Source: Acidobacteriota bacterium (GTDB lineage Bacteria; Acidobacteriota; UBA6911; RPQK01; JAJDTT01). From it: a stretch of 64,000 nt of DNA. The notes under the pieces are model-generated. The model ran no database searches. It saw only the letters and a list, made by a program, of their open reading frames with translations, and was not told where the DNA came from. The DNA is taken from contig CBDCLS010000004.1 in NCBI GenBank assembly GCA_965218775.1, forward strand, positions 983,890 through 1,047,889, written 5' to 3'. This document shows, in pieces, positions 1 to 64,000 of the stretch. Made by a program: the position numbers and the translations under genes. How positions within the stretch are numbered: position 1 is the stretch's first letter; each line of letters starts with the position of its first letter.

Positions 1-2140
1 TCGCCCGCTCCACCATGAAGGAGCTGTTCATCAGAAAGAGAAACTGCTGTGGAACGATGCTTGTGAGACGCTTGGAGACCGTCGCCGTCATCGAAGGGAA
101 ATCGAACAGACGCAAGAATTCGTCGGACTCGAACTCGTGGCCGATCCGGCTGACCTTGGCGTAAAGCGTGCGCCGCTTACTCTTGCTGATCTCCTCTACC
201 GGTGGGCCACCCCTTTCTGGTTCCAGCTCCGCAGTCACCTTCAACAGCGAGTCCCGCCACGATTCGACGTCCATTCGCCTGGGGTTCATTCGCCAGAGCA
301 GCTCGTTGTCGCCGTCGATGGCAAACGCACGACTCTGAAACCGGCTGCTCATCTGGTAGGTGGCCGAGGTCATGATCAGCCGGTGGAGAGACTTGAGTGA
401 CCACCCCGATTCGATGAAGGTTGCTGCCAACCAGTCGAGCATTTCCGGATGAGTCGGTTTCTGGCCGAGTGTCCCAAAGTTGCTGGGTGAGCGCACCAGG
501 GCTTTGCCGAAGTGGTGCATCCAAACCCGATTGACGATCACACGTGCGGTCAGAGGATTCTCCGGGTTGGCGACGGCCTCGGCCAACTCGAGTCGGCCGC
601 TTCCCTTGGTGAACGGTGGAGGATCCGCTCCAGTCACAATCCTCAGGAAGCGGCGAGGGGCCACGTCTCCTGGCTCTCTGAGGTTGCCGCGAAGCGCGAC
701 CGGCATGTCCTCGCTACCGGTGTCAGCCAGGACATGAGCAAAGTCGTACTTTGGCGGGGACGCCTTTTTCAACTCCTTGACCTGCTCCTCCCACCGTTTG
801 TGCTGCTGTTCCTCCTGGTCGGTCAGCTCGCGCCCTTCGTCCCTGGCCCCCTTCCTGAGGTCGCTTCTCTTCTGCTCGATGTCCTTGATCTTCTGCTGGT
901 GATCCTGGTAGACCTTGACCACGTCCTCGGGTGCCAGCGGCAGCTCACTCGCCTCCGTATTGTTGAAAATGCCGGCCAGTGAATAGTAGTCCCGCTGTGG
1001 AATCGGATCGAACTTATGATCATGGCAGCGGGCACAGGAAACCGTGATGGCCATCAACCCGCGGGTTAGAGTGTCTATCCGGTCGTCAAGGGTCTCTCCC
1101 TTTGCCTGGGCAACGCTATCCGGGTCGCCCCCGTCCGACCGGTAGTTGGGCCCCAGTGCGAAGAAACCGGTTGCGAATGCATCTCGTCCCCCACCGATCA
1201 GGTCACCGCTGATCTGTAGCTTGATAAACCGGTCGTACGGCAAGTCACGGTTCAAGGCTTCTACGACCCAATCCCGATATCGCCACGCCTGCGAGAGCTC
1301 CTGGTTGCGGCGGTCGAGGAATCCTCCATATCCGTCGCTGTAACGGGCAACATCGAGCCAATACCTTCCCCAACGCTCACCATAATGAGGGGAACCCAAC
1401 AATTGTCCGACAACTCGCTCAATCGCGTCCTGCCTATTCCGCTGGACGTCCTGGAGGAATTCATCAACCTGCTGAGGGGACGGCGGAAAACCAACCAGAT
1501 CGAGGTAGGCACGACGGACGATAACATTCGGCTCAGCCAAGCGGACAGGCTGGACACCAGCCGCGGCGAGCCTTGCGAGGACAAACCGGTCAATCCCATT
1601 GAAAATCCGGGATGCGCCGGGGAGATCTGTTGGAACCGGCTTCTGGATCGGGAGCCAAGCCCAATGCCCCCTCTGCAAAGCCGCCCAGTCGTAGCCTTTT
1701 TCTTTGGCCTGCGAGTCTGAAGCCACTCGCTTCTCGGGCCAGGGAGCCCCAATTTCGACCCACTTTACCAGGTCGGCGATCTCGCGCTCTTCGAGCCTGC
1801 CTCCGGGAGGCATCTTGAGTGACTGCCAGCGCACCGCTTCGACCAGAAGACTCTCTTCCGGCTTCTCGGGCACCAGGGCCGGCCCCCGGGAGCCCCCCTG
1901 CAGCAGACCTGCCAGACTGTCGAGCCTTAGTTCACCCTGTGGGGTCTTGGTTTCAGCGCTGTGGCACTCGAAGCAGCGCTCGGCAAGCAGCGGCCTCACT
2001 CGTCGCTCAAAGAACTCAATCTTGCTGCTCAGCCCGGTTTCTGAGGCCAGAGACAGACCTTCGGGAACCGAGGCCACACCCACGACACAGAGGGCTACAA
2101 AAGCCCGCCCCAAGGAACTCTTCCAACGACGCAAATACAT
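1..2140 (-). CDS. DUF1549/DUF1553 (PSCyt2/PSD1) domain protein, partial; the 3' end runs off the window start
   Basis: Minus-strand translation gives CARCHDHKFDPI (DUF1549 motif). The C-terminus has a DUF1553-like stretch (RLFDFPSMTATVSKRLTSIVPQQFLFLMNS). The start codon ATG is the complement of 2138-2140, upstream of a signal-peptide-like N-terminus (MYLRRWKSSLGRAFVALCVVGVA). Confidence 0.8.
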   Translation of the reverse strand, partial: MYLRRWKSSLGRAFVALCVVGVASVPEGLSLASETGLSSKIEFFERRVRPLLAERCFECHSAETKTPQGELRLDSLAGLLQGGSRGPALVPEKPEESLLVEAVRWQSLKMPPGGRLEEREIADLVKWVEIGAPWPEKRVASDSQAKEKGYDWAALQRGHWAWLPIQKPVPTDLPGASRIFNGIDRFVLARLAAAGVQPVRLAEPNVIVRRAYLDLVGFPPSPQQVDEFLQDVQRNRQDAIERVVGQLLGSPHYGERWGRYWLDVARYSDGYGGFLDRRNQELSQAWRYRDWVVEALNRDLPYDRFIKLQISGDLIGGGRDAFATGFFALGPNYRSDGGDPDSVAQAKGETLDDRIDTLTRGLMAITVSCARCHDHKFDPIPQRDYYSLAGIFNNTEASELPLAPEDVVKVYQDHQQKIKDIEQKRSDLRKGARDEGRELTDQEEQQHKRWEEQVKELKKASPPKYDFAHVLADTGSEDMPVALRGNLREPGDVAPRRFLRIVTGADPPPFTKGSGRLELAEAVANPENPLTARVIVNRVWMHHFGKALVRSPSNFGTLGQKPTHPEMLDWLAATFIESGWSLKSLHRLIMTSATYQMSSRFQSRAFAIDGDNELLWRMNPRRMDVESWRDSLLKVTAELEPERGGPPVEEISKSKRRTLYAKVSRIGHEFESDEFLRLFDFPSMTATVSKRLTSIVPQQFLFLMNSSFMVERA

Positions 2141-2339
2141 TTCCAGCCAGCCCGCGAGAATAACCGCTCTCTGAGCAGTCGCAGATCGTCAGCAAAGGGC
2201 CTCGGAGAATCCAGTTATCGAAAGGATACTCTCTTCGGTCCCTGACGGACGACCCATACAGATCGTGCTACCGAGAGTCCATCCTCAAGATAGTGAAGCT
2301 TGCGGGAGCCGCCTGTCAATGGTCCGGCGTAGGGATACC

Positions 2340-2615
2340 TAAGTGCTCCCTTCCATAAATACGATGATGTATGTGGCGAGCGCGACGGGTCGAGTTCGCG
2401 AAGCGACGACGAACTCGATGCTTTGTATCTTGGAGGAGGAGCGACAAAGAAATCGGCGCGTCCCGTCGCCACCCGTAGGGCAGATGGGGGTTGCGGACGA
2501 TCTCGGCGTTGGTCGTCGTCGAAGATGGCCAAGCATCGTCTTCCTCCTCCTGCCTTGATCTCGCCTCGCAAGCCCCATCTGCATACATCATCGTATTTAT
2601 GGAAGGGAGCACTTA
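2340..2615. repeat. MITE-like palindromic repeat, copy 1 (~276 bp). It has a conserved core and perfect ~34-bp terminal inverted repeats.
   Basis: The left end taagtgctcccttccataaatacgatgatgtatg is the reverse complement of the right end catacatcatcgtatttatggaagggagcactta. The core GGCGAGCGCGACGGGTCGAG...GGAGGAGGAGCGACAAAG...CTTCCTCCTCCTGCC is shared with the elements at 24624 and 48425. Confidence 0.7.
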
Positions 2616-2764
2616 GCACCCCGTCAGACTCGAGTGTTCAGGGGCAGAGGCGTTGTTTGCCCAACGTCGGACTGCTAGACTCTTATCCAGACCGGGCTCC
2701 AATCAGGGTCTCTCATGGGAATTGCCCCTCATAAACGTGTCTCCTTTGGCACCTGAGCCTAGAC

Positions 2765-3961
2765 ATGATTAGTCGACGTCAAGCCATCAGGGCCTTCGCT
2801 CAACTGCTGCTTTCTTCCCCGTTGGTGGCGGGACAAAAGCAGGCCGCTGAGACTGCGGGGGGCGCCCAAAATAGTGAAGAACAGCTTCACGATCTCATCA
2901 ATGTGTTCGACTTTGCCAAGCTGGCCCAGTCCAAGCTAGACCCTGTGGCCTGGGACTATATGGCCGAAGGATCGCAGGACGAAATATCCCTACGCGACAA
3001 TCGGAAGGCATTCGAGCGCATCATCATCAGGCCGAAGATTCTTACGGACGTCCACAAGATTGACCTCTCCACCAACCTTCTGGGCCAGAAGCTCGACTAC
3101 CCGATTTTCGTCTGCCCGGCCGGTGGTAAGAACTGTTTCTTCACCAATGGCGAAGAGCAGGTCGCAAAGGGAGCCGCCCATTCCAAAGCCCTGATGATCA
3201 CCAATGGTGGAATCGACGACTACTTGACCTCGGGCCGCGGACCGTCCAACTGGTGGCAGGTCACCACCGGGGGGCAGTTTCGTACCCGGAACACCATGCT
3301 CAACTTCGTGGAGAAGTTGGAAGACATGGGGGCGGCAGGCATCTGCTTCACAGTGGACAATATGCACGTTTCCCATCGGGAGAGGAGCATTCGCAACCGT
3401 CTGGTGCGGCGCTGGTGCGAAACCGGGGTCCCGCGGGATGCCGAGGGCAACCTGATCTACAAGAAGGAGGACCGACCCTGGCGGACGGGTCGCTATCCCG
3501 AGCGCCCCTTCCCCACCCCCACCTGGGAGACTGTACGTCAATTGCGGGACATGACCGATCTGTCAATCGTGATCAAGGGCGTTCTCACCGCTGAGGACAC
3601 TGAGAAGTGTGTAGAGTACGGCATGTCGGCCGTCGTGGTATCCAACCACGGGGCTCGGCAGCAGGACCACCTGGGGGGCACGATCGAGGCTCTACCCGAG
3701 TGTGTCCGAGCGGCAAAGGGCAGGATTCCGGTTCTGGTGGACGGCGGCTTCCGGCGGGGAACGGATGTGTTGAAGGCATTAGCCCTGGGCGCTACCGCCG
3801 TGGGAGTGGCGCGCCCCTACCTTTGGGGCCTGACCTGTTTCGGACAGGAAGGGGTTTCCCGAGTGCTGGAGCTGCTGCGGGTGGAACTGGCACTGGATAT
3901 GGGCATGGCCGGAGTTGCCAGGATTTCTGACATCGATGGGACACTGACTCGGATCCGCTAG
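2765..3961 (+). CDS. FMN-dependent alpha-hydroxy-acid dehydrogenase/oxidase family (lactate or glycolate oxidase-like), with a Tat-type signal
   Basis: Motifs VVVSNHGARQQDHLGG and IPVLVDGGFRRGTDVLKALALGA are present. The N-terminus MISRRQAIRAF has a twin-arginine pattern. Confidence 0.8.
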   Translation: MISRRQAIRAFAQLLLSSPLVAGQKQAAETAGGAQNSEEQLHDLINVFDFAKLAQSKLDPVAWDYMAEGSQDEISLRDNRKAFERIIIRPKILTDVHKIDLSTNLLGQKLDYPIFVCPAGGKNCFFTNGEEQVAKGAAHSKALMITNGGIDDYLTSGRGPSNWWQVTTGGQFRTRNTMLNFVEKLEDMGAAGICFTVDNMHVSHRERSIRNRLVRRWCETGVPRDAEGNLIYKKEDRPWRTGRYPERPFPTPTWETVRQLRDMTDLSIVIKGVLTAEDTEKCVEYGMSAVVVSNHGARQQDHLGGTIEALPECVRAAKGRIPVLVDGGFRRGTDVLKALALGATAVGVARPYLWGLTCFGQEGVSRVLELLRVELALDMGMAGVARISDIDGTLTRIR

Positions 3962-3966
3962 AACTC

Positions 3967-4734
3967 ATGTTGAATCGCAGGGAGCTGTTGGAACTGCTGC
4001 TGGCCGGTGCGCTGACCCCCAAGGATTACCTCGTTCGGAGGCCCCGAGTAGAAGCACTATGGAAATCCCCGGATTCGTACCCCAATGCCCTCGAGGCAAC
4101 GGACGCTGGCTTATGGGTCGGGGAACAGCTCACCAACATCGCCTACCTGCTCGATTGGGAAAAGGGCAAGGTACTTCGGAGAGTCCCGACCGAGTCCACC
4201 AACACCAGCGGAATGGCCTATGGGAATGGCTTCCTCTGGATGGCTGCCAACGGCCCTGCCCTGAGGCGCGAACCACGGCCTTCCGACTCCAAAACCGGAA
4301 TGGTACTCAAGGTTGATCCAGGCACGGGCAAGACGCTTGCCCGCTACCCCATCCCGGGAGGAGGAGGGGTCCACGGTCTCACCTGGGCTGAAAACTCCCT
4401 CTGGATCACGACGCTGAGACGAAAAAGCCTGACCCGGGTCGATGCCGGTTTCAAGGAACTCCACAGCATTCCAGTGACCCTGGGACGAGCCCACGGGCTA
4501 GCCTGGGACCGGGATACGATCTGGTGCATGTTCTCCAATGATCGTGTGATTCATAGACTGGATGCCAGTGACGGCCGCATTCTCGAAGCCATCCAGCTGG
4601 GTTCATCTGATCCGGATCCCCACGGCATGACTCTCCACAAAGGTACGTTCTATTACACCGACGCAGGTATCGCACCCGGAGGTGGAGACAATGGGAGTCG
4701 CAACGCGGGATACATCTGCCGACTCCATTTATGA
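3967..4734 (+). CDS. secreted beta-propeller protein, possibly glutaminyl-cyclase-like (tentative)
   Basis: It has a Tat-like N-terminus (MLNRRELLELLLAG). It also has repeated WxxxD/HGL blade-like motifs (HGLTWAENSLW, HGLAWDRDTIW). The length (~255 aa) fits a 5-bladed propeller. Confidence 0.4.
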   Translation: MLNRRELLELLLAGALTPKDYLVRRPRVEALWKSPDSYPNALEATDAGLWVGEQLTNIAYLLDWEKGKVLRRVPTESTNTSGMAYGNGFLWMAANGPALRREPRPSDSKTGMVLKVDPGTGKTLARYPIPGGGGVHGLTWAENSLWITTLRRKSLTRVDAGFKELHSIPVTLGRAHGLAWDRDTIWCMFSNDRVIHRLDASDGRILEAIQLGSSDPDPHGMTLHKGTFYYTDAGIAPGGGDNGSRNAGYICRLHL

Positions 4735-5285
4735 AGAGCCCACTCTGGGTACTGACGCTGACCCTGCTGTCATCGACCTCCGGGGACGAGGAAGGCAGGA
4801 TCCTGCGTCCTCAAGACGGCTCGGCGCTCGCCTCGGAAGAGATCAGCATCGTGGCGACCGGTACGGGGGCGAGGCTGGAGCTGGACGGTCAGCAGATCCC
4901 TGCCCAGGAGCCTTTCCCCAACGTCTTCCACGCCAAGCTGAAACCCTCTCCGGGAGAACACCGGTTGGCATTGATCTGGGAGGGGGGACGGCGTGAGATC
5001 CGATTCTTCATGGGAGAAAACGCGCCTGCGACCTTCCGTCCCTTTAAGCAGCATCCTCCCGTGGCCACGGAATGCACCCAGTGTCACAGTCTGAGCCGGC
5101 GTGGGCGATTTCGCTTCAAGGGAGGGTGCTTCGACTGTCATGACAAGGAAACGTTCGTCGGACCCCACGAACACGCTCCCCACATCTTGGAAGACTGCGG
5201 AAGCTGCCACAACGCCCACGGATCGACCTCAGCCTCCCACTTGCTTTTGCCGCGGCAGCAGGCCTGTCGACTCTGCCACAACTGA
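4731..5285 (+). CDS. small tetrahaem c-type cytochrome
   Basis: There are four CxxCH motifs (CTQCH, CFDCH, CGSCH, CRLCH). It has a signal peptide. It overlaps the upstream gene by 4 bp, which suggests an operon. Confidence 0.7.
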   Translation: MKSPLWVLTLTLLSSTSGDEEGRILRPQDGSALASEEISIVATGTGARLELDGQQIPAQEPFPNVFHAKLKPSPGEHRLALIWEGGRREIRFFMGENAPATFRPFKQHPPVATECTQCHSLSRRGRFRFKGGCFDCHDKETFVGPHEHAPHILEDCGSCHNAHGSTSASHLLLPRQQACRLCHN

Positions 5286-5298
5286 TTAGGAGCGCTAC

Positions 5299-6153
5299 AT
5301 GGCCGCAGAAAACCGAATCCCGGACAACCTGGTGACAACCGACTGGGCCTCGCTCAACACTGCCCAGCGAATCAAACATCTCGAGATTGAAGGGTACGTC
5401 CTGGTTCCGGATCTACTGTCTCGGGATCAGATAAAGATCATCAAGAAAGAGCTCGATCGACTTCCCACGACCCCAACCGACTACAGCGAGAACCAGCGAG
5501 GATACTCCCACGTCCAGTGGACCGAATCCCCGAATGCGATTGACGTGATTGCCCTTCCAGCGATGGTGGACTTCCTGTCCGCGCTGTTCGGAGACGAAAT
5601 CCTTTGTACTTCCTGCGTCTTCGCCGTTTCCAGGCCGGGGCATCCCGGCATCGCCATCCATACCGATTCCCAGCCCTACGGATCGGCGATATTGGGCTTG
5701 CAGGCGAGTGCCCCCAAGCTGCTGCGCGTCCTTTATTACCTCGACGACCTCACCCCTGAGCGATCGCCCCTGAAGATGATTCCGCACTCCCATTTGTCAC
5801 TACATGCGGACGCCAACCCCTACAACCGATTCCTCAGTCACCCCGAAGAAGTGATGGTGACCTGTAAAGCAGGGGCAGCGGCCATCATCAACCAGCAGGT
5901 CTTTCACGGCAACTACCCCAATCGCAGTCAGCAGGACCGACGCATGCTGGCCGTGGCATATCGGCCGGCCTGGGCGGGTCCGGTCTATGAAGTACCGGAT
6001 TGGGATCAAGAGAAGGTAGCCGCTCTACCTGATCACATCAGGCTCTTCTTCAAGAGCCTCAATACGCGGAAGGTCGACTTCAACGTAGGGAATCGACCTC
6101 CGGATATGGCGGAGGAGGCGCCGGGGATCAATCCCAGCCGCTGGGACGTATGA
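5299..6153 (+). CDS. phytanoyl-CoA dioxygenase (PhyH) family Fe(II)/2-oxoglutarate oxygenase
   Basis: An HTD...H-type facial triad region is present (IAIHTDSQPY ... FHGNYPNRS). The overall layout fits PhyH. Confidence 0.65.
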   Translation: MAAENRIPDNLVTTDWASLNTAQRIKHLEIEGYVLVPDLLSRDQIKIIKKELDRLPTTPTDYSENQRGYSHVQWTESPNAIDVIALPAMVDFLSALFGDEILCTSCVFAVSRPGHPGIAIHTDSQPYGSAILGLQASAPKLLRVLYYLDDLTPERSPLKMIPHSHLSLHADANPYNRFLSHPEEVMVTCKAGAAAIINQQVFHGNYPNRSQQDRRMLAVAYRPAWAGPVYEVPDWDQEKVAALPDHIRLFFKSLNTRKVDFNVGNRPPDMAEEAPGINPSRWDV

Positions 6154-6429
6154 ATAGGAGCGAGTTGTTTGGCTGGTGTGCTTTGGGATAGGTAATCGCG
6201 TGTCTTATGACTGCCTTTAGATCTTGGATGGCAACGCGTCGGCGGTTTGATTGATTTGCTAGACCTCTGCCCGGCAGCGGACTACTCCGGATTCTTTCCG
6301 AGATCGGCTTTCTCGCCATGGCGCACCAGGAAAACCAGCAGAGGGTCATTTGTCGACGCGGAAGGATTGGGTGTTGATGAACAGAGGATCGGCGTGATCG
6401 TTAAGAGTAAGGTGGCAACCGCGGACGCC

Positions 6430-7047
6430 CTATTCTTTGAGAACCATATCGATACACATTACAGCTGCAAGGATTAGCTGACGGGCTACATTGTCACGGG
6501 GCACAGATTCAGCAATCTCAAGGACATAGTTGTCTGCACTGGTAAAAAGTTCCTTGCCAATCCCTGCCCATTTCTTCGTCACATGAGCCAATTCAGTCCC
6601 ATCTGCCATGAACCGGAAATCCCACCCGGTCCACTTGCCTTTGAGTTGGCAAACAGGTCTCTCGCCTGTATCAAAGACACTAAAAGCACCACCTATCGAA
6701 AAAAACTTCTGCTTGAACCCGCCTATACGTTGATCATTTTCGTCAAGAACGTTCACTTCAGACAGAAAAACGGAGATTCCTCTCGTAATACGAACGAGCT
6801 GATGCCCCTCAGGAGTTCTGATCTGGATATCAAAAGGTGTCATCCTTTTGAAGTCCGTGAACCTGAGAATCTTGGTGAAAATCCCCAATCGTTCTTCACG
6901 ACACTCCATGGTAATGTGGCCCGTTTGCGGATCATAAATGTCGTAATTATTAGCTGCCTTGAACATTCCAACATGCTCTTTGACAAGGAACGTATTCCTA
7001 TTCAATAAGTCGTGCACTCTGTCACCCTTTCTTCCGCTTCTTCCCAA
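6430..7047 (-). CDS. LURP-one-related / scramblase-like (DUF567, tubby C-terminal-like fold) protein
   Basis: The translation is LOR-family-like. The gene sits in a ~47% GC segment within a ~62% GC background. Confidence 0.55.
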   Translation of the reverse strand: MGRSGRKGDRVHDLLNRNTFLVKEHVGMFKAANNYDIYDPQTGHITMECREERLGIFTKILRFTDFKRMTPFDIQIRTPEGHQLVRITRGISVFLSEVNVLDENDQRIGGFKQKFFSIGGAFSVFDTGERPVCQLKGKWTGWDFRFMADGTELAHVTKKWAGIGKELFTSADNYVLEIAESVPRDNVARQLILAAVMCIDMVLKE

Positions 7048-7105
7048 CGGAGAGGATTTATTGCGAATCGGGACCTTGGAGCTTCGGACTTGGCTCCCTT
7101 GGAGC

Positions 7106-8062
7106 CTACCATGGCATGGATCGCTTGCTGTAGCGGCGTCCCTTCTCCGCGGCCTCCTGATTCCCCGAGCCGATCATGACCCCCTCGTCAATCATTCGTT
7201 CGACCGTGGCCGGGGTCACTCCGTTCAGGAAGGGGATCTTGACGGCTTTGCAGGCGGAGAAGACGCGCTCACGAACCTCCTTCATGACCTTTGTGTAGTC
7301 GTCGCCCTTTCGACCCGGAAGCCCCCAGGACATGCCCATGTCGCTCGGACCCCACTCGGCGAAACCTATGCCCGGAACCCTCACGCTCGACTCGGCATTC
7401 TGGAGCGCGTGGCGATCTTCGATCTTTAAGCCCAGAAGAATCTCACCCTCGGGATTCAACGGCCAGGGATCGGCGACCTGCAGGTACTTGTCGGTGTCGA
7501 TCCCCCAGATCTGGCTGGCAAAACCTTGTCCACCGCTGCCTCTCAAACCTTCCCTGAGGCCGTTTCCCACACGGTCTTTGTGGAAGGGGTATCGAGCCGC
7601 TTCTACGAATACTCGGACCGCGTCCGGGGTACGGGCGTGGCAGAGCAAGATGCCATGAGCCCCGGCCGCCAGGACCTGCTGCACCATCCAATAGTTGGCT
7701 TTCATCGTAGCTTCGTCGATTCCACCTACCGGCAGCGTGCAGATGACCGCTGGAGTTCGATGTCCACTACGGGTGGGGCCCCCATCTACCAGACCCTGCA
7801 TGAATCTCCGGAGGAGAGTCACATCGTAGGCTCCGTGCTCCATCTCGTAATTGATGTAATCGGCCCAGGTCTGCGCCATCCGCTTGCCTTCCTCGTAGCC
7901 GCCGTGGGCACCCGTGTAGTAGATCGGCTGCCCTTGCTCCAGGAGCTCGATCGCCTTGTTGACTCTTTTCGCCTGGGCGGATCCACCAGAGGGATTGACA
8001 GTCGAAAGGCCAGCGGCGTAGGTTGAAACAATCAGAACCAATAGCAGTGTCGGCTTTTTCAT
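7106..8062 (-). CDS. HpcH/HpaI aldolase / citrate-lyase beta-like family protein, secreted
   Basis: It resembles the HpcH/HpaI family. The likely true start is MKKPTLLLVLIV (ATG is the complement of 8060-8062) with an AGGAAG ribosome-binding site. The track ORF is extended 5'. Confidence 0.65.
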   Translation of the reverse strand: MKKPTLLLVLIVSTYAAGLSTVNPSGGSAQAKRVNKAIELLEQGQPIYYTGAHGGYEEGKRMAQTWADYINYEMEHGAYDVTLLRRFMQGLVDGGPTRSGHRTPAVICTLPVGGIDEATMKANYWMVQQVLAAGAHGILLCHARTPDAVRVFVEAARYPFHKDRVGNGLREGLRGSGGQGFASQIWGIDTDKYLQVADPWPLNPEGEILLGLKIEDRHALQNAESSVRVPGIGFAEWGPSDMGMSWGLPGRKGDDYTKVMKEVRERVFSACKAVKIPFLNGVTPATVERMIDEGVMIGSGNQEAAEKGRRYSKRSMPW

Positions 8063-8247
8063 GGCTTCCTGCCTCGAGTAGTCTGAGGACAATTTCGTTG
8101 AAGGGAACATCGGAGACGAGTTCTCACGTCCCAGCAAGCTTACATCGAACGGGAGGAACCTTGAAGCATAGACAGCAAGATTGCCTGGATCGACCGTCCC
8201 TGCAGCTTGGGGTTGGATCCCCTACAAACTTAGCGAAGGAGAAAATC

Positions 8248-9294
8248 ATGAAGCATCTCCAGCAACTCAGGATCTTCATCTTGATCAACATCTTTGTCGC
8301 CACGTTGTTCCAGGGTCCCTTGACGGCCTCGGACGTGAAAGTTCTAGTTTCCGCTGGTCAGAAGAAACAGCTGGCGGAATTGGAACGCACCCTACCCAAC
8401 CTGGAACTGGTCGCCGCGAAACCGGATCAAATACTCAGCGTGATCGGCGACTGCGACGCAATCATCGGTCTCGGCTACGGCGGCGATCGTTCGCGGCAGA
8501 TCATTCAGGCAGGAAAGAAGCTGAGGTGGGTCCACAGCACTAGCGCAGGCGTGGAAAAAATTGCCTGGATACCCGAACTGAAGGACAGCGACATCCTTCT
8601 GACCAACGCCAAAATCTTCCAGGGCCCTGAGATTGCCGATCATGCCTTCGGCCTGCTGTTGACACTTACGCGTAACCTGAAACACTACAACCGGCGGATG
8701 GATGAAGGCTGGGAAAGGGTTACCCCAGAACTGCCCATCATAGAACTGCGACGTAAGACCATGCTGATCGTTGGCCTTGGGGGGATTGGTACCCAGATTG
8801 CCCAGCGGGCTTCCGCCTTCGACATGCGAGTCCTAGCCGTCGATCCCAAGGATATTCCCCTGATGCACATCGTAGAACGCGTCGTCAGGCCTGACCAGCT
8901 GCACGAGGTGCTTCCTCAGGCCGACGTCGTAGTGAGTTCGGTCCCACATACAGCTGCATCCGAGGGCATGTTTGGCAAGAAGGAATTTGCCCTGGTGAAA
9001 GATGGGGTCTATTTCGTCAACGTCTCGCGCGGCAAGGTGGTGCAGACAGAGGCGCTAGTGGAGGCCTTGAGATCGGGTAAGGTCCGGGCCGCGGGCCTGG
9101 ATGTCACCAACCCCGAGCCCTTACCCACAGGCCATCCACTCTGGAAGATGAACAACGTCATCATTACACCCCACATTGCGACGGTCTCGGTTCAATCTCG
9201 CACCCGGCTTCTAGAACTGATTCGCAGCAACATCGAGCGTTTCGTCACTGGAAAACCGATGCTGAACGTCGTCAACAAGGCGGCGGGGTTCTAA
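8248..9294 (+). CDS. D-isomer-specific 2-hydroxyacid dehydrogenase family protein (NAD-binding)
   Basis: A Rossmann motif LIVGLGGIGTQIAQRA is present. The start ATG at 8248 is preceded by AAGGAG. It has a signal-like N-terminus. Confidence 0.75.
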   Translation: MKHLQQLRIFILINIFVATLFQGPLTASDVKVLVSAGQKKQLAELERTLPNLELVAAKPDQILSVIGDCDAIIGLGYGGDRSRQIIQAGKKLRWVHSTSAGVEKIAWIPELKDSDILLTNAKIFQGPEIADHAFGLLLTLTRNLKHYNRRMDEGWERVTPELPIIELRRKTMLIVGLGGIGTQIAQRASAFDMRVLAVDPKDIPLMHIVERVVRPDQLHEVLPQADVVVSSVPHTAASEGMFGKKEFALVKDGVYFVNVSRGKVVQTEALVEALRSGKVRAAGLDVTNPEPLPTGHPLWKMNNVIITPHIATVSVQSRTRLLELIRSNIERFVTGKPMLNVVNKAAGF

Positions 9295-9401
9295 CCTGAA
9301 ACTTCATTTGCGAACGTAGCTTTGGTCTCCAGGCCGAAGTCTTATTCCTTCGAGCCTTTGGCTCGGGACGGCGGCCTGGAGACCACCGCTACGCCGGACC
9401 C
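9295..9401. repeat. REP-like dispersed repeat, family A, copy 1
   Basis: This copy is nearly identical to 43001-43105 and diverged from 36795-36899. It contains the hairpin tctccaggccg...cggcctggaga. Confidence 0.6.
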
Positions 9402-9506
9402 AAGTTTCTTTTCCTGTAGGATCCAGGCGGGGCTGAGCTGGAACTTCACCGCGCAGTGACCGGCGGACTCCCCGCTATCGATGTTCGTGCCTATCTTCCT
9501 TCTCGA

Positions 9507-11010
9507 TCACTCGCTGATCCTGAAAGAGTAGAGACTGGCGTTGGTCAGGATGAACTTCAACCGGACAACCCCGCCTTTCAAGGGCGCCAGATCCTTCTTC
9601 TCTTGCCAGATCACTTTTTGCCTGAGGCCGTCTCCCTCGAGAGGCTTGCAACTGGACGCTTCGTAGCCTGAGATTACCTGGCCTTTCTCGTCCTCGACTT
9701 CGACCCGGATGGAGCCTCGCCCCCCAGGGGCATGAGTGAACAACCCTTCCCAGGTGGGATTCGAGGTTTCGCCCGCCTCCGCCATCGAGTGGACGACCGC
9801 GTTGACAGACAAGGAGCTGCCCCGAAAACGGATGGGTTTGGTCAGGACATAGCCCTGACTGGTGGCGTCGAGAGAGCAGAATCCGTCAAGCCTCAACCGC
9901 CCCAGCCCGATCTTCCCGTGGTGGTCCAGGGCAGGTGCATTGTGAAGATTGTCGAACCCGGGATAGTAGATCCAGAGTTGGTCATCCTTGACTACCGGTG
10001 CCAAAGCCGAATTCATGCCACTGTCGAAGCTCTTTCCCCCATACTCGTTTCTCATGAAGCCCAGTGGCAGAAAGACCCGGCGCCGGGCACTTCGTTCCCA
10101 ATTGGTCCCGTCCCGGCTGGACGCAAGTTGGATGTCCATCAGCTGCGAGTGGGTATGGAAGACCCTGAGGAATCCCAGATACTGGGATCCATAGGGAAAC
10201 ACTGCCATGCTGTAGAACTCGGTGTCCGATGCATCCAACTCGTCTGGCTCCAGGACCAGCCGATCGTCCTTCCAGTGGACGAAGTCGCTGCTGACCATGC
10301 GAGAAACCTTACGAAGCGGACGGATGCGCGATTTGTTGTAAAGGTAGTAGTGTTTGGAAGCAGGATCCTGCATGACAGCGAATGTGTCTCCACTGGCAGA
10401 ACAGGGGACTACTGGATTGTTCGGATGTGGCTCCCAGTGAATCCCATCGGTCGAGAAGGCCACCCAGATTCCACAGCGGCTTCGGTCGCGGGTCTGCCAA
10501 TAGGCTAGCTTGTAGCGACGGGCGGGGTCAGGATCGCTGTCATCCCGCAGCACACAGTGATACCAGTTGGAACCCATCAAGAGAATGTTGTTCTCCCGGG
10601 ATCCCCGGAATTCCACCAGACCCAGATTGGGTTTCTTCCAGTTGACGCCATCGGCCGAAGTCGCGTAGCAGAGGGATTCCTCTACATCCGGTTTTTCGCG
10701 GGCGGGCAGGGCGTTGTACCACATCCTGAAGATTCCCTGGTCGGCCTCGTAGAGGACGGTACCAGCTTCCAGGGACAGGCCGCCTCCAGGGACGATCGGC
10801 TACAAGAACGGGGTTCTCCCTTGCCTTGACGGGCGTGTGGAGACTGCGAGCGACTCCCTTCATTTCCTGTATCAGGGAGTCGTCGACGAAGAGCTGGACC
10901 CGGGACGTCAGGTCAATGGGGTCGCGCTGTTGCCCCTCCCCTGCCTGGGCAAGACCAGCCACTCCCACAAGTCCAGCGCCAAGGGCGAATCGGAGCCACC
11001 AGTTACTCAT
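9507..11010 (-). pseudogene. glycoside-hydrolase-like beta-propeller protein with a C-terminal beta-sandwich. It is a paralog of the N-terminus of 49443..52742 and has an apparent frameshift near 10745.
   Basis: The N-terminus (signal peptide MSNWWLRFALGAG..., start codon complement of 11008-11010) lies in the frame of track ORF 10540..11238. The remainder lies in the frame of track ORF 9507..10724. Alignment to the paralog (PWEGEVAYLFGSV...RMWYH) puts a 1-nt frame change around CCTGGAAGCTGG. Confidence 0.5.
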
Positions 11011-11066
11011 CTCCTGCCTCCTGATAAGATCTGCTTCAAGTTCTCGAAGTTTTGGTCCTGAGCGGG

Positions 11067-12182
11067 TTATTGTGACAGCCAATAGACCAGCGCTGCGAAG
11101 GTAGCAGCCAGAGGAAGAGTGATCAACCAGGAAATCAAGATCGCCTGGATGGTCCGGCGCTTTCCTTGCCGCGTCGCTAGCCCGAGGCCGAACAAGCTGC
11201 CGCATGACACATGCGTAGTGGACACGGGGATTCCCCAACGCGAAGCCACTACAACCAGGAACGCAGTCACCAGGTTGGCTGTGAACCCCTGCCCGTGGTT
11301 CATTCTGGTAATGCCGGTGCTCATGGTCAGCGCCACGCGACGGGCATTGAGCAGCCCCCCAGTCGCCATGGTCACTCCTACGGCCAGGAGACTCGCGGGA
11401 AGACTCACCCCGAGCCCTGTGGCCGCGATCAGCAAGGCAACTATCTTGGGTGCGTCGTTGAGCCCTCGGGCAAAGCCAACGGCTCCGGCCGAAAGGAAAT
11501 GGAGCCGGTCCAGGATCGACTGGGCATCAATGCCAACCACCCGTCCCTGATAGCGCTCCATACAAGATTCCATCTGTCCCACACTGACGCTCAGGCCAGT
11601 TGACTGAAGGACTGCGCCCCCACTCGGCTGCAACTGGACGGGCTGTGGCTCTTCCCCCTCAACACAGAGGCACATCCGTCGCTCCACGCCCATTCTCAAT
11701 CGCACAGCTCGAAGAACGGGGTACACCCCTGCCGCCAGTACCAGACTTAGCAAAGGGCTCAACCCAAGTGGAAGAAAGAAGGTCGTCCCCAATCGGCCAA
11801 GGTGGACCGAACCGGCGGCCGCGAGTCCAGCACCCACCAAAGCTCCAATCAGCGCGTGGGTGGTAGAGATAGGCCATCCCGTCAGGGTTGCCAGCATCAC
11901 CGTGATCGCCGCCCCAAGACCGACTGAAAACAGGAACGAAGGGTCATGCGTGAGTGACTCTGACACCAATCCCTTCCCGCTAAATGCCTTTACCAGCTGA
12001 CCGGAGAGCAAGGCCGCCGCACAGGAGCCCAGCAACGTTGTCCCGGTTGCCCACCACAGGGCGCGGCGATAGTTGGTTGTACGGCTGCCGAACAGAGTTG
12101 CCACGCCTTTGAAATTGTCATTGGCTCCGTTGGCGTAAGCCAGAAGCAACATCACGCTGATGAGCCAAAACACCGTGGACAT
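11067..12182 (-). CDS. inorganic phosphate transporter, PiT family
   Basis: The PiT signature GANDNFKGVATLFGS is duplicated (GLNDAPKIVALLIAA). It is a polytopic membrane protein. Confidence 0.85.
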   Translation of the reverse strand: MSTVFWLISVMLLLAYANGANDNFKGVATLFGSRTTNYRRALWWATGTTLLGSCAAALLSGQLVKAFSGKGLVSESLTHDPSFLFSVGLGAAITVMLATLTGWPISTTHALIGALVGAGLAAAGSVHLGRLGTTFFLPLGLSPLLSLVLAAGVYPVLRAVRLRMGVERRMCLCVEGEEPQPVQLQPSGGAVLQSTGLSVSVGQMESCMERYQGRVVGIDAQSILDRLHFLSAGAVGFARGLNDAPKIVALLIAATGLGVSLPASLLAVGVTMATGGLLNARRVALTMSTGITRMNHGQGFTANLVTAFLVVVASRWGIPVSTTHVSCGSLFGLGLATRQGKRRTIQAILISWLITLPLAATFAALVYWLSQ

Positions 12183-12467
12183 TCGAGATTACTCTACCCC
12201 AAGGCTGTGCAAGCCAACAACGCTAGCGATGAAACCTGTCGGGAATCAAACCGGGTCGTCGGGCTTCGTACCAATAGCCGACACTTGCGCCAGGAGGAGC
12301 TGCTCACCTACACTTCTCCGGTTGCCCGTCCATCGCCTCATGTGCCAAGTCGGGGATGGGACCCAGTCGTCCCCGGTGGTGCTGCCTCCGAGTAACGTTG
12401 CCTTGCTTTACGTTGACGGCTACAATTCGGAATGCTCTTCAACGCCTATCGATCAGGAGACTCACTG

Positions 12468-13439
12468 ATGACTAAACTCCATCGACGAGATTTTTTGAAG
12501 ACGATCCCAGCCAGCGCTGCAGCGCTAGGACCGGCGACGCAAGTTCTCTCCAAGCACCACCGGCAGAAGTTCGCTATTGGTCTTGGCTTCAGCCTGTACA
12601 ACACCCGAAGTCTCCGAACCCCAGACGCCATGAGGCTGTGCAAACGGGTCGGATACGATGATGTGGAGCCGGCGATCTATCCCGGCTGGCAGGATGACCC
12701 CATGGTTCTTTCCAAGTCCGCCCGCAGAGAGATAGCTCACCTCTTCGCCGAGCTTGGTTTAGGACTGAGCGGCCTGGACGAGGACCTGAGGGTCAACGTC
12801 GACGACGCAACCCACCGGGAAAACCTGGAACGAATCAAACGGGCGGCACAGCTCTGGCGTGACATCTACCCCTTCTGGGCCCGCACCCCAAGCCGCCGGA
12901 ATCGTCTCCCGGTGCTGGTTCTGACCCTGGGTGGGAAGACTGCCGAATGGGAACAAGTAAAGCATCGGATGGCGGAGCGGCTGCGAGGGTGGGCCGAGGT
13001 GGGCGAATCACACCAGATCCTGCTAGCCATCAAGCCCCATGTGGGGAGCGCCCTGCACTCCCCTGACGGAGCACTCTGGCTGATGCAACAGGCCGCAAAC
13101 CCCTGGGTCAAGGTCACCTACGACTACAGCCATTTCAGGGCTATGAACTACGATATGGTGGACTCTATCCGGCTTCTAGGATCGCACGCCGTCTTTACAC
13201 ACGCCAAAGATGCGACCACCGAGAATGGAAAGACTCGCTTCCTCATGCCGGGTGACGGAGACACCGATTACGTCACTTATCTCAAGGAGCTTCAGGCTCA
13301 GGGATATCGGGGATCGGTCGTTTTGGAGGTGAGCGGTCAGATCCACAGGAAACCCGGATACGATCCGGTAGCGGCAGCCAAGCACTGCTACAAGAACCTC
13401 TCCGCTGCCTTCGAGAAGGCCGGGGTCGCCAGGGCCTGA
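12468..13439 (+). CDS. xylose isomerase-like TIM-barrel protein (sugar phosphate isomerase/epimerase family), Tat-secreted
   Basis: There is a twin-arginine signal MTKLHRRDFLKT after an AGGAG ribosome-binding site. The translation is AP-endonuclease-2/xylose-isomerase-like TIM-barrel. Confidence 0.6.
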   Translation: MTKLHRRDFLKTIPASAAALGPATQVLSKHHRQKFAIGLGFSLYNTRSLRTPDAMRLCKRVGYDDVEPAIYPGWQDDPMVLSKSARREIAHLFAELGLGLSGLDEDLRVNVDDATHRENLERIKRAAQLWRDIYPFWARTPSRRNRLPVLVLTLGGKTAEWEQVKHRMAERLRGWAEVGESHQILLAIKPHVGSALHSPDGALWLMQQAANPWVKVTYDYSHFRAMNYDMVDSIRLLGSHAVFTHAKDATTENGKTRFLMPGDGDTDYVTYLKELQAQGYRGSVVLEVSGQIHRKPGYDPVAAAKHCYKNLSAAFEKAGVARA

Positions 13440-13479
13440 ACATCCCGCTTGAATCTGACCTCAACAGACCGGGTACAGA

Positions 13480-14247
13480 CTATTTTCTGGCGCTCAGACC
13501 GTAGCGCTCCAAGAGATTGATGAAGTCCTGACTCTCGCGAAGTCGATCGAAATTTGGGTCTTCCGCCAAGCGCTTCTGGTCGGAAAACCCTTCCTCCAGA
13601 GCCTTACTCAGATATTGAAGGCAGCTGTCTAGATCCCCCAATTCCGCAAACAAGCGCGCCATGTCGTAGTTCAAGTCGGCGTCGAACGCCATTCGATCAG
13701 GAAACGTCAGGCGGATTCCAGTCTTCCTCCCGAAGACTTCTGGGTCCAGCGCGAGTGCCTCTCGGTAGGCCTGGCTAGCCAGATCGTATCGTCCCCGCAT
13801 CAGCTGACCGTAACCCAGATTGAGGTAGAAATGAGGCTTCTCGGGGTCGAGAGCGAGCGCTTTCTTGAAATGGCGTACAGCCTTCTTGCTTTGCCTGGCC
13901 GAGATAGCCACAATTCCCAGGGTGTTGTGGGCAGCAGCGTAGTTCGGTTCGAGGCCGACGGCTCGCTCGGCCGCAGTTTTTGCCTGCGGATACCGTCCGA
14001 TCCGGCAATAGGCGACAGCGAGCTTGTTGAAAATCTTCTCATGATACGGATTCAGCGTAGTCGCCTCTATGTATTTCAGGATCGCTAGATGATCCTTCCC
14101 CTCTTTGAGCATCCTGTCCGCCTCCGCCATGAGGCGGTAGGCGTTGAGCACTCTTTCCTGGGGGATCGGTAGCTTGTTGATTCGGGGAGGACCACAGGCC
14201 AGCAGTGACCCTGTCACGACAATCAGTGCCCTTTGCCAGGTCTTCAT
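13480..14247 (-). CDS. TPR-repeat lipoprotein
   Basis: There are multiple TPR-like repeats. A lipobox (LLAC) follows MKTWQRALIVVTGS. Confidence 0.6.
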   Translation of the reverse strand: MKTWQRALIVVTGSLLACGPPRINKLPIPQERVLNAYRLMAEADRMLKEGKDHLAILKYIEATTLNPYHEKIFNKLAVAYCRIGRYPQAKTAAERAVGLEPNYAAAHNTLGIVAISARQSKKAVRHFKKALALDPEKPHFYLNLGYGQLMRGRYDLASQAYREALALDPEVFGRKTGIRLTFPDRMAFDADLNYDMARLFAELGDLDSCLQYLSKALEEGFSDQKRLAEDPNFDRLRESQDFINLLERYGLSARK

Positions 14248-14403
14248 CGGATCGAGCTGGATTGATTGTAACATCTGGAGTCACGCCAGTTTCCTTCGTG
14301 GCGGTGGTCTCCAGGCCGCTGTAGGTCGACCCGCTGGGCTCGACAGAAACACTTCGACCTGAAGCCCGAAGCCACCTCAGAAAACTAGAGTCTGAAACCT
14401 CGC

Positions 14404-14865
14404 ATGAAAACCAGGTTCCAACTCTATCTCAATAGATCCGGTGCCCTGGCGGCCTCGTGGGCAGAACGGTTTCTGCCCGATCCCTGGATCTACGCGGTGC
14501 TTCTCACCGTGACGGCCTATTGCGCCGCCCTGCTATTGACCGAGAGAACCCCCTGGGAGGCTGCACGCGCCTGGCACGACGGACTCTGGAATCGCAGCAT
14601 CCTGACGCTGGTGGCACAGTTCAGTATCAACCTGTTCGTCCCCTCTGAAGGGGCTCAATGGATCGTTAGCGGACCGATACTGGTGAGGACTTCTGAGGTT
14701 TTCGGATACTCGGCCGCCCAGGCGGTTCTGATCGAAGTGATGTGGGCCCTTCCGGCTCTGTCCCTGGCTGGCCTGCAGGCTCGTCAAATCATGGGCTACA
14801 CGGCTGTTGTCATGGTCTTCGCCTTCTTCGTGATGACGGTCGGCTTGACCCTACTGCCGGCCTGA
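14404..14865 (+). pseudogene. truncated AtoE-like short-chain fatty acid transporter (N-terminal ~150 aa only)
   Basis: The N-terminus resembles the AtoE family (PDPWIYAVLLT...). The reading frame ends after 153 aa, directly at a large AT-rich inverted repeat. Confidence 0.45.
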
Positions 14866-14877
14866 GGGTGAAACCCA

Positions 14878-15068
14878 AGAGGGAAGATACAAGAGACAAG
14901 ATACAAACAAATCTCAAATTCCAAGCTCCAAACGTCGTGGCCACTGGGAAATCTTTGCGAGTGGTAGCCCCGCGGGAATCGAGAACTACATCGGATCGTT
15001 TGAAATTTGGTGCTTGTGATTTGGAATTTGTTTGTATCTTGTATCTTGTCCCTTGTATCTTCCCTCTT
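14878..15068. repeat. large imperfect inverted repeat (~50-bp arms, AT-rich) flanking ~80 bp
   Basis: The left arm is gagggaagatacaagagacaagatacaaacaaatctcaaattccaagc. Its reverse complement is gcttgtgatttggaatttgtttgtatcttgtatcttgtcccttgtatcttccctc. Confidence 0.55.
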
Positions 15069-15088
15069 GCATCTTGGCTTCGCTCCCC

Positions 15089-15385
15089 CTACTGAACTCT
15101 CTCAGATACTGGTTTCATTTGATTGAGAGTGACCGAAGCCTCTGCCGCGTACTGCTGGAGCTGCGTGTTTAGCTTTTCATTGAGCAAAACTACAGAGCGG
15201 ATGCTCTGGTAGTCCAACGGCTCTTTCTCCCCTTTGTCATTGATCACAAAGGCAGGGTTGGTCTGCACTATGAAAGCCAGCAGTTGGATCAGAAAGTTGC
15301 ACTCTCCTGCCATAAAGTCCCATCGAAACTCCCGGCCGAGGAACTCCTGGATCTTCCGATTCTGTTCTTCTTGAGCTTCATCCAT
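15089..15385 (-). CDS. hypothetical small protein (98 aa), in a low-GC cassette
   Basis: The ORF is in a segment of clearly lower GC than its flanks. I found no recognisable family. Confidence 0.4.
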   Translation of the reverse strand: MDEAQEEQNRKIQEFLGREFRWDFMAGECNFLIQLLAFIVQTNPAFVINDKGEKEPLDYQSIRSVVLLNEKLNTQLQQYAAEASVTLNQMKPVSERVQ

Positions 15386-15429
15386 GCTCTACGGGTCTCC
15401 GATTTAGGGTCAGAATAAGTCAGGACGCC

Positions 15430-16032
15430 TCACAACTCCCGGTAGGACTCGGCGTAGATTCGTTTGAGGGGGGCCAGACAATAATTCTCGATGAGATCGA
15501 ATAGAAGGCCACGTCGCTCCATCAAGCGATCCTTATGATTGGGATTGAGGGCAAAACCAAGCCTGATAATATCGGCTTTATCTTTTCGAATGTCCAAGGA
15601 TACGGAGTGGGACATACGCGGGTCGAAATCAATTAGATCTCCATATGAAAAGTGATCGAACTCCGGATCGGTCCAAGGCTTCTCGTGACGGCTTCCCCAA
15701 TAGTAGGCCTTCAGCTTCTCGACAAAGAGGTCATAGTCGAATCCTGCGGACTTGTTGTTGACGCTGGCCTCGATGATCACCAATCCATCTTTGGCGTAGG
15801 CCCCTAGGCCATAGGTAACATCGAGCTCCTTTCGCCGCGCGAACTTTACCCGATGGTTCCCTTTTCGATGGAAGCGTTTGACTTCGGGCTCGACACCGAG
15901 CTGACGGTTGTCCTCCTGGGTAACATAGTTTTCCTTCGAGCGCTCGTACCAGTCGTCAATGATCTCCTGAGCAATTTTGTCCAGCTGTTCGAGCCCGCCG
16001 TTTGGTGCATCCATGGTCTCGCGTATTGTCAC
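15430..16032 (-). CDS. hypothetical protein (200 aa), in a low-GC cassette
   Basis: The ORF has plausible codon usage and sits 44 bp upstream of the 98-aa ORF. An AT-rich promoter-like region follows at 16033-16072. I found no recognisable family. Confidence 0.45.
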   Translation of the reverse strand: MTIRETMDAPNGGLEQLDKIAQEIIDDWYERSKENYVTQEDNRQLGVEPEVKRFHRKGNHRVKFARRKELDVTYGLGAYAKDGLVIIEASVNNKSAGFDYDLFVEKLKAYYWGSRHEKPWTDPEFDHFSYGDLIDFDPRMSHSVSLDIRKDKADIIRLGFALNPNHKDRLMERRGLLFDLIENYCLAPLKRIYAESYREL

Positions 16033-16072
16033 AGAATTGTTTCGTGAATGTAAATATTGTAAATTGGGTTAG

Positions 16073-16966
16073 ATGCGTGGGTTCCGCACTCTCTTCTGCT
16101 GCGGCCTCTGGTTTCTGAGTTCCTTCCAGCAGTCTCCAATCCGGGTCGAGGTAGAAGCGGTCAATATCCTGGTGTCTGTAACAGATCGAAAGAACAGGTT
16201 TGTTACCAATCTGGCCGAGAACCGATTTCATATCTACGAGGACGGGGTACGCCAGCGCGTCACCAACTTCAAGCACGAAACCGACCTTCCTCTGCGGATC
16301 GCGCTCCTGATTGATACCAGCGCCAGCGTCCGCTTGAAGCTGGATTTCGAGAAACAGGCGGCCACCCAATTCCTGCGCATGGTCATGCGGCCGCCAGACC
16401 GTGCCCTTTTGGTTGAATTCGATACCGGCGTGTCCTTAAGACACGACTTCACTTCCAGCCCCGGAGCGATTACCAAGGAGATACGGGCACTTCGAGCTGG
16501 CGGGGGCACCGCTCTTCTGGACGCCCTCCATACCGTCTCCCGCCAAAAGATGACGGATCCCGGGGCTCGTCAAGCGATAGTGATCCTCTCTGACGGTGTC
16601 GATCGGAACAGTGAGCACACGCTGGAAGATATCGTCGAAGCGGTCCACCGCTCGGGGACAATGATCTATGCCATCGGGACCACCCGCTTCGGTGCCGACG
16701 TTCAGAAGGAAGGCGAAGAGACGCTGGAGAAGCTGGCTGAGGAGACCGGCGGCAGGGCGTTCTTCCCCTACTCCACGGAAACCCTGAACCGCTCCTTCGA
16801 AGCGCTCAACGAGGAGCTGCGTAGCCAATACAGCTTGACCTACGTTCCCAGGAGCCGGGCCAAGGATGGCACTTTCCGTAAATTCGAGGTCAAGCTGCTC
16901 AAGGGGAAGGGGCTTTCTATTCGTCACCGGAAGGGATACTACGCCGCCACCGGGGAGTCCGGCTGA
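16073..16966 (+). CDS. von Willebrand factor type A (VWA) domain protein, secreted
   Basis: A MIDAS motif DTSASV is present, with GGTALLDAL downstream. It has a signal peptide. Confidence 0.75.
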   Translation: MRGFRTLFCCGLWFLSSFQQSPIRVEVEAVNILVSVTDRKNRFVTNLAENRFHIYEDGVRQRVTNFKHETDLPLRIALLIDTSASVRLKLDFEKQAATQFLRMVMRPPDRALLVEFDTGVSLRHDFTSSPGAITKEIRALRAGGGTALLDALHTVSRQKMTDPGARQAIVILSDGVDRNSEHTLEDIVEAVHRSGTMIYAIGTTRFGADVQKEGEETLEKLAEETGGRAFFPYSTETLNRSFEALNEELRSQYSLTYVPRSRAKDGTFRKFEVKLLKGKGLSIRHRKGYYAATGESG

Positions 16967-17073
16967 ACGGAATCACCATCTGACGGCACCGCGACCGCCA
17001 TGGCAGAGCCGCCGATCGTCAGGAAGAAGACCCGTCGATGTCTCCAACCACGATGAAGTAGATTCGGCATCTT

Positions 17074-17826
17074 TCAGGACGGTGCCTCCACAAGGTCGAC
17101 CAGCTCGGGAAGACTGTGGATGATCCACCGCGGGGTTCGAAGCGGAGCCTCCGGGTTCCTTCGTTCTGAAAGCCAGGCTACCTGAAACCCAGCCTCCACC
17201 GCGCCAACCACGTCGGCGTCGGGATCATCCCCCACAAACAAGCACCGTTTCGGATCGAATCCTGTCTCTTGAATCAGAATCTCGAAGAACTCCTTGGCCG
17301 GCTTTCGCCATCCCATCTCGTCCGAGATGAAAACTGCTTCGAAGAACACCTCCATCTGGAACTCCCGCAATGCCCGGCGCAGCGTGGCTGCATGGTCGAA
17401 GTTAGAGGCCAGGATGAGGCGCCGGGCCCTCAACTTTTCCAGCACTGCCCGTCGCTCGTCCGGGAAGAACATGGCATTGAAGACTTGCTCCATGTGAACT
17501 TGGCACATCAACCCTGCAGCTTTCTGATCGAGCCCAAGGCTCTGCCCCAGGATTTCGAATCGTTGCTGACAGGAGTGCTCGCGATGCTCTCGACTTCTCA
17601 GCTCCACCACCAGCCGCTGCGACTCAAGATACTCCTGATGGAAACGATTGAAGTCACACTGGCTCGGATACTCTTCCCTGAGCCGACGGTGGATTTCGGG
17701 GCTGGTGCTATAGCTCTGTTTCCCCTCGAGCTCCAGCCGGGGAAGGCAACTGCGGTCGAAGAGAATGAGAGTGTTGAAGAGATCGAAGAAGATCGCTTGA
17801 CAGGGGAACTCGTCAATGGGACTCAC
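17074..17826 (-). CDS. HAD-superfamily hydrolase
   Basis: The DxD motif sits in FFDLFNTL. The C-terminus carries GDDPDADVVGAVEAG. Confidence 0.7.
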   Translation of the reverse strand: MSPIDEFPCQAIFFDLFNTLILFDRSCLPRLELEGKQSYSTSPEIHRRLREEYPSQCDFNRFHQEYLESQRLVVELRSREHREHSCQQRFEILGQSLGLDQKAAGLMCQVHMEQVFNAMFFPDERRAVLEKLRARRLILASNFDHAATLRRALREFQMEVFFEAVFISDEMGWRKPAKEFFEILIQETGFDPKRCLFVGDDPDADVVGAVEAGFQVAWLSERRNPEAPLRTPRWIIHSLPELVDLVEAPS

Positions 17827-18233
17827 AATAGAAGTTCCCTCAATCGCTGTGGAACCGCTTTCTTCGAGTCGGTTCGGTAGTCCCAGGCTACCTGGATCGT
17901 TTGTGCCGTTGCGATGAGACGCCCAGAATTCTGGTCCGTGATCTCGTAATCGAAGTCGAAGCTGGTTGTCCCCACCCGGGACACCCAGATCTGGACAAGG
18001 AGTCGATCGTTCCAGGTGGCCGGCGAGCGGAAATCGCAGGTAGCCTTTGCCGCAATCATTTCCAGATCTTCGATCTGAGTAGCCCCCATGAAATGCCGAT
18101 AGAAGGCTACCCGAGCCATCTCGAGGTAGGTGAAGTAGACGGCGTTGTTCACGTGCCCCATGCTGTCCATGTCCCGAAACCGAACGTCGATCGGGACTCC
18201 GAGTACCTTATGGCCGGATGCTTCGGGCTTCAT
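17823..18233 (-). CDS. acyl-CoA thioesterase, 4HBT/hotdog fold (YbgC/FadM-like)
   Basis: It has the HVNNAVYFTYLE motif. It overlaps the HAD gene by 4 bp. The likely start is MKPEASG. Confidence 0.65.
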   Translation of the reverse strand: MKPEASGHKVLGVPIDVRFRDMDSMGHVNNAVYFTYLEMARVAFYRHFMGATQIEDLEMIAAKATCDFRSPATWNDRLLVQIWVSRVGTTSFDFDYEITDQNSGRLIATAQTIQVAWDYRTDSKKAVPQRLRELLL

Positions 18234-18348
18234 CTCCCCTCCCTCGGCGGGCCAGGCCGCACACAAAGCAACCCTTCTGTCTGTCTAGGTGTAGTCCTAA
18301 CTGTGGCGCCAAGACCGGCACGACGCGCTATGCGACAAGGTCCGCAGG

Positions 18349-18906
18349 CTAGCTGGCCGCGGCCGGAGTTTCCTCCGGCTGCGGATCGAGTTCGACTTGC
18401 AGCGCCAACGCCACCCGGTTGACCAGGTTGATGAAGCCGATAAGAGTGATCAGCTCAACTACTTGATCCGAGGTGTAGTGGTTGTTCAACTGGGTCCAGA
18501 ACTCGTCCGAAATGTCGTCGGGTCGAGAGGTGATCAGTTCCGCCAGCTGCAAGGTCTCCTTCTCGTAGTAGGCAAACAGATCACTCTCAGAGTATGTCTC
18601 CAGGGCATCGAGGTGCTCTTCACTCCAACCCGCGTCCAGAGCCTTGGGAGTGTAGTGCGCAATGGTGTAGGCACATTTGTCCAACTTACACGTCTTCAAG
18701 ATGACCAGCTGGAGGATCTTCTCGCTCAAACCCGTTTCGCGGGTGACCGTCTTATAGAGATCTGTCACCGCCCCTACGAAGTTCTCGCTGTGGGCCCATG
18801 TCCCAATGAGGTTGGGAACGAAACCCACTCCACTCTCGACATCGGCATAGATCGATTTGACCTTCTCACTGGCAGCAGCTGATGGAACAGGTAGATACCT
18901 GGGCAT
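18349..18906 (-). CDS. carboxymuconolactone decarboxylase / AhpD-like family protein
   Basis: The overall pattern is CMD/AhpD-like, with a CxxxH-type core region (KLDKCAYTIAHYT). Confidence 0.6.
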   Translation of the reverse strand: MPRYLPVPSAAASEKVKSIYADVESGVGFVPNLIGTWAHSENFVGAVTDLYKTVTRETGLSEKILQLVILKTCKLDKCAYTIAHYTPKALDAGWSEEHLDALETYSESDLFAYYEKETLQLAELITSRPDDISDEFWTQLNNHYTSDQVVELITLIGFINLVNRVALALQVELDPQPEETPAAAS

Positions 18907-18972
18907 GTTTCCTTCTTCCTCCTTGCGACGACGGCGCCTTCAACCGTCCGGGGCCATTTACAGCGGGTTTTA

Positions 18973-19863
18973 CTACTTGCCGCCTTTAAACGAAGCAAAC
19001 TGCCGATCGGCCAGGTAGCTGGAGCGCACCAGGGGACCACTCTCAACATGCTCGAACCCCAAATCCTGTCCCACCTGCTTCCAGTACTCAAACTCCTGGG
19101 GATGATAGAAACGATCGACAGGCAGGTGCCAGGAAGAGGGCCGAAGGTACTGCCCCAGAGTCAGGATTCCGACCCGGCGTTCCACCAGATCCTCCATGAC
19201 ACTCCGGATTTCGTCCTCCTTCTCTCCCAGACCCAGCATCATTCCGGTCTTGGTCACAATATCTGCAGAGATCTGACGCGCTCGCTCCAAAACATTCAAT
19301 GACAGCGCATAATCGCCACCGCCACGGGCTGAGGGATAGAGCCGCGGCACGGTCTCGATATTGTGGTTGAGAATGTGGGGATGAGAGTCGAGTACGACCC
19401 GGAGTGCACGCTCAGATCCCTTGAAGTCGGGAATCAGCACTTCGACGACACAGCCAGGGTGGAGCCGCCGAATTTCCGAGACGGTTTCGGCAAAGGTCGC
19501 CGAGCCTCCATCCTCGAGGTCGTCTCGATCGACCGAGGTAATGACAGCGTGTTGAAGGCCCATCACACGCACTGCCTCGGCAACCCGCCGGGGTTCCTGA
19601 CGATCCAGGGCCAGGGGGGCCCCCTTGGAGACGGCGCAGTAGCGGCAGCCACGAGTACAAATCTTCCCTAGAATCATGAAGGTTGCGACCCCATGATCCC
19701 AGCACTCTCCCATGTTGGGACAGTGAGCCTCCTCGCACACGGTGTTCAACTTCAGGCCGGCAAGCAGCCCTTTGAGGTTGTGCACTCCCTCGCCAAACGG
19801 CGCCCGCACCTTGAGCCAGGGAGGGTGTCGTGGGGAAGCTGATTTTTGCCTTCTCTCCTCCAT
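18973..19863 (-). CDS. lipA: lipoyl synthase
   Basis: Radical-SAM motifs CTRGCRYCAV and CEEAHCPNMGECW are present, with a conserved C-terminus. The start MEERRQK is the complement of 19861-19863. The track ORF is spuriously extended 5' through a repeat. Confidence 0.9.
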   Translation of the reverse strand: MEERRQKSASPRHPPWLKVRAPFGEGVHNLKGLLAGLKLNTVCEEAHCPNMGECWDHGVATFMILGKICTRGCRYCAVSKGAPLALDRQEPRRVAEAVRVMGLQHAVITSVDRDDLEDGGSATFAETVSEIRRLHPGCVVEVLIPDFKGSERALRVVLDSHPHILNHNIETVPRLYPSARGGGDYALSLNVLERARQISADIVTKTGMMLGLGEKEDEIRSVMEDLVERRVGILTLGQYLRPSSWHLPVDRFYHPQEFEYWKQVGQDLGFEHVESGPLVRSSYLADRQFASFKGGK

Positions 19864-19927
19864 AGCAGCGTTTACATTAACAGATTTATTTTCGTCCTGC
19901 AGGGGGCTTACGAGGAACTCAACATAC

Positions 19928-20163
19928 CCGTTTACCGTCCCACCCTTGCCTTTGCCCGTGCCCGTGCCCTTGCCCTCTGATCTCATCTTCTGGTCGCATC
20001 GAGGCTTTTGACCAACCCGCTCGGTATTGACTCGATTCTCCCGATGTAAACTGCTCTCCGCAGCGGCGTTCAGAAGCCGCAGGCTGACTAGGGAGACGCG
20101 AGACGATCCTGGGAGCGGCACGGGCACGGGCACGGGCAAAGGCAAGGGTGGGACGGTAAACGG
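19928..20163. repeat. MITE-like element bounded by a perfect ~41-bp inverted repeat, in the intergenic region upstream of lipA
   Basis: The left arm ccgtttaccgtcccacccttgcctttgcccgtgcccgtgccc (19928-19970) is the reverse complement of the right arm gggcacgggcacgggcaaaggcaagggtgggacggtaaacgg (20121-20163). The arms contain (GCCCGT)n microrepeats. Confidence 0.65.
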
Positions 20164-20170
20164 ATACGAC

Positions 20171-21388
20171 TCAGCCCGAAAGCTTGATTCCGAAGACTGT
20201 GAGCAGCTGGGCAAGTACGGTATGAATCTCGAAGGCTTTTCCGGCAGCCCGATTTTCGGCCACGATCCTCTCGCGGCGAGGTCCATCTTGAAACAGATCC
20301 AGGATCGCTTCAGGCCAGGATCCAACGCCGGGCAGCGACTCACACCAGCGAAGATTCTCCTCTCCCAAGGCCTCTGCAATACCACCAGAGCGCGGGCCAG
20401 TAGTGAAGAGCACCGGAGTCCCTGTCGCGCCAAACGTAACTGTAGAGCTGCTGATGGCTTCAGTGAAAGTCGATCGCTCCTCCAAACCAGAACCCATCAC
20501 CATCAGATCGGTCCGAGTGGCCAGCGCCAGCACCTTGGGGAAGGTGAGGGGGCCCACCCAGGCGCGCCCGTCCGAGACGTGGGTGGCAAGAACCTGATCT
20601 ACCCTCGATCGCTCGGGACCCGAGCCGGCCATGACTGCGACAAACGATGAATCCAGGCCCAGAAGCTTATCAATCACGTGCGCGACGTGGAGGGCACCCT
20701 TCTCGCCCGCCATCCGGCCCGCGAAGACCACCAGCTTCTGGCCAGCGCTTTTTGATCGAGGGAAAAGCTCTTTGATCAGCTCCTCAGCGTCGGCATCGAA
20801 GGTCTCCTGGGCGAAGGGATGGAAGGTCACCGGCGCCACCACACCGGTTACGGGAACCCCGATTCCAGCTGCCAGATCGCGAAGCCAACGGGACACAGTG
20901 AAGATCCCACTACACGCGTCCAATGCTCGGCGGTAGCGTTGACCCGCAGCCGTGTCTCCCCATGACTGCGTCAAGACCAGGGTGTCGGTCCCGCGCAGCA
21001 AGCTGACTACTGGAGTTCTACTAGGCAGACACACGTTCACGACGTCGGCAAGGTAGCTCAGCGGCGAAATCGCCAGGACTCCACCAACACCCCTCGGATT
21101 CTCCTGAAGCACGGCGTCTACTGCGTCGGCGACGGCGCAGGAACTGAGGCTGTGTGGCACCTTCTCCATGGCCTGGTACTCAACCTCGATCCGCCGATAC
21201 AAAGGAGTCGCCACCGGAGGTGTTATCTCGACGCTGTGCCGGGGGCCCTCATCGGTCGTGTGGGTGATGTGCACCACCGGCACCTGGGCGCTGCCGCCCA
21301 GAAACTCGGATAACTGCCAGGCGAAGATACTGTGTCCTGAAAGATAAGAAGCGGGATTTCGGGAGATGATGATCAAGGGTCTCTTCAT
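20171..21388 (-). CDS. glycosyltransferase family 4 (GT1-type fold)
   Basis: The C-terminal half is GT4-like (VVFAGRMAGEKG...). It overlaps the upstream GT4 gene by 4 bp. Confidence 0.7.
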   Translation of the reverse strand: MKRPLIIISRNPASYLSGHSIFAWQLSEFLGGSAQVPVVHITHTTDEGPRHSVEITPPVATPLYRRIEVEYQAMEKVPHSLSSCAVADAVDAVLQENPRGVGGVLAISPLSYLADVVNVCLPSRTPVVSLLRGTDTLVLTQSWGDTAAGQRYRRALDACSGIFTVSRWLRDLAAGIGVPVTGVVAPVTFHPFAQETFDADAEELIKELFPRSKSAGQKLVVFAGRMAGEKGALHVAHVIDKLLGLDSSFVAVMAGSGPERSRVDQVLATHVSDGRAWVGPLTFPKVLALATRTDLMVMGSGLEERSTFTEAISSSTVTFGATGTPVLFTTGPRSGGIAEALGEENLRWCESLPGVGSWPEAILDLFQDGPRRERIVAENRAAGKAFEIHTVLAQLLTVFGIKLSG

Positions 21389-22611
21389 GGCGACACCCCG
21401 TCGATCAGCTTCCGGTATAAACCCACATAGTCACGGGCGTATCGATCCAAGGTTAGACGCTTCGCCGCTGCCCGGCCGGCATCTGCCAGCTTTCCTCGAA
21501 GTTCATCCGAGAGCAGTACCGATTCCAGGCCTCCCACCAGCTCCTCCATCGAGTCGGGTGAAAAGGTGATTCCGTTGACCCCATCCTGTATGTACTCCAC
21601 GAGCCCACCGTCGTTGGCTACTGCCGCGCAACAACCGAGTAACATGCCCTCGAGATGGCAGCGCCCTGCTCCTTCGTTACGAGCCGGATAGACAACGACG
21701 TCCGCAGCCGCGTAGAGCGCACGCAGGTCTGCCGGAGCGAGGTTGTCGAGAAAGGACATTCGCTCCGCCACACCCAGCCGAGACGCCATCATCTCAAGGC
21801 TTTCCTGGTAGCCAGAACGTTCCGGAAGAGTGGGACCCGGCAAGGCGAGGTGCGCGAGCAAACCTGATTGCTGAATGGGCACGCGTTGGAGCAGCCAATA
21901 CATTCCCTGGATCAGAAACGCGTGATTCTTTCTCGGGATGAATCGGGCAGGGTAGACCAGCAGCCTGTGGGTGGCGTCAGGGGCCAACTTCCGGCGCCAA
22001 GCCTGGACGTCGGCGTCGTCGGCCTGGGCAGGATTCCAGAAATCCCGGTCCACGAAGAAGCCTTGATAGTCCACCGATCCCCCAGGAAGAGCCGACGCAG
22101 AAAAACCACTGATCGCACAGGTCCGGTCCACCAGTTGGGTCGCCTCGCGGAGAATCTCCACCATCTCAGACTTGGCGGGCATCCCGTCATGATGAGTAAG
22201 GACGCTGGGAAGCCCCCGTCGGCGTGCCACACGCAGTGCCACCACCTGCACCCAGTGCCGGACGATATGAACATGCAGAAGGTCAGGTTGCTCCCGCTCG
22301 AGCAGGTTCTCCAAATGCCGTTCGAAGGACGCTAAAGCTTCCTCGGAGTCCATCTCCGTTCGTCCCGGAGTGCGCATCGGTACCACGCAGGGGAAAAGAC
22401 GAATTCCGGTTTCGGGTTGGATCCACTCCTTCCCCCTCCGTTCGACCCGTCCCGAGGCTTCCAACTCGTCCATATGCGACGCCCCCACCAGAAACGTCTG
22501 GATCACGTCGACGTCGTCCAGCTTCACCAGGGCAGCATTCAGTGCCTGAAGATGGGCCATCATGCCGCCCGTGTTGACCAGATAGTCGTGGGAAAAGCGA
22601 AGGATCTTCAC
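21385..22611 (-). CDS. glycosyltransferase family 4 (GT1-type fold)
   Basis: It has the LLVYPARFIPRKN ... EGAGRCHLEGMLLGC pattern of GT4 retaining transferases. Confidence 0.7.
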   Translation of the reverse strand: MKILRFSHDYLVNTGGMMAHLQALNAALVKLDDVDVIQTFLVGASHMDELEASGRVERRGKEWIQPETGIRLFPCVVPMRTPGRTEMDSEEALASFERHLENLLEREQPDLLHVHIVRHWVQVVALRVARRRGLPSVLTHHDGMPAKSEMVEILREATQLVDRTCAISGFSASALPGGSVDYQGFFVDRDFWNPAQADDADVQAWRRKLAPDATHRLLVYPARFIPRKNHAFLIQGMYWLLQRVPIQQSGLLAHLALPGPTLPERSGYQESLEMMASRLGVAERMSFLDNLAPADLRALYAAADVVVYPARNEGAGRCHLEGMLLGCCAAVANDGGLVEYIQDGVNGITFSPDSMEELVGGLESVLLSDELRGKLADAGRAAAKRLTLDRYARDYVGLYRKLIDGVSP

Positions 22612-22806
22612 AAGGGGACCGTCACGGCAAAGCAGACAGAGGCGGGACCCTGACAGCGCATGCCTGCAATGTAATGGCCCTACCTCCTGAAATCAAGGCC
22701 GGGCGGAGTCGCGAATGAACCTATCGTCATTTCCGACAAACCTTGCAAACGCATGCCGAGGGGTCTACGATTCCCGGCAGAGGCGGCGCATCCAGGACGG
22801 TGACCT

Positions 22807-23940
22807 ATGACCTCTCTCTCAAGTAAATTGCTACTCGCTCTGAGTGTACTGGCGATCGTGAGTCTCTCGATCGCGATCGGCGCTGCTGACACGCCCATTC
22901 CCGACCTCTCAGGAAAGATCTTGACGGTGAAGGGACCCATCGAGCCAAAGCTACTGGGACCTACCATCATGCATGAGCACGTCCTGATCGACTACCGGGG
23001 AAGACCCGAAGAACGGATCAAGAGCGCCACTGATGCGAGTTTCTACGAGGAACCTGTCTCCCTCGGCAACCTCAGCAAGATTCGGACCTGGGTTTCTGAA
23101 AACCAGGACAATCTGCTGCTAGGCGACGTCGATCTGGCCCTCCACGAAGTCCTGGATTTCAAGCGCTGGGGAGGTAGTGGGATCGTCGACTGCACCAGCA
23201 TCGGCCTGGGAAGGGACCCCTCCGGCCTGCTCCAGGTCTCCAATGCCAGCGGTCTGCACCTGATCATGGGCTCGGGATTCTACGTTGAGAGCTTTCACCC
23301 CCCGGACATGGACCAGCGAACCGTCGATGACCTGACCAAGATCATCATCCGTGACGTCACGGTCGGAGTCGCCGGGACCCCGATCCGCTCCGGGATCATC
23401 GGAGAAGTCGGGGTTGCCAGGGGATTGAAAGCAAGTGAGCTGAAGGGTGCGCGAGCAGCAGCCCGAGCCAGCCGCGCCACCGGAGCAGCCATCTCCTTTC
23501 ATCATGCGGGTGCGGGAGAGGAGAAGTTCACCACTCTCGACCTGGTCGCCTCCGAGGGAGCGGATCTGAACCGGGTCATCATCGGCCATGCCAACCACAT
23601 TGCTACCGATATTCCCTACATGAAACGGCTGCTCCAGCGGGGCGTGTATATTCAGTTCGACCTCTTCGGAGAGGTGATTCCGCGGCTGGGCCGCATCCAT
23701 GACTATGAGGTCGCGCAATCCATCGTCCAGCTGGTAAAGGACGGTCATGCCAATCGGCTCCTCCTCTCCCAGGACGTGTGCACCAAGTCCATGCTGAAGA
23801 CCTACGGAGGTATGGGTTTCTCCTACGTCATGGAATTCGTGCTGCCCGAGTTGCGGAGGTTGGGGGTGGCAGAGGACGCTCTCCGGCTGATCATGGTTGA
23901 GAACCCCAGAAGGGTCCTGACCTTTGCCAAGCCTGGTTAA
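22807..23940 (+). CDS. phosphotriesterase family protein (PTE / PLL-like metal hydrolase), secreted
   Basis: The signature GPTIMHEHVLID is present. It has a signal peptide and a TIM-barrel length. Confidence 0.7.
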   Translation: MTSLSSKLLLALSVLAIVSLSIAIGAADTPIPDLSGKILTVKGPIEPKLLGPTIMHEHVLIDYRGRPEERIKSATDASFYEEPVSLGNLSKIRTWVSENQDNLLLGDVDLALHEVLDFKRWGGSGIVDCTSIGLGRDPSGLLQVSNASGLHLIMGSGFYVESFHPPDMDQRTVDDLTKIIIRDVTVGVAGTPIRSGIIGEVGVARGLKASELKGARAAARASRATGAAISFHHAGAGEEKFTTLDLVASEGADLNRVIIGHANHIATDIPYMKRLLQRGVYIQFDLFGEVIPRLGRIHDYEVAQSIVQLVKDGHANRLLLSQDVCTKSMLKTYGGMGFSYVMEFVLPELRRLGVAEDALRLIMVENPRRVLTFAKPG

Positions 23941-24017
23941 CTCCCAAGATACAAGACGCAAAATACCCGAAATCTTGCGCTGGGAGTGCCGTGGCCGCCG
24001 TCAGGTGCAGCCACTTG

Positions 24018-24326
24018 TTAGTCAGCCTTGCGGCTTTCAAGCCACCGGCGCAGCGAGGTCTGGGTCTCACCGGAACGTCGCCCAGCCAGAAGACCCTCGA
24101 TGCTGATGTCTTCGTCCAAGTCGGGCCAGTGAATCCCTTCTCCTTCCCCAATGAGGCGCCAACGTCCGCGTTCGGCTGCGCTGCCATGTGCAAGGCGGGG
24201 GTACCAGGTCAGCGGAACAGCGATCATACGACCGTCGACAAGATCGACCACCAGCGCGTCTTCGGTCACCGACACGTGTTGAGCCCTTGCCTCGCTGGTG
24301 TCGCTCCGTGATGGTGAAATACTCAT
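24018..24326 (-). CDS. DUF2442 family protein (part of a DUF4160/DUF2442 TA-like pair)
   Basis: Motifs are DGRMIAVPLTWYPRL...ERGRWRLIGEGEGIHWPDLDEDIS. Confidence 0.6.
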   Translation of the reverse strand: MSISPSRSDTSEARAQHVSVTEDALVVDLVDGRMIAVPLTWYPRLAHGSAAERGRWRLIGEGEGIHWPDLDEDISIEGLLAGRRSGETQTSLRRWLESRKAD

Positions 24327-24329
24327 CCC

Positions 24330-24597
24330 ACATTCTCAGAAAGAGTTGCTCTTGTTCAATCACAAGCCGCTCAGGCCTCTGAAGCTCCACAGCGCCAAAA
24401 CCGCCGCTCCGAGCCAACCGTACAGGGCCAAGCCAGAACTTTGCACGGTTCGCCTCCCGTTCGACGTGAACGTGCGCGGGTTCGTTGCGGTCGGCCGAGT
24501 AAAAAAAGAACCGATAGGGACCCTCGCGATGAACCGTCGGCACGACATAAGTAGTTCGCTTGGTCGATCGTTCTCGGCGATTTGCGAGCGCCTCCAA
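24330..24597 (-). CDS. DUF4160 family protein (the 3' end is uncertain)
   Basis: The N-terminus VPTVHREGPYRFFFYSADRNEPAHVHVEREANRAKFW matches DUF4160. The track ORF has no stop until 24067, so the natural stop may be lost. Confidence 0.5.
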
Positions 24598-24623
24598 GCG
24601 ATTCCGATTCTCGATTCGGCCTG

Positions 24624-24917
24624 GCTAAACAGAGCGTCTTAAGTCTACGGTAACGTTTGTGGCGAGCGCGACGGGTCGAGGGCGCGAAGCGTCTCGACGC
24701 GAAGCGACGACGAGGCGATGCTTGGTATCGTAGAGGAGGAGCGACAAAGCCATCGGCCCGTCCCGTCGCCACCCGCGGGGCAGAGGGGGGTTGTGGACGA
24801 TCTCTGCGTGGGTCGTCGTCGAAGATGGCCAAGCATCGACTTTCTCCTCCCGCCTTGATCTCGCCTCACAAGCCCCCTCTGCAAACGTCACCGTAGACTT
24901 AAGACGCTCTGTTTAGC
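24624..24917. repeat. MITE-like palindromic repeat, copy 2
   Basis: It has the same conserved core as 2340-2615. Its own 28-bp terminal inverted repeat is gctaaacagagcgtcttaagtctacggt / accgtagacttaagacgctctgtttagc. Confidence 0.7.
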
Positions 24918-24923
24918 AGCTTG

Positions 24924-25238
24924 TTAGCGACCTCGCCCCCATTGCCGCCTCCGATTTCGACGACGCGGTGCGCGCGGGTTTGTCGGCTCCGAGTCGGAAG
25001 CGATGAGTTCGAGCGCAGCTCCGTACCTGGCAATCGTCGACACCCGAAGCTCCTCGTATTTTTCCGCAGGCACGCCGAATGCGGTGGCCGAGTACGCCCA
25101 GGCACACTGGCGAATCATGTCCCGGTCGAGCTTGGCGGAACACTCTGCGCAAAGGCAGAGATCGTCTACTGACGCGAACGCATCACACCCCTGGCAGTCG
25201 GCCTCAAAGGCTCCAAAATCAAGTTCGTCGTCGGGCAT
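24924..25238 (-). CDS. hypothetical Cys-rich small protein (zinc-ribbon-like CxxC...CxCxxC)
   Basis: This is an ORF only. It carries CQGCDAF...CLCAEC. There is no other support. Confidence 0.3.
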   Translation of the reverse strand: MPDDELDFGAFEADCQGCDAFASVDDLCLCAECSAKLDRDMIRQCAWAYSATAFGVPAEKYEELRVSTIARYGAALELIASDSEPTNPRAPRRRNRRRQWGRGR

Positions 25239-25352
25239 CGACTTCCTTCCTGTGTGCCGCTAACGTTCAGGCGATCAGCCGCGAGCGGCCCATCGCAATC
25301 GTACGAATTATACCCTTTCGCGACCGGGCCGCTCGTCGGCTGTAGCGGCTTG

Positions 25353-25688
25353 TTAGCCGGGCTCCTGACCCGCTCTAGTCAGCCAGTACAGCGGTCGCCG
25401 CTTTTGGTGCGCAACAGCGAGTACAAGCGAGGATTGGTGGTGGTGCTCAAAGGCGATGATATATGGAAATCATGCGACCGTCGCCTTGCGGATCATGGGT
25501 GAGCCCATACGAGTTCCGGTCCACCCCGAAAACGACTTCGGCATTTCGCCGATGCGCTCAAGAACCAGCTCAATAGCCGCTAGGAACTCACCGCCCAGGC
25601 CCGGGCGGCGTTCCTCGTACCACAGTGCCGCAGAACGAAACTCGGCTCGGGCTTCAGGATGAAGTTTGACCCGTGCGCCGCTGGGCAA
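25353..25688 (-). pseudogene. ParE/RelE-family toxin interrupted by an in-frame TGA
   Basis: The N-terminal segment VKLHPEARAEFRSAALWYEERRPGLGGEFLAAIELVLERI ends with ...IRKATVA, then a TGA at 25470-25472. The same frame continues FPYIIAFEHHHQSSLVLAVAHQKRRPLYW, which is the ParE C-terminal motif. Confidence 0.5.
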
Positions 25689-25902
25689 GTTCCTTCAGGA
25701 TCTCCTTCCGTACTGTCTCCCAGGCCAGCGCCTGAACGCGACCCTCAGCAACCTCTCGCGAACGCCGCTCCAACTCAGCCGCCCAAGCAGCGGAAACCTC
25801 GTCGTCGGACTCCTCGAGGCTGGAAAGGAGTTCTTCTGCTACTCGTGCACGCTCGCGGCGCGGCAACCGCAATGCTTCCACAAGAAGCTTGTCTGTGGAC
25901 AT
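25654..25902 (-). CDS. putative addiction-module antitoxin (TIGR02574-like)
   Basis: The sequence is MSTDKLLVEALRLPRRERARVAEELLSSLEE...EVSAAWAAELERRSREVAEGRVQALAWETV. It overlaps the ParE-like gene's 5' end. Confidence 0.55.
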   Translation of the reverse strand: MSTDKLLVEALRLPRRERARVAEELLSSLEESDDEVSAAWAAELERRSREVAEGRVQALAWETVRKEILKELAQRRTGQTSS

Positions 25903-26098
25903 GATGCCAGTTTGGCATACCGACCCGAGACCATCCTCTGCCAATTGGAACCCAATGCTGTCCGGCACCACCCAACGGAATGCGCTTCAGCGGCGTGCGC
26001 GCCACAAGATGTATTCGGGCCTTGCGCCAGTTTTGGGGAGCGGCCCGTCCGCTGCAAGCGCTTGTTGGGCAGCACTGCTAAGTGCTACGCTTTCCTTC

Positions 26099-26323
26099 AT
26101 GACCATCAAGGCGCGCGTCCGAGAAGGTCGACTCGTCGTCGACGAGCCGACGGAACTTCCAAATGGAACAGAAATAGACCTACTACCGCTCGACCCCGGC
26201 GACTGGCTCGATGAAGCTGACCGCGCAGCACTCCATGAGGCTCTGCGCCAGTCCGACACTGATGCCGCCGCGGGGAGACTCGTGGACGCTGAAGAGATTC
26301 TCAAGGACATCAGGTCGCGTTGA
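26099..26323 (+). CDS. antitoxin (DUF104/ParD-like) of an antitoxin-ParE pair
   Basis: The sequence is MTIKARVREGRLVVDEPTELPNGTEIDLLPLD.... It has a 4-bp overlap with the downstream toxin. Confidence 0.55.
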   Translation: MTIKARVREGRLVVDEPTELPNGTEIDLLPLDPGDWLDEADRAALHEALRQSDTDAAAGRLVDAEEILKDIRSR

Positions 26324-26625
26324 GGGACCGTCGCGTCCAGTTCACAGCGACTGCGCAACAACACGTCCGGCGAGAAAAGGCTTGGTGGCTTGAGAACAGA
26401 GTCCATACCGAGGTCTTTGCGACTGAACTCGAAACAGCCTTTCGAATCCTTACCCTCCTCCCTGGAGCTGGCACGCCTTATCCCGAAGCCGATGTGATTG
26501 GCATTCGTCGGTTGTATCTGCGAAAGATAGACTGTCATCTCTACTACACTTTCGACGAGCACGAAGTTGTCGTTCGTGCTTTGTGGGGTGCCCGTCGCCG
26601 TCGAGGACCGAAAATCACACAGTAG
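26320..26625 (+). CDS. ParE/RelE-family toxin
   Basis: A ParE-like N-terminus is present, together with the C-terminal motif GIRRLYLRKIDCHLYYTFDEHEVVVRALWGARR. Confidence 0.7.
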   Translation: MRDRRVQFTATAQQHVRREKAWWLENRVHTEVFATELETAFRILTLLPGAGTPYPEADVIGIRRLYLRKIDCHLYYTFDEHEVVVRALWGARRRRGPKITQ

Positions 26626-26749
26626 CTTTTCCTGAGTACATCTGTCCGCCCAACGGATTGGCCGCTCAGCGGCGCGACGCCTGCGGCGCGTCAACTGCCC
26701 CGCGGCTTGTTGGGCGGTCCAATCGCTCGTCTCTAAATCTGACTTGATG

Positions 26750-27645
26750 GGGCGCCTTGACGGAAACGCCACACTGAACCTAAGACTGGTCGAATCTGGT
26801 CCCGGATCGACTTTGAGAATAAACCCATCTCCGCGAAACTCTCCCTGAGAAATGAAGGCCGAGGGGGCGTAGACCGTGACCAGCGACTGCACGTATTCGT
26901 CACCCAATTTCAAAGCGGCTGGTGCTTCGAGCTTCGGTACCTCAGGGGGTTGATTTGAGTCGGGGACTGTCACTTGGCCGGGAGACGTCGTCTCCAGTTC
27001 TTCGAATGTGAACAGACCAAGGTGCTCCAGTACGTGAATGTGGCCCAGGCAGACCTTGAGTAGATGGTGTGTTGTGGTGTGAATTCGTTGAGTAGCTGCC
27101 TCCTCACACAGGGCGATGTGATCGCGGATCTGCGTCATCCGAGCACTGTCCTCCAGCCACCAGAAAGAACGACTCGAGCCAACACTTAGTTTGACGGGTA
27201 CGAATGTACCGGGGAGAGTTCGCGGATTAAGGTTGGGGTGATCGTTGATCACTCGTGTACCGATAAGGGCAATGCCACGACCCTCATAAGCTTCATCTGC
27301 ATGTGCGATCACACAGTTGCGAAGCTCCTTGAGAGCGTCGTGCATGGCGGTCTGCATTAGAGGCTTCACGTGTTTGCAGTTGGCCGCGCTTTCAAGGCCA
27401 GGGTTGTTCCTGTTGTCGCTCCAGGGCTTCCAGTACTCGATAACGATTGCCTTCGTATAGGCCATCTTGGCCTCGTAGCGAAGCTGGTCGAGGTCCTCGA
27501 CATACGCTTCTGCCATGCTGCGTGCCGCAGTCAGGCAAGTCCATAGCTGTACCGCTCCAGCCAGGTCGCGCCCGGGCCGCACCAGCTCTTGCCCAGCCTT
27601 GTCAATGTCAGCGGCTAGATCGATTTCGTTCTCGTGGCGGGTCAC
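26750..27645 (-). CDS. hypothetical protein (~300 aa credible); the 3' end is undefined
   Basis: The first ~300 aa have plausible composition. The same frame stays open to 25987, antisense through the ParE pair. Related hairpin repeats lie on both sides (26643-26712 and 27695-27775). Confidence 0.35.
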
Positions 27646-27766
27646 GTCATCGCCTTTGTACGAGGACGGTCAAGTTACTGATTTCGGATCGCCTCACTGT
27701 TAGATCCGCCCAACGGCTGGCGCATCAGCGGGGACGCGAGGCGTCGTCCCCGCCTGCATGCGCTGG

Positions 27767-27985
27767 TTAGCCATCGGATTTAGACTTTGTCGACTCTCTT
27801 TCGGCAATGAGTTGACGCACGGTGGATACGAGTTCTACAGGTACTTCCATCGTTGTATGCGTGGTCGCTTCGTAGACAGCTTCGTCTTCGGCCAACGCCT
27901 CCTCATCAGATTGGGACTCGTAGTGCTCAAGGACACGGCGGACTCGATCTTCATCCCATCCAGCTGGGTAGTTGGTTTTTTTCAT
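27767..27985 (-). CDS. putative antitoxin partnered with a BrnT-like toxin
   Basis: It has an acidic N-terminal half (WDEDRVRRVLEHYESQSDEEALAEDEAVYE). It overlaps the upstream DUF497-like gene by 4 bp. Confidence 0.45.
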   Translation of the reverse strand: MKKTNYPAGWDEDRVRRVLEHYESQSDEEALAEDEAVYEATTHTTMEVPVELVSTVRQLIAERESTKSKSDG

Positions 27986-28263
27986 GCTTTTCTCCTCAGT
28001 CTCCGCCGCAGGGCCTTCTTCGCCTTTGAACCGAGGTCGTAGGCCGTGATCACGAATGCTGAGCCCGCCTCGGGATCAGGAACATAGATCACTCGAAGGT
28101 AGCGGCCCTCGCTGGTTCGCCCAATCGCGACCCGTGATCCCTCTCGGCCATCCCGGTCTTCTAGTGGCCGCTCCAGCAACTCCTCGACCTCTTCTTCGTA
28201 TACCCCATGACGCCGCATATGCGCCATCCCGGTCGAAGAGTCGATATAGAAGCGTAACCGCAT
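27982..28263 (-). CDS. BrnT-like (DUF497/COG2929) RelE-fold toxin
   Basis: The RHGVYEEEVEELLERP...RVAIGRTSEGRYLRVIYVPD...FVITAYDLGSKAKKA pattern parallels the BrnT layout. Confidence 0.5.
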   Translation of the reverse strand: MRLRFYIDSSTGMAHMRRHGVYEEEVEELLERPLEDRDGREGSRVAIGRTSEGRYLRVIYVPDPEAGSAFVITAYDLGSKAKKALRRRLRRKA

Positions 28264-28609
28264 CCAATCATTCTAGCCCTTCCACGCAGAACGAAACGAA
28301 CTAGAAGTTCGGCTGCACGCCAACTGCTAACCGTTAAGCCGGAAGGACGATGGCCTGGGGCATCTTGTTGGAAGGATACTACCAACGGCGTATACAAGCA
28401 CAAATCGACACGCCCATCGCATGGTCAGTCCGCGCTCAATGCTTCGCCGCTGCGATTATTGCTGTGATAGCGCTTACTACTGATGCAATGGCTGCAATAA
28501 GCGCAAGCAACCAGAGGCGCAATTCTCGAATGGAACGCTCGGCTTGTGCGACCCGGCGTTGTAACTCGTGGTCAGGTGCGCGGCAAGCACGACCTGATGA
28601 ACTTTTCGC

Positions 28610-28712
28610 GATTGGATCTCCTTGGACATCCACACCTACCATCCAGTTCACAGAAACTGCGCGACAGCACGTTAAGCGAGAGGAAGCTTGGTGGCTTGAG
28701 AACCGGTATCTT
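28610..28712 (+). pseudogene. decayed duplicate of the antitoxin 3' end plus ParE 5' end (a TA-locus remnant)
   Basis: The stretch 28637-28700 (atccagttcacagaaactgcgcgacagcacgttaagcgagaggaagcttggtggcttgagaac) is ~85% identical to 26330-26395. It encodes IQFTETARQHVKREEAWWLENR and then diverges. Confidence 0.5.
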
Positions 28713-28740
28713 GGGATTTATTCCAGCTCCAACTTAGCCC

Positions 28741-30570
28741 CTACAGAGTAGAAAGAAAGGCGACTAGATCCGTGATCTCGGTCGGCGAGATCTTCTGATC
28801 CGGGTGTCGGTGGACTTCGAACACCTCTCTCAGGCTTTGGGCGCGGCCGTCATGGAAGAAAGAGGAGCGCAATCCGACCCCGCGCAGGGAGGGAGGGTTG
28901 AACTGGCGATTGCCAACTTCGTCGGCAAGACCGACGTCGGATGCACTCTTCGTCGTATAGGAGGGAGGCGCGTGGCAATGCTGACAGCCGCTGCTGACAA
29001 ACACTTCCCGGCCCTTTCGAACGGAAACTTCAGAGCTACTGGTAGGCAGCTGGGGTGGCTGCAGGGTGCGCAGAAATGTCTCCAGAGCTCGCACCTTTTC
29101 CCCTGAAGCAACCCGCGAGTGCAGCGTAGTCCGGAGCGACTTGCGGATCTGGTCTTCGAGAGCGGACATGCTGCCATTCCATGCCCAGGGGCCGCTGTCG
29201 CCCACACCGAGCAAGGACGGAACACGCTTAGGCGCACCGTAGTTCCCGTCGCCAAGCGTGTCGACGAGGAGCCCGTTGCTGTGTCCTTCCGAGTGGCAGC
29301 TGTGACAGCTCATCCAGCCGCGCAGCGAAAGCGTCGCGTCATAGAACAGCTGCTCACCCTTGTCTGCCAGAGTGAGATCGGCCTGCGCTCCAAGCGAGAC
29401 CTCCTTCACCGGCTTCCGGGAGGGGATGTCGATGACGGAAATCGAGTTCGAGAGCGTGTTGGCTACGTACAGACGCCCGTCCGAGCCAGAGGCCAGAGCC
29501 CTGGGACGGCGTCCCACCTTTACATGATCCAGGCGCGGCCAGGTGTGCTGACCGATGGCAACTCGGCCCACGCCCCCGACTGCCACGATTACCTCTCCAC
29601 TGGCTCCCACGATCACCTTCTGGGGGTCGCCGGAGGGAGTGCTGAAATCCCCCAGATCCAACGTACGCATGGCTGCCAGCATATTCCCGGTCGGCGAACG
29701 GATATCCGCTAGCCTAAGCGAAACCAGACTATTGGACATGAGTCCGCCCCACACAACGTCGTCGCGGTTGGCGCGGGCAAAAGGATCCAGGCTTTGCCGC
29801 GCCACGAGCAGATGTGAGCCGTCCGCGGTAACTGCCAGTCCACGTATGTTGTGGGCAGGCAGCTCCAAGACACGCTCTACCCGGTCCTGGGAAAGATCGA
29901 TCACTGCGAGCTTCCCACCGAAAGAGTCGGCCACCAGCAGACGGTCATCACCCGGCAAGACCACCTGCTCACGGGGTGCGAAGGGCAGCTCGAGTGAACC
30001 CAGCGAGCGAGGACCGGCAGCCGGATCCAACTCGATCAGGTCCAGGCGCCTGGACCACAGGCAGGCGACGAAACAGCGCCTTCCATCCGTGCTGATAGTC
30101 ACGCTGACGGGATAACGACCTACCGCGAGTCGATCCCGTACTTGAATGTCCCGAACATCTGGACCCGGGAGGGAAAGTAACAGGAGTTCGTGAGCTTCTT
30201 CGTCCACGGCCAACAGGCCACTTCCAATCGGGTCCCGGCTGGGCAAAAGGGCCAGGTCTCCAAGTGCTCTGCCCACCCTGGCCTCGAACTTCACCGCCAG
30301 CTCATCGGTGTCGATCACCGATAGGGTTCCGCTACGGCGGTTGGCTACGAAGAGCCGACGTCCTGGGTCGTCCAGGGCCAGTGCAACTGGATGTCGGATC
30401 AGGGCCTGGCGATGGAGAGAATCTGCATCGCTCCTATCCAGACTGGAGGCCCCTTTCGAGCCGTCGAAGGGCAAGGGAGGAGCAACGTGCTGAGCCTGGG
30501 ACCACTGGCACCAAAAAACGAGGAATGCCAGGAGGCAGGCGAGAACTCTCAATTCGCGGACCGTGGACAC
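28741..30570 (-). CDS. YVTN-type beta-propeller fused to a di-haem cytochrome c peroxidase (CCP/MauG family) domain, secreted
   Basis: There are two CxxCH motifs (CHSCH, CQHCH). CCP-like motifs are GPWAWNGS and FNPPSLRGVGL...FFHDGRA. The N-terminus has a repeated propeller. Confidence 0.7.
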   Translation of the reverse strand: MSTVRELRVLACLLAFLVFWCQWSQAQHVAPPLPFDGSKGASSLDRSDADSLHRQALIRHPVALALDDPGRRLFVANRRSGTLSVIDTDELAVKFEARVGRALGDLALLPSRDPIGSGLLAVDEEAHELLLLSLPGPDVRDIQVRDRLAVGRYPVSVTISTDGRRCFVACLWSRRLDLIELDPAAGPRSLGSLELPFAPREQVVLPGDDRLLVADSFGGKLAVIDLSQDRVERVLELPAHNIRGLAVTADGSHLLVARQSLDPFARANRDDVVWGGLMSNSLVSLRLADIRSPTGNMLAAMRTLDLGDFSTPSGDPQKVIVGASGEVIVAVGGVGRVAIGQHTWPRLDHVKVGRRPRALASGSDGRLYVANTLSNSISVIDIPSRKPVKEVSLGAQADLTLADKGEQLFYDATLSLRGWMSCHSCHSEGHSNGLLVDTLGDGNYGAPKRVPSLLGVGDSGPWAWNGSMSALEDQIRKSLRTTLHSRVASGEKVRALETFLRTLQPPQLPTSSSEVSVRKGREVFVSSGCQHCHAPPSYTTKSASDVGLADEVGNRQFNPPSLRGVGLRSSFFHDGRAQSLREVFEVHRHPDQKISPTEITDLVAFLSTL

Positions 30571-30704
30571 GTCTCCATTCTAGGATTAACGGACGCGACA
30601 GTCCAAGGGGTCTCTTCTGAATGCTTTCAAGCCAGGGGCCCGGCTTGTAGCCACCTCCCAGTCTAGGCATACTCGGGCTGCCGCAAATAACGGAGGATGG
30701 CCTG

Positions 30705-31598
30705 ATGTTCGCAGACTTCGAGAAGACCCAGATCCAAGCAAACGGTGTTTCGATCAGCTTCGTCCACGGTGGCTCTGGGCCACCTCTCTTGCTGCTGCAC
30801 GGGTATCCCCAAACCCACGTGGAGTGGCACAAGATGGCACCGCGGTTAGCCCAGGAATACAAGGTGGTTGCGCCCGACCTACGGGGTTACGGAGACAGCG
30901 AGAAGCCCCCGGCTGATCCGGGAGACCTGAGCGTCTATTGCAAACGGACGACAGCCCAGGATCAGGTGAACCTGATGACTAGCCTGGGCTTCGACTCCTT
31001 CCACGTGGTGGGTCACGATCGAGGTGTCCGCGTTGGCCATCGGATGGCTCTGGACCATCCCACCAGCGTTAGGAGCCTTACCTCGCTGGATGTGGTCCCC
31101 TCTCAGGCTGCCTTCGATAGTATGGATCAGCAACTCTCCTTTGCCTGGTTCCACTGGCACTTGATGCGCCAACCGTCCCCTTTTCCTGAAACCATGATCG
31201 GAAGCAACGCCAAATTCTATCTGGACTTCCTACTGGAGCGATGGTGTGCCATCGAGGGATCGATTACCGACGAAGCCTATGCTGAGTACCTGCGATGCTT
31301 CGACGATCCCGAAACCATCCGGGCCACCTGCCTGGACTACCGGGCAGTCGAACTCGACCTGGCGCACGACGAGAAAGACCGCGGCCGAAAACTGACGTGT
31401 CCAGTGCTGGTGCTCTGGGGCAACGACACGGTGAAACGTCCGGGTTGGCAGACGGGATCGAGCCTCAACATGCTTGAAACCTGGTCGGATCGAGCCACCG
31501 ATGTACGTGGCAAGGCTCTAGACTGCGGCCATTTCCTACCCGAGGAACGGCCGGATCAGACCGGCACTGAGCTACTCGGATTTCTATCTTCCATCTAG
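30705..31598 (+). CDS. alpha/beta-hydrolase fold protein (haloacetate dehalogenase / epoxide hydrolase-like)
   Basis: Motifs are HGYPQTHVEW...VVAPDLRGYGDS and the nucleophile elbow VVGHDRG. Confidence 0.7.
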   Translation: MFADFEKTQIQANGVSISFVHGGSGPPLLLLHGYPQTHVEWHKMAPRLAQEYKVVAPDLRGYGDSEKPPADPGDLSVYCKRTTAQDQVNLMTSLGFDSFHVVGHDRGVRVGHRMALDHPTSVRSLTSLDVVPSQAAFDSMDQQLSFAWFHWHLMRQPSPFPETMIGSNAKFYLDFLLERWCAIEGSITDEAYAEYLRCFDDPETIRATCLDYRAVELDLAHDEKDRGRKLTCPVLVLWGNDTVKRPGWQTGSSLNMLETWSDRATDVRGKALDCGHFLPEERPDQTGTELLGFLSSI

Positions 31599-31769
31599 GC
31601 GGGACAATCGGGGGTGACCCAGAATCCTCAAACTGCCGCTAGTACTCTGTCAACCTGGAGATTGTGGGTTATGGACGAGCCATGGTGGTCGAGGTCAAGG
31701 CACGCGGCCGCAGGCATAGCTTGGTCTACGTCCAGGACGCGCAACGCAGAGATCGGCCGCCAGGGCCGT

Positions 31770-32525
31770 TCAGAACCTACAATTTCCAGGTTGACAGGGT
31801 ACTAGGGTCTCCAGAAGCTTTCCGAAGCCCAGTACCGGCTGCCGAATTCCCAGAGCGCGAAAGACCGACCAGATCGTGGCCTGATTGGAGGTCACTACTG
31901 GCTTTCCCGTGATCTTCTCCAGTGCGTCGGCAGCTTCCATCGCTCTCCAGGCGGTGCAGGAGCAGAAGAGTGCATCGGCTTCGGGTCGACACACCGAGGA
32001 GGCGAAGTCGACAATAGCTTCGGGGTCTTGATCGTTGATCCCCTGTTGGCCCGCAACCGCCGCGACTGGTTCCGCTTCCAGGTTGAGCACCGAGAATCCG
32101 GCCGCCTCCAGATAGCTCTGCAGTCTCTGATTCCCCCAATCCGAATAGGGACTGGCGACCGAGATCTTCTTGGCTCCGATCGAGTTCAGCGCCTCCACTG
32201 CCGCGGGACTGGTCACCACGGCCGGGACTCCTGCCGTCTTCTCTATCAGGTCAGCCATCTCCCGGTCCCATCCGGCTCCCCTGTAGAAACTGCCGGTGGT
32301 GCAAGCATAGGCAATGACGTCGACCTTGGCGGTCGCCAGATAGCGGGCACCGCTCTCTATGTCTTCGTTCATTCGCCCCATGCCATCTTCACTTCGGGTC
32401 TCGTTGGTGAGCCAGAGACGCTGGCCATGAAGGGTCACACCTTCAGTAACGGCCATCTGGAAGTCTGCTTCGCAGGTCGTGTTGGTGGAGGGGACCAGTA
32501 GACCCACCCGCTTTCGAATACTCAT
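31770..32525 (-). CDS. Asp/Glu/hydantoin racemase family protein (maleate isomerase / arylmalonate decarboxylase-like)
   Basis: The family pattern includes conserved Cys-containing segments (IAYACTTGS, LFCSCTAWRA). Confidence 0.6.
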   Translation of the reverse strand: MSIRKRVGLLVPSTNTTCEADFQMAVTEGVTLHGQRLWLTNETRSEDGMGRMNEDIESGARYLATAKVDVIAYACTTGSFYRGAGWDREMADLIEKTAGVPAVVTSPAAVEALNSIGAKKISVASPYSDWGNQRLQSYLEAAGFSVLNLEAEPVAAVAGQQGINDQDPEAIVDFASSVCRPEADALFCSCTAWRAMEAADALEKITGKPVVTSNQATIWSVFRALGIRQPVLGFGKLLETLVPCQPGNCRF

Positions 32526-32606
32526 CTGTCGGCCTCCTGGGAAACCCGGCGAAAGTCAGGATTCAGTATAGAAGGATGGCGGCACCCGAAACAACGCATA
32601 CCTTGC

Positions 32607-34080
32607 CTGGACATTCCCCATTTTTCAGAGGCCCAGAGGAAGCAGGGACAGCTGACGGGAGCTGGGATCGGGTCGAGCCCCGCCAATCCCGCTGTGGCGG
32701 CCGAATAGGAGCTGCTTGATGCCATCGGCTATGGCATAGAAGCGGAACTCCGGGATGCCGTAGATCCGTTTGGCTGCCTGCTCGATGTGTTGGACCAGAA
32801 GGGCCAGCTTGGCCCTTTTACCCAGATAGACACAGGCGAAGAAGGCGGCGATCATGACCAAGGCGGCCATATTGCGCAGGCGCTCATACTTGAGCAAACG
32901 GATGTCTTCCAACTCGTAGCTCTGCTTGATAAATCGGATCGTTTCCTCGACACGCCAGCGGCTCAGATAGCTCTCGACCACCCGCCACTGGCTCTTGCGC
33001 GAGCGTTTGACCGTCTGGTTCGTCAGAAGCATCAGGGGACGGGGGCCAAAGCCATCCACCACCACCAGGTACAGCGATTGGTCGAAACCGGGCAAACGCA
33101 CCCCTCGGGCCCCAAACTCCAACCGGTAGACCTTCTCCCCCGCACTCGTCTCCTTGATCACGACTTCCCGGTAGCGGCGCCGACAACCACGCGCCCACTC
33201 CTCGGCGCTCTTCTTGCTGCGCCCTGAGATCAGGTGACGATCCCCCCGCTGGCACACCAGGAACGGGTGTCCCCGCTTCAGCAGGACTTCGAGGATCTCC
33301 TCCCGATCCCCTCCCCGGTCCATCACCCAGATCCCTCGCCCTTGGGTGGCTTTGGAGACTCGCCCAATCGCCTTGAGGATCTCGTCGTTTTCGCTCACAA
33401 AGTCCGGCGCTTTCTGCGAGTACAGCTCCTGGTACAACGGCAGCACCTCGGCACTCCCCCGCCTCGCTCCGACCACCTCACAGCACCAGTATCCATCTCG
33501 GATCTCCCCTCGGGAGCCGTCCCGGACCCGCGCCAGGTATTGCATCTTCCGGGCATATGGCTTACTCACATCCGTGGGGTCCACAATCAACAGCGTCTCC
33601 TTCTCCACCCGCCAGGCCGCCAACTCCAGCAGATTCTTTCCCACCGCTCCTCTCAATCCCTGACGGTTGAGTTGGCGGCTCAGCCGCTCGATGACTTTCT
33701 TCAGAGCGATCTCCTCCTCCAGTGCTCGCGCAATCTCGCTGAGCCGGACCGACGCCCGACACTGCATCCCGTAGAGCACCTCCCGGATCAAACGAGCGGC
33801 GGTCTTCGGTAATCCTTCAGAGACCTTCCCCGAAAATTCTCTCAGCTGCTCTCGAATCTTCCACGCTACTTTGGCATCATGCATCTGGGTCCCTCCGCTT
33901 AATTGGTTGTTGGGTTTGGAGTTCCGCCAACCAGTCTAAGCGCTAGGGACCCACACTTTTGGGGGTCGACAGTTCCCCCATTTTCTCCCAATTTCAACCC
34001 ATCCCACTTCCCTTATCGCCCTACTCTCTTGTTCTCAACTACTTGAGAGAATTCACCCTCAATTTTTGGGGAATGTCCTG
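32607..34080. mobile_element. IS element (DDE transposase, IS4/ISAs1-like), 1474 bp, with a 9-bp target-site duplication
   Basis: The terminal inverted repeat is ctggacattcccca (32607-32620) / tggggaatgtcctg (34067-34080), with 1 mismatch. It is flanked by the direct repeat ataccttgc at 32598-32606 and 34081-34089. Confidence 0.75.
32625..33884 (-). CDS. DDE-type transposase
   Basis: This 419-aa ORF fills the IS element. Its features are transposase-like (DDE_Tnp_1-like). Confidence 0.7.
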   Translation of the reverse strand: MHDAKVAWKIREQLREFSGKVSEGLPKTAARLIREVLYGMQCRASVRLSEIARALEEEIALKKVIERLSRQLNRQGLRGAVGKNLLELAAWRVEKETLLIVDPTDVSKPYARKMQYLARVRDGSRGEIRDGYWCCEVVGARRGSAEVLPLYQELYSQKAPDFVSENDEILKAIGRVSKATQGRGIWVMDRGGDREEILEVLLKRGHPFLVCQRGDRHLISGRSKKSAEEWARGCRRRYREVVIKETSAGEKVYRLEFGARGVRLPGFDQSLYLVVVDGFGPRPLMLLTNQTVKRSRKSQWRVVESYLSRWRVEETIRFIKQSYELEDIRLLKYERLRNMAALVMIAAFFACVYLGKRAKLALLVQHIEQAAKRIYGIPEFRFYAIADGIKQLLFGRHSGIGGARPDPSSRQLSLLPLGL

Positions 34081-34222
34081 ATACCTTGCAGGCGAGACTA
34101 TTCGTGGTCTCCCTAGCTTGCCTCTTGCCACTGGGTACGGTTGGGGCTAAGGTGGCCTATTGATCTAGAAGAGAAACAAGGACGGGTGCTGTTCAAGACG
34201 TTGCCGGGAAGGAGAGTTCCTT

Positions 34223-35263
34223 ATGAGTGATCTAAACGTAGGAATCGTCGGACTTGGATGGGTGGCAGGAGCGCATATCAATGCCTTCAAATCGGTCGAT
34301 GGTGCCAATGTAACGGCGGTCTGTTCGCGTCGGCAACTGGACGAATCGCAGTTGGCGCTCCAGTATGGGACTCCGCTCAAGGCATACCAGGACCTGGACG
34401 ACATGCTCAGGGATCCCTCCATCGATATCGTGGACATTTGTACGCCCCATCCCTTTCATCCTCAACAATCGATCGCAGCCGCAGAGGCGGGAAAACATCT
34501 CATCATCGAGAAACCGATCTCCTTGACGTTCGAAGAAGCAAAGTCAATGGGCCAGGCCATCCGCGACGCCGGTGTGGGTTCGTGTGTGTGTTTTGAGGTG
34601 CGCTATAGCCAGCACGGCAACATGATCCGCTCGGTGCTGGATCAGGGTCTTCTAGGCTCTCTCCACTACGCCGAAGTCGACTACTACCATGGGATCGGGC
34701 CCTGGTATGGCCAGTACAGCTGGAACGTGAAGCGGGATATGGGAGGAAGCAGTCTGCTAACGGCGGGCTGTCATGCCGTCGACCTACTCCTCTGGTTGAT
34801 GGACGGGGAAGTGGACGAAGTAACTAGTTACAGCAACCGATCCAGTAACAAGATTTTCGAGCCCTACGAGTACGACGGGACCTCGGTCAGCCTCCTCAAG
34901 TTCAAGGACGGAAAACTGGCGAAGGTCGCCTCCGTAATCGACTGCCTGCAGCCCTATTATTTCCACATCCACCTGGTCGGCAGTGAGGGGAGTCTGCTGG
35001 ACAACCGCTTCTATAGTCACAAACTGAAGGGGCAGACCAAGGACAGATGGAGCACCTTGGAAACCGCCCTTATCGACTCGGGCGACGTCGCCGACCATCC
35101 CTACCTACCGCAGTTCCAGGCTTTTGTTGACAGCCTTGAGAAGGGTGAGCCGATGCCGCTGACTGACTTCGCAACCGCCTTCGAGACCCACAGGGTAGTC
35201 TTCGCGGCGGATCGCTCGGCCGCCGAGGGGCGCACCGTCAAACTCGAGGAGCTGGAGGGGTGA
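34223..35263 (+). CDS. Gfo/Idh/MocA family NAD(P)-dependent oxidoreductase
   Basis: The N-terminal Rossmann motif is [17 protein letters not shown]. The family length fits. Confidence 0.75.
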
Positions 35264-35295
35264 AATGATGCCGAGTGCCTGGGGTTCCTTTTTGA

Positions 35296-35562
35296 CTATC
35301 CAAAGCGCAGGGCCGTGCGGGCACGAGCCTTCTCAGCTTCCAGTTCGCGGTTCCGGGGCGCGGCATTAGTCGAAAGCGAGTCGATCAGCGTGCGGGCGAC
35401 CTGCGAGACTTCCAAGACGGCTCGCTCGAAGGCCACCTGATTCACTCGAGAGGGTCGGGTGAATCCACTCAGCTTACGCACGAACTGAACCGAGGCCGCT
35501 CGCACTTCCTCGTCGTTTGCGGGTGGGTCGAAATTGAACAGTGTCTTGATGTTTCTACACAT
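35296..35562 (-). CDS. DUF2277 family protein
   Basis: It begins MCRNIKTLFNFDPPANDEEVRAASVQFVRKLSGFTRPS. Confidence 0.5.
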   Translation of the reverse strand: MCRNIKTLFNFDPPANDEEVRAASVQFVRKLSGFTRPSRVNQVAFERAVLEVSQVARTLIDSLSTNAAPRNRELEAEKARARTALRFG

Positions 35563-35565
35563 GGT

Positions 35566-36501
35566 TCACCGGCTTCCTGCTAGCGGCTCCGCGGACGAGT
35601 CCAGCACTTCTGACACCGAGGTGGCGTGCCAACCTTCCGCCCGCTTCGCCCAATAGAGGTCACGAAGTCTGCACGAAATCTGACCGGGAGTGCCGTCTCC
35701 GATCGCGCGATCGCCGACGCGTGCAACCGGGATAATTCCACCGCCAGTGGTGGATATGAAAGCTTCTTCTGCATTCAGAAGATCTTCCGCTTTGAGATCC
35801 GCCGTCTCTGCCTCGAGATCCAGTAGTAGGCAAAGTTCGAAGACCGTAAGGCGCGTAATCCCCTGGAGCAAGTTGTTCCCGGGGGTGAAGACCTTGCCAT
35901 CCTTGACAATCCAGAGGTTGAAACCCGGACCCTCGGTCAAGAAGCCTTCGGTGGAAGGCAATACCGGAGCATCGGCCCCTGCGTCCAGAGCCTCGAACTG
36001 TGCCCGCGTCAGGTCCATTCGATTGAAGCTCTTGGTCTTCTGGTTGATGGCCGAGTCGGGCGCCCGACAGGTCTCGGCAAGCCACAGATGGGTTCCGGTC
36101 TGAACCCGATCTCGCGGCACTACCCAATAATAGGGACACGAATAGGCTACGAACTCGTTCTCACAGCTGCGCGGATCGCCGATAGCTCCGCCGCCGGCGT
36201 AGCTGCCGCGGGTGCAAAGCATGTAGACCATCGCCTCAGTGAGACCGGCACGATCCACACACTCCGCCATGATCTGCTTCATCTTGTCTTCGGAATACGG
36301 GGACTTCATCCGCACATACTCGCGAGACTCACGGAACCGTCTCAGGTGATCGTCCACCCGGAAAAACCTTCCATCCCAGACGGACACCACGTCGAACACG
36401 ACGTCGCTCTTGGTGAAGGCCGGGTCGAGGATCGCGACCTTCGCCTGCTCGACCGCCAGGAAACGGCCCTGTTGATACGCAATTCCCTTTGAATCTGCCA
36501 A
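35566..36501 (-). CDS. class IV aminotransferase (branched-chain / D-amino-acid aminotransferase family)
   Basis: The fold-type IV PLP pattern is present (EAFISTTGGGIIPV etc.). Confidence 0.65.
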   Translation of the reverse strand: MADSKGIAYQQGRFLAVEQAKVAILDPAFTKSDVVFDVVSVWDGRFFRVDDHLRRFRESREYVRMKSPYSEDKMKQIMAECVDRAGLTEAMVYMLCTRGSYAGGGAIGDPRSCENEFVAYSCPYYWVVPRDRVQTGTHLWLAETCRAPDSAINQKTKSFNRMDLTRAQFEALDAGADAPVLPSTEGFLTEGPGFNLWIVKDGKVFTPGNNLLQGITRLTVFELCLLLDLEAETADLKAEDLLNAEEAFISTTGGGIIPVARVGDRAIGDGTPGQISCRLRDLYWAKRAEGWHATSVSEVLDSSAEPLAGSR

Positions 36502-36629
36502 ATTGAATCCCTCCGATAATCGACTACCTCAAATTATACCCTTTTGGTGTAGGGTTGTAATGGTCGAAAGCGGACAGGCTGGCATTCCAATTCCCAGTCC
36601 TTTCCTCTGCGACAGTACCGCGAACGGAT

Positions 36630-36735
36630 GAATTGCCAGTATGAGAAAGCCAGGTCCAACAGAGCCGCGAACGATTTGACTTGTCAGCAATATGAGCCCA
36701 GGTTCTGAGGAGAGAGTCGGACAACAGCAAAATCT
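36630..36735. repeat. REP-like dispersed repeat, family B, copy 1
   Basis: The core gaattgccagtatgagaaagccaggtccaacagagccgcgaacg...cagcaatatgagcccaggttctgaggagagagtcggacaacagca recurs at 45108-45212 and, in part, at 54283-54395. Confidence 0.6.
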
Positions 36736-36794
36736 CTGCTAACCCCGACCAAATTCTTATCCTGAATGATCAAGCGCGCAGCTGGGCCGGGACT

Positions 36795-36899
36795 GATTTG
36801 AAACTCGGACGTAGCTTTGATCTCCAGGCCGAAGTATTCTTCTTCTTTTGAGCCTTTGGCTCGATGCACCGCGGCCTGGAGACCGCCGCCACGACCCGG
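36795..36899. repeat. REP-like dispersed repeat, family A, copy 2 (diverged)
   Basis: It has the tagctttgatctccaggccgaagt...gagcctttggctcg...cggcctggagacc structure. Confidence 0.55.
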
Positions 36900-36949
36900 C
36901 GGGTGAGATTCACTGGTGTTGACGCTCCCGATACGGAGAGGAAGTCGTT

Positions 36950-37729
36950 ATGAGAATAGATCATGAAAGAACCGGAACTGGAAGCCTTTGGCGACACCGT
37001 GGTTGGATTGCCGCGACATTGATTGTGGGTTTCGGCAGTCTATTGATCTTTGGTTTTTCACAAGGGTCCAGCGCCCCCGAGGACGTCCTGGCTAAGCTTC
37101 GTAGCATCCCATCCGCCACCCTGTCCGACGCCGTCGACGAGGTCACTGGCCGACGCGGGTTCATGGAGCACTACATGCGTCCGATTGGGTTTCAGGAACG
37201 GATGGCGGGTCGGGCCAGAACGGTCCTGTACGGACCCTTGCGAAATCGAGAGAAAAGTAGCAATCTCGGTCCTCTGTACGGCGTTCAGATCATCGATGAG
37301 TCGGGGCCTGGGGACGTCATGGTGGCGGTTACCAACGATCTGAATATCACCGCTTTGGGAGGGCTTATGGCCACTACCGCCCAGGTTCGCGGAATGGAAG
37401 GTGTGGTGGTAGATGGAGCCGTTCGGGACATACAGCAGATCGAGGACTTGAAGCTGCCCGTTTTCGCACGCAGCATCTCTCCGGCGACCATGGTTGGCCG
37501 CGCTACCAGCGTTGCGCGCGATGTTCCCGTCGTCTGCGGCGGCGTCACCGTCGAGCCGGGCGATTACATCGTCGGAGATCGGGATGGAGTGGTGCGCATA
37601 CCGGCGGCACACGTGGGTTCGGTGGTTGCGCGGGCGTTGGAAATGGAAGAGGCCGAGGCCAAGATGATGCCCATGATTCACAAGGTCAAGTCACTCCAGA
37701 AAGTGATCGATATCTTCAAACGAATCTAG
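36950..37729 (+). CDS. RraA-family protein (ribonuclease E inhibitor / 4-hydroxy-4-methyl-2-oxoglutarate aldolase-like) with an N-terminal transmembrane segment
   Basis: Motifs include GDVMVAVTND...GGLMATTAQVRGMEGVVVDGAVRD. Confidence 0.6.
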   Translation: MRIDHERTGTGSLWRHRGWIAATLIVGFGSLLIFGFSQGSSAPEDVLAKLRSIPSATLSDAVDEVTGRRGFMEHYMRPIGFQERMAGRARTVLYGPLRNREKSSNLGPLYGVQIIDESGPGDVMVAVTNDLNITALGGLMATTAQVRGMEGVVVDGAVRDIQQIEDLKLPVFARSISPATMVGRATSVARDVPVVCGGVTVEPGDYIVGDRDGVVRIPAAHVGSVVARALEMEEAEAKMMPMIHKVKSLQKVIDIFKRI

Positions 37730-37737
37730 CAGCAAGG

Positions 37738-38727
37738 ATGAGGGCCTTGAAAAAACTTGAGAATGGGATATCGCGTCGCAACTGGGTCTCCACCCTGGCC
37801 GGCATGGGATTAGCAGGCGCCTCTTCGGGACGGAGGGCTGTCTGGGGGAGGACCGAGGGGACTTCGGGGATAGTCGACGCCCACGTTCACGTCTGGACCT
37901 CCGACACCGAGAAGTATCCCTTAGCTGCAGGGTTTCGAAAGGAGGATCTGTGGTTTCCCAGCTTTTCGATCGAGGAACTGTTTACCCTGTACCGCCCCGC
38001 CGGGATCCGTCGTGCGAACCTTATCCAGATGACTTGGTACGGCGTGGACCACAGCTACATCCTCGACGCCATCGCCTCGAGCCCGAAGCAGTTTGTGGGG
38101 ACTGGGATCGTGCCGGCCGTCACCGACGTCTCGCTGGCGAGTCCTGACCGGACCATGGTGGCCTTGGCCAAAGGCGGGATCTACGCCTTTCGCATCCGAG
38201 GTCGAAGCACTCGGCCTCCCCTTGGCGACGGCCTTCAGTGGATGGACCATCCGGGCTTCGAGAAGATGTTTAGCGCCGGAGCCGAGCATAACCTGGCCTT
38301 GAGCTTCCTCATGACTCCCGACGACCTGCCTGAACTGGACCGGATGTGCAGCCGCCATCCCGAATGTCCCGTGATCATCGACCACTTCTGCCTCATCGGT
38401 CGAAAGGGTGAGTTCATCGATTCGGAGGTTCAGGCCTTGTTAAGAATGGCCCGCCACAAACGGGTCATGATCAAGATCGGAGCCTTCTACGCGCTGGGGG
38501 CCGAAAAGCCTCCCTATCTCGACATGCTCCCACTGATCGAGCGGGTCGTCGAAGCCTTTGGTCCCGAACGCTGCATGTGGGAGAGCGACGCTCCTCTGCA
38601 GGCGAAGGCACCCCATAGCTTCGAAGCTGCCGTGAGCGTGATCCGCGACCGCTCAAGCTTCCTTTCCAAGGCTGATAGAGATCAGATCCTGGTCAAGACA
38701 GCCGAGGACTTCTTCTTTAATCGTTAA
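37738..38727 (+). CDS. amidohydrolase-2 family metal-dependent hydrolase, Tat-secreted
   Basis: It has a twin-arginine N-terminus and IVDAHVHVW near the N-terminus. Confidence 0.65.
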   Translation: MRALKKLENGISRRNWVSTLAGMGLAGASSGRRAVWGRTEGTSGIVDAHVHVWTSDTEKYPLAAGFRKEDLWFPSFSIEELFTLYRPAGIRRANLIQMTWYGVDHSYILDAIASSPKQFVGTGIVPAVTDVSLASPDRTMVALAKGGIYAFRIRGRSTRPPLGDGLQWMDHPGFEKMFSAGAEHNLALSFLMTPDDLPELDRMCSRHPECPVIIDHFCLIGRKGEFIDSEVQALLRMARHKRVMIKIGAFYALGAEKPPYLDMLPLIERVVEAFGPERCMWESDAPLQAKAPHSFEAAVSVIRDRSSFLSKADRDQILVKTAEDFFFNR

Positions 38728-38743
38728 CAGCGAGGTACGAATC

Positions 38744-39718
38744 ATGAGCGAGCCGTTGAGTCGGCGCACTTTCTTTCAGTCGATGAACGCTGTGGCGACT
38801 GCCAGTTGGGGCTCAAGCCTTGCTGGCATGGGTGGCGCCCCCACAACTTCTTCCGGTGAACTGGAGACGCTGCCTATCTCCGCCTCACCGCTGGCCAAGG
38901 CGGGAGGTTCCTTTGTCAATCCAAAGAAAGTTCTGCTTTGGGAAAACACCCGGAAGGAGATCCGCGAGTCCTTGGCGAGCGGGCGGTTGAAGGCTGCAAT
39001 TCTCCCCACCGGATCAGTCGAGCAGCACAACGAGCACATGGCCCTTATTGCCGACGTGGCCATCTCAACGCTGATCTCTCAACAGGTGGCGCTGCAGCTC
39101 TACCCGCGTGTTCTGGTAGCTCCTCCGAGCCCCTGTGGGTATGCCCCCTACCACATGGCTCGCAAAGGGACAATCACCCTCCGCAAGGAGACCTTCCAGG
39201 CCTATGTATTCGACGTCCTCGACAGCCTGAAGGCTCACGGCATCCGCAATATCCTGGTATTGAACGGACATGGAGGAAATCATCAGCCGCTCCAGGAGAT
39301 ACTGCCGGCCTGGCGTCGGAAACTGGGGATCAATCTCGACGCCGATTCCTACTGGAGCGCGATCTCCAAGGAAACCATGGATCAGATTATCGAATCCGAG
39401 AAACGAACCTCCCACGCCGGAGAGTTTGAGACCTCGATCTACCTGGCTGCGTTTCCGGACCGGGTGCGCGCCTTTACGATGGAGGAGTACGATGGGGCCG
39501 ACCTGAACTATGAGTCGCACTTCCCGCCCGGGATCCAGAAGTTTCTCGAGCGCGATTCGCGATCCCGGCAGAAGGGTCTAAGAGGGGAGAACAAACGCGA
39601 CCGTGCACGCCAGAAAGAAGCCCTGCTTGCTACCGCCGAGAAGGGCGAAGCTATCGTGGCTACGGCTACGCAGTTCTTTTCGAAAAGGCTTGGAAAGATG
39701 ATCGCCGAGGGAGGTTGA
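38744..39718 (+). CDS. creatininase (creatinine amidohydrolase) family protein, Tat-secreted
   Basis: Motifs are AILPTGSVEQHNEHMALIADV and LNGHGGN. The N-terminus is MSEPLSRRTFFQS. Confidence 0.65.
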   Translation: MSEPLSRRTFFQSMNAVATASWGSSLAGMGGAPTTSSGELETLPISASPLAKAGGSFVNPKKVLLWENTRKEIRESLASGRLKAAILPTGSVEQHNEHMALIADVAISTLISQQVALQLYPRVLVAPPSPCGYAPYHMARKGTITLRKETFQAYVFDVLDSLKAHGIRNILVLNGHGGNHQPLQEILPAWRRKLGINLDADSYWSAISKETMDQIIESEKRTSHAGEFETSIYLAAFPDRVRAFTMEEYDGADLNYESHFPPGIQKFLERDSRSRQKGLRGENKRDRARQKEALLATAEKGEAIVATATQFFSKRLGKMIAEGG

Positions 39719-39785
39719 CGCTGGGAGATTGTGCTGTTAGATTTCCAAGCACGTCGCGCCGGACCTCCGGCCTTCAGGTTAACCT

Positions 39786-41315
39786 TCAAAGCGGCTTCCT
39801 CAGCTCGGAAAGAAGCTCGATCATGGTTTCGATGTGAATGGTCTCCTGGGTGGCCGTCTTAGGTCGGGTACGGGCAATCATGTCCTCCAGAGTGGCGATG
39901 GCTGACTCTCTCCTCTTCTCCAGACTCGCCCGTAGATTGAGTCGGAGAGCTATTCGAGAAACCTCATCCAAATCCATCTGGTGCAGCCGCTTCAGCGCTC
40001 GCTCCAGCTGCTGTACCCCGTTGACGGTACAGTAGGCAGCGGCAAGGAAAAGGCTCACGGCCTTTTTTGGCTGGTCCTCATCATTGACGAGTCCGAGGCG
40101 ATAGTAGGCGTCACAGACCTCGCCGGTTCGTGTCGCGTCCTCAAAATCGGCTTCGGCATTCACAGGGGAGTGCTCCCTTAGATGGATCAGACCGGAGACA
40201 TAGCTGACCATCTCAGATCGAGGCTGGTACTTCCTGGCCTGGTCAATCTCCTCACGCGCCTCGACCAGGTTGCCGCTGAGATAGTGGTTATAGCCCTGGT
40301 AGTAGGGAACCTGGTTGCGGTAGTAGGAGGCCAGGGCTTGTCCGAAATCGTCCCATCGCTCCTCGTTCGCCAGCAGCCGATCCAGCGTCATGTTGGACTC
40401 AATGTTCCTTTCCAGGTAGTGCAGGGCTACCGCTTTTCCAAAGAGGGCCGCAGGATTTCGCGGATCGACGGACAACGCCCTCTCAAAGTTTACGATCGCC
40501 TCACCGCTGTCCAGGATTATGAAAAGCCAGAAATCCCCCAGCGCGGTGAAGGCCTTGGTGTAATCGGGCACCAGCTCAGCGACCTTGGCCAGGGATTGGA
40601 TCCCGGCCGCATATTCTCTCTTCTCCAGAAGCAGACCCCCTCGATAGAGAAAACACTCTGCGAAATGATCATCTGGTTCCGGGAGACCCTCGACCTCCGG
40701 ATTGCCCTCCTTGTGCAGGAGGTACAGGGTGAGGGGAGAGGCGGGAAAATTCTCGATGAACTGATCGCGGGCTTGCTCGTAGGCCGGAGGGTCAGTCGCA
40801 CCGATCGCCAGCAGATCAAGATAGGCCCTGAGAACCGGAGCCGCCTGGCCAGGTGAGAGAACCGACCCTGGAAACGGAAACGTCAACTTCTTCTTGACAC
40901 CGAGATAGACACCCGCCAAGTCACATAGCGTTGCTCGCGAAGCTTCCAGCGGCTCCCTACAGAGCTCGTCCAGTGCATCCAGGGCGGTTACGCTCAGGAT
41001 GTTCTCCTGCCTCTCACGAGTGATTCGAAGAACCGCGGTCAGCAGGAGTTGCTCGGTAAGTTCGGTTGTGTGCTTGATTCCCTGGGCCTTGCGGTAAAGG
41101 CTCTCCGCCTTTCGCCAACCATGAAGGTGCAGTTGGTGGAAGTATCGATCGGCGTCGGCCACATAAGCGCAAAATTCTGGGTCGCGAGGATCGTCGACTC
41201 GAATCTCGATTCGCTTTCGTGTGCAGCTCGGGAGGAGGACGCAGATTGCTAGAAGGGTCACTGCCCGAAGCCCTGCACCCGCCACCAAACTTCGCCGGGA
41301 TGAGTTCTGAGCCAT
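39786..41315 (-). CDS. TPR-repeat protein (probable lipoprotein)
   Basis: TPR repeats are present. Possible lipobox LLPSC after MAQNSSRRSLVAGAG. Confidence 0.55.
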   Translation of the reverse strand: MAQNSSRRSLVAGAGLRAVTLLAICVLLPSCTRKRIEIRVDDPRDPEFCAYVADADRYFHQLHLHGWRKAESLYRKAQGIKHTTELTEQLLLTAVLRITRERQENILSVTALDALDELCREPLEASRATLCDLAGVYLGVKKKLTFPFPGSVLSPGQAAPVLRAYLDLLAIGATDPPAYEQARDQFIENFPASPLTLYLLHKEGNPEVEGLPEPDDHFAECFLYRGGLLLEKREYAAGIQSLAKVAELVPDYTKAFTALGDFWLFIILDSGEAIVNFERALSVDPRNPAALFGKAVALHYLERNIESNMTLDRLLANEERWDDFGQALASYYRNQVPYYQGYNHYLSGNLVEAREEIDQARKYQPRSEMVSYVSGLIHLREHSPVNAEADFEDATRTGEVCDAYYRLGLVNDEDQPKKAVSLFLAAAYCTVNGVQQLERALKRLHQMDLDEVSRIALRLNLRASLEKRRESAIATLEDMIARTRPKTATQETIHIETMIELLSELRKPL

Positions 41316-41448
41316 ATCTGATTCCACGGAAGTCCGACCGAACCGCGATCAGGGGATTGGGGGTCGACAAATCAAACAGAACAAATCTATCTTCTTCAGG
41401 ATCTCATATTGTAGTCTTCAATAGACTCGTATTCCCTGGACGATTCAG

Positions 41449-42261
41449 ATGAGACAGCAGTTCAGCAGCGAAACAAGGGGTGTATTCTTCGATCTCTACG
41501 GAACCCTACTGATCTATGAAGACATGAAGTCGGCCTGGCGTGCGTGGCTCAAGGCCCTCCATGCCGACTTCTGTCCCTTCGGCCTTTCCCTCACGGAGGA
41601 GACACTCGCCCAGCAATGCGATGGGTTCTTCGGCATGGCAGAGCCATCAGACGAGGACAATCGGCTGACTGTGTTCGAGCTCCGTCTGCGCCACTTCACG
41701 AAGTTGCTGGGGCTGACAATTCCAGATGGAGACCTGCAACTTATCGCCGACCGGGCCGTTGGGGCCTGGCAACAACACCTCAGAGTCGACCCGGCTAGCC
41801 GAACCATTCTGGGAACGCTCCGAAGGGCAAAGACTCTAGCTCTGATCTCGAACTTCGAACACCCGCGGCACGTTCACGGCGTGCTAGCGGATCAGCGGCT
41901 GTCGGAGTTCTTTGAGACCATCGTCGTTTCTGGCGAAGTCGGGGTCAAGAAACCAGATCCGGAGATCTTCCTGCTGGCACTCGACGAGACGGGACTATCC
42001 CCTTCCGAAGTCATCTATATCGGGGACACGGCCGAAGACGTCGAGGGAGCTGAGTCGGCGGGGATCACGCCATTGCTGATCAAACGTCCTGGAAAGGGGA
42101 CAGACCCGAACTCCCTGGACTTCAGGAGCGTCGATTCTGGAGAGGTTTCGAGAGAGGCCGCCGATGTCCCTCAATCGGTCATGGTCATAGACGATCTGCG
42201 GGAAGTCGTTAGCCTTTTTGTCGGCTTGAGAGAGGGGCAAATCAGGCCTGGAGCTTGCTGA
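41449..42261 (+). CDS. HAD-superfamily hydrolase (a paralog of 17074..17826)
   Basis: Motifs are FFDLYGTLL and IGDTAEDVEGAESAG. Confidence 0.65.
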   Translation: MRQQFSSETRGVFFDLYGTLLIYEDMKSAWRAWLKALHADFCPFGLSLTEETLAQQCDGFFGMAEPSDEDNRLTVFELRLRHFTKLLGLTIPDGDLQLIADRAVGAWQQHLRVDPASRTILGTLRRAKTLALISNFEHPRHVHGVLADQRLSEFFETIVVSGEVGVKKPDPEIFLLALDETGLSPSEVIYIGDTAEDVEGAESAGITPLLIKRPGKGTDPNSLDFRSVDSGEVSREAADVPQSVMVIDDLREVVSLFVGLREGQIRPGAC

Positions 42262-42274
42262 CTCTTGAGTCCGT

Positions 42275-42865
42275 CTAGAAACTATACCCGACGACGCCGG
42301 TTATCATCAGAAAAGGGTTCCAGCCAACCCGAACCTCGGGCGCTACAAACACTCGCTCGCTAAGCCTTACCTTGAATCCCACCCCTCCGCCGAATGACAG
42401 GCCATTTCCCGAGAATGTCTCCTGCGGGGCAAATCGAATGCGGTTTCGATGGTGAAGGATACCTACACCGCCGATCAGGTAGGGTCTCATCCGGGAGCCC
42501 GACCGGAAATGCAAAGAACAGTTCAGGTTCAGTGCCACGTCCCGGTCGAAACCTGGACCCCGCATGTACAGGACCTCGGGTTCAATACTGAACCGGCGCG
42601 TCAAGTAGAATCGGGGTCCACCACCACCAACGAAGTGATTGATAGGGGCTTCGTCTGGAAAAGTGGAGTATCCCAACCTGGCATTCACCTCAGTACGATT
42701 TCTTTCTCCTTTGGAATCTCTTGGAGCAAGATCCCCAGGGTCTAGCTGCCTTATGAGAGGTCCGTCGGCAACCTCTCCACTTCTAGGACTGTCCTCGGCC
42801 CCCAAGGTGGATATGAACATCACCAACAAAGGGCCCACGAGTTTGGTCAAGGTTCTCTCTGACAT
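42275..42865 (-). CDS. outer-membrane beta-barrel protein (OmpW/OmpA-like porin family)
   Basis: It has a signal peptide, alternating beta-strand pattern and a C-terminal aromatic (…VVGYSF). Confidence 0.45.
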   Translation of the reverse strand: MSERTLTKLVGPLLVMFISTLGAEDSPRSGEVADGPLIRQLDPGDLAPRDSKGERNRTEVNARLGYSTFPDEAPINHFVGGGGPRFYLTRRFSIEPEVLYMRGPGFDRDVALNLNCSLHFRSGSRMRPYLIGGVGILHHRNRIRFAPQETFSGNGLSFGGGVGFKVRLSERVFVAPEVRVGWNPFLMITGVVGYSF

Positions 42866-43000
42866 GCCCTTGGTCTCCTCAAGTGATTGCACGCAATACT
42901 GTGCGAGTCGTCTGGCGCTCTACTTTCCCCTTGAGCCATGCGAATTCCTTTCTCCAATCGGCTCAATCGACTCCAGCTGATTCACAGAACTCGACCTAAG

Positions 43001-43152
43001 CTGAAACTTCATTTGCAGAAGTAGCTTTGGCCTCCAGGCCGAAGTCTTATTCTTCTGAGCCTTTGGCTCGGACGGCGGCCTAGAGGCCACCGCTACGCCG
43101 GACCCGAAGGTTCGTTCTCGAATGGGGCAGCTCCGCTGGGGGACTACTAAGC
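43001..43152. repeat. REP-like repeat, family A, copy 3, plus a partial second unit
   Basis: It is nearly identical to 9295-9401. It is followed by ttcgttctcgaatggggcagctccgctggggg, a motif also found at 44990 and 45365. Confidence 0.6.
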
Positions 43153-44330
43153 TGATCTCATAAGAACACGGCCTCCTCGTCAGGGTCGACTGCTATTGAG
43201 CAGTAGGTTGGCCCGGAGTTCAGACGAGTCTGGGGACTCATCGACGAGGAGGCCAAAATGAAAGTAATTGGATGTGATTTTCACACAAGGTTCCAAGTGA
43301 TTGCAATGCTGGATACGGAAACGGGAGAGCTGCAGGAGCGACGCTTGAAACACGAAGGAAAGGAGGTGGAGCGATTCTACGGGGCGCTGCAGGGTCCGAC
43401 GGTGGTGGGAATTGAAAGCACGGGGTATTCGATCTGGTTTGACGAGCTGATGGACGAGTTGGGGGTGAAGCTGCAAGTGGGAGATGCGGCGAAGATCCGA
43501 GCCCAGCGGGTGCGCAAGAAGAAGAATGATGAGGAGGATGCGCGACTGATTCGGAAGCTGTTAGTGGAGGATCGTTTTCCCCAGATCTGGGTGATCGACG
43601 CCGAGGGACGGGATCTGCGTCAGGTGCTGAGTCAGCGCCGGCGCTGGGTTCGGACGCGGACCCAGATCAAGAATGGGCTGCAGTCGTTGGCGCTCAATCA
43701 TCGGCTGGCGTTGGGGTCGAAGTTGTTCAGCCAGGCGGGGCAACGAGCGTTTGCCCAGTTGAAGCTGCGTCCCTACGCCCAGCAGTCGGCGGAGCAGTGG
43801 TGGGAAGGACTGGAGTGGCTCGGGCCTCGGATCGCCGTGCTGGAGCGACAGATCGAGCAAGCGGTGGCCCAGCGACCCGAAGCGGAGCGCCTGAGGACCT
43901 ATCCTGGGGTGGGACCGGTGACGGCCCTGGCCTGGGTGCTGATCGTGGGTCCGATCCAACGCTTTGGCGGTGGGGGCCAGTTGTCGAGCTACGTGGGCTT
44001 GACGCCGACGGAGCACTCCAGTGGGGGCCGGCAGCGGTTGGGTCACATCAGCAAACAGGGATCGAAGTTCCTGCGCTACCAACTGGTGGAGGCGTCGGTC
44101 TCCGTGAGGCGACTGCAACCGGAGCTGCGTCGTTTCTACCGTCGTTTGACCTCTCGTCGCGGGTTCCAAGTGGCCCAGACGGCGGTGGCCCGAAAGTTGT
44201 GTGAGCATCTGTACGTGATGCATCGAGATGAGATCGACTATGCGGAGTTCGTTCGCCGCGGTCTTCTCGCGAGGCGTGCTTGAGAAGATTCATGACTTGT
44301 CTAGAGTCGACAAGCTGATTAGGCAGCCTC
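43150..44330 (+). mobile_element. IS110-family element (ends approximate; this family lacks terminal inverted repeats)
   Basis: The transposase gene has ~100 bp of leader. It sits immediately beside a REP-like repeat, which is the usual IS110 target preference. Confidence 0.4.
43258..44283 (+). CDS. IS110-family transposase
   Basis: It has the N-terminal DEDD-type catalytic module (VVGIESTGYS) and the C-terminal YPGVGPVTALAWVL...SYVGLTPTEHSSGG motif typical of IS110/IS116/IS902. Confidence 0.8.
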   Translation: MKVIGCDFHTRFQVIAMLDTETGELQERRLKHEGKEVERFYGALQGPTVVGIESTGYSIWFDELMDELGVKLQVGDAAKIRAQRVRKKKNDEEDARLIRKLLVEDRFPQIWVIDAEGRDLRQVLSQRRRWVRTRTQIKNGLQSLALNHRLALGSKLFSQAGQRAFAQLKLRPYAQQSAEQWWEGLEWLGPRIAVLERQIEQAVAQRPEAERLRTYPGVGPVTALAWVLIVGPIQRFGGGGQLSSYVGLTPTEHSSGGRQRLGHISKQGSKFLRYQLVEASVSVRRLQPELRRFYRRLTSRRGFQVAQTAVARKLCEHLYVMHRDEIDYAEFVRRGLLARRA

Positions 44331-44394
44331 GCCTCCTTCAAGCGGAAGGAGTCCGGACTGTAGATGATGCGTTTAACGAACGGGGTGGCGAAAA

Positions 44395-44566
44395 GGTCGA
44401 GGAGCCCATTGCCTTGGGAAAACTGGAGTACAGCAGAGGCGGCAAGCCGTCAAGGGGCTACGCCCCTGCTTCTGTCGCTGCGCTCCTTACGCCCCTTCGG
44501 GTGACCGCTTCCCGCCTCTGCTGCGGGGAGGCTTTCAAGAAGGCAATGGGCTCCTCGACCTTTCCT
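44395..44566. repeat. perfect 23-bp inverted repeat pair enclosing ~125 bp
   Basis: aaggtcgaggagcccattgcctt (44395-44417) is the reverse complement of aaggcaatgggctcctcgacctt (44544-44566). Confidence 0.5.
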
Positions 44567-45046
44567 GGAGGCGGGCTTACCGCGCAGGGACGACCGAGGA
44601 GACCCCTTTCGTGCAAGAAGGCGCGAATAGATGGATGGGAGAGACCGACGTCTGAGGGCGTCCACCCGCTAGTCCTAAGCAAAAACGACAGTCCCCAGAC
44701 TCGAAACGAATTGCTATGGCCAACCGAACCAGTTCTCTTGCTGCCTCGTCCGTGACCGGACTCGGCGTTCAATCGGCTCTTCGAGCCGATCTAGGGGAAG
44801 TGTGCCTTGACAACGACCGTGTTCTTATAGATGAAACTTCATTCGAACCTCGCACGTCCCGGGTCACGGGTTGCTGCGAGAACTATGGAAGCCTGAAGCG
44901 CGAGCGAGGGGGTGGTCGAATGCTTTTTGGCAACGCATCTCGCAGATTCCCAACCCCTCGCTCGCGCTTCAGGCTTCTATGGCTCAGTCAGTTTCTTTCT
45001 CGAATGGGGCCAGCACCGCTGGGGGCAGGACTAACCTGAAACTTGA

Positions 45047-45212
45047 ACTAGTGAGCAGTGATGTAGTGATCAGTGAGCAGTAGGGGAGTGCAGTCCCACG
45101 GACGGGTGAATTGCCAGTAGGACAAAGCCAGGTCCGACAGGGCCGCGAACGCCGTGACTCGTTAGCAATATGAGGCCAAGTTCTGAGGAGAGAGCCGGAC
45201 AGCAGCACCATT
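45047..45212. repeat. REP-like repeat, family B, copy 2 (longest copy)
   Basis: agtgagcagtgatgtagtgatcagtgagcagt is followed by gaattgccagtaggacaaagccaggtccgacagggccgcgaacgccgtgactcgttagcaatatgaggccaagttctgaggagagagccggacagcagca. Confidence 0.6.
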
Positions 45213-45531
45213 CCCCGGGTCCCCATGTCCGCATCCCCTTCAGGGATAAAATCCAACGGCGGCGGGCGCCCCCAGGGTTGGGAAACCCTGGACTGGAATA
45301 CGCAATCCGGTTGGGATTGACCTCGATTGTGATTCCCTCTTGAAAGTCCTAAACAGGTACTTCGAAGTCTCTTTCTCGAATGGAGCCAGCACTTCCCGGG
45401 GGAGAACTAGGCCGAAGCTTCATTTGCGAGGAGATCATGCAAGAGGTACCAGTGGACAGAGCAGTGCCCTGTAGGATGGGCGCGGGGCCGAACTGCCGCT
45501 GCTGGAGGCTTATACTGGTGGCGGAAGGGAA

Positions 45532-46083
45532 GTGGAGGTGCCTAACATGAGCAGCGTTCTTTCCTCGATCGAGTCTGAATACCACAGGTACAAATCTCTG
45601 GGCGAAGGTGCGATTGCACAGCTTCACGAAAGTGAGTTGTCGGAACCGGGAGCAGGGGGAGCTAATTCCGTGGCCATTCTGATCTGGCACCTGGCAGGCA
45701 ATTTCAAGTCCCGCTTTACCGACTTTCTTAGTTCGGATGGAGAAAAGCCCTGGCGCAGGCGAGACTCGGAGTTTGCGTCGCGAGAAGTCACCCGTTCTGA
45801 GCTACAGGTGAAGTGGGACGACGGCTGGACCAGCCTCTTTACAGCTCTGGAAGAACTCTCAGAGGAAAACCTGGGGGATTCGGTGACAATCCGAGGCCAA
45901 CAAGTGACCGTGCACGAGGCACTCCACAGATCGCTGGCTCACGCCAGCTACCACATTGGACAAATCGTCTACATCGCGAGAACCCTTCGCGGCGACGCTT
46001 GGAACTACTTGAGTATTCCTCCGGGTGAGTCGGAGCAATACAATCTCAATCCAACCCGGGAGAAGGGGCCGAACACACTCTAG
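45532..46083 (+). CDS. DinB/YfiT-like (DUF1572) helical-bundle protein
   Basis: It has a DinB_2-like His pattern (HLAGN...H...H..GQ). Confidence 0.45.
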   Translation: MEVPNMSSVLSSIESEYHRYKSLGEGAIAQLHESELSEPGAGGANSVAILIWHLAGNFKSRFTDFLSSDGEKPWRRRDSEFASREVTRSELQVKWDDGWTSLFTALEELSEENLGDSVTIRGQQVTVHEALHRSLAHASYHIGQIVYIARTLRGDAWNYLSIPPGESEQYNLNPTREKGPNTL

Positions 46084-46150
46084 TAATCTGTGTTACAGCG
46101 TACTAGCAGCATCGGCTTACGACCCTGCGACTGCACTCGGAGAGATTCCC

Positions 46151-47512
46151 CTAGCGCCCCCGCCAGACCGGTCCCTGGACCGTCTCTTCCCACACCTTTC
46201 GAAACTGCTGGCTGCCATCGTCGTCCCAATGGTCGGTCCGAACGGGATTCCCATACCCGGGAACCGGTCCGGGCAGGTCAGAAGAGCCGGTGCGAAGGGC
46301 CTGCCTCTTCTGGCCGGGCCGAACGTAGAGGGTGGGACCGTTCTGATAGCGGACCCGGAAAAGGAATCGCCCCGGATCGGGCCTGGAGGCCGCGGCATAC
46401 TTCTCGTATTTCTGCCGGTCCAGACTCAACCCCAAACCCGGTCCTTCGGGAACCTGGACGCTTCCAGCGACGACCGGCATGGACTCGACTGTGATGTCGT
46501 CCTTCCAGAGATTGGCCAAAGGAATCCCGGGAAGTGAAGCCATCCTGTAGACGGCCGCCTGGTGGGCCAGGAAGGCCATGCTGAGATTTCCACCGGGTAG
46601 TTGGAGGATGAATGGCATACGAGTGCTCTCGGCCAGGGCCGCCAGTCTCATGTTCGTACCCACAGGGAAGCGGGAGGCGACGAAGCCGTCACAGAGTCCG
46701 TGGCGGACATAGAACTCGGTGGGATCCAGTCCGTAATGAAAAATCAACGGCAGCGAACACTTGGTCCGCAGGGCCTTCCAGGCTTCGTGGTCCTCGACAT
46801 TGATGGGGTCCTCGATCTCTCCGGCCACCGGGAACTTTTCCAGTTCCTTCAATACCGGATAGACCGCGGCCAATTCCGAGTCCGCGTTGAAGTCATAGTG
46901 GATCTTGAAGCCAGGCGGGGCGGCCTCCTGCATGGCAGCAGTCTGGTCGATGGCGTTCTGAAACACATCCACGTGGTACTTGAGCCAGCGGTAGCCACGG
47001 GCCGAGACCTGACGGACCTCCTCAGCCATGGCCTCGGGAGGCTGAGAGACAGTCCAGGCGGCAACCTGCACCCACTTGCGGACCTGTGGACCCAGCAGCT
47101 TCCAAAGGGGAATGCCCAGGATCTTGCCCATCAGATCGTACAACGCCATGCTCATGGGCATGTTATGGGTGGTTGCGAACCAATCGAAAGGGGTGGTGTC
47201 CAGATACCGCGACAGGTCTTCGCCTTGAGTCTTGAGAGCCCATTTTTCGCCGTAGCCCTTCAAGCCCGTGTCCGTGCGGACGATGTAGACGGTCCGAACC
47301 GGAATATCGGATTGGCTTCGGAAGAGGGCTCGGGCATTGTAATCGTGGAGCGGCGAGATGATCTCCTGAACCTGGATGTCGATAATCCTGGGTTGACGCG
47401 CAGGGGCCTGCTGGAAAAAGCGGGCGCGGCCCCACAGAGGCATCCCCGAGGCCAATCCAGCCGCCCCGGTGGTCAGCATTTTCAGAGCGTGGCGGCGATT
47501 TAGCGATGACAT
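46151..47512 (-). CDS. enolase-superfamily protein (mandelate racemase / sugar-acid dehydratase-like), Tat-secreted
   Basis: It has a Tat N-terminus (MSSLNRRHALKMLTTGAAGLA). The central D...E...D metal-ligand spacing is present (HYDFNAD...AGEIEDP...). Confidence 0.5.
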   Translation of the reverse strand: MSSLNRRHALKMLTTGAAGLASGMPLWGRARFFQQAPARQPRIIDIQVQEIISPLHDYNARALFRSQSDIPVRTVYIVRTDTGLKGYGEKWALKTQGEDLSRYLDTTPFDWFATTHNMPMSMALYDLMGKILGIPLWKLLGPQVRKWVQVAAWTVSQPPEAMAEEVRQVSARGYRWLKYHVDVFQNAIDQTAAMQEAAPPGFKIHYDFNADSELAAVYPVLKELEKFPVAGEIEDPINVEDHEAWKALRTKCSLPLIFHYGLDPTEFYVRHGLCDGFVASRFPVGTNMRLAALAESTRMPFILQLPGGNLSMAFLAHQAAVYRMASLPGIPLANLWKDDITVESMPVVAGSVQVPEGPGLGLSLDRQKYEKYAAASRPDPGRFLFRVRYQNGPTLYVRPGQKRQALRTGSSDLPGPVPGYGNPVRTDHWDDDGSQQFRKVWEETVQGPVWRGR

Positions 47513-47663
47513 GGCTTTTCTGGATCTATCGATTTTGATTAGTTCGTTGCGAAAAGGATCCTTCCATCCACACTGGGTGTCAAGGGTGGAACACAGCCCA
47601 GGACAGTTGGAGGCTGAGCAAACTGTTCAGTCGATTTGAGAAAACAACCCTCGAAATGCTGTA

Positions 47664-48428
47664 ATGATCATTGTGAGAAGGCGCTCTTCTTTACCGGTCT
47701 TCTTGATCCGCGTGGGTCTTGCCTTGGTCTTCGCGGCCGGTTTGTACTTTCTACACGCTCCTCTGCTGAATCGGCTGGGACAGATCCTGGTTCATCAGGA
47801 TCCTTTGCGTCCTGCCGACGCCATTACGGTCATCCCTGGCCCCGGCAGGGAGCGGATGAGGACTGGGATACGGCTCTTCAAAGAAGGATTCGCGGAGAAA
47901 CTGATACTCTGCGGGTCTTGGCCAGATTCACTGGTCAAAACGGCACTCAACGCCGGCGTTCCCTCCTCACAAATCGTGTACCGCAAATCAACTCCAGAGG
48001 ACTATCTCTGTTGGAAATGCTCGGTCCCCATCAGTGGTACGGCCGGGGATGCCCAAGTGATCGTGCAACTTCTGGAGACTTCAGGGATGGACAGCATCAT
48101 CGTGGTTACCTCGGACTACCACAGCGCCCGCACCGCTTCGGCGTTTCGACAACTTCTCAAGAACAAACCAATTGTGATGATGGTCCAACCCACCCAGGAG
48201 CAGTTCCCCGATCTCAACAGCTGGTGGGAAGACCGCTACAGCGCCCGGCTGGTAACGGGGCAACTGCAAAAGACCGTGTTTTCACTGTTCTCCGAGCAGC
48301 TGCCGGATTGTCTTCTGCATCCGATTCAGGACCCTTTGTCTAACGTGGCCGGGAAGCTCAGGTCCCTACTCCTATCCCAACCCGACTTCATGAGGCAGGG
48401 ATTACGCGGCGAACAAGGTCAGGACTAG
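47664..48428 (+). CDS. DUF218 / YdcF (SanA/ElyC-like) family protein
   Basis: The DUF218 core is ITVIPGPG...LILCGSW...VTSDYHSARTASAF. It has an N-terminal transmembrane segment. Confidence 0.55.
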   Translation: MIIVRRRSSLPVFLIRVGLALVFAAGLYFLHAPLLNRLGQILVHQDPLRPADAITVIPGPGRERMRTGIRLFKEGFAEKLILCGSWPDSLVKTALNAGVPSSQIVYRKSTPEDYLCWKCSVPISGTAGDAQVIVQLLETSGMDSIIVVTSDYHSARTASAFRQLLKNKPIVMMVQPTQEQFPDLNSWWEDRYSARLVTGQLQKTVFSLFSEQLPDCLLHPIQDPLSNVAGKLRSLLLSQPDFMRQGLRGEQGQD

Positions 48429-48701
48429 TACGCTGTAACACAGATTATGACGGATTTATGGCGAGCGCGACGGGTCGAGATCGCGAAGCGACGACGAACG
48501 CCATGCTTGGCCATAGTGGAGGAGGAGCGACAAAGATATCGGCCCGTCCCGTCGCCACCCGAAGGGCAGATGGGGGTTGTGGACGATCTCTGCGTTGGTC
48601 GTCGTCGAAGATGACCAAGCATCGTCTTCCTCCTCCTGCCTTGATCTCGCCCCACAAGCCCCATCTGCAAATCCGTCATAATCTGTGTTACAGCGTACTA
48701 G
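48425..48701. repeat. MITE-like palindromic repeat, copy 3
   Basis: It shares the conserved core. Its own terminal inverted repeat is ctagtacgctgtaacacagattatgacggatttatg / caaatccgtcataatctgtgttacagcgtactag. The left end supplies the TAG stop of the DUF218 gene. Confidence 0.7.
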
Positions 48702-49297
48702 CCTGAGAGGCGCGGAAACAGCTTGCCGGTCCGCTTCTGGTAGCCGCGGTAGTCGTCCCCGAAGCGTTTAATCAGGTTCTCTTCTTCCTTCGTCGTACGG
48801 ATGAAAATCAGAGCGAAGGCGAGCCCTCCGGTCAGGGCCAGAAACCAGTTCGCTGTCGCCAAGGAGTCAGCAACGATGATCAGCCCAAATGCGAGGTAGA
48901 AGGGATGGCGAACCCATCGATAGGGACCCCAGGTGACAAGCGTGTGCTCGAGTCGGGTGACGACCGTATCAGTCAAATTGGTGCCCAAGCTCCGGAATAC
49001 CCAGACCAGAAGGCTCGCCGCAACAACTCCGATACCAACGCCAGACCATCGCAGCCAGATCGGCAGACCAACCTTGGACCAGACCATCCATTCTGGGTTG
49101 ATCAACCAAGCGAAGAGTCCGATCATCCTGAAAAGGGCAATCGGGCGCAAAGTCGCGAGGACGAACAGGCCTTCCTGTCGTCGATCCAGCGTCTCACCCG
49201 AGGCCTGAGACTTGAGTCGATGGTAGACCCCGATAGGGAATATGGCAGCAAATCCAATGATGAGGATAAGGCGAAACGTCTGATCGGCTTCCGTCAT
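48698..49297 (-). CDS. isoprenylcysteine carboxyl methyltransferase (ICMT) / phospholipid methyltransferase family membrane protein
   Basis: The ICMT pattern is GPYRWVRHPFYLA...EE..L...FG..Y..Y. It is multi-transmembrane. Confidence 0.6.
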   Translation of the reverse strand: MTEADQTFRLILIIGFAAIFPIGVYHRLKSQASGETLDRRQEGLFVLATLRPIALFRMIGLFAWLINPEWMVWSKVGLPIWLRWSGVGIGVVAASLLVWVFRSLGTNLTDTVVTRLEHTLVTWGPYRWVRHPFYLAFGLIIVADSLATANWFLALTGGLAFALIFIRTTKEEENLIKRFGDDYRGYQKRTGKLFPRLSG

Positions 49298-49442
49298 CTC
49301 CCACTCCCGCTATTGTACTACCAAACTCATTTAGACCAACCTTCACGTGCGTCGCCACTCCACCTTTACCGACGGGAGTCCTTACCTATACCGTTACCGT
49401 GGTTAACGCTATCATTGAGGGAGTCCTCTCGTTGAGGTACTC

Positions 49443-52400
49443 ATGACGAAAAATGCTCCCGGCTTGCGAATCCTGCTAACTACCTTGCTTCTTTGCGCCT
49501 CGAATGGTCTCTTCGCCGCTGGGACCGCCGCACCCAAATCTCTCGGCGACTTGACCGGACCCTGGCAGCTTTTCCTGGACGACTACCTTATCCAGGAAAA
49601 ATCCGGAGTAGTTCGGCGCTATCACCCCTTCGAAAAGCATGCCGCCAATCCTGTCCTGAAACCGGATCAGCCCTGGGAAGGCGAGGTAGCTTACCTGTTC
49701 GGCTCCGTTCTTCCGAACGAGAGCAGGACGGGTTATCGGATGTGGTATCACACCCATCGCGGGTATCGGAATCTCTATGCCACCAGCGAAGATGGAGTTC
49801 AGTGGATCAAACCGAACCTGGGCATCGCGGAGTTCAACGGCTCCCGCGCCAACAACATCTTCATCGAGAGGCCGCGGGAAAGTCACCTTCCGATCGTGAT
49901 CCATACCCCCTGGGAAGCCGACCCGAACCGCCGTTACAAGCTGATCTACTACGATTACGGGCGCACCGACGCCAAGCATCCCGTCAGCGGCTTCTACGGA
50001 GCCTACTCGGCCGACGGGGTGCATTGGAGCGAGGAGCTGGCTGAGCCGATTCTTCCCGACCCGGGCGATATCGGGAACTTCGTGTGGGACCCCAACCGAG
50101 GTCGCTACATCGGCTACGCCAAGATCTGGGCGGCAGTCGGTGGGTTCCGCCGTCGCAGTATTGGCTTCACGTCGACCGTCGACTTCGAAAACTGGCCTCC
50201 GACGGAATTGGTCCTGACACCAGACGAGGTCGATGACCGCTGGGTTGTCACCGACCGGCAGCGCACCGATTTCTATGGATTGGCGGCATTCCCCTACGAG
50301 TCCATGTACCTGGGCTTCCTCTGGGTGTTCCAGGTCACCGAAGGTACCAACGATGGACCCATCCACCTGGAGTTGGTCAGCAGCCGCGATGGGATCCGCT
50401 GGAAAAGACAGGAGGGAGATCGTCCACCGATTCTGGCCCTGGGTCGATCCGGAAGCTGGGATGGCGGGATGCTTCACACTGCGACTCAACCGCTGATTAG
50501 CGGAGACACCATCCATCTGCTCTACGGAGCCTCGGATCAAACCCACGAAAGTCAGATAGCCGATGGCTGGGGGAACTGCGCCATCGGTCTCGCCACCTTG
50601 AGAAAGGACGGTTTCGCCTCCCTGGATGCGGGCTCCAAGATAGCGACAATTACCACTCGACCGATCGAGAATCTGCAGGGCGGACTGCGTCTCAATGCCA
50701 ACGCCAGCAAGGGTTGGATCAGGGTCGAAGTTCTGGATGAAGCCGGCGAAGTCGTACCAGGTTTTGGGCTAGATCAATGCCAGCCCCTCAAGAAAGATGA
50801 CCTGGATCAGACGGTCACTTGGGAGAATCACCGGGCGCTTCCTCCTTCGAAGGCCCCGCTGAGAGTTCGTTTCCAGTTTCAAAATGCGTCCCTTTACGCT
50901 TTTCGTGCGGATCAACCGGTCACTCTGGCCACAGCGCCGGACCCCTTGAAGATCCTTCTCGACTTCGAGAACGATGGCGACGGCCCCTCCTCTGACAAGG
51001 CGGTCGCGGACGGTCGACAGAAGATACGTCTCCATCACTCCGCCAAGGTCGTCCAAGACAAAGCCAAGGCCGCCCACGGGCTTGGGGTTCTGGAATTCGC
51101 AGGCAGCGGCGCCACCCATGACGCCCTGGAGATTCTGGACACCAGGGATCTAGGCGAACAATTCACGCTGGCGCTGAAGCTGAGGACGCAGCAGCGAAAG
51201 GGCCAGCGCCGTCCCTTCACGGCCCGCCCCATGCGCCTTTTCAGCTCCTACCGGGGCACCGGAAAACCCACTTCGGGCGAACTCATCTTCGATTTTGACC
51301 CCAGGGCTGGAAGTCTGAGGTTTATCTGGAACGGGCAGACGATCACCTCCCGCTCGAGATGGATTCAGAAGGACAGGTACTACCACGTTGCTGCCACTTA
51401 TGATCGGGGACACGTCAAGCTCTTCTTGGACGGCGAGAACGTGGGCGAGGGAGACCTACTGCCCGGCACCTCCCACCTCTACTACGACCGTACCGTCCTG
51501 AGGCACCTCTCCCCAGCCAGTACCCCGCCCAAGGTAGGCGTTCATCTGGGCTCCAATCTGCGGGTGGGCCAGGACCTGGAGGGACGATTCATCACCTACA
51601 AGGCCCTGGAGCAGAGTAGCCCCGAGCATCAGCTGTTCGGCCTCGTAGACGACGTCCTCGTGCAGGAGGGTCCTCCCGAGTTCCCACTCAGCGTAAACCT
51701 CGGCAGGAAGAAAGATTTTATCCAGGCAATTGGGGAGATACAGAAATATGGAGTCGGTGGGGCCTGGGGTAAAGGAGGTTGGGCCCGATCCTTCCAGGGG
51801 CTTGATGGAACCATCTACCTTCAGGCAGAGAAGAAGACAACCGACGGGGGTAGGACTTCGGTCGACTATGACGGGCCTTCTTTCGAAGAGATCCTAAGGA
51901 TTCCAGAGGGGGTGATCCACAACCGTCCTGGACTGTTCTATGCCGTCGATGGGCCTGTCGATCTCAAGTCGCCAGATGTCTACACGGTTAGGGCCTGGCG
52001 TTCGACCGACGGGCTCCGGACCCTCCAGCAGGAAGAATCGACCGTGAGGATACCAGGGGGGCCACGTCGGCCGAGAAAGCCGGATGAATGGTACGGTTTC
52101 TACTTCTACCGGAACATGCTGGAACTGCCGGATAGGACCCTTTTGACCACCATGGAGGGGAATCTCGAGGACGACAAACTCAAACCCAACGACCGCCGTA
52201 GCGCCAGCGAGGCCCTCTACATGCAAAGGACCATTATCGTGACCTCCCGGGACGAGGGGCGAACCTGGGACTACCTCTCGACGGTAGCGGCGCCGGTGTC
52301 GGGGGATCCGGTGGGAGAAGGATTCGACGAGCCGACCATCCTGCGTCTCACCGACGGGCGGATCCTCTGTGTCATGCGGACGGGCCACTTCTCGCCCTTG

Positions 52401-52742
52401 TATGCATGCTGGAGTAGCGATGATGGAAAAACCTGGACCGAGCCGAAATACACGGGTCTGGAGCGTGGATGTGATCCTCACCTGCTGCTGTTGGAAGACG
52501 GGAGGATCCTCCTCAGCTATGGGGAGCGTTTTCCAACCGGTTCCTATTTGAAACCGAAGAAGAGAGGCGCGCTCGTAAAGTTCGCGCTCAGTGACGACGG
52601 TGGAGAAAAATGGCGGGTTGCCACGGTCGCTGCAGGCATGGGATCCTCCTACTCGACCATCATCGAGGTGGAACCCAATCTGATCTTCTGCCAGGTGGAT
52701 GGTTGGTTCTGGAGAGTGCAACTGAAACCTCGCGGCTTCTGA
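49443..52742 (+). CDS. large secreted multidomain glycosidase-like protein: an N-terminal GH-like beta-propeller, a LamG/ConA-like domain and C-terminal BNR (Asp-box) sialidase-like repeats
   Basis: The N-terminal ~490 aa are paralogous to 9507..11010 and share the C-terminal motif NASLYAFR. The LamG pattern is ...YHVAATYDRGHVKLFLDG. Asp-boxes are SRDEGRTW, SSDDGKTW and LSDDGGEKW. Confidence 0.65.
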   Translation: MTKNAPGLRILLTTLLLCASNGLFAAGTAAPKSLGDLTGPWQLFLDDYLIQEKSGVVRRYHPFEKHAANPVLKPDQPWEGEVAYLFGSVLPNESRTGYRMWYHTHRGYRNLYATSEDGVQWIKPNLGIAEFNGSRANNIFIERPRESHLPIVIHTPWEADPNRRYKLIYYDYGRTDAKHPVSGFYGAYSADGVHWSEELAEPILPDPGDIGNFVWDPNRGRYIGYAKIWAAVGGFRRRSIGFTSTVDFENWPPTELVLTPDEVDDRWVVTDRQRTDFYGLAAFPYESMYLGFLWVFQVTEGTNDGPIHLELVSSRDGIRWKRQEGDRPPILALGRSGSWDGGMLHTATQPLISGDTIHLLYGASDQTHESQIADGWGNCAIGLATLRKDGFASLDAGSKIATITTRPIENLQGGLRLNANASKGWIRVEVLDEAGEVVPGFGLDQCQPLKKDDLDQTVTWENHRALPPSKAPLRVRFQFQNASLYAFRADQPVTLATAPDPLKILLDFENDGDGPSSDKAVADGRQKIRLHHSAKVVQDKAKAAHGLGVLEFAGSGATHDALEILDTRDLGEQFTLALKLRTQQRKGQRRPFTARPMRLFSSYRGTGKPTSGELIFDFDPRAGSLRFIWNGQTITSRSRWIQKDRYYHVAATYDRGHVKLFLDGENVGEGDLLPGTSHLYYDRTVLRHLSPASTPPKVGVHLGSNLRVGQDLEGRFITYKALEQSSPEHQLFGLVDDVLVQEGPPEFPLSVNLGRKKDFIQAIGEIQKYGVGGAWGKGGWARSFQGLDGTIYLQAEKKTTDGGRTSVDYDGPSFEEILRIPEGVIHNRPGLFYAVDGPVDLKSPDVYTVRAWRSTDGLRTLQQEESTVRIPGGPRRPRKPDEWYGFYFYRNMLELPDRTLLTTMEGNLEDDKLKPNDRRSASEALYMQRTIIVTSRDEGRTWDYLSTVAAPVSGDPVGEGFDEPTILRLTDGRILCVMRTGHFSPLYACWSSDDGKTWTEPKYTGLERGCDPHLLLLEDGRILLSYGERFPTGSYLKPKKRGALVKFALSDDGGEKWRVATVAAGMGSSYSTIIEVEPNLIFCQVDGWFWRVQLKPRGF

Positions 52743-52822
52743 CCTGTCCCCGCTGGCATTGGCTGATACCGGGCTTGACCGTGCTCTTTATGGTGGAACC
52801 ATTGGCACCAAGGAGAATCTCT

Positions 52823-54253
52823 ATGAAGCTATCGTCCCTGCTCTTGAGTGCGGTGTTTATCCTTCAATCTTCCTTGCTTCTGGGCGAGGGGATTTGGTCC
52901 CGGTTCAGAGGCCCTAACGGAAGCGGCGTGTCCCAGTCCGGCACCTTGCCCACCCGGTTTGGGCCAGACGAGAACGTCGTGTGGAAGACCGCCCTACCTC
53001 CCGGGCATTCCTCCCCCGTCTTCTCTGGCGATTCGATTTTCTTGACCGGCTTCGGCGAGGACGAGGTCGTTACGCTGGCACTGAATCGGAAGACGGGAAA
53101 GATCCGGTGGCGAAGTGAGACCGCCAGGAACCGTCGGGGCAATCTCCACGAGGTCAACTCGCCGGCCTCTCCGAGTCCAGTGACCGACGGCAAGGACGTC
53201 TATGTCTTTTTCCAGGATGTGGGTCTCATCTCCTATGACGCGCAAGGAAAGGAACGCTGGCGGGTTCAACTGGGTCCCTTCAACACACCCTTCGGCATCG
53301 CAGCCTCACCGGTTCTCGCTGGCAACCACGTCGTTCAGGTATGTGACGGGGAATCCGGCTCCTTCATGGTGGCGGTCGAAAAAAAGACGGGGCGGCTTGC
53401 CTGGCGCGATGAGCGGCCCAGCGTAAGGCGGGGTTTCTCAACCCCGGTGCTGTATCAACCTGAAGACGGCAGTGGGGTTCAGGTCCTGGTTCCCGGAACC
53501 TACCAGTTGATCGCCTACTCAGCCCAGTCAGGAGACAGAGTCTGGTGGGTCGATGGACTTACCTGGCAGCTGAAGCCTACACCCGTAATGGATGAAGACT
53601 CAATCTACGTCCTGGGCTGGGCAGGTGGGACCGACAAGGGCCGTAAGGACGCGAACTTCCGGCAAGTTCTGGCGCTACTGGACGGGGATAGGGACGGAAG
53701 GATCTCCAAGAAAGAGGCCGATAAAGGCACCGATCCCAAGATTCTGAAAGGGTGGAAAGATGCAGAGGATCTTGACGGGAGCGGCTATTTCGAAGAAAGA
53801 GACTGGGAGCTGCATCAGAGAAAGCGCACCTCGGTCAACTCTATCCAGAAGATTCGTCTGGGCGGGAAGGGCAACATGACCGAGCAGTCGGCGGGCTGGA
53901 AATACCAGAAGAGCCTACCGAACGTGCCTTCTCCACTTCTCTACCAGGACGTCATCTACATGGTGAAGGATGGAGCCATCGTGACGTCTCTGGACCCGAG
54001 CAACGGTGAGGTCCTCAAACAAGGGCGGTCCAAAGAGGCGATGAATCGCTACTTTGCCTCTCCCGTGGGTGGGGACGGCAAGGTCTATCTGCTGAGTGAA
54101 GCCGGCGAAGTATCGGTGCTCAAGGCAGCCCCAGAGTGGGAAGTGCTCCAGGTGAACCGAATGGGCGAGCCCTGCTACGCCACGCCCGCTCTGGTGGACG
54201 GCAAGATCTACCTACGAACCGAGAGCGCACTGTATTGCTTCGACCAGGGTTGA
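52823..54253 (+). CDS. PQQ-like (BamB-type) beta-propeller repeat protein with an EF-hand-like insert, secreted
   Basis: It has a signal peptide MKLSSLLLSAVFIL after an AAGGAG ribosome-binding site. It has repeated WR/WK propeller motifs and the insert DGDRDGRISKKE. Confidence 0.5.
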   Translation: MKLSSLLLSAVFILQSSLLLGEGIWSRFRGPNGSGVSQSGTLPTRFGPDENVVWKTALPPGHSSPVFSGDSIFLTGFGEDEVVTLALNRKTGKIRWRSETARNRRGNLHEVNSPASPSPVTDGKDVYVFFQDVGLISYDAQGKERWRVQLGPFNTPFGIAASPVLAGNHVVQVCDGESGSFMVAVEKKTGRLAWRDERPSVRRGFSTPVLYQPEDGSGVQVLVPGTYQLIAYSAQSGDRVWWVDGLTWQLKPTPVMDEDSIYVLGWAGGTDKGRKDANFRQVLALLDGDRDGRISKKEADKGTDPKILKGWKDAEDLDGSGYFEERDWELHQRKRTSVNSIQKIRLGGKGNMTEQSAGWKYQKSLPNVPSPLLYQDVIYMVKDGAIVTSLDPSNGEVLKQGRSKEAMNRYFASPVGGDGKVYLLSEAGEVSVLKAAPEWEVLQVNRMGEPCYATPALVDGKIYLRTESALYCFDQG

Positions 54254-54265
54254 TCTAGGCTGAAT

Positions 54266-54395
54266 AGTGAGCAGTGATGCCGTGAGTAGTGAGCAGTGCC
54301 GCGAACGACGTGACTGGCTAGCAGTATGAGGCCAGGTTCCGGCCGTCGAGGACGACGAAGGTGGGAGCGAGCCGGACAACAGCACAATCCACCGT
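54266..54395. repeat. REP-like repeat, family B, copy 3 (with an internal deletion)
   Basis: agtgagcagtgatgccgtgagtagtgagcagtgccgcgaacgacgtgactggctagcagtatgaggccaggttccgg...gagccggacaacagca. Confidence 0.55.
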
Positions 54396-54470
54396 GACCG
54401 AATCCCAATTTGGAGCCACCACCTTCGGGCAACTCCAGATTGCGCAAAACGTCAGCCCCAGAAAAAGCGC

Positions 54471-55168
54471 CTAAATCCACCTGACCTTGACGTTGCTGAT
54501 CCCATTCTGGATGTCGAATCTGATCATTTTCCCGGCGCGATCCAAATTCTCACTGTAGTAGGTGTCCCCCTTCTTCTTGAAACCGGACCGGCAGCACTTC
54601 GAAAAGAATCCATCTCCCGTTCTAATCTCGGCTCCCACATCGCTTGGAATCCGTAATTCAAGGCTGCCAATACCAACCTGGATAGCCACATCGCCATCTT
54701 GTAGCCATTCTCCCGAGAAATCCAGTTTCGCGGTCCCCACTCCACCGCTGAAGCTAAGTTCTTTGAATCCAAAGTTACCCAGACCGATCACGGTCAGAGA
54801 CCCGACGCCGCTATCGAGCGTCACCCGCTCGCAGTCGATTTTATTGGGCTTCAACATCGAAAGCGTGGTCTCACCGATCCCATTACTCAAGCTGAATGAA
54901 CGGGTCGACAGACCGGTGAGATCTATCCTGCTTTCGCCGACACCCGTCTGGGTAACCAGATCAAGTTCCACCATGGGGTTCAGTCGCAGATAGAGTCGGG
55001 TGTTCGAACTCCCATCCAACCAGTCCTGCCCCATCTTGCACTGCAACCGAGCGAGATCTCCCCTCCTTTGCACGTCCAGACGGGGCTCAACGGCCCGGCC
55101 GTCGAAGCTGACTTCAGCCTCGTAGAGACTGGATGGATCTCCCTGATCAATCATTAGATATCCCACTT
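54471..55168 (-). pseudogene. the 3' portion of a DUF4097 (toast-rack/LiaG-like) lipoprotein gene, split by an IS insertion
   Basis: The repetitive beta-strand domain reads in the same frame as the 5' fragment at 56485..56647 once the IS and one TSD copy are removed. Confidence 0.6.
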
Positions 55169-56484
55169 CAGTAGTGTCCCAGCGTTAGTCGAATAATATC
55201 AACTGTTTATGAATGTCACTATTCTGAGTAATGTAGTCCATGTCCTGAAAGGCCTGTAAAATGGGGGTTTTCTCGAAGAGCGAGACGCTCAGGACCTGGA
55301 GAATTGTGTAGAGCGGCAACTCGAGATAGAGACGCTTGCGAATGATGGCGATGAGCAGGTAGGTGCTGAGGGCGATCCAGATTTGTGTTTTCACGGCATT
55401 GGGACTGGTGCCGTAAAAGGCCTTGATGCGGAGATGCTGTTTGATCCATTTGAAGAACAGTTCGATCTGCCAGCGGAGCTTGTAGAGCTGGGCAATGGTC
55501 AGAGCGGGAGAAGCAAAGTCGTTGGTGAGGAATACGAGCCGCAGGTCGGTGGTGACGTCGAAGAACTTGATACGACGCAAAGGTTCGGGGTAGGCCTTGG
55601 CCGGATAGAAGGTGCTCAGCAGGACAGTTTGGTCGCAGACTAGTCCGGTCGTTCTGTCCACCGCATGGGAGTAGCGGCGGCGGAACTTGAAGTTGGCCTT
55701 GGCGCGGGTCACGAACAACGACCGAGCGGTATGGAGTCGGTACAGGCGCCCGAAATCCAGGTATCCGCGATCCATGATGTAGTAGGCACCGGGACAAGGC
55801 ATCAGGTGGTCCAAGGCGTTGACATCGTGCAGTTTCCCGTCCGAGATCAGAACAAATTCGGGAATGGCGCCGTGCAGGTTGAGTAAGGTATGCAGTTTGA
55901 TCGCCCCCTTGGTGCGGCGGAAGCGCGCCCAGGGGAAGACCGAGAGGCACAGGTCGATGGTCGTGGAATCCAAGGCATAGACGGTCGCGTCCAGGTCGAC
56001 TCCCAGGTCCTCGTCGGTGTAAAGGCTGCGCGCTTCGGCGATGAGCACTTCGGCAAACTCGGCATAGATGCGCCAGTCTCGCCTCTCGTTGGCATTGGAC
56101 AGATTGTTGCGGGAGACCGTGGAGCGAATGCCCATGTGGAAGAGCTTGGATCTCATGGCCCGTAGGCAGGCTTCGATATCGCGCAAGCTCTCGCGATAGG
56201 TCAACTGCGCAAATGCCATGACCCGGTAATGGTCGGCACAACGGAATGACTTGACCTTGTAGTCGCCTCGGTAGTGCTGAACAATGCGATGAAAACGATG
56301 CCAGGGAAGATGCCGCATCACCTGAGAAAAGATCGTCGTGCCCGTGTACATGCCCGCCCTCCTTATGAACTGAAGGGCGTGAGCATACACTCACTTTCAA
56401 GTCGGAAACACCTATTATCTTCTCTAACATATTGCTCATTAATACTTTACAGAGATTAGAGTCCCAAACGTTGGGACACTACTG
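55169..56484. mobile_element. IS4-family IS element, 1316 bp, with an 18-bp terminal inverted repeat and a 9-bp target-site duplication
   Basis: The terminal inverted repeat is cagtagtgtcccagcgtt (55169-55186) / aacgttgggacactactg (56467-56484), with 1 mismatch. The direct repeat atcccactt lies at 55160-55168 and 56485-56493. The element has lower GC than its flanks. Confidence 0.8.
55185..56390 (-). CDS. IS4-family DDE transposase
   Basis: Its C-terminus LYKLRWQIELFFKWIKQHLRIKAFYGTSPNAVKTQIWIALSTYLL is the classic IS4 signature. Confidence 0.8.
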   Translation of the reverse strand: MYAHALQFIRRAGMYTGTTIFSQVMRHLPWHRFHRIVQHYRGDYKVKSFRCADHYRVMAFAQLTYRESLRDIEACLRAMRSKLFHMGIRSTVSRNNLSNANERRDWRIYAEFAEVLIAEARSLYTDEDLGVDLDATVYALDSTTIDLCLSVFPWARFRRTKGAIKLHTLLNLHGAIPEFVLISDGKLHDVNALDHLMPCPGAYYIMDRGYLDFGRLYRLHTARSLFVTRAKANFKFRRRYSHAVDRTTGLVCDQTVLLSTFYPAKAYPEPLRRIKFFDVTTDLRLVFLTNDFASPALTIAQLYKLRWQIELFFKWIKQHLRIKAFYGTSPNAVKTQIWIALSTYLLIAIIRKRLYLELPLYTILQVLSVSLFEKTPILQAFQDMDYITQNSDIHKQLILFD

Positions 56485-56647
56485 ATCCCACTTCGAGATA
56501 CACTTCCGCTTCAAGCCGGCTCTCCCCTTCGAGAGGACCTACCTCGCGGATGCTTTCGCTGGCTAAGTCATTACTGTGCAGGGAGACTCCACAAGACGTC
56601 AGAAAAACCAAACACGGTAGCATCGAACTAATCTTTGGCATGCTCAC
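56485..56647 (-). pseudogene. the 5' portion (lipoprotein signal peptide plus ~35 aa) of the IS-disrupted DUF4097 gene
   Basis: It reads MSMPKISSMLPCLVFLTSCGVSLHSNDL... (lipobox LTSC). Its start overlaps the stop of the upstream gene (ATGA). Its frame joins 54471..55168 across the TSD as ...EVG|YLMIDQ.... Confidence 0.6.
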
Positions 56648-58401
56648 CCTCTCTGTCTGATCCGGATCTTTGAGTAGGTCGTTCGAAGTTGAATCTGAGG
56701 CGCGCCCTGACCGCGGACCAGATCCAGGACACCCTTGCTCTCGTCCCCCGGAGGCGGGAAATCTGAAAGAACCTGCCCTCCTTTGGAGCGCGCCGTCAGG
56801 GTAAAGTCGCTGTCGGCAGGAATCGACAAAGAAATCTCTCCGTAGCTGTTGGAAGCCGTGATCGGACCGAGTAGAGGACTGGGTACCGTTATCGAGATCT
56901 TGCCGTACTCATTCTCTACTTCGACAGGCCCGGAAACCCGTTCGACCACTACCGCTTTAAATGATGTTCCTACCTTGACGGGTCCCCCGACCTGGGCTAG
57001 AGAGACCTTCGAACCGCGTCCCACGATGGTAGCACCAGCCCCGATGTCCTCCGCCGCCAGGTCGGCGAAGGTGGCCTTGGCGTCGAGAAAACCCTTGATG
57101 TTGGAGAGACTCACCTCACTGTAGGACGTCACCAAATCCAGGCCATCCCCCAACTGCTGAGCGCTCACCCTCTTGTACGAATTCTCAATCGAAACGCTTT
57201 TCTGAACATCGGAAACGTCCACCTCAGATCCCGATCCCTGCACGGTGACCTGGCCGGTTACGTCTTCCACTCGGACCTGGCCGAAGTGATTCTTCGCCTC
57301 TAGATCGCCATCGATATTGCGAGCCGTAATCGTCTTGTAACTGCTCTCCAGGTGGGTACTTCCGACAATCTTCTGGACGGTAATGGAGCCGTGCCGGTTG
57401 TGCGCAAGAACGGTGCCGATGACATTCCGAATCTCGATGCCCTTGTACCTGTTGGTCACCTCCAGATTCCCGGTTACGGATTCCACGTAGACTCGCCCAT
57501 AGGTACTCTCCAGCCTGCACGGCCCTCCGATGCCGGAAACACGGGTATCGCCATAATCATTCCTGACGGTCAGGGTTACCGTCTTGGGAACTTTGATAGC
57601 AAGATGAGTGCGCAATCTCTGCCCCTGCCTTCCGAGTTGCTTTCGGTTGGTACCGATACGAAGGACATTTCCCTCCCGAGCTGTCGCAATCGTGAATTTT
57701 TCCGCCTGTGTCTTGGCGTCCTCCTCTGAGCGATCACGAACAACTTTCTCGAGCTCGATCTCGACGCTCTCGGACTGAGCAGAATCAACGCGAACACGTC
57801 CGTAGGCATTCGTCACTTCCACGGTGTCGATCCCCACTGCCTCGAGACGTCGCTCGACCCGAAAGCGATGTTCCTGGACCAAAACCCCTTCCAGGACCTC
57901 CGGGAACACAGTGCCTTCCCCAAGACCAATCAGAGCAAAATGGGCGCGGGAGATTTGTCCTGAGAGCAGGCCCAGACTAACGATCAGGAGAATGCCTAGG
58001 ATCTCTGCCGCCCTGACACGGATTGGCGTCTCCATCCGCAAGAAATCGATCACCTTTCCCAGGCCCAGGAGAATAAGGATGGCAGGCCAGTAGCTTGTGA
58101 AGACGTTCCAGCCGTCGACGATCCCCAATAGATCGCATAGAACAAGCGTCCCTACCGAGGTCCAGAAAATGCCGCTGAGCAGCCCCACCTTTCCGGGTCT
58201 GCTGTGGAGCTCCGACTCGCTCCAGGTGAAGTGCCGGACCAGCCGGGTGAGGCCAACCAGGATCAAGAGGCCCGGCACCGCGATCTTGAGGATCAAGGAC
58301 CACCCAACCGACTTCGGAAGGAGACTTGGGACGAAAAACAGCAACCCCAGCAATACCAGGGCGACTCCAAAGAGGAGCGTCTTAATTTGCTTCTTGGCCA
58401 T
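56644..58401 (-). CDS. membrane protein with N-terminal transmembrane helices and a C-terminal DUF4097-like repeated beta-strand domain
   Basis: Hydrophobic N-terminal segments are followed by repetitive V/T-rich beta units similar to the downstream lipoprotein. Confidence 0.55.
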   Translation of the reverse strand: MAKKQIKTLLFGVALVLLGLLFFVPSLLPKSVGWSLILKIAVPGLLILVGLTRLVRHFTWSESELHSRPGKVGLLSGIFWTSVGTLVLCDLLGIVDGWNVFTSYWPAILILLGLGKVIDFLRMETPIRVRAAEILGILLIVSLGLLSGQISRAHFALIGLGEGTVFPEVLEGVLVQEHRFRVERRLEAVGIDTVEVTNAYGRVRVDSAQSESVEIELEKVVRDRSEEDAKTQAEKFTIATAREGNVLRIGTNRKQLGRQGQRLRTHLAIKVPKTVTLTVRNDYGDTRVSGIGGPCRLESTYGRVYVESVTGNLEVTNRYKGIEIRNVIGTVLAHNRHGSITVQKIVGSTHLESSYKTITARNIDGDLEAKNHFGQVRVEDVTGQVTVQGSGSEVDVSDVQKSVSIENSYKRVSAQQLGDGLDLVTSYSEVSLSNIKGFLDAKATFADLAAEDIGAGATIVGRGSKVSLAQVGGPVKVGTSFKAVVVERVSGPVEVENEYGKISITVPSPLLGPITASNSYGEISLSIPADSDFTLTARSKGGQVLSDFPPPGDESKGVLDLVRGQGAPQIQLRTTYSKIRIRQRG

Positions 58402-58942
58402 GATGGTTCTTTTCTGGAGTTGGTGGAAGTGGAGGGGCTTGCTGTGGAGCAGAACCCTCTTTCCGCGACTTTCTCAGCCCGCGCAAGTAGTCGAAGATCA
58501 GGTAGCTCCCCAGACCTATGAAGATAAGAGGCCAGAACTTGACGATGGCGTGGACCCTGAAGACATCGAGACTATCCAGGAGGAAGACGATCCCCATCAG
58601 GATCAAGGCGCCACCCCACAGGGGAAGGTTGATCTGCTCTGGGGAATCTGCCTGGGAAGGACTGGGTGTTCTACGGGCAATGACTTCAGCAGAGCGGTAG
58701 GCGTCAATGATCGTGAATATGTAGAAGACAAAGGCTGCCATTGTGAACGGTTCGACGCTCTCACCGACAATCATCAGACCGGCGAAGACAGCGAAGTGAA
58801 CCACTGCCTTGATGTACTCCCGGTTGTAGACGGCCCCTATGCTTGGGATCAGGGCTGCCGCCGCCGCCCGGCCGGGAGAGTGACTCTGCCCTCGGACAGG
58901 CTGATGGGGCGCTGTGTGCTGTGCGTCTTGCTGGTTATTCAT
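58382..58942 (-). CDS. membrane protein of unknown function in an ECF-sigma operon
   Basis: It has 4-5 predicted transmembrane segments and overlaps both neighbours. Confidence 0.4.
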   Translation of the reverse strand: MNNQQDAQHTAPHQPVRGQSHSPGRAAAAALIPSIGAVYNREYIKAVVHFAVFAGLMIVGESVEPFTMAAFVFYIFTIIDAYRSAEVIARRTPSPSQADSPEQINLPLWGGALILMGIVFLLDSLDVFRVHAIVKFWPLIFIGLGSYLIFDYLRGLRKSRKEGSAPQQAPPLPPTPEKNHHGQEAN

Positions 58943-59549
58943 GTTTACCTACCTCGTCGCCTCCGTCCTTTTCAGCTGACTGGAGCTCCTGGAGTGAGTC
59001 AGTGTAATCCTGGAAGGGGAGGGTCAAGATGTGAGAGTCGAATCGACCCAGAAGATCCTCCTGAAAGAATCTGATTCCTTGCGTCGTTCTGGACCTCAAA
59101 TGGTGCAACCAGATCCACTGCTTGTAAGCCTCTCCGGAAAGCCGGTCCGCCTTTTCAACCAGGGCAAGAGCGGCTGGATGAGAGGGACTCAATGCCGACA
59201 GCTCGGATCCGAAAACATTCACCATGAGGGAGACGAAGGCAAACAGCACCGAGACTGCAAAGGCATGCCTGGTAGAGAACACAGAAGGAGTCAGACGACC
59301 GAGGAGAGCGGGCCAAAAAGCAGGAGGCTTGCTGCCAGAAGTCCGGTCGAGGATTCGATGCACCAGCCTGTCCGGCAGATCCAGTGCTGGCGAGGATCGC
59401 AACTCTTCCCGGATCTGTCGAACCTCCTCCAGTAGGGAGGAGCAGTTGAGACAGCCGCGCAGGTGCGCCGTCGCTCTGGATCGGGTGTCGTGATCGAGGG
59501 CGCCCTCGAGGTAGTCTGAAAGTAGCACCTCAAAACTAGAGCAGTTCAT
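58935..59549 (-). CDS. anti-sigma factor with a zinc-finger (ZAS, HxxxCxxC) motif and a transmembrane segment
   Basis: The N-terminus carries HLRGCLNC, which is the zf-HC2 pattern. It lies immediately downstream of, and overlapping, the ECF sigma gene. Confidence 0.6.
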   Translation of the reverse strand: MNCSSFEVLLSDYLEGALDHDTRSRATAHLRGCLNCSSLLEEVRQIREELRSSPALDLPDRLVHRILDRTSGSKPPAFWPALLGRLTPSVFSTRHAFAVSVLFAFVSLMVNVFGSELSALSPSHPAALALVEKADRLSGEAYKQWIWLHHLRSRTTQGIRFFQEDLLGRFDSHILTLPFQDYTDSLQELQSAEKDGGDEVGKHE

Positions 59550-60105
59550 GGAGCTGCCTCTTCCTCAGAATCCCGGCCAGTCGGACTCGGCCCCGGTTGA
59601 TGCGCGACTTGACCGTCCCCTCGGGAATGTTCACGAGCTCCGCGATCTCATGGTAGGTCAGGTCCTCGATGTCTCGGAGGATGACCGCTTCCTTCAGCTC
59701 CAGCGGTAGCTCCTGTAGGGCCGACTCGAGTAGTTTTCCTTGTTCCTTGGTGTGCATGGCCTTGAAGGGATGGATTCGGGTGGATTTCGTTTCGGGTACG
59801 CCGGGTTCGTCGAGGGGAACCTCCTCCTTTTCACGTCTGTGGGCACGCCAGTAATCAACGATGTGGTTTCGGCCAACCGACATGATCCAGCTCTGGAAGG
59901 AACCGCGGCCTGAAGCAAAGCGAGAAAGGTTCTGGTAGACCTTCAGAAAGATGTCCTGGGTGAGTTCTTCAGCTACTGCATGATTGCCAGTGTAACGATG
60001 AGCCATGTTCAGGATCTTTCGACCATGAGTTCTAATCAGTTGTTCCCACGCCAGCGGATCTTTGCTCAGGCAAAGCTGAACCAGTTTCGCGTCTGATTCT
60101 TCCAA
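59536..60105 (-). CDS. ECF-type RNA polymerase sigma-70 factor
   Basis: The region 2 sequence IVDYWRAHRRE and the region 4 HTH TYHEIAELVNIPEGTVKSRINRGR are present. Confidence 0.85.
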   Translation of the reverse strand: MEESDAKLVQLCLSKDPLAWEQLIRTHGRKILNMAHRYTGNHAVAEELTQDIFLKVYQNLSRFASGRGSFQSWIMSVGRNHIVDYWRAHRREKEEVPLDEPGVPETKSTRIHPFKAMHTKEQGKLLESALQELPLELKEAVILRDIEDLTYHEIAELVNIPEGTVKSRINRGRVRLAGILRKRQLHELL

Positions 60106-60320
60106 CTAGGTGCCTACCTCGAAATAGGAGTGCTTCCGGGGAGCTGAGTACTTCGGGTGCCGGACGATCTCCCAAGGACCTCGTTCCTGTCACCTCGTTC
60201 CCAGTCTTGCCCTTCCCCAAAGTGGAACGTTCTCGAAGGGAGCACCAAGCTCGTTTTGCATCTGAAGGTGTCAACGAGGTAAGAACCGAAAAAGTTCAAT
60301 GCTTTCTTAGTTCATTCCAA

Positions 60321-61997
60321 TCAGCCGCCATTTTGACCTCGAGCAAGCACGATGTCGCTGTCGGTGACGATGGTGTTCATCGCTCTTTGAAGATGCATCA
60401 CAGCCAGTTGATAGTCGATTTGGGCTCTCAACTCCTGAACCTGGGCTTCCGCCAGGTCCCGCTGATAGGTCAAGAGCTCGAAGTTATTGGACAGTCCCGC
60501 CTCAAAGCGACGGGTCTCCAGGTCTAGCTGCTCTCCGGAAAGCTGGAGCGCCAGGCGGGCTACTTCCAACTGCTTTTTCTGGGTGGTGATGCTTTCAAAG
60601 GCGTTGCGAACCTCCTCGACGATCAACATCTGCTGGCTCTTGAGTTGACTACGCAGCTGACGTTCGGCGATGGCGGTCCTTGCCAGATCGCCTTCATTGA
60701 CTCGATTGCGCAAGGGAATGGTCACTTCCACGCCTACGCCGTAGTCGATGAAATCGAAGCCGAGCGCCCGGGAGACAGAAGTTCCGAGATTACCTGAGAA
60801 GGGATGATCGGGATCGGGCTCGCGGGCAAGCGCCCCCAGAAAGTCGACATTCCTGAACGTCTGTCCCGAGGTTCCCACGGAGCCGATGTTAGCGCGAAGA
60901 TTGACCCGGGGCTTCCCTACGTTCTTGTAGAAGTCGTAGTCGACCTGGTTCTTCTCCAGCTGGAGACGAATCCGCTCCAGCTCGGGTCGGCTCGCGAAAG
61001 CGTTCTTAATCGCGTCCTTCAAAGTCATCTCCACATCTCGAACCTCGGGTCGGTCGGTGGGGATCAGTGTCAGGCTCCACATCGACGCATTGGGATCTGG
61101 TGCCAGCAACCGCTTGAGTGCGTTCTGGTAACGGATGATCTGGACTTCCGACTGGATAACCGTCTTCTCTCGGGTCGATACCTCGGTGCGGGAGCGGCTG
61201 ACCTCGATGGGAGCCAGGATCCCGATGTTAACCCGCTTCTTGTTGTCTCGGTGCTGCAGGATCGCCAGTTCTCGGGACTGTCTCCGAATCTCGTGGTCGT
61301 TGATGGCGGAGACCAACTCCCAGTACTGTTCCTGGACCTGCTGGATGATTCCAGTGACCCTTTCCTTAAACTGGCCATCGTCGATTCGACGATCGAGGTT
61401 GTAGAGCTTCAACTGGTGCTCGGTTTGGGTCTTTCGGAAGCCCCTCCACAAAGGCTGCGTGAAGGAGAAGTCCGAGGTCGACCAATAGTTGGGATTGATC
61501 GTGGAGAAGAGACTATTGTTTGATCTTCGACTGTTGTTGAACTGAAACTCGAAGGCACCACCACCCGGAACCTGCTGGCTGATCGAAGAGGTCAGTCCCA
61601 GGTTCTTGGAGCTGGAAGTTGTGATACCACGGCCCGCCTCCAGGATGCTGATGGCGGGGAACTCACGCGAGTCCCAACGAGCACCGAAGCTGAACTGGGG
61701 GTCGTAGAAACCCTCGGCGGAGGTGATCAGCTCTCGAGTGATCCCTTCGTTGTAATCCTCGATCGCAATCTCGAGGTTGTTGCTAAGGGCCAGTCTGACC
61801 GCATCCTTGATTCCCAGCTCGAGAAACCCTCCCTGGCGACGAACCTGATCAACCCAGGGGAAACTCTCAGCGAACTCTTCTTCGGGGTCCTCCGCAGCTG
61901 GATCGGGGTCGCGTGGGGCCTGCCCCCAGCAAAGAGGGCCAGCAAAGAAGACTGGCAATAGCAGAGCAAAGACGAGCTCGCGGATCGGCTTCTTCAT
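60321..61997 (-). CDS. TolC-like outer-membrane efflux protein
   Basis: It has two repeated halves with coiled-coil-rich periplasmic segments. It has a signal peptide MKKPIRELVFALLLPVFFAG (start is the complement of 61995-61997, with a GGAG ribosome-binding site). Confidence 0.7.
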   Translation of the reverse strand: MKKPIRELVFALLLPVFFAGPLCWGQAPRDPDPAAEDPEEEFAESFPWVDQVRRQGGFLELGIKDAVRLALSNNLEIAIEDYNEGITRELITSAEGFYDPQFSFGARWDSREFPAISILEAGRGITTSSSKNLGLTSSISQQVPGGGAFEFQFNNSRRSNNSLFSTINPNYWSTSDFSFTQPLWRGFRKTQTEHQLKLYNLDRRIDDGQFKERVTGIIQQVQEQYWELVSAINDHEIRRQSRELAILQHRDNKKRVNIGILAPIEVSRSRTEVSTREKTVIQSEVQIIRYQNALKRLLAPDPNASMWSLTLIPTDRPEVRDVEMTLKDAIKNAFASRPELERIRLQLEKNQVDYDFYKNVGKPRVNLRANIGSVGTSGQTFRNVDFLGALAREPDPDHPFSGNLGTSVSRALGFDFIDYGVGVEVTIPLRNRVNEGDLARTAIAERQLRSQLKSQQMLIVEEVRNAFESITTQKKQLEVARLALQLSGEQLDLETRRFEAGLSNNFELLTYQRDLAEAQVQELRAQIDYQLAVMHLQRAMNTIVTDSDIVLARGQNGG

Positions 61998-62529
61998 AGT
62001 GGGCTCCTTGGTTTCGGGTTTCTGGACATTTCTGGACGAAGAGGTTTCCGGAAGAAAAACGGCACACTTCAACCGATGGAAACGTAGAAAGAGTAGGCGT
62101 GCAGGTGGCTCCGACGAACCAGTCCATTGATTTCTCCCCAGGGGATTTTGGTACTTTGACAACTTCCGGCGCCTCGCTAGCCTCGATTTCCACGGCAGTA
62201 CAAATGACGCCTTTCCGCTTCGAGCCCCCCGCCAGAATCCTTGATCGGCGCGACTTGCGCCTGCTGTGTTTCCACCTACGTTAGTAAATAGAAGTACCTA
62301 TTTGGATAGAGAGGTAATCCTATACCTAAAACCTGATCAAGGGACGATCCCCACGCGAATGCTAGAAAAGTCTGGATATGAGGCAGAATAGAACCCTATC
62401 AAAGGCTGAGCATTTTCTGTCATTCATATCTAGTATAGTTATAGTTTGGAATACAGTAATCGGAATGGACTAACTAATGACACCCGACCGACCGTTCCGG
62501 AGGCCCAATTCTTCCTGGCCCCCGAATCG

Positions 62530-64000
62530 CCTCTGCAGCGCCAGTATGAGGCCTTGCGCTGCTTTTTCGTCGAAGGCTTGCCCTCGCAGCAGGTCGCCAC
62601 TCGCTTCGGCTATTCCCCAGGAGCCTTCCGCGTCCTCTGTCATCAGTTTCGCCATGATCTCAGCAAGCGCGCCCGCTTCTTTCAGGCGATTCGCCGGGGG
62701 CCTCAAGCGGCGCCCGCCCGCGATCGGGTGCGGGAACGGGCCGTCGCCCTGCGCAAGCGAAACCTCTCGGTCTACGATATCCAACGCGAGTTGGCCGCCG
62801 CCGGCCATTCCATCAGCATCAATGCGTTATCGATCCTGCTGCGAGAGGAGGGCTTCGCCCGACTGCCCCGGCGTCGGGATGAGCAACGCCCCGCCACCCT
62901 CAAGCCCGAAGCAGCAGCCATCGCCGACGTGCGGCAGATCAATCTGGCCCCGCGCAGCTTTCGCACCCGGGTCGGCGGTCTGTTTCTGTTCGTCCCGCTG
63001 ATGCGATCGATCGATCTCGGGGCGGTGCTGCAGCCCCCCCGCCTTCCCGGCTCCCAAATGATTCCCGCCGAGCAGGCCGTGCGCACCCTGCTGGCTCTGA
63101 AGCTGCTGGGCATCGAAAGAAAAAGTCATGTCATGGATCGGGTCTTTGACGAGGGCATCGCCCTTTTTGCCGGTCTCAATGTGGTGCCCAAGCGCTCCTA
63201 CCTGGCCGCCTACAGCTCCCGGGTCGACCGACGCGCCAACCTGCGCCTCATGGGAGCCTGGTTTGAGCAGGTCCAAGCCGCCGGCCTGCCCCGGGGCTCT
63301 TCCTTCGATCTGGACTTTCACACCGTCCCCGCCAATAGCCAGCAGGAACCTTTGGACAAACACTATGTCTCTTCCCGCAGCCGCAGCCAAAAAGGCATCC
63401 TCGTTTTTTTGGCTCGGGACGCCACCGAGCGTGTCTTATGCTACGCCAATGCGGGTGTCCCCCGGGCCGATCGAGCCGACGAGGTGCAACGCTTCGTCCA
63501 GTTCTGGCACCAACACAGCGGTCAGCCTCCGGCCGAACTCGTCTTCGATTCCCAGTTGACCACCTATGCTCATCTGAACCGCCTCAACCAACAGGGCATT
63601 GGCTTTATCACCCTGCGCCGCCGCTCCCAAAAAATGCTGGGCCAGATCTGGAGCCGCCCCGCCTCCGCCTGGCACCGCATCACCTTACCCGCCCTGACTC
63701 GGATCTTTCGCACCCCCAAAGTCCTGGACCAGCGGATCGTCCTGAAACATTACGAAGGTCCCCTGCGCCAGCTCACCCTCATGGAACTCGGTCACGAAGA
63801 ACCGACCGTCCTACTGACCAACCATCTGCGCCGCGCCCCCTCGACTCTGATCACCCGCTATGCCCAACGCATGCTCATCGAAAATGGCATCTCCGAAGCC
63901 ATCCAGTTCTTTCACCTGGACGCGCTCTCTTCGATGGTGGGACTCAAAGTGGATTTTGACCTCCAGATCACCCTCATGGCCAGCTCCCTATATCGACTCA
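62530..64000 (+). CDS. putative transposase (DDE-type, IS4/IS1634-like), partial. It continues past the window end and its start is unresolved.
   Basis: One long + frame has coherent composition and an HTH-like N-terminus (QYEALRCFFVEGLPSQQVATRFGYSPGAFR). It is preceded by an unusually AT-rich segment at 62280-62470. There is no in-frame ATG near the frame opening, so the start may be TTG or involve a frameshift from the ATG at 62477. Confidence 0.45.

Follow-up and report, generated by a model that had tools for sequence, protein, structure and literature searches.

The repeats described here are copies of a MITE, a small non-coding mobile element of an ordinary kind, that is spread through uncultured marine Acidobacteriota. 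Three full-length copies lie in the 64,000-nucleotide stretch of DNA that was analysed (hereafter the window; G+C 58%), and many more are found in other genomes. The window belongs to a 1.9-Mb contig of ENA assembly ERZ25067264. Probably the element is moved in trans by a DDE enzyme related to the IS5/PIF-Harbinger transposases, and its cores recombine or are converted between copies. To our knowledge the mobile elements of the UBA6911-like lineage are essentially undescribed, and the repeats constitute an abundant, recently active MITE family in these uncultured marine organisms (UBA6911-like MAGs). The family exemplifies concerted evolution of cores inside each genome combined with the survival of older arm classes across species, and it advises caution where a 'conserved core with variable ends' is read as a sign of function. 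Its copies mark sites of recombination and inversion, occupy the stop codons of convergent genes and are apparently a preferred target of an IS4-family element, all of which makes them relevant to annotation, assembly and strain comparison.

Copies in the window

The three full-length copies, at 2343-2612, 24628-24913 and 48428-48698, all lie on the plus strand. Their cores, which by alignment run from TGGCGAGCGCGACGG to CCCCATCTG over about 210 bp, are 83-92% identical in pairwise comparison, whereas the three arm sequences have a mutual similarity of merely 30-45%. In a BLASTN search of the window, copy 1 matched 48459-48669 with 92.4% identity over 211 nt (E 1e-85) and 24646-24895 with 82.8% over 250 nt (E 5e-72), both on the plus strand, and gave a weak match to 31690-31760 on the minus strand (72%, E 3e-5). 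A sequence-only reading of the window had proposed three copies with a conserved core of about 200 bp, and both BLASTN and the analysis of the arms confirm this; a core HMM run over the window found no further copies beyond those listed in this report.

Copy 1 is 270 bp long and carries arms of class b; its left arm occupies 2343-2373, its core 2374-2581 and its right arm 2582-2612, and the flanks read C-TAA (2339-2342) and TTA-G (2613-2616), the two trinucleotides being unequal (TAA/TTA). Copy 2, at 286 bp, has a left arm at 24628-24659, a core at 24660-24881 that includes a 15-nt insertion, and a right arm at 24882-24913, with TA at 24626-24627 and 24914-24915 enclosed by C and G; its arm type, AACAGAGCGTCTTAAGTCTACGGTAACGTTTG, has no second occurrence among the copies examined. 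Copy 3 measures 271 bp and belongs to arm class c, with the left arm at 48428-48458, the core at 48459-48667, the right arm at 48668-48698, and TA at 48426-48427 and 48699-48700 within CTAG. Taken together with the flanking bases, the arms are 100% complementary over 35 nt in copy 1 (2339-2373 and 2582-2616) and over 33 nt in copy 3 (48425-48457 and 48669-48701), and 97% complementary with a single mismatch over 36 nt in copy 2 (24624-24659 and 24882-24917). These lengths of 33-36 nt count the flanking C/TNA or C/TA, the arms proper being 31-32 nt.

Two of the three gene contexts had been noticed before and are borne out. Copy 2 is located upstream of the minus-strand gene for a DUF4160 protein (24067-24597). 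Copy 3, which had been said to abut two genes, sits between the convergent genes for DUF218 (47664-48428, plus strand) and ICMT (48698-49297, minus strand), whose stop codons lie within the two CTAGs, the insertion having occurred exactly in the formerly overlapping stop codons. Next to copy 1 an FMN dehydrogenase is encoded, for which an exact-protein look-up returned no record.

Insertion sites and target-site duplications

Two precise empty sites define the ends of the element and the duplication that accompanies its insertion. At the first, a class b copy at locus L046 reads ATC-TAA-[GTGCTCC..GGAGCAC]-TAA-GCC where another species (L018) has ATC-TGA-GCC. The second concerns copy 3 itself: the window has GG-CTAG-[TAC..GTA]-CTAG-TC, and three related assemblies (L073, L074 and L075), in which the ICMT and DUF218 genes overlap at this very point, have GG-CTAG-TC. 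The element is likewise absent from the orthologous intergenic region at L037. Arms and core thus insert as one unit, duplicating TNA or TA, and since the empty sites have neither arms nor core, the arms are part of the mobile unit and not a pre-existing target. The check for empty sites in related strains that had been suggested is thereby answered, and the description of the repeats as a MITE-like family gains support from the duplications and the empty sites alike. The copies are small and non-coding, they have terminal inverted repeats and a single target at the empty site, and they are dispersed with presence/absence differences.

The flanks of the TNA-type copies are highly constrained, with C at -1 in 31 of 32, G at +1 in 30 of 32, and T or A as the N of TNA in 58 of 64 cases. 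The same TNA stands on both sides in 20 of the 32 copies, against about 0.42 expected by chance; the duplications of the other 12 are mismatched in the style of copy 1 (TAA/TTA). We considered whether flanking trinucleotides of such an 'inverted type' extend the palindrome and rejected the idea, because N is nearly always A or T and any mismatch between the flanks will therefore look complementary. Flanking CTAG is invariable in classes c, d and e, and classes a, b and f have CTNAG instead. Copy 2 (C-TA-AACAG...CTGTT-TA-G) is compatible with a duplication of TA and incompatible with a 4-bp duplication of CTAG, and the simplest reading is that staggered cuts are made on either side of the TA in C-TA-G or of the TNA in C-TNA-G. 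Because such targets carry stop codons on both strands, many copies are found exactly at gene ends, and insertion sites often lie in stop codons between genes.

Arm classes and exchange of cores

An exact-pattern scan of species-representative genomes gave at least 56 loci, all within six MAGs of Acidobacteriota (one is labelled UBA6911), and 50 of the full copies listed, with both flanks available, entered the comparison of arms and cores. More copies are present in JGI metagenomes and in the sample from which the window derives, and the viral contigs that were searched yielded none. Independent assemblies, some from long reads and some from short reads, contain the family in at least seven genomes, and its copies are consequently not assembly artefacts, a possibility that had been raised at the outset. 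The additional copies in the window's own sample (ERZ25067264) are at L076 9955-10156, L077 6680-6881 and L078 9955-10159, 14230-14439 and 17568-17672; among them are copies of class a, not represented in the window, and a further short relative. The presence of class a on other contigs of this sample indicates that the source genome has several arm classes.

Terminal inverted arms are present in 46 of the 50 further copies. Among the matches listed (50 further copies from six MAGs), the arms fall into at least seven recurring classes that are common to different species, namely a, b, c, d, e, f and X, alongside rarer types, and the arms of these classes are all 31 nt long. The class a arm is GTACACTGGAACGTAAATACGGCAACGTTTG, class b is the type of copy 1 and class c that of copy 3; class b occurs in at least five genomes, classes a and c in at least four each, and class d in at least three. 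The impression that each copy has arms of its own is therefore correct within the window and fails beyond it, since arms of the copy 1 and copy 3 types are found in further genomes. Common blocks, namely GTAC at the tip of the arm, TAAATACGG halfway along it and GTTTG at the inner end, show the classes to be homologous. The terminal nucleotides vary by class (GTAC, GTGC, GATG and AACA).

Cores cluster by genome rather than by arm class, and the arm classes are old and common to several species. Arms of one class are 0.86-1.0 identical and arms of different classes 0.30-0.76, whereas core identity between classes (0.88-0.92) is approximately the within-class value. When copies are sorted by genome and by class, core identity is 0.959 where both are the same, 0.927 for the same genome and different classes, 0.856 for different genomes and the same class, and 0.861 where both differ; the identity of cores between genomes matches that of the adjoining orthologous DNA (83-95%). 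In a clustering of the cores, those of MAG CBDCMS that have arms of classes a, b, e and g group together, and in MAG CBDCUP, classes c, a and X have a common 20-nt insertion in the right hairpin. Chimeric copies, with left and right arms of different classes, are found at L007, L028, L016 and L026, and crossing-over between copies at different sites produces mismatched duplications of the kind counted above (12/32). The clustering by genome, the common insertion, the chimeras and the mismatched duplications together point to recombination or gene conversion through the core.

By such exchange, copies would recombine with or convert one another via the core, homogenising the cores and shuffling arms and flanks, and ectopic events of this type would yield a single conserved core between different ends. 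The contribution of gene conversion is inferred from these patterns of similarity. A conserved core with variable ends, which had been called atypical for classic MITEs, thus probably has an ordinary cause in the exchange of cores within genomes. Homogenisation is not universal, since the cores of class c cluster by class rather than by genome, at about 0.95 identity across three genomes; this pattern suggests recent spread or transfer, and horizontal transfer may have contributed to it. We also considered correction of one arm by the other at each transposition, a possibility rejected on the ground that many class a copies have the same pair of arm mismatches in common.

Coding potential and structure of the core

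A protein-coding reading was tried on the strength of a minus-strand ORF preceded by a GGAGG-like site and beginning with ATG. It was rejected for its short, domainless relatives and its broken frames: among 5.8 billion proteins the hits to the longest ORF were 32 ORFs of 61-131 aa, all free of Pfam domains, without a long relative among them, and indels of 1, 5, 15 and 20 nt among the copies break every frame.

The core had been described as one extended imperfect palindrome. Its self-complementarity is in fact weak (E ~6e-5 in an nhmmer comparison with its own reverse complement), and it folds best as two side-by-side hairpins. In the consensus fold the stem formed by the arms encloses the hairpins TGGCGAGCGCGACGG/CCGTCCCGTCGCCA and GCAGATGGGGGTTGYGG/CCTCRCAAGCCCCATCTGC, and folding compared with shuffled sequence gives z of about -11 for every copy on either strand.

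This architecture raises the question whether the two-hairpin core is a structured nucleic acid (RNA or ssDNA) maintained by selection, be it a cis element for mobilisation or a regulatory or terminator RNA of the host, between arms that drift while pairing. Several observations favour such a role. On the consensus structure 98.4% of core cells are paired, as against 40-50% when the partners are slid by 1-3 columns, and double-sided changes account for 56 cells over five pairs compared with 20.6 in shuffles, a value reached by none of 500 shuffles. Pairs 60/133 and 61/132 occur as GG/CC, TT/AA, AT/AT and TC/GA, and pair 181/275 is T-A in 29 copies and C-G in 15; in the divergent relative at L041, the base of the right hairpin is kept by three adjacent compensated pairs. 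A precedent exists in the bcr1 repeats of the Bacillus cereus group, MITE-like elements in which compensatory base-pair changes maintain a cruciform-like structure (PMC3184786). The present family resembles bcr1 as a dispersed MITE-like repeat with short direct repeats and compensatory changes (PMC3184786); bcr1 differs in its length of about 155 bp, its 5-bp direct repeats and its known transcription, and compensations are few in the family studied here.

Other results weigh against this interpretation, which we regard as unlikely on balance. Rfam 15 had no match at gathering score in the window and none at E<=10 for copy 1. Neither strand folds better than the other, and G.T mismatches are about as frequent as A.C mismatches (38/30 in the arms; 17/21 for sporadic ones in the core). 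Orientation relative to adjoining genes is random, without bias, and a promoter scan found no promoter-like site. The structured RNA that had been suggested, with Rfam as one means of detecting it, thus finds no backing in database matches, in a strand bias of wobble pairs or in orientation. Only about five pairs vary, representing few events in related sequences, and in the family of the short relative described below substitutions mostly break pairs (one compensated against about 14 broken; covariation term +3.1). Conservation of the core is already explained by homogenisation within genomes, and templated mutation could have produced the adjacent double changes. Templated mutation of the quasi-palindrome type may lie behind the few compensated pairs; more speculatively, a hairpin or cruciform might confer an advantage in synapsing the ends of a very short element. 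If the core were a required structure, it would bear on how the ends of very short elements are paired in transposition.

A related proposal starts from the right half of the core, which persists at 72-85% identity in relatives with different arms and a different left half. The core, and this half in particular, could be a selected cis-acting structural module of DNA or RNA that several distinct transposase lineages require, or the host exploits, and that has passed between otherwise unrelated sets of ends. We consider this improbable; were it true, the core would be modular cargo between interchangeable ends and not a passive deletion derivative.

Three pairs of motifs in the core of copy 1 add a detail of a different sort: CGACGACGA, GATGCTTTG and GGAGGAGGAG at 2406-2444 are complementary to TCGTCGTCG, CAAGCATC and TCCTCCTCC at 2513-2551 and follow one another in the same order, not mirrored, so the three pairs cannot all nest in one hairpin. 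In some copies a variant of these motif pairs, CGCCGCCGA, is uncompensated.

We give very little credence to the idea that the core of about 210 bp is a separate mobile element that inserts into pre-existing palindromes in the style of IS200/IS605 or IS110/IS1111. The unrelated appearance of the three arm pairs in the window lends itself to this idea, as does the sharp junction between core and arm (TTTG/TGGCGAGC ... CATCTG/CAAA), but neither empty site has arms or core, and TNA or TA is all that has been duplicated, which contradicts the hairpin-target alternative that had been put forward from the window. Identical arms, moreover, stand at many unrelated loci, about 610 kb of sequence yielded no palindrome made of arms alone, and deletion derivatives retain the arm ends. 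A REPIN-like doublet, mobilised as a single-stranded hairpin by a RAYT (Y1/HUH) enzyme, is barely credible: the copies do resemble REPINs as intergenic, hairpin-forming repeats of high copy number with a long hairpin shape, two nearly perfect arms that are kept complementary and strand-symmetric hairpin constraints, but unlike REPINs, which have conserved head tetranucleotides, a Y1 enzyme and no target duplication, they duplicate their target, vary at their termini without a conserved GTAG/CGTC head, and consist of 270-290 bp with an asymmetric core rather than of two inverted REPs of 20-40 bp.

The transposase and related mobile elements

In the favoured reading, a MITE mobilised in trans with exchange of cores between copies, a DDE transposase would make 3-nt or 2-nt staggered cuts in the manner of IS5/PIF-Harbinger elements. 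Each arm class would probably answer to its own cognate transposase: the length of the duplication tracks the arm class, and the classes are thus probably served by different enzymes. Neither the window nor about 610 kb of fetched loci nor the surroundings of the further copies yielded an autonomous element with matching arms. The search comprised arm searches with up to five mismatches in all loci, an all-against-all comparison of repeats, a scan of the window for CTNAG followed by GTRC, and a survey of inverted repeats around neighbouring transposase genes. The only elements that this search brought up are of the IS4 family, IS903-like or IS3, with ends unrelated to the MITE arms, and a metagenome scan with the pattern 'arm then not-T', which matches every right arm as well, returned only the right arms of ordinary MITEs. 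With no autonomous partner found, it is the duplication that suggests a transposase of the IS5/PIF-Harbinger kind. The variation of the arm termini from class to class counts against this assignment, since closely related DDE enzymes would not usually act on ends so dissimilar.

Comparison with known families places the element in familiar company. The bacterial IS1031, IS427 and ISL2 groups of the IS5 family make duplications of 2-4 bp, and we presume that those of the IS427 and ISL2 groups would cover the TA classes found here. Like the Tourist-like MITEs of the IS5/PIF-Harbinger superfamily, the copies are short and non-coding, with terminal inverted repeats and deletion derivatives; they are unlike them in the variation of the arm termini and in the one core common to at least seven arm classes. 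Correia (NEMIS/CREE) elements of Neisseria duplicate TA, have arms of about 26-30 nt and occur as variant types and chimeric subtypes; they measure 100-155 bp, lie between genes as long hairpins and have known promoter and IHF sites. The present family is similar to them in its TA duplication, its variant and chimeric arms, its intergenic location and its long hairpin, and differs in its length of about 280 bp, its two-hairpin core and its use of TNA as well as TA duplications. The insertion site is like that of the eukaryotic NuwaII group of the PIF/Harbinger-IS5 superfamily, for which duplication within C-TNA-G has been described together with an ambiguity between 3 bp and 5 bp (PMC4482050). 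In the family studied here TNA is duplicated in the same context and the ambiguity is identical (PMC4482050).

A short relative and scars

The weak minus-strand match in the window had been counted as a fragment of the family. It belongs to a complete shorter element of 161 bp (31642-31802, minus strand), which forms one long hairpin with arms of its own, GTACCCTGTCAACCTGGAAATTGT, and extends from CTAG to CTAG (31639-31805), with TA within CTAG at either end (31639-31642 and 31802-31805). These arms resemble the outer part of the class c arms, and between them the sequence has about 72% similarity to the right half of the main core; sister copies are present at L025 (7146-7312) and L047 (1615-1779). 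A minus-strand ORF (31770-32525) enters the short relative by 35 nt and has its stop codon inside it, so that its last 11 codons and the stop would be derived from the element.

Deletion derivatives and scars are found as well, the derivatives retaining the arm ends. A remnant of 21 nt on the plus strand (46083-46103), composed of GTA and the final 18 nt of a class c right arm between two TA of CTAG, is the scar of an internal deletion or excision, and lies at the stop codon of a DUF1572/DinB gene (45532-46083). At the ICMT/DUF218 CTAG of a sister species, the site occupied by copy 3 in the window, L068 and L070 have a decayed remnant of 66 bp (2100-2170) that contains GCGCAACGCAGAGATCGG and GTGTTACAGTCCA; it represents an independent insertion at this site or else an old one that has decayed.

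An IS4-family element and other palindromes

The window contains an IS of the IS4 family at 55169-56485 (DUF4372 and DDE_Tnp_1), with ends CAGTAGTGTCCCA and a 9-bp duplication, ATCCCACTT. A relative of 1343 bp in MAG CBDCMS is repeatedly found inside a MITE arm, in both arms, at the 9-mer AATTACGAT/AATTACGGT; the loci are L001 (1934-3276 and 3523-4865), L054 (5436-6780), L011 and L030 (3294-6013). At L030 the insertion is a tandem double one, and a unit of the form IS-MITE-IS occurs at three loci. The IS4-family element therefore appears to target the MITE arm.

Several intergenic palindromes in the window are unrelated to the MITE (14876-15075, 44392-44563, 44880-44985, 19925-20166, 9315-9393 and 36807-36896). 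They are of various kinds: an A+T-rich palindrome of about 200 bp with AAGATACAAG repeats, one of 172 bp with perfect 24-nt arms, one of 106 bp, one whose arms are made of GGCACGGGCA repeats, and a REP-like sequence, CGTAGCTTTGRTCTCCAGGCCG, at two loci.

What the first reader, a model, noticed from the sequence alone, without database searches (positions are those of the whole stretch)
2765..6153. Secreted FMN-dependent hydroxy-acid dehydrogenase, propeller, tetrahaem cytochrome c and PhyH dioxygenase in one apparent operon
Four co-oriented genes with 4-13 bp spacings or overlaps are all signal-peptide bearing. The first has a Tat motif, which fits export of a folded flavoprotein. The arrangement resembles a split, periplasmic version of a flavocytochrome, with an FMN dehydrogenase donating electrons to a dedicated multihaem cytochrome c, plus an Fe/2OG oxygenase. 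A periplasmic alpha-hydroxy-acid:cytochrome c oxidoreductase module of this composition is not a textbook system.
Basis: inference. Interest (0 to 1): 0.5.

Follow-up and report, generated by a model that had tools for sequence, protein, structure and literature searches.

The report
Exported FMN dehydrogenase, propeller, tetrahaem cytochrome module
An Acidobacteria genome encodes a conserved, uncharacterised trio of exported proteins (an FMN-dependent 2-hydroxy-acid dehydrogenase, a five-bladed propeller and a small four-haem cytochrome c) that probably oxidises an organic acid outside the cytoplasm and feeds the electrons to haem; the fourth gene, a PhyH dioxygenase, is a cytoplasmic, lineage-specific passenger.

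Summary
The four co-oriented, tightly spaced genes are real. They are FMN_dh (2765-3961), an unassigned 255-aa protein (3967-4734), a 4xCXXCH cytochrome (4731-5285) and PhyH (5299-6153).

The claim that all four carry signal peptides is wrong for PhyH. The dehydrogenase and the propeller both have twin-arginine N-termini, kept in 55/55 and 23/23 relatives. The cytochrome has a Sec-type signal.

In 80 Acidobacteriota genomes seeded on the propeller:
- FMN_dh lies directly upstream in 55.
- The cytochrome lies directly downstream in 43.
- All three are present in 34.
- PhyH is present in only 3 near-identical relatives.

So the conserved unit is dehydrogenase plus propeller, usually with the cytochrome.

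The dehydrogenase keeps the catalytic His/Arg/Arg/Lys/Asp/Tyr set. It has Thr (never Tyr) where GOX has Tyr129, and it forms a discrete clade at most 43% identical to other FMN_dh proteins. The propeller model is closest to plant/bacterial-type glutaminyl cyclase but shows no sequence membership.

Other Tat-type FMN_dh clades sit beside other multihaem cytochromes or carry a CXXCH in loop 4. That supports flavin-to-haem-c electron transfer. Substrate and propeller role are unknown.

Verdict: a new variant of periplasmic flavoprotein:cytochrome c dehydrogenases, of moderate interest.

The parts
2114..2764 (.). Divergent intergenic region between the minus-strand PSCyt1/PSCyt2/PSD1 gene and the dehydrogenase; presumed promoter region.
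   Evidence: The public gene calls put the start of the 775-aa PSCyt gene at about window 2113. That gene runs off the window start, so it is not in the ORF list. No sigma-70-like site and no Rfam family was found. The role is inferred only.
2765..3961 (+). FMN-dependent 2-hydroxy-acid dehydrogenase/oxidase family protein, 398 aa. Residues 1-23 or so are a twin-arginine signal; the catalytic domain starts near residue 44.
   Evidence: PF01070 scores 324.7 bits. Residues 37-44 align to the first residues of the solved oxidases. RR is present in 55/55 orthologues. Y65, D198, R205, K271, H295 and R298 are invariant, T167 replaces the canonical Tyr, and the clade motif PAGGKNCF is conserved.
3967..4734 (+). 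Five-bladed beta-propeller, 255 aa, with a twin-arginine N-terminus (MLNRRELLELLLAGAL); function unknown.
   Evidence: It has 399 homologues of about 255 aa, and R4 and R5 are invariant. The AF2 model has pLDDT 90.4. The best Foldseek matches are glutaminyl cyclases 3mbr, 2iwa, 3nol and 3nok, with TM 0.66-0.76 at 11-18% identity. No Pfam family reaches threshold. N40, S81, H136, H176 and H219 each sit at the start of the first strand of one blade.
4731..5285 (+). Tetrahaem cytochrome c, 184 aa: Sec-type signal (MKSPLWVLTLTLLSSTSG), an Ig/FN3-like beta-sandwich (about residues 22-100), then a four-CXXCH domain.
   Evidence: Paired_CXXCH_1 scores 33 bits against a cut-off of 20.6. It has 279 homologues. 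The four CXXCH and H108, H146, H148 and H163 are invariant. The C-terminal half aligns to MtrA (6r2q_A, E 2.8e-7). The N-domain model resembles FN3/Ig modules. It overlaps the propeller stop by 4 bp.
5299..6153 (+). PhyH-family Fe(II)/2-oxoglutarate dioxygenase, 284 aa, without a signal peptide. Co-transcribed here in all likelihood, but not part of the conserved module.
   Evidence: PF05721 scores 60.4 bits. H121-x-D123 and H203 are present. An AGGAG lies 8 nt before the ATG. It is found in only L002, L003 and L005 among 80 related loci.
7106..8062 (-). HpcH/HpaI-type aldolase-like protein with a Sec-type signal (MKKPTLLLVLIVSTYAAGL...AQA). A neighbour of the module only in the closest lineages.
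   Evidence: Pfam and NCBIfam hits are weak. It is present near the module in 13 loci.
8248..9294 (+). D-isomer-specific 2-hydroxy-acid dehydrogenase with an apparent Sec-type signal (MKHLQQLRIFILINIFVATLFQG). A neighbour only in the closest lineages.
   Evidence: PF02826 gives E 1.8e-57. It is present near the module in 16 loci.

Best explanation
This is a periplasmic electron-donating module of Acidobacteriota, with these proposed steps.
- The FMN-loaded dehydrogenase is folded in the cytoplasm and exported by the Tat pathway. This step is inferred from a signal conserved in all orthologues.
- In the periplasm it oxidises an (S)-2-hydroxy acid, or a closely related alpha-hydroxy carboxylate, to the 2-oxo acid. 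It uses the conserved His295 base and the Arg205/Arg298/Tyr65 carboxylate clamp. This step is inferred from conserved residues; the substrate is unknown.
- The reduced flavin passes electrons to the co-encoded, Sec-exported, bis-His tetrahaem cytochrome c, which relays them to the respiratory chain. This step is inferred from gene linkage.
- The Tat-exported five-bladed propeller is the most constant partner. Its role is open: it may be a metal-binding accessory enzyme that makes or processes the substrate (for example a lactone or ester hydrolase), or it may be a structural subunit.
- PhyH is a cytoplasmic gene that joined the transcription unit only in this lineage.
For: Gene order and spacing are as described.

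Export signals:
- RR is conserved in 55/55 dehydrogenase orthologues and 23/23 propeller homologues.
- The catalytic domain begins only after residue 37-44 when aligned to solved enzymes.

Active site: six of seven canonical residues are invariant.

Linkage in 80 genomes: FMN_dh is directly upstream of the propeller in 55, the cytochrome is directly downstream in 43, and all three are present in 34.

The cytochrome:
- It is a real gene with four invariant CXXCH and four further invariant His.
- Its family is small (279 homologues).
- Cytochrome-seeded look-ups gave FMN_dh-propeller-cytochrome in L082/83 and FMN_dh-cytochrome in L084/85 and L089. Only L090 had the cytochrome alone.

Independent recurrence of the FMN_dh/c-haem link:
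- Tat-type FMN_dh P0369 and P0370 (40-43% identical) are each preceded by a five-CXXCH Cytochrome_C7-type protein.
- 21 of 38 Tat-type relatives carry a CXXCH (one of them CXXCK) in loop 4, against 1 of 94 non-Tat relatives.

TonB-type outer-membrane proteins lie directly upstream in L084, L089 and L091, which fits a substrate imported into the periplasm.

Precedents:
- PauLDH is a characterised FMN-dependent 2-hydroxy-acid dehydrogenase with a predicted Tat signal (PMC9670274).
- Yeast flavocytochrome b2 is an FMN_dh that reduces cytochrome c in an extracytoplasmic compartment (established knowledge).
Against: - No experiment and no dedicated signal-peptide predictor was available.
- 19 of 55 FMN_dh-propeller loci have no cytochrome, and no CXXCH ORF lies downstream. 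The cytochrome therefore cannot be the obligatory acceptor.
- Two other Tat-type FMN_dh look-ups (P0437, P0384) had no cytochrome neighbour.
- The residue equivalent to GOX Tyr129 / LOX Tyr146 / b2 Tyr254 is Thr, Glu or Asn and never Tyr in 55 orthologues. Chemistry or substrate may therefore differ from the classical enzymes.
- The propeller also occurs with the cytochrome but without FMN_dh in 7 loci. It also occurs behind DUF1501 genes (L052, L055, L063, L071), preceded in L052 and L055 by a PSCyt-type gene. It is not exclusive to this dehydrogenase.
- The direction of electron flow is not established.
Confidence: 0.55

Rival explanations
1. The exported flavoenzyme and the propeller form the functional unit, and they use O2 (making H2O2) or a general periplasmic acceptor. 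The tetrahaem cytochrome would then be an optional add-on with another role, such as a redox buffer or peroxide handling.
For: The FMN_dh-propeller pair stands without any cytochrome in 19 of 55 loci. The closest solved relatives by score are oxidases: L-lactate oxidase, glycolate oxidase and HAO1. Public annotation calls the clade 'alpha-hydroxy acid oxidase'.
Against: The cytochrome start overlaps the propeller stop. The cytochrome family is small and mostly next to this FMN_dh clade, including loci without the propeller. Two other clades of Tat-type FMN_dh are also linked to c-haem. The annotations are automatic names, not tests.
Confidence: 0.2
2. The clade does not act on simple 2-hydroxy acids. 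The Tyr-to-Thr change and the cyclase-like propeller would point to chemistry on another alpha-substituted carbonyl compound or a peptide-derived substrate. The analogy is MftD, an FMN_dh-family enzyme that oxidatively deaminates a peptide-derived intermediate.
For: T167 replaces the canonical Tyr in the whole clade, and the loop motif PAGGKNCF is clade-specific. The clade is discrete: the next representatives are at most 43% identical. The best NCBIfam hit by E-value is MftD. The propeller fold is closest to glutaminyl cyclase.
Against: The MftD score (184.9) is far below its cut-off (470.85) and is close to the LldD and LOX scores. Both carboxylate-binding Arg, the His base, Lys, Asp and Tyr65 are invariant. 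No precursor-peptide or radical-SAM genes are conserved nearby. The propeller has no significant sequence match to glutaminyl cyclase.
Confidence: 0.1
3. One reading: all four genes, including the PhyH dioxygenase, form one secreted functional module.
For: In this genome PhyH follows the cytochrome after 13 bp on the same strand and has its own AGGAG ribosome-binding site.
Against: PhyH has no signal peptide. It is present in 3 of 80 related loci, all at least 90% identical relatives; in L005 it lies 1.9 kb further away, and it is absent from L004, whose propeller is 91% identical. The slot after the cytochrome holds different genes in other lineages.
Confidence: 0.07
4. Electron flow runs the other way. 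The cytochrome would deliver electrons to the flavoenzyme, which would act as a periplasmic terminal reductase, as in the Shewanella flavocytochromes c (fumarate, urocanate and acrylate reductases). The propeller would be the 'coupling enzyme' that makes the acceptor.
For: Bis-His tetrahaem cytochromes are typically low-potential (established knowledge; ligands inferred). Shewanella operons pair periplasmic flavocytochrome c reductases with an enzyme that produces their acceptor (abstracts listed).
Against: Those reductases are FAD enzymes of the fumarate-reductase family, not PF01070. FMN_dh-family enzymes are known as oxidising enzymes, and the 2-oxo-acid/2-hydroxy-acid couple is a poor respiratory acceptor (established knowledge). 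The neighbours are catabolic: aldolases, lactonase-type amidohydrolases, an MFS transporter and TonB receptors.
Confidence: 0.05
5. The RR N-termini are not export signals, and the dehydrogenase and propeller are cytoplasmic.
For: No predictor or experiment was available. The h-region of the window's propeller is short and contains a Glu.
Against: RR is kept in 55/55 and 23/23 sequences while the rest of the N-terminus diverges. It is followed by an uncharged stretch and often by A-x-A (AFAQD, ALAQE). The extension precedes the first residue of the solved cytoplasmic or peroxisomal homologues. The partner cytochrome c must be periplasmic to receive haem (established knowledge).
Confidence: 0.03

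Closest known systems
[quoted passage not shown]
   Same: It has an FMN_dh (PF01070) catalytic domain, about 204 bits to the window protein. It works outside the cytoplasm/matrix and passes electrons through haem to cytochrome c.
   Different: Its haem is a fused b5-type domain. Here there is no b5 domain: the N-terminus is a Tat signal and the haem partner is a separate tetrahaem c-type protein. b2 has Tyr254 where this clade has Thr.
PauLDH of Photorhabdus australis (PMC9670274)
   Same: It is an FMN-dependent 2-hydroxy-acid dehydrogenase with a predicted Tat signal peptide, characterised in vitro and not lactate-specific.
   Different: It comes from a gammaproteobacterium. No partner cytochrome or propeller is reported in that paper, and its sequence relationship to this clade was not tested here.
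Two-subunit periplasmic flavoprotein:cytochrome c dehydrogenases (flavocytochrome c sulfide dehydrogenase, p-cresol methylhydroxylase, gluconate 2-dehydrogenase)
   Same: The logic is the same: a periplasmic flavoprotein dehydrogenase encoded next to a dedicated c-type cytochrome that accepts its electrons. In gluconate 2-dehydrogenase the substrate is a 2-hydroxy acid.
   Different: Those flavoproteins are FAD enzymes of unrelated folds, and their cytochromes are mono-, di- or trihaem class I types. None has a propeller partner. This comparison rests on established knowledge and was not tested here.
Plant/bacterial-type glutaminyl cyclase (PDB 3mbr, 2iwa, 3nol, 3nok)
   Same: It shares the five-bladed beta-propeller of about 230-250 residues and gives the best structural matches, with TM 0.66-0.76.
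   Different: Identity is 11-18%. There is no PF05096 hit, and the profile search gives E 0.31 to papaya cyclase. The conserved ring N40/S81/H136/H176/H219 is specific to this family, and the cyclase catalytic residues were not compared.
Cytochrome c3 / MtrA-DmsE-type paired-CXXCH multihaem cytochromes
   Same: It has CXXCH spacing and extra His consistent with bis-His haems. Its C-terminal pair aligns to MtrA (E 2.8e-7) and matches Paired_CXXCH_1.
   Different: It has only four haems, preceded by an Ig/FN3-like domain. Scores against the decahaem family models are far below cut-off.

Membership tests
FMN-dependent alpha-hydroxy-acid oxidase/dehydrogenase family (PF01070) | Match to the family profile above the curated cut-off, over the whole TIM barrel | tested here: met
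   324.7 bits against a cut-off of 24.9; residues 54-393 cover profile positions 1-346 of 350.
FMN-dependent alpha-hydroxy-acid oxidase/dehydrogenase family (PF01070) | Catalytic base His with its Asp, the Lys at flavin N1/O2, two carboxylate-binding Arg and the N-terminal Tyr (LOX H265, D174, K241, R181, R268, Y40) | tested here: met
   H295, D198, K271, R205, R298 and Y65 were mapped through the HMMER alignment to A. viridans LOX. The LOX residue numbers are from my own knowledge. All six are invariant in 55 orthologues.
FMN-dependent alpha-hydroxy-acid oxidase/dehydrogenase family (PF01070) | Second active-site Tyr that contacts the substrate oxygen (GOX Y129, LOX Y146, b2 Y254) | tested here: not met
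   The position is T167 in the window. Across 55 orthologues it is T in 48, E in 4, N in 2 and a gap in 1, never Y. It is Y in 112 of 132 wider relatives.
FMN-dependent alpha-hydroxy-acid oxidase/dehydrogenase family (PF01070) | FMN binding and 2-hydroxy-acid oxidation activity | not testable with these tools
   Needs purified protein.
Named subfamilies: LldD, L-lactate oxidase, MftD (NCBIfam) | Score at or above the curated equivalog cut-off | tested here: not met
   LldD 156 against 550; L-lactate oxidase 161.6 against 645.5; MftD 184.9 against 470.85; PRK11197 178.4 against 376.
Flavocytochrome b2 | Cytochrome b5-type haem domain fused N-terminal to the FMN_dh domain | tested here: not met
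   No second Pfam domain was found. Residues 1-44 are a Tat-type signal plus linker.
Tat-exported proteins | Twin-arginine motif in the n-region, followed by a moderately hydrophobic h-region and a short-side-chain cleavage region | tested here: met
   Dehydrogenase: RR in 55/55 orthologues, and 52/55 fit xRRx[AFSLTV][LFIVAMKG]. Propeller: R4 and R5 invariant in 23/23. Hydropathy maxima are 1.59 and 1.68. Motif-level test only.
Tat-exported proteins | Tat-dependent translocation and signal cleavage | not testable with these tools
   No TatP/SignalP tool and no experiment were available.
Plant/bacterial-type glutaminyl cyclase (PF05096) | Five-bladed beta-propeller fold | tested here: met
   Foldseek top six hits are glutaminyl cyclases, E 2.4e-12 to 4.2e-10, TM 0.66-0.76. 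The model has pLDDT 90.4.
Plant/bacterial-type glutaminyl cyclase (PF05096) | Significant sequence match to the family | tested here: not met
   No PF05096 hit at E up to 0.01. The family profile against PDB gives E 0.31 to papaya cyclase.
Plant/bacterial-type glutaminyl cyclase (PF05096) | Conservation of the cyclase catalytic residues | not tested
   No reliable residue-level alignment to a cyclase was obtained.
Virginiamycin B lyase / streptogramin lyase (the name given by some sources) | Seven-bladed propeller with a full-length family match | tested here: not met
   Only partial matches of about 70-100 residues at E about 1e-4. Foldseek TM is 0.44-0.54. There are five repeat motifs in about 230 mature residues.
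Multihaem cytochrome c (c3 / paired-CXXCH type) | Several CXXCH haem-attachment motifs with further conserved His as distal ligands, and an export signal | tested here: met
   Four CXXCH plus H108, H146, H148 and H163 are invariant in 21 sequences. Paired_CXXCH_1 scores 33 against 20.6. The N-terminus MKSPLWVLTLTLLSSTSG has a hydropathy maximum of 1.55. Haem attachment itself is not testable here.
PhyH / Fe(II)-2-oxoglutarate dioxygenases | Family profile above cut-off and the H-x-D...H iron triad | tested here: met
   60.4 bits against 22. H121-T-D123 and H203 are present; the triad was assigned by inspection.

The most novel reading that the evidence does not exclude
The trio would be a periplasmic respiratory entry point built from parts not previously seen together.
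- The propeller, with a ring of three invariant His plus Asn and Ser at the mouth of its central channel, would be a Tat-exported metallo-hydrolase. It would open an imported lactone or ester to an (S)-2-hydroxy acid.
- The Thr167-type FMN enzyme would oxidise that acid and reduce its own tetrahaem cytochrome.
- This would be an Acidobacterial counterpart of the proteobacterial lactonase / gluconate 2-dehydrogenase route.

More broadly, Tat-type FMN_dh enzymes would form an unrecognised class of periplasmic flavocytochromes c. It would include single-chain forms in which a c-haem is attached to loop 4 of a protein exported already folded.
Probability: 0.15. Interest if true: 0.7.

Novelty: new variant of a known kind. 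Interest (0 to 1): 0.5.

Why it matters
Acidobacteriota are among the most abundant soil bacteria, and much of their carbon metabolism is inferred from annotation alone. This module is annotated only as 'alpha-hydroxy acid oxidase', 'hypothetical protein' and 'CXXCH cytochrome', or not called at all. Yet relatives of its propeller were found in 267 stretches of species-representative genomes.

If it oxidises organic acids in the periplasm and feeds a dedicated cytochrome, it would be an unrecognised route by which these organisms take electrons from plant- or polysaccharide-derived acids without importing them. It would also add an FMN-based member to the periplasmic flavoprotein:cytochrome c dehydrogenases.

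The propeller partner and the Tyr-to-Thr active site give concrete handles for biochemistry.

Tried and rejected
- Rfam and tRNA scans of the whole window found nothing.
- Sigma-70 promoter and intrinsic terminator scans of 2000-6600 gave 0 promoter-like sites and 4 terminator-like sites against 3.4 expected, so they were uninformative.
- The apparent lack of ORFs in 1-2700 is not a feature. A 775-aa minus-strand PSCyt gene runs off the window start.
- Sequence-only searches for the propeller gave sub-threshold or partial hits to YncE, Vgb lyase and DUF6923. I did not use them to name it.
- The AF2 model of the cytochrome is confident only for the N-terminal sandwich. The haem domain has pLDDT 32-54, so the fold search says nothing about the haem core.
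- A search for conserved neighbours beyond the three genes found only lineage-specific sets (L082):
  - an HpcH aldolase with a D-2-hydroxy-acid dehydrogenase;
  - Amidohydro_2;
  - DmpFG-like aldolase/dehydrogenase with an HpcH aldolase;
  - an esterase;
  - an MFS transporter;
  - in L082, rhaM and MR_MLE.
  These hint at sugar-acid or deoxy-sugar breakdown but do not fix a substrate.
- I looked for a link between the residue at positions 166/167 and presence of the cytochrome and found none.
- Five literature searches found no description of the module.
- I considered and rejected filing the dehydrogenase as LldD, lactate oxidase or MftD, because all scores are far below cut-off.
- My first greedy ORF picker was unreliable in this GC-rich DNA. 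The counts reported rest on tblastn with the window proteins instead.

Full report
**What is in the sequence**

Window 2765-6153 holds four + strand ORFs:
- 2765-3961, 398 aa
- 3967-4734, 255 aa
- 4731-5285, 184 aa
- 5299-6153, 284 aa

They are separated by a 5-bp gap, a 4-bp ATGA overlap and a 13-bp gap. Pfam assigns the first to FMN_dh (E 8.5e-97), the third to Paired_CXXCH_1 (E 4.8e-8; four CXXCH) and the fourth to PhyH (E 3.9e-16). The second has only a sub-threshold DUF6923 hit. No curated NCBIfam equivalog is reached by any of them.

The window corresponds to a 1.9-Mb metagenome contig. Its relatives are Acidobacteriota, mostly Bryobacterales MAGs. Upstream and divergent lie a PSCyt1/PSCyt2/PSD1 gene and a DUF1501 gene. 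The PSCyt gene runs off the window start, which explains the seemingly ORF-free first 2.1 kb.

**Signal peptides**

The dehydrogenase begins MISRRQAIRAFAQLLLSSPLVAG. Residues 37-44 align with the first residues of solved oxidases and dehydrogenases, so the first 40 or so residues are an extension. Among 55 orthologues recovered from genomes, all have a twin arginine in the first 20 residues, and 52 fit a Tat-like pattern. The remainder of the leader varies, and many end in A-x-A.

The propeller begins MLNRRELLELLLAGAL, and R4 and R5 are invariant in 23 diverse homologues.

The cytochrome begins MKSPLWVLTLTLLSSTSG, a Sec-type leader, as expected for a protein that receives haem in the periplasm.

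PhyH begins MAAENRIPDNLVTTDW. Its maximal 12-residue hydropathy is 0.38, against 1.55-1.68 for the others, and the ORF cannot be extended upstream. So three of the four proteins, not four, carry export signals. No signal-peptide predictor was available, so these are motif and conservation arguments.

**Co-conservation**

I built an alignment of propeller homologues (A1) and used it to fetch 80 loci from species-representative genomes; 267 stretches matched in all. tblastn with the window proteins gave these counts:

| Arrangement | Loci |
|---|---|
| FMN_dh directly upstream of the propeller | 55 |
| Cytochrome directly downstream of the propeller | 43 |
| All three genes | 34 |
| FMN_dh-propeller without cytochrome | 19 |
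| Propeller-cytochrome without adjacent FMN_dh | 7 |
| Propeller alone | 12 |
| Not decidable at contig ends | the remaining 8 |

- In the 19 loci without a cytochrome, no CXXCH-bearing ORF follows the propeller.
- PhyH occurs only in L002, L003 and L005, all at least 90% identical relatives. It is displaced by 1.9 kb in L005 and is absent from L004, whose propeller is 91% identical.
- Beyond the three genes, neighbours are lineage-specific.

Look-ups seeded on the cytochrome gave four distinct contexts:
- FMN_dh-propeller-cytochrome in L082/83.
- FMN_dh-cytochrome without the propeller in L084/85 and in L089. Both are preceded by a TonB-type outer-membrane protein.
- The cytochrome alone in L090.

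The FMN_dh in L084 belongs to the same clade (WWQFTT, PTGGKN). The conserved core is therefore the dehydrogenase with the propeller, the cytochrome or both. PhyH is not part of it.

**The dehydrogenase**

I mapped residues through the alignment to A. viridans L-lactate oxidase. The enzyme keeps Y65, D198, R205, K271, H295 and R298, and all are invariant in 55 orthologues.

The position of LOX Tyr146 / GOX Tyr129 / b2 Tyr254 is Thr167. Across the orthologues it is T, E or N and never Tyr. In 132 wider relatives it is Tyr in 112. The loop that normally reads A-P-x-A...H-P-x-G-E reads C/D-P-A-G-G-K-N-C-F and is nearly invariant.

At 50% clustering the clade has one full-length representative (607 bits). 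After it, scores fall to about 350 bits and identity to at most 43%. Public names are generic: 'alpha-hydroxy acid oxidase', 'alpha-hydroxy-acid oxidizing protein'. So this is a discrete, uncharacterised subfamily. It keeps the machinery for alpha-hydroxy-carboxylate oxidation, but one substrate-contacting residue is changed. I would not assume lactate, glycolate or mandelate as the substrate.

**The propeller**

- The AF2 model is confident (pLDDT 90.4).
- Its best structural matches are the five-bladed plant/bacterial-type glutaminyl cyclases (TM 0.66-0.76, 11-18% identity). Seven-bladed Vgb lyase and YncE score lower.
- Sequence tests for membership fail. There is no PF05096 hit, and the profile search gives E 0.31 to papaya cyclase.
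- Five repeats share a motif whose second residue is N40, S81, H136, H176 and H219. All five are invariant, and each lies at the start of the first strand of a blade.

By the usual propeller geometry, these five residues would ring one mouth of the central channel. That suggests a metal or ligand site, which would also make sense of Tat export. This is an inference, because I could not inspect coordinates.

The propeller also occurs directly behind DUF1501 genes in L052, L055, L063 and L071, preceded in L052 and L055 by a PSCyt-type gene. It is therefore a reusable periplasmic partner and not exclusive to this dehydrogenase.

**The cytochrome**

The + strand ORF is a real gene. It has 279 homologues, named 'CXXCH cytochrome family' or 'cytochrome c3 family'. 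Four CXXCH and four further His (H108, H146, H148, H163) are invariant, which fits four bis-His haems. The C-terminal pair aligns to MtrA (E 2.8e-7). Residues 22-100 or so model as an Ig/FN3-like sandwich.

The public contig carries a 13-bp insertion in the leader region of this gene. The insertion breaks the frame there and probably explains why the public gene caller chose an antisense ORF. The window copy is intact and agrees with the orthologues.

**Does the flavoenzyme feed the cytochrome?**

This is an inference from linkage, but the linkage recurs independently.
- Two other Tat-type FMN_dh representatives (P0369 and P0370, 40-43% identical, with the normal WFQLY motif) are each preceded by a different multihaem protein, of Cytochrome_C7 type with five CXXCH.
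- Of 132 nearest representatives, 38 have an RRxFL-type leader. Of these 38, 21 carry a CXXCH (one of them CXXCK) inside loop 4 of the barrel, against 1 of 94 without the leader.
- One such protein, P0375, has no cytochrome neighbour.

Against a universal rule, P0437 and P0384 have neither a cytochrome neighbour nor the motif, and a third of the FMN_dh-propeller loci lack the cytochrome.

**Context and substrate**

Neighbours hint at sugar-acid or deoxy-sugar breakdown:
- HpcH/HpaI-type aldolases.
- Amidohydro_2, the family that includes sugar-lactone hydrolases.
- MR_MLE dehydratases, rhaM and an MFS transporter (L082).
- A DUF1537-type kinase plus PdxA, a fucosidase and a TonB receptor (L084).
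- GH88 (L086).

None of these is conserved across the family, so the substrate stays open.

**Comparison with what is known**

- By function, the nearest analogue is flavocytochrome b2: an FMN_dh that reduces cytochrome c via its own haem. Here the haem carrier is a separate c-type tetrahaem protein and export is by Tat.
- By logic, it resembles the two-subunit periplasmic flavoprotein:cytochrome c dehydrogenases, which use unrelated FAD folds.
- An exported FMN-dependent 2-hydroxy-acid dehydrogenase has been characterised in vitro: PauLDH, with a predicted Tat signal and a preference for S-2-hydroxyvalerate (PMC9670274). Export alone is therefore not new.
- I found no paper describing the dehydrogenase-propeller-cytochrome module. 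The library does not hold most subscription-journal papers, so this is not proof of absence.

**Verdict**

The conserved, probably periplasmic unit is the FMN dehydrogenase plus propeller, usually with a dedicated tetrahaem cytochrome. PhyH is a cytoplasmic, lineage-specific passenger.

| Statement | My estimate |
|---|---|
| The dehydrogenase and propeller are exported | about 0.85-0.9 |
| The cytochrome is the physiological acceptor where present | about 0.6 |
| Whole best explanation | 0.55 |

The propeller's role is open. This is a new variant of a known kind of system, of moderate interest (0.5).

Noticed in passing
Relatives of window 2765-3961 (P0371, P0372, P0374, P0375, P0376, P0383, P0391, P0395, P0399, P0401 and others; L088:5001-6212): Among 132 nearest 50%-cluster representatives of the dehydrogenase, 38 have an RRxFL-type Tat leader (consensus RRxFLxFLAASPL). 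Of those 38, 21 carry a CXXCH (one CXXCK) inside loop 4 of the TIM barrel, against 1 of 94 without the leader. This looks like a class of Tat-exported FMN enzymes with an embedded c-haem motif. It raises the question of how haem would be attached to a protein exported already folded.
   Followed up: partly
window 4784-4800 versus L001:12028-12041: The public copy of this contig has 13 extra bases (GGATCCTCCCGTGGCC...) in the leader region of the cytochrome gene. The insertion breaks the frame, and the public gene caller called a 167-aa antisense ORF instead. The window copy is intact and agrees with the orthologues. Further 1- and 2-bp indels at window ~10060 and ~10785 split or merge the GH32-like ORF.
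   Followed up: yes
window 7106-8062 (-) and 8248-9294 (+): An HpcH/HpaI-type aldolase-like protein and an NAD-type D-2-hydroxy-acid dehydrogenase both start with Sec-type signal peptides (MKKPTLLLVLIVSTYAAGL...AQA; MKHLQQLRIFILINIFVATLFQG). Export of normally cytoplasmic, nucleotide-dependent enzymes is unusual. Both genes accompany the module in 13-16 of the closest loci.
   Followed up: partly
L052:2010-6750, L055:2004-6753, L063:4677-6774, L071:4616-6777; window 1-2113 (-): Paralogues of the propeller lie directly behind DUF1501 genes that have a Tat leader. In L052 and L055 these are preceded by an 848-aa PSCyt-type gene carrying CXXCH. In the window, a PSCyt1/PSCyt2/PSD1 plus DUF1501 pair lies divergently upstream of the module. 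This may be a functional link between the propeller family and the abundant, uncharacterised PSCyt/DUF1501 pairs, or it may be chance, given how many such pairs these genomes hold.
   Followed up: partly
L035:3433-8388: One Bryobacterales genome has the module duplicated in tandem as FMN_dh, FMN_dh, propeller, propeller, cytochrome.
   Followed up: no
L084:432-3770, L089:1454-4717, L091:330-3767: In three unrelated contexts, a large CarboxypepD_reg/OMP_b-brl_4 (TonB-dependent-receptor-like) outer-membrane protein lies directly upstream of a Tat-type FMN_dh, on the same strand. This suggests the substrate is imported across the outer membrane.
   Followed up: no
L012:4962-5645 and L092:3369-4004: An isochorismatase-family ORF sits between the FMN_dh and the propeller in L012; this assignment rests on the N-terminal sequence only. 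A gene with a Pfam Isochorismatase hit lies directly upstream of a distant Tat-type FMN_dh in L092.
   Followed up: no
window 6430-7047 (-): A bacterial member of the Scramblase/LOR family (PF03803, E 7e-17) lies in a stretch of lower G+C (0.50 against about 0.59). It is convergent with PhyH and is present in only one of the close relatives.
   Followed up: no

Follow-up and report, generated by a model that had tools for sequence, protein, structure and literature searches.

The window, i.e. the whole stretch of 64,000 nucleotides that was analysed, carries a group-1 glycosyltransferase (GT) gene and, downstream of it on the same strand, lipA, and a long inverted repeat (IR) lies between the two (Table 1). 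The first-pass annotation had described a perfect inverted repeat of 41 bp between lipA and the upstream glycosyltransferase gene. The repeat is real and perfect, its arms are complementary on exact recount and it lies between the two genes named, though the arms measure 42 nt rather than 41. The perfect arms are separated by 152 nt; with two mismatches they lengthen to 50 nt at 96%, leaving 142 nt between them, and the element as a whole, terminal IRs included, is 242 nt long. In 100 dinucleotide shuffles of the window, no matching inverted repeat arose. The (GCCCGT)n microrepeats reported earlier in the arms correspond to a hexamer run in the lipA-side arm and a complementary run in the other, and the spurious long ORFs that were said to arise from the repeat are present on both strands. 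Two coding readings, as a Gly-X repeat peptide and as an N-terminal extension of LipA, were considered and rejected, as the lipA ATG and the non-coding block upstream of it are conserved and the intergenic region of the outgroup is 57 nt long.

Table 1. Features of the GT-lipA locus and of other repeats and transposase genes (window positions, unless a relative, L001 etc., is named)
Feature	Position	Strand	Remark
lipA (lipoyl synthase)	18973..19863	-	Radical_SAM and LIAS_N domains; downstream of the IR
Group-1 glycosyltransferase (GT)	20171..21388	-	Stop codon precedes the IR on the transcribed strand
Conserved block (T/C)CTGCAG-N-TGTTAATGTAAaCGCTGCT-ATG	19864..19905	-	Outside the IR
Perfect arm, lipA-proximal, 42 nt	19928..19969		At 96% reaches 19925-19974
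Perfect arm, GT-proximal, 42 nt	20122..20163		Reverse complement of 19928-19969; extended 20117-20166
Hexamer run GCCTTT GCCCGT GCCCGT GCCCTT	19948..19971		Within the lipA-side arm
Complementary hexamer run ACGGGC x3, AAAGGC	20120..20143		Other arm
Spacer, 142 nt	19975..20116		100% identical to L001 4748-4889, inverted with respect to the flanking genes
ATAC, 4-nt direct repeat	19924..19927 and 20164..20167		Abuts both arms; read from the sequence
Spurious ORF, 486 aa	18973..20433	-	
Spurious ORF, 207 aa	20027..20650	+	No Pfam match
Spurious ORF, 89 aa	19742..20011	+	No Pfam match
IS1380-like insertion sequence (IS)	L001 3003-4692		In the outer GT-proximal arm; 465-aa DDE_Tnp_1_4; TIRs of about 20 nt starting CCCGGATTTCTCAAGG; 4-bp TSD TTAG; absent from the window
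ORF-less group II intron	L085 5391-5562		Between palindrome and lipA; Rfam RF02003, D1-D4, 54.7 bits against a gathering score of 49
MITE-like element	44880-44985; L002 4708-4842; L082; L091		TIR GGAAGCCTGAAGCGC(A/G)AGCGAGGGG; one copy between GT and lipA in the L002 lineage
Repeat family, core about 210 nt	2339-2616; 24624-24917; 48425-48701; L001 5930-6158		Four copies, core >90% identical
Microrepeat IR	14876-15069		Arms GATACAAGA/GACAAGATACAAAC, 49-56 nt at 80-84%
Shorter IR element	31639-31805		39-nt arms at 87%; termini CTAGTACTCTGTCAACC, like those of the 210-nt-core family; at the end of an arylmalonate-decarboxylase-like gene
DDE_Tnp_1 transposase gene	32625-33884		About 800 nt from the shorter IR element
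IS110-family (DEDD) transposase	43258-44283		
Perfect 24-nt IR with 124-nt spacer and nested 22-nt IR	44392-44563		Follows the IS110-family gene

RNA folding yields a single long hairpin from either strand, with −168 kcal/mol for the minus and −164 kcal/mol for the plus strand (z about −11). A G-quadruplex in the G-rich arm was also considered; in the window the (GGGCAC)n stretch provides only three G3 runs, separated by short loops, and the relatives have GG runs only, so that the candidate was discarded as not conserved.

The block immediately upstream of the lipA start codon, which can also be written (T/C)CTGCAG...TGTTAATGTAAtCGCTGCT-ATG or ...TGnTAATGTAAtCGCTGCT, is nearly invariant in all relatives, including the outgroup that has no IR. 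It is a candidate promoter or short leader of lipA, and the transcription start site of lipA is predicted to lie at its conserved TAATGTAA motif. No Shine-Dalgarno sequence can be recognised ahead of the lipA ATG. The block may represent an extended −10 promoter giving a very short-leadered or leaderless lipA mRNA, although a simple sigma-70 scan did not call it. That scan found no sigma-70-like promoter on either strand of 19600-20500, with a consensus that may not be that of Acidobacteriota, and manual reading found no −10 element suitably spaced from the conserved TTGAC motifs.

Comparison of LipA loci places the window among uncultured Acidobacteriota (UBA6911-like MAGs), and the closest species representatives show 92-95% LipA identity. 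L001, a metagenome contig (sample ERZ25067264) with an identical LipA and ~97-98% identity to the window over 8 kb, is treated as conspecific. The GT-lipA synteny is kept in all relatives retrieved. A hexamer-repeat IR follows directly on the GT stop codon in L001-L006, L083, L085-L088 and L090; these IRs are imperfect, are built of (GCCYKT)n/(AMRGGC)n hexamers whose unit varies by species (GCCCGT, GCCTTT or GCCTCT), and occupy the site of the window's repeat in most close relatives. Hexamer-repeat arms with a homologous spacer are found in L001, L004, L006/L083/L090 and L085, and arms with a short spacer in L005/L086-L088. L003 has a clean GC-rich hairpin of 16 bp with a 2-nt loop and no spacer, L002/L082/L091 have a remnant of one arm and an unrelated MITE-like insert, and L089 has no hexamer IR and a fragment of a different repeat. 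In the outgroup (L092/L094, GT 74% identical), 57 nt without an IR separate the two genes.

The arms measure 14-45 nt at 71-93% complementarity in the other species and 46 nt at 91% in L001, so that the perfect 42 nt of the window is the extreme of the series. The earlier view that a perfect palindrome is unlikely to be old is borne out by the imperfect arms of L001 and by the shorter, imperfect arms of more distant relatives (14-35 nt at 71-93%). The outgroup and L089 lack the element and a 1.7-kb IS cuts it in L001, so that it is judged to be dispensable; its sequence also evolves fast. The spacer is composed of two parts: a core from 19975 to about 20042 (CTCATCTTCTGGTCGCATCGAGGCTTTTGACC...) is common to L004, L006, L083 and L085, and the portion from about 20043 to 20116 is specific to the species of the window and L001. 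About 65 nt of the core are kept across species at 85-89% GT protein identity; this survival hints at some constraint, which lies outside the account of the best model given below.

Comparison of the window with L001 reveals a difference in the orientation of the spacer. The lipA-side flank (window 18963-19972 against L001 5901-4892) aligns in minus orientation at 98.5% and the GT-side flank (window 20157-23157 against L001 3001-1) in minus orientation at 97.4%, whereas window 19943-20166 aligns in plus orientation at 97.8%, with its inner 142 of 142 nt identical. As the flanks run antiparallel while the spacer runs parallel, the orientation of the spacer is opposite in these two conspecific genomes, both orientations being seen between genomes and not within one population. 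Spacer-core alignment and BLAST assign the window and L085 to one orientation (A) and L001, L004, L006, L083 and L090 to the other (B). The GT+lipA tree pairs the window with L001 and L085 with L003, and places L004 and L006 in the other clade; with orientations A and B mapped on it, at least two independent flips are needed. The bootstrap tree is poorly resolved, probably due to GT recombination, its consensus grouping L001 with L002 at 59% support, and therefore only the minimum of two flips is claimed. LipA of the window and LipA of L001 are 100% identical, whereas their GT proteins share only 96.3% identity, and this contrast, together with the unstable bootstrap trees, suggests recombination inside the GT genes.

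The opposite orientations would be an artefact if an assembler had placed the spacer arbitrarily between identical arms, as can happen in short-read assemblies where the inverted repeats at the ends of a segment exceed the k-mer in length. However, the arms are only 42-50 nt long, and the contig names (ctg..._5x_l) and megabase contigs point to long reads spanning 240 nt, as far as names can tell. Furthermore, L085 independently shows orientation A in diverged sequence. An assembly artefact is rated as extremely unlikely.

The MITE-like insert at the same intergenic site of L002 and L082 may behave in a comparable manner. Its interior matches between the two at 92.6% in reverse over 135 nt, as against 86.9% forward over 320 nt, and mismatches of the inner arms stay put while the interior is reversed. 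The reversed interior may be a second IR-mediated flip.

The element was further examined for mobility, since the first-pass annotation had proposed a second MITE family and a search for the arm elsewhere. Within the 64-kb window the arm matches only the two arms themselves; a BLAST search with the element in 895 kb of DNA from relatives hits the GT-lipA intergenic site only, and the exact 21-nt arm core has no match in genome, metagenome and viral collections, from which the source species is apparently absent. Comparison of the orthologous lipA upstream regions shows the element at the GT-lipA site of nearly all close relatives, which speaks against mobility. That annotation had itself regarded presence at this locus in all relatives as the mark of a conserved regulatory hairpin rather than a mobile one; the element is at the same locus in nearly all close relatives and the MITE proposal fails on this ground. 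Absence of a second copy from the DNA searched and the shared site in most close relatives indicate an element that is vertically inherited and locus-bound in the clade, and not a currently mobile MITE.

A reading of the element as a non-autonomous transposon with 42-nt TIRs, either currently mobile or an in-situ relic from the clade ancestor, does draw on several features of the locus. The orthologous site of the outgroup is "empty" at 57 nt, the 242-nt size and the terminal IRs resemble those of MITEs, and the ATAC repeat flanks the perfect arms. Moreover, the genome holds several MITE-like IR elements of 150-300 nt, at least one such family being polymorphic for presence or absence between the window and L001, and the GT-lipA spacer is an insertion hotspot that has received the IS in L001, the MITE in L002/L082/L091, the group II intron in L085 and the repeat in L089. 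However, the element diverges along with its host, and no matching transposase was identified. Its outer arm is homologous to flanking sequence of the relatives, so that extension of a palindrome fits better than imported termini. ATAC occurs by chance at ~1 in 256 positions and has no counterpart in the relatives; the pair is weak TSD-like evidence and probably a chance occurrence. Presence/absence polymorphism with a TSD was not seen among close relatives, only the distant outgroup L092/L094 being empty. The transposon reading is accordingly rated as quite unlikely, although an ancient MITE insertion is a possible origin of the element, in view of the empty outgroup site, the richness of the genome in MITE-like elements and the insertion hotspot.

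The window holds further inverted repeats. In the family with a core of about 210 nt, the arms of 33-36 nt are ~40-60% alike between copies (by eye) and 97-100% complementary within a copy. In L001 a copy is located between lipA and CMD; the orthologous site of the window (18907-18972) lacks it, which marks this family as mobile. For one copy, the folding energy is −156 kcal/mol (z = −12); the family has no Rfam match, and its core motif is unmatched in viral contigs. In L089, a TTTGGAGCTTGGGATTTGAGATTTGT fragment at about 4250-4300 of the GT-lipA spacer resembles the inner arm of the microrepeat IR of the window and replaces the hexamer palindrome. The nested IRs that follow the IS110-family transposase gene may be the non-coding end or an RNA region of that element.

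Apart from inversion, the GT-lipA element has undergone changes of four other kinds. Firstly, L086, L087 and L088 have an identical GT protein and intergenic regions of 186, 192 and 180 nt, in which hexamer units in both arms are the sole difference. Hexamer copy number also differs between L006 and L083, and between the window and L001 (GCCCGT x2 against x4). Secondly, the GT-side arm reads CCGTTTACCGTC in the window and CCGCTTAGTGTC in L001, with the IS and one copy of its TSD taken out; ..GTGTC is the reading in L085 too. Three clustered changes in the outer 12 nt of the window's GT-side arm turn it into a perfect complement of the lipA-side arm, an arm that does not differ between the window and L001. 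Thirdly, the spacer is deleted in L003, the sister of L085. Finally, the region has been invaded by mobile DNA. The 1.7-kb IS of L001 stands between GT and lipA in opposite orientation, which implies that lipA is independent of read-through from the GT gene. In L085, an insert of about 900 nt (roughly 5365-6270) contains the group II intron, and the call of its lipA at 349 aa is attributed to this insertion upstream.

Persistence of the hairpin could also reflect selection on a regulatory RNA or DNA structure, i.e. a terminator lacking a U-tract, a 3' stabiliser of the GT operon transcript or a lipA attenuator, in which case the inversion would be noise. The hairpin begins 4-7 nt past the GT stop codon in every lineage possessing one, its complementarity persists with z = −4 to −8.7 in nine of the eleven folded (L005 −2.4, L004 −1.4), and L003 keeps its clean GC-rich 16-bp hairpin even without a spacer. 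However, a scan of 19600-20500 for terminators is empty; the stem is present but is followed by GGGUAUGUUGAGUUCC in place of a U-tract. Search of Rfam 15 gave no match at the gathering score in the whole window and none even at E <= 1 in 19700-20400. Loss in the outgroup and L089 and interruption in L001 argue in the same direction, and as microsatellite arms pair in any register, complementarity need not mean selection. Selection on the sense RNA in particular was tried and rejected, sense and antisense folding and G-U content having no consistent bias. A selected hairpin is thus considered unlikely, and the case for the terminator/attenuator or regulatory cruciform named in the first-pass annotation is weak. 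Since the folding energies are without a sense-strand bias, the effect of the hairpin in the cell is most likely incidental.

The spacer may alternatively be a programmed inverton, in which a site-specific recombinase flips the 142-nt segment and thereby, as a form of phase variation, switches lipA expression or alters how stable the mRNA of the upstream GT operon is. Invertons are typically found beside loci for glycosyltransferases and surface polysaccharides, and the GT gene is such a neighbour. Occurrence of both orientations within one species with a 100% identical spacer, repeated change of orientation in the clade and conservation of the spacer core are in accord with such a switch. The total size of ~240 nt also fits reported invertons, more than 75% of which are under 300 nt (PMC11602134). 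However, Pfam search of 48 window ORFs detected no tyrosine or serine recombinase (Phage_integrase, Resolvase, Recombinase), the sole transposases among them being the DDE and IS110-family genes of Table 1, and the spacer has no promoter-like site on either strand. The arms differ between species (14-45 nt, 71-100% complementarity) without a conserved recombination core, and vary in length by slippage, unlike the core sites of recombinases. Moreover, the element is located downstream of the GT genes and not upstream, housekeeping lipA has its promoter-like block outside the IR, where it is kept in the IR-less outgroup, and the IR is split by the IS in L001, lost in L089 and reduced in L003. 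A programmed inverton is consequently held to be improbable; it is retained at this low level because invertases can act in trans from outside a 64-kb window and because the spacer core is conserved. An equally improbable elaboration is a true phase switch in this uncultured, possibly host-associated lineage, with the segment flipped by a trans-acting recombinase encoded beyond the window, or else by a Piv/IS110-like enzyme. Each flip would switch read-through from the GT operon, the stability of its transcript's 3' end or antisense transcription into the operon, and slippage of the hexamer arms would provide a second level of tuning.

The reading preferred here, to which a probability of about 0.6 is given, takes the feature as a long inverted repeat that is resident and inherited vertically, with arms that slip and homogenise and a spacer that flips, most likely as a by-product of replication or recombination and not as a switch. 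Slippage alters the hexamer copy number in the (GCCYKT)n and (AMRGGC)n arms, as the length variants show. One arm would be copied onto the other through template switching or gene conversion, which would have produced the perfect 42-nt arms of the window, as suggested by the clustered changes. The spacer, the inversion of which is observed, would turn through strand switching or recombination between the arms, and is sometimes lost by deletion. A transcript that runs on from the GT operon would form a very stable stem-loop of about −160 kcal/mol, which could stop transcription or protect the 3' end, and expression of lipA would start at the conserved block beyond the repeat. As a flip leaves the hairpin intact, it would probably switch nothing.

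Arms of 42 nt suffice for RecA-mediated recombination. Template switching between IR arms leads to arm homogenisation and spacer inversion that are recurrent and reversible (PMC8604942), and the same is stated of quasipalindrome mutations in E. coli (PMC7202029). Both signatures of this process are found at the locus: clustered substitutions raise the complementarity of the window's arms relative to the state in L001 and L085, and the arms are retained while inversion of the spacer recurs on the tree, with at least two events. As documented spacers are much shorter than the present one and the arms are long enough for RecA, commitment is limited to an inversion that is mediated by the IR and not site-specific, for which RecA recombination would be as possible as template switching.

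The locus thus offers a clean natural case of long-IR behaviour over short evolutionary time in an uncultured phylum, where a single site, in genomes differing by 2-15%, displays homogenisation, inversion, slippage, spacer deletion and repeated invasion by mobile DNA. It is a new instance of a known phenomenon, and what is added is the inversion of the spacer between conspecifics. It also serves as a warning that a perfect IR found in both orientations is insufficient to call an inverton or a MITE, as predictors working on genomes only could flag such loci. If the flipping were programmed after all, regulation by invertible DNA would extend to Acidobacteriota and to a site downstream of the regulated operon.

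Among known systems, REP/BIME elements and 3' stem-loop stabilisers of mRNA are similar in being extragenic, GC-rich palindromes without a U-tract, situated just past a stop codon with the next gene on the same strand. A REP measures about 35 nt, and hundreds of copies with a conserved sequence occur, whereas the lipA element is confined to one locus and is about seven times as long; single copy and excess length rule out a REP/BIME identity. MITEs share with it the size of ~240 nt, the long TIRs, the absence at the outgroup site and a host genome in which MITE-like elements abound, but the lipA element is single copy, stays at a fixed locus across species and has no convincing TSD or cognate transposase. 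Invertons such as fimS/FimBE, hin/hix and the Mpi promoters of Bacteroides (PMC11602134) likewise have IRs bracketing ~150 nt in both orientations, are under 300 nt and lie by GT genes; here, in contrast, no invertase or internal promoter was found, the IR is length-variable and not conserved, and the likely promoter lies outside.

The closest likeness is to quasipalindromes and short inverted repeats that evolve by polymerase template switching (the Ripley model, E. coli hotspots, and yeast and proteobacterial IRs; PMC8604942, PMC7202029, PMC5941160). Their documented arms are about 10-16 nt with spacers of 2-5 nt, as compared to 42-50 nt and 142 nt here, and the arms of the lipA element differ further in being hexamer microsatellites that also slip. 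The features shared with the lipA element are clustered multi-base changes that match one arm to the other, spacers inverted between close relatives in recurrent and reversible events, and complementarity that outlasts the drift of the sequence.

Follow-up and report, generated by a model that had tools for sequence, protein, structure and literature searches.

A probable integrase-less integron cassette array with toxin-antitoxin modules in a marine Acidobacteriota genome

The DNA analysed here (64 kb, hereafter the window) comes from a marine Acidobacteriota genome and holds an island of small gene modules between two convergent housekeeping genes, which encode a PTE-family hydrolase and a CCP/MauG-type peroxidase (Table 1). 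The 3' flank of the PTE gene is conserved with the related locus L005 up to ~23983, and that of the CCP gene with L004 from ~28730, which marks the edges of the island. In the sister species L004 and L006 the site is empty, with 257 and 140 bp, respectively, at the island locus, and in L005 and L007 the same intergenic site is filled with unrelated DNA that does not form cassette arrays. This comparison of island content across relatives shows the locus to be variable and bears out the view, put forward in the initial annotation, that it is a hotspot.

Table 1. Features of the island; positions are counted from the first letter of the window, and R1 is the covariance model described in the text.
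Feature	Position	Strand	Evidence and remarks
Whole island	23984-28729	minus (= array top strand)	probable integrase-less integron cassette array (CALIN)
attC a, truncated	23984-24023	minus	only R'' (GACTAAC) and L'' arm remain
DUF2442 gene, 102 aa	24018-24326	minus	PF10387, E 2.1e-22; TAA stop inside R'' of attC a
DUF4160 gene	24067-24543	minus	GTG start at 24543; PF13711, E 6.7e-14
MITE-like foldback element, ~290 bp	24624-24917		inserted in attC b
attC b, remnant	24918-24927	minus	R'' (CGCTAAC) and spacer; rest displaced by MITE or lost
Cys-rich ORF, 104 aa	24924-25238	minus	CxxC...CxxC motifs; called as gene in L001; TAA stop in R''
attC c (GGCTAAC...GTTAGCG)	25258-25358	minus	R1 19.3 bits, E 0.03, best in window
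ParE pseudogene	25356-25688	minus	in-frame TGA at 25470-25472
Antitoxin, 82 aa, intact	25654-25902	minus	Unstab_antitox PF09720, E 1.4e-14; TIGR02574, E 1.5e-11
attC d (GCCCAAC...GTTGGGT)	25970-26070	minus	R1 16.5 bits; attC of inverted ParE cassette
Antitoxin of intact ParE, 74 aa	26099-26323	plus	74-aa partner with 4-bp overlap in L133, L134, L135
Intact ParE toxin, 101 aa	26320-26625	plus	TTG start overlapping antitoxin stop
attC e (GCCCAAC...GTTGGGC)	26648-26715	minus	R1 11.2 bits, background level alone
Cassette gene, ~303 aa	26737-27645	minus	rare family, possibly HEPN/AbiU2-like; stop lost
attC f (GGCTAAC...GTTGGGC)	27708-27772	minus	R1 11.1 bits; hairpin z -3.9
DUF4258 partner, presumed antitoxin, 72 aa	27767-27985	minus	position and 4-bp ATGA overlap; TAA stop in R''
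DUF4258 toxin-like protein, 93 aa	27982-28263	minus	PF14076, E 4.4e-7, 30.5 bits (cut-off 25)
attC g, possible, short, degenerate (TCCAAC...GTTAGCA)	28329-28372	minus	by eye only
Internal fragment of ParE2-type gene, 62 nt	28642-28703	plus	84% identical to 26336-26397

The DUF4160 and DUF2442 genes are adjacent and overlap, and by their domains they form a candidate toxin-antitoxin (TA) pair, a pairing that is also found on plasmids. This pair had been proposed before and is confirmed by the Pfam matches (E 7e-14 and 2e-22), yet it had been overlooked that the normal stop of the DUF4160 gene after WDEYFT (~24310) is missing and that the frame continues for 81 codons, out of frame over DUF2442; a Salmonella homologue has 78 aa and ends at WDAYFTK. 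The ~303-aa gene and the Cys-rich ORF had likewise escaped notice, and the latter has no match in Pfam, NCBIfam or PADLOC. At the other end of the island, a module that had been described as a BrnT-like toxin and antitoxin with a 4-bp overlap is indeed a toxin-like gene with an overlapping partner, but BrnT (PF04365) reaches only 17.5 bits where 34.5 would be required, and DUF4258 passes its threshold instead. The 72-aa partner has no family match in Pfam, NCBIfam or PADLOC. Apart from BrnT, the family assignments largely survive the HMM searches.

The intact ParE scores 23.6 bits against ParE_toxin (cut-off 23), and its 320 homologues are mostly 101 aa long, with near full-length coverage and up to 84% identity. 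Together with the 4-bp TTGA overlap to its antitoxin, for which no Pfam or NCBIfam family was found, this agrees with the intact pair reported initially. Both ParE copies of the island exceed the gathering score of PF05016 behind an upstream, overlapping antitoxin gene and are thus predicted to belong to the ParE/RelE toxins. The arrangement is that of ParDE type II TA modules, in which the antitoxin precedes and overlaps a ~100-aa toxin gene of the ParE/RelE fold (PF05016); the antitoxins of the island, however, are not ParD, one being of the Unstab_antitox/TIGR02574 type and the other family-less, and one of the toxin genes is a nonsense pseudogene.

Integron cassettes recombine at attC, an imperfect palindrome (RYYYAAC...GTTRRRY). 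When single-stranded, this DNA folds up, and an integron integrase provided in trans cuts it. With a covariance model made from 11 bona fide class-1 integron attC sites only, taken from clinical plasmids (R1), and run unfiltered on both strands of the whole window, the four best matches (sites c, d, e and f, in order of score) all fall in the island, full length, on the minus strand, between modules and within 2.6 kb. Hence, the palindromic repeats noticed earlier are present, but their nature had been missed: they are attC sites between the modules. The E-values of single sites are modest (0.03 to 3), and sites e and f are at background level by score alone. A held-out true attC (estX) reaches 25.4 bits, and the maximum over ~146 kb of related loci is 12.6 bits, which only sites c and d exceed. 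Furthermore, the motifs CCGCCCAACRR and GCTTGTTRG have three and four matches in the window, respectively, all of them inside the island, and four minus-strand genes have their TAA stop within the ..CTAAC of an R'' box. Site e, which is translated within a run-on ORF, carries the sequence signature common to c and d.

attC models exist for Acidobacteria (PMC8352920), and the anatomy of the site is defined by extrahelical bases on the bottom-strand arm opposite AAC (PMC5027507). At sites c, d and f, the arm that carries the bulged bases is the one expected for the bottom strand; as single-stranded DNA, site c forms a hairpin with its bulged bases opposite AAC (z -6.1), and only there is the bottom-strand fold more stable than the top-strand one. 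Compared with RYYYAAC/GTTRRRY, the boxes GCCCAAC and GTTGGGC are exact, while GGCTAAC and GTTAGCG have one to two deviations. In a cassette array, each R' contributes its last six bases to the next cassette, to whose R'' they are complementary. We found this register at seven of seven positions for f to E, e to D and c to B (capitals denoting the next cassette): the R' of site f (GTTGGGC) complements the following R'' (GCCCAAC) fully but its own (GGCTAAC) at only 5/7, and the R' of site c (GTTAGCG) fully complements the next R'' (CGCTAAC). The step g to F, into the DUF4258 cassette, agrees at 6/7, and the step d to A, into the ParE-pseudogene cassette, fails (4/7; TTGGGT versus GGCTAAC). Overall, we regard the register as kept. 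The degenerate sites a, b and g were called by visual inspection. R1 does not detect site g, and via L001, an independent metagenome assembly, it gives site a a weak match of 7.5 bits; the left arm of site a, AACAAGTGGCTGCACCTGA, resembles that of the estX attC, AACAAGTTGCTGCACCGGA, and has no matching right arm.

The intact antitoxin-ParE cassette recurs in three further loci (L133, L134 and L135) at 72-80% DNA identity. In L134, itself an array of about 8 attC sites, and in L135 it is flanked by opposite-strand R1 matches of 16.5-28.7 bits. In L133 there is a weak R1 match (9.4 bits) on one side only, the homology reaches into attC d, whose right-hand part (26043-26070, plus strand) falls within the matching stretch, and a 41.7-bit attC adjoins a fragment 49% identical to IntI1. 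No attC match was obtained with R1 in L028, where the pseudogene pair has its closest intact homologue, or in L002 and L003, which hold homologues of the ~303-aa gene.

With several attC sites close together by a structure-and-sequence model, we consider it highly probable that six or more integron gene cassettes make up the 4.7-kb island and that it is an array lacking a nearby integron integrase (CALIN). A tblastn search of the 64-kb window with IntI1 gave no match (best E 3.3), the Phage_integrase domain is absent from the ORFs scanned and from the genes called in L001, and no intI with attI and Pc adjoins the array within the window. Because the window holds no integrase, we class the array as CALIN, and its assembly by an integrase is inferred. 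So are the toxic action of the modules and any stabilising effect they have, whereas the attC sites, the layout of the cassettes, the recurrence of one cassette in other loci, the pseudogene and the empty site in relatives are directly shown. The main alternative is an ordinary TA or defence island, in which selfish TA modules inserted independently at a recombination hotspot and the palindromes are REP-like repeats or terminators. It accords with the missing integrase, with two of the four attC matches being at background level and with the unrelated, non-cassette DNA in L005 and L007, which makes the site a general hotspot. Nevertheless, we find it unlikely, since a model trained on nothing but clinical attC sites recognises the palindromes, which share strand, RYYYAAC/GTTRRRY ends, bulge asymmetry and cassette register, since the ParE cassette sits between attC matches in other arrays, and since terminator-like hairpins are not enriched (6 found versus 4.9 expected).

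In this reading each module is one cassette, which contains one or two genes and ends in an attC site. Read along the minus strand, the cassettes are those of the DUF4258 toxin and its partner, the ~303-aa protein, the inverted antitoxin-ParE pair (presumably with its own promoter), the Unstab antitoxin with the ParE pseudogene, the Cys-rich ORF, and finally DUF4160 with DUF2442. Loss of a TA cassette kills the cell (post-segregational or "cassette-loss" killing) and neighbouring cassettes are thereby stabilised, which is why TA cassettes build up in such arrays. An example is the superintegron of Vibrio cholerae, which includes ParDE, RelBE, HigBA and Phd-Doc cassettes. The island resembles CALIN and sedentary chromosomal integrons in its tandem cassettes of 0.65-1.1 kb, each ending in attC, in the RYYYAAC/GTTRRRY boxes and bulged bases of these sites and the stops inside R'', and in its TA cassettes, one of them inverted, interspersed with others of unknown function. 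It differs in that neither intI nor attI nor Pc occurs over a distance of at least 25 kb, in its small size (about six cassettes) and in its host, a marine Acidobacteriota MAG. Integrase-less arrays are a known kind of element, in which TA cassettes, one with its toxin killed by a nonsense mutation, are to be expected; chromosomal integrons are enriched in TA cassettes (PMC13108822).

The array is now in decay. The ParE pseudogene has a nonsense mutation and no longer its start codon next to an intact antitoxin, a MITE has invaded one attC and the last attC is truncated, one ParE cassette is reduced to a 62-nt fragment, and two genes are left without stop codons. Since several attC sites have decayed, the array may no longer be mobile.

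The ParE pseudogene, which overlaps its antitoxin by ~35 bp, reads ...IRKATVA*FPYIIAFEHH..., exactly the peptide reported initially, and with X for the stop it scores 26.6 bits against ParE_toxin (PF05016, cut-off 23). In the DNA alignment to L028 its canonical GTG start is replaced by GCA, although an upstream TTG exists. The column of the TGA holds a sense codon in all 15 intact homologues aligned, and Arg in 13 of them. L001 carries the TGA as well; it is 99.98% identical, with 3 SNPs and a differing IS. Given this independent occurrence and the conserved Arg, the TGA is a real nonsense mutation of the C-to-T type in a recent pseudogene, and the proposal of a dead toxin with a retained antitoxin holds. 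It is very unlikely that the TGA is an assembly error or is bypassed by readthrough or recoding, leaving a working TA pair. The frame beyond it is intact and still highly similar to the homologues, and the lesion is thus either very recent or tolerated; against a living toxin speak the same TGA in a contig of another sample record, assembled independently and set apart by SNPs and an IS insertion, the changed GTG start, the 15 sense codons, and the lack of any sign of TGA reassignment, with neighbouring antitoxin genes ending in TGA.

A 75-bp remnant duplicating the junction of antitoxin 3' end and ParE 5' end had been placed at 28637-28700. A ParE fragment does exist there, but it is the 62-nt stretch of Table 1, which covers ParE codons ~6-27 only and matches the ParE genes of L133 and L134 at 75%; no antitoxin 3' end is detectable beside it. 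As it is only 84% identical to the intact gene, it is better read as the probable wreck of a second, related cassette than as a duplicate. Thus, within the proposed turnover of TA modules by nonsense mutation, duplication and decay, the nonsense mutation stands but the duplication is not shown.

In the ~303-aa gene the stop is lost, and the ORF therefore continues through attC e to 25987. That this whole ORF (25987-27645, minus strand; 552 aa, annotated as 492 aa) is real and the opposite-strand antitoxin and ParE a spurious antisense reading is scarcely credible, for although the ORF is uninterrupted and was chosen by the gene callers in both public assemblies (P0001 and P0006), full-length homologues of its N-terminal part end at 307 and 309 aa, just past RRPI, and the extension is an attC site plus the antisense of the ParE gene with its 320 homologues and conserved 74-aa partner. 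An R-x5-H motif is invariant in the 303-aa family, whose core is a helical bundle, and 7 of 26 relatives have weak HEPN_AbiU2 (PF18734) matches; the protein of the window reaches no Pfam or PADLOC threshold, and its fold matches are generic four-helix bundles. Motif and core would liken it to the HEPN RNases of abortive-infection and TA systems (HEPN_AbiU2), from which an additional beta-hairpin insertion and a beta domain at the C-terminus set it apart; it is possibly HEPN/AbiU2-like.

The MITE copy reported in the island is a MITE-like foldback element with 36-nt inverted ends (24624-24659 and 24882-24917; range 31-44 nt), and beyond it CAGGCCGA appears to resemble the L'' consensus of attC b. 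It belongs to no Rfam family, and neither a target duplication nor a partner transposase was identified. As in the IS1111-attC group and group IIC-attC introns, a non-coding repeat lies inside an attC site, directly after R'' and spacer, but here it is a ~290-bp foldback. Though this is unlikely, the repeat may be hairpin-dependent, mobilised as a single strand and able to target folded attC sites. It would then be new as a non-autonomous counterpart to IS1111-attC elements and group IIC-attC introns, and would disable the excision of cassettes. Separately, and just as improbably, the toxin-dead cassette may be kept for its orphan antitoxin, which would counter related ParE cassettes as an anti-addiction factor. 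The window holds three copies, of which the other two do not adjoin R1 attC matches, and the core pattern is matched 100 times altogether, with almost every match falling in one of 95 marine metagenome stretches. Among its subfamilies the middles of both inverted ends change together, so that the hairpin is kept.

The island (~23984 to 28729) lies between two convergent genes, encoding a PTE-family hydrolase (PTE) and a CCP/MauG-type di-haem peroxidase (CCP), and is a decaying integron cassette array. All window matches to the patterns CCGCCCAACRR and GCTTGTTRG fall inside it, and the imperfect palindromes between its modules fit RYYYAAC...GTTRRRY, the outer boxes R'' and R' of attC sites. Their minus-strand sequences are very similar to those of genuine attC sites taken from class-1 integrons on plasmids: among the sites, lettered a to g along the island, site d (GCCCAACAAGCGCTTGCAGCGGAC) resembles the cmlA1 attC (GCCCAACAAATCGCTGCAGCCGAC) and site a (AACAAGTGGCTGCACCTGA) that of estX (AACAAGTTGCTGCACCGGA). 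The initial annotation had recorded them as palindromic repeats, which they are, and had missed that they are attC sites. No integrase was found in the window by tblastn with IntI1, by Pfam on 20 large ORFs or in the gene calls of L001, an independent metagenome contig of the same locus; the array is therefore a CALIN, a cassette array without an integron integrase.

Coordinates of features in and beside the island (window positions)
Feature	Position	Strand	Remark
PTE-family hydrolase	22807-23940	plus	left neighbour
DUF2442	24018-24326	minus	Pfam E 2e-22
DUF4160	24067-24543	minus	GTG start 24543; Pfam E 7e-14
MITE-like element	24624-24917		36-nt inverted ends
attC c	25358-25258	minus	R1 19.3 bits
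Unstab_antitox/TIGR02574 antitoxin	25654-25902	minus	Pfam and NCBIfam
attC d	26070-25970	minus	R1 16.5 bits
Intact ParE	26320-26625	plus	Pfam 23.6 bits (cut-off 23)
attC e	26715-26648	minus	R1 11.2 bits
~303-aa gene	26737-27645	minus	rare family
attC f	27772-27708	minus	R1 11.1 bits
DUF4258 protein	27982-28263	minus	Pfam 30.5 bits
CCP/MauG-type di-haem peroxidase	28741-30570	minus	right neighbour

A regular-expression scan for RYYYAAC...GTTRRRY pairs is neither sensitive nor specific, and a covariance model was used in its place. This model, R1, was built from 11 clinical class-1 attC sites only and covers the R box, the L box and two bulges. Searched against the entire window on both strands without filters, it gave six matches in all; the best four are full-length, share the minus strand and sit between neighbouring modules. 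As positive control, the estX attC, which had been left out of the model, scored 25.4 bits, and background in ~146 kb of related loci reached at most 12.6 bits. Hence, attC c and d stand above background by score; the case for attC e and f comes from their position and strand and from the sequence that they share.

The arrangement of the boxes follows a cassette register. The R' of site c (GTTAGCG) is the exact complement of the next R'' (CGCTAAC), and at site f the R', GTTGGGC, is complementary to the following cassette's R'' (GCCCAAC), not to its own (GGCTAAC); the register fails at one junction, from site d to the ParE-pseudogene cassette. Furthermore, four minus-strand genes (DUF2442, a Cys-rich ORF, the ParE pseudogene and the DUF4258 partner) have their TAA stop within the ..CTAAC of an R'' box, and the array runs in the direction of the genes in five of six cassettes. 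As single-stranded DNA, sites c, d and f fold into hairpins whose bulges fall on the arm predicted by the attC definition (PMC5027507); the folding energies did not consistently favour the bottom strand. Decay is seen at attC a, the last site, of which the left half only remains, and at attC b, which is split by the MITE and whose R' was not found.

The intact antitoxin-ParE cassette recurs elsewhere. Three unrelated metagenome contigs (L133, L134 and L135) carry it with 72-80% identity at the DNA level, each with the same 74-aa and 101-aa genes, and the homology to the window begins within attC d and stops at the R' of attC e, which are the predicted cassette limits. In L134 and L135, the cassette is flanked by opposite-strand R1 matches of 16.5-28.7 bits; in L133, there is just a weak 9.4-bit match on one side, and the homology to the window enters attC d. 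The JGI contig L134 holds an obvious array of ~8 attC sites (5600-11700), whose cassettes include PIN/MazE, Unstab_antitox/ParE, antitoxin/ParE, SnoaL, glyoxalase and HEAT-repeat proteins, and in L133 a 41.7-bit attC adjoins a partial gene that shares 49% identity with residues 135-232 of IntI1. Both ParE cassettes of L134 are inverted relative to their array, and an IS110 transposase immediately follows the ParE cassette of L133. attC sites are targets of some IS110/IS1111 elements.

The initial observations stand in essence, with corrections, and their reading as toxin-antitoxin (TA) turnover at a hotspot was partly right but missed the mechanism. Identifying the modules as mobile integron cassettes accounts for their spacing, orientation, shared repeats and turnover, and supplies a mechanism for what had been a descriptive TA island. 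Enrichment in TA cassettes is a known feature of such arrays, which these cassettes are believed to stabilise (PMC13108822), and attC sites of Acidobacteria have been modelled previously (PMC8352920). The island leaves the present understanding of integrons and TA systems unchanged; it serves as a detailed case of a cassette array that lacks an integrase, from uncultured marine Acidobacteriota, and illustrates array decay by a nonsense-killed toxin whose antitoxin is kept, a MITE in an attC and a stop codon lost at an attC junction.

The dead toxin is exactly as first described: the minus-strand translation of 25330-25688 reads ...IRKATVA*FPYIIAFEHH..., and its 111-aa product, with X for the stop, matches Pfam ParE_toxin at 26.6 bits. 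The product has 425 homologues of 104-107 aa, and in 15 aligned homologues the stop column holds a sense codon throughout (Arg in 13, His and Gln in one each); residues past the TGA are still conserved in the pseudogene. The simplest history is a change of CGA to TGA, and the lesion is a recent one. That the TGA is a sequencing error, a caveat raised at the outset, is unlikely since the independent contig L001 carries the same codon. In the closest intact pair (L028, 87% DNA identity), ParE starts with GTG, where the window has GCA, with a TTG four codons upstream; judged from this alignment, the start may also be impaired. No attC was found by R1 near the pair in L028, and a PDB sequence search with the pseudogene gave chance matches only. 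The accompanying antitoxin was correctly assigned, with Pfam and NCBIfam support.

The claimed intact pair was also confirmed, with a 4-bp overlap (TTGA, 26320-26323) and a ParE just above the Pfam cut-off. This ParE has 320 homologues, mostly of 101 aa, with near-full-length coverage, at most 84% identical and often named ParE; it is a genuine gene. Its 74-aa partner matches no Pfam or NCBIfam family and is a presumed antitoxin, from its position and the same arrangement conserved in the three other contigs.

In public gene calls (P0001 and P0006), a 492-aa ORF is annotated at 25987-27645 on the minus strand. The ~303-aa gene comes from a rare family, represented 49 times in a set of 1.84 billion proteins; its full-length homologues have 307 and 309 aa. 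The window copy has lost the stop, and its frame crosses attC e and the antisense of the ParE pair to 25987. The 492-aa call is a fusion artefact of the ~303-aa gene, an attC and the antisense of the intact antitoxin/ParE pair, and the ParE module was therefore missed in public annotation. The family has an invariant R-x5-H motif and its relatives show weak similarity to HEPN_AbiU2; the protein may act as an RNase toxin or an abortive-infection effector carried on a cassette. Foldseek of its model against the PDB returned nothing significant, searches with R1 around the homologues in L002 and L003 gave no attC, and PADLOC matched no island protein to a defence system.

Of the remaining modules, the DUF4160/DUF2442 pair stood, both families being supported by Pfam. 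In homologues of the DUF4160 gene a stop comes directly after WDxYFT; here it is missing, and the frame extends 81 codons across the DUF2442 gene in another frame. The pair called BrnT-like does have its 4-bp overlap (ATGA, 27982-27985), but the toxin is a DUF4258 protein that scores 17.5 bits against BrnT (threshold 34.5); its 72-aa partner matches no Pfam or NCBIfam family and is a presumed antitoxin by position. Likewise, the supposed 75-bp remnant of an antitoxin-3'/ParE-5' junction is reduced to its ParE part, 62 nt (28642-28703) 84% identical to 26336-26397 (ParE codons ~6-27), with no detectable upstream similarity to the antitoxin 3' end. Between this fragment and a possible degenerate attC sits an uncalled 71-aa ORF (28436-28651, minus) that is coiled in its N-terminal part and hydrophobic in a C-terminal stretch (LWLLALIAAIASVVSAITAIIAAA). 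This ORF could be a small membrane-protein cassette or spurious.

The locus is variable among relatives. In two sister species (PTE 93-94% identical), the PTE-CCP distance is 257 and 140 bp, an empty site, and in two other relatives (L005 and L007) unrelated non-cassette DNA without attC by R1 occupies the locus. The PTE-CCP site may once have held a single attC-like entry point. In one empty spacer (L004:11134-11390), GTTAGCC directly follows the CCP stop, precisely where the island has its right breakpoint (window 28729); the spacer also has a stretch, GCCTGAAGCGCGAGCGAGGGGTTGGAC, similar to an attC right arm seen in L053. The two ends of the island share a 15-nt inverted repeat (23938-23952 and 28706-28720) of a kind that a 6-kb region would be expected to contain by chance; it was set aside. 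Rfam at gathering thresholds gave nothing relevant in the whole window. L001 (ENA, ERZ25067264) is 99.98% identical over 16.6 kb with only three SNPs, at 20717, 26286 (ParE antitoxin) and 26811 (303-aa gene); the latter two lie in the 4.7-kb island.

The element noted in the island as a MITE is indeed present, and two further copies lie in the window (2320-2620 and 48440-48700). It belongs to a ~290-bp foldback MITE-like family abundant in marine metagenome contigs: its 22-nt core pattern matches in 95 stretches of such contigs (L038-L132), and copies occur in sister species (L006:5500-5590, L007:17327-17510). In 53 copies with locatable ends, the inverted ends are mostly 31-44 nt and the termini conserved, and the arm middles vary by subfamily yet remain complementary, so that the hairpin is kept; these copies reject a reading in which the arms of one copy have no relation to those of another, as a structured RNA would show. 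Rfam gave no family for the element at E up to 10. Across 685 kb of MITE-bearing metagenome loci, R1 gave two ~15-bit matches only: one overlaps the end of a MITE and the other is next to a partial copy. Other mobile elements in the window are an IS110-family transposase (DEDD_Tnp_IS110 and Transposase_20, 43258-44283), a DDE transposase (DUF4372 and DDE_Tnp_1, 55185-56390) and a 1,474-bp IS (32607-34080) with a 419-aa DDE_Tnp_1 transposase and a 9-bp flanking duplication, ATACCTTGC. The last of these is a recent or polymorphic insertion, since L001, 99.98% identical in other respects, lacks it.
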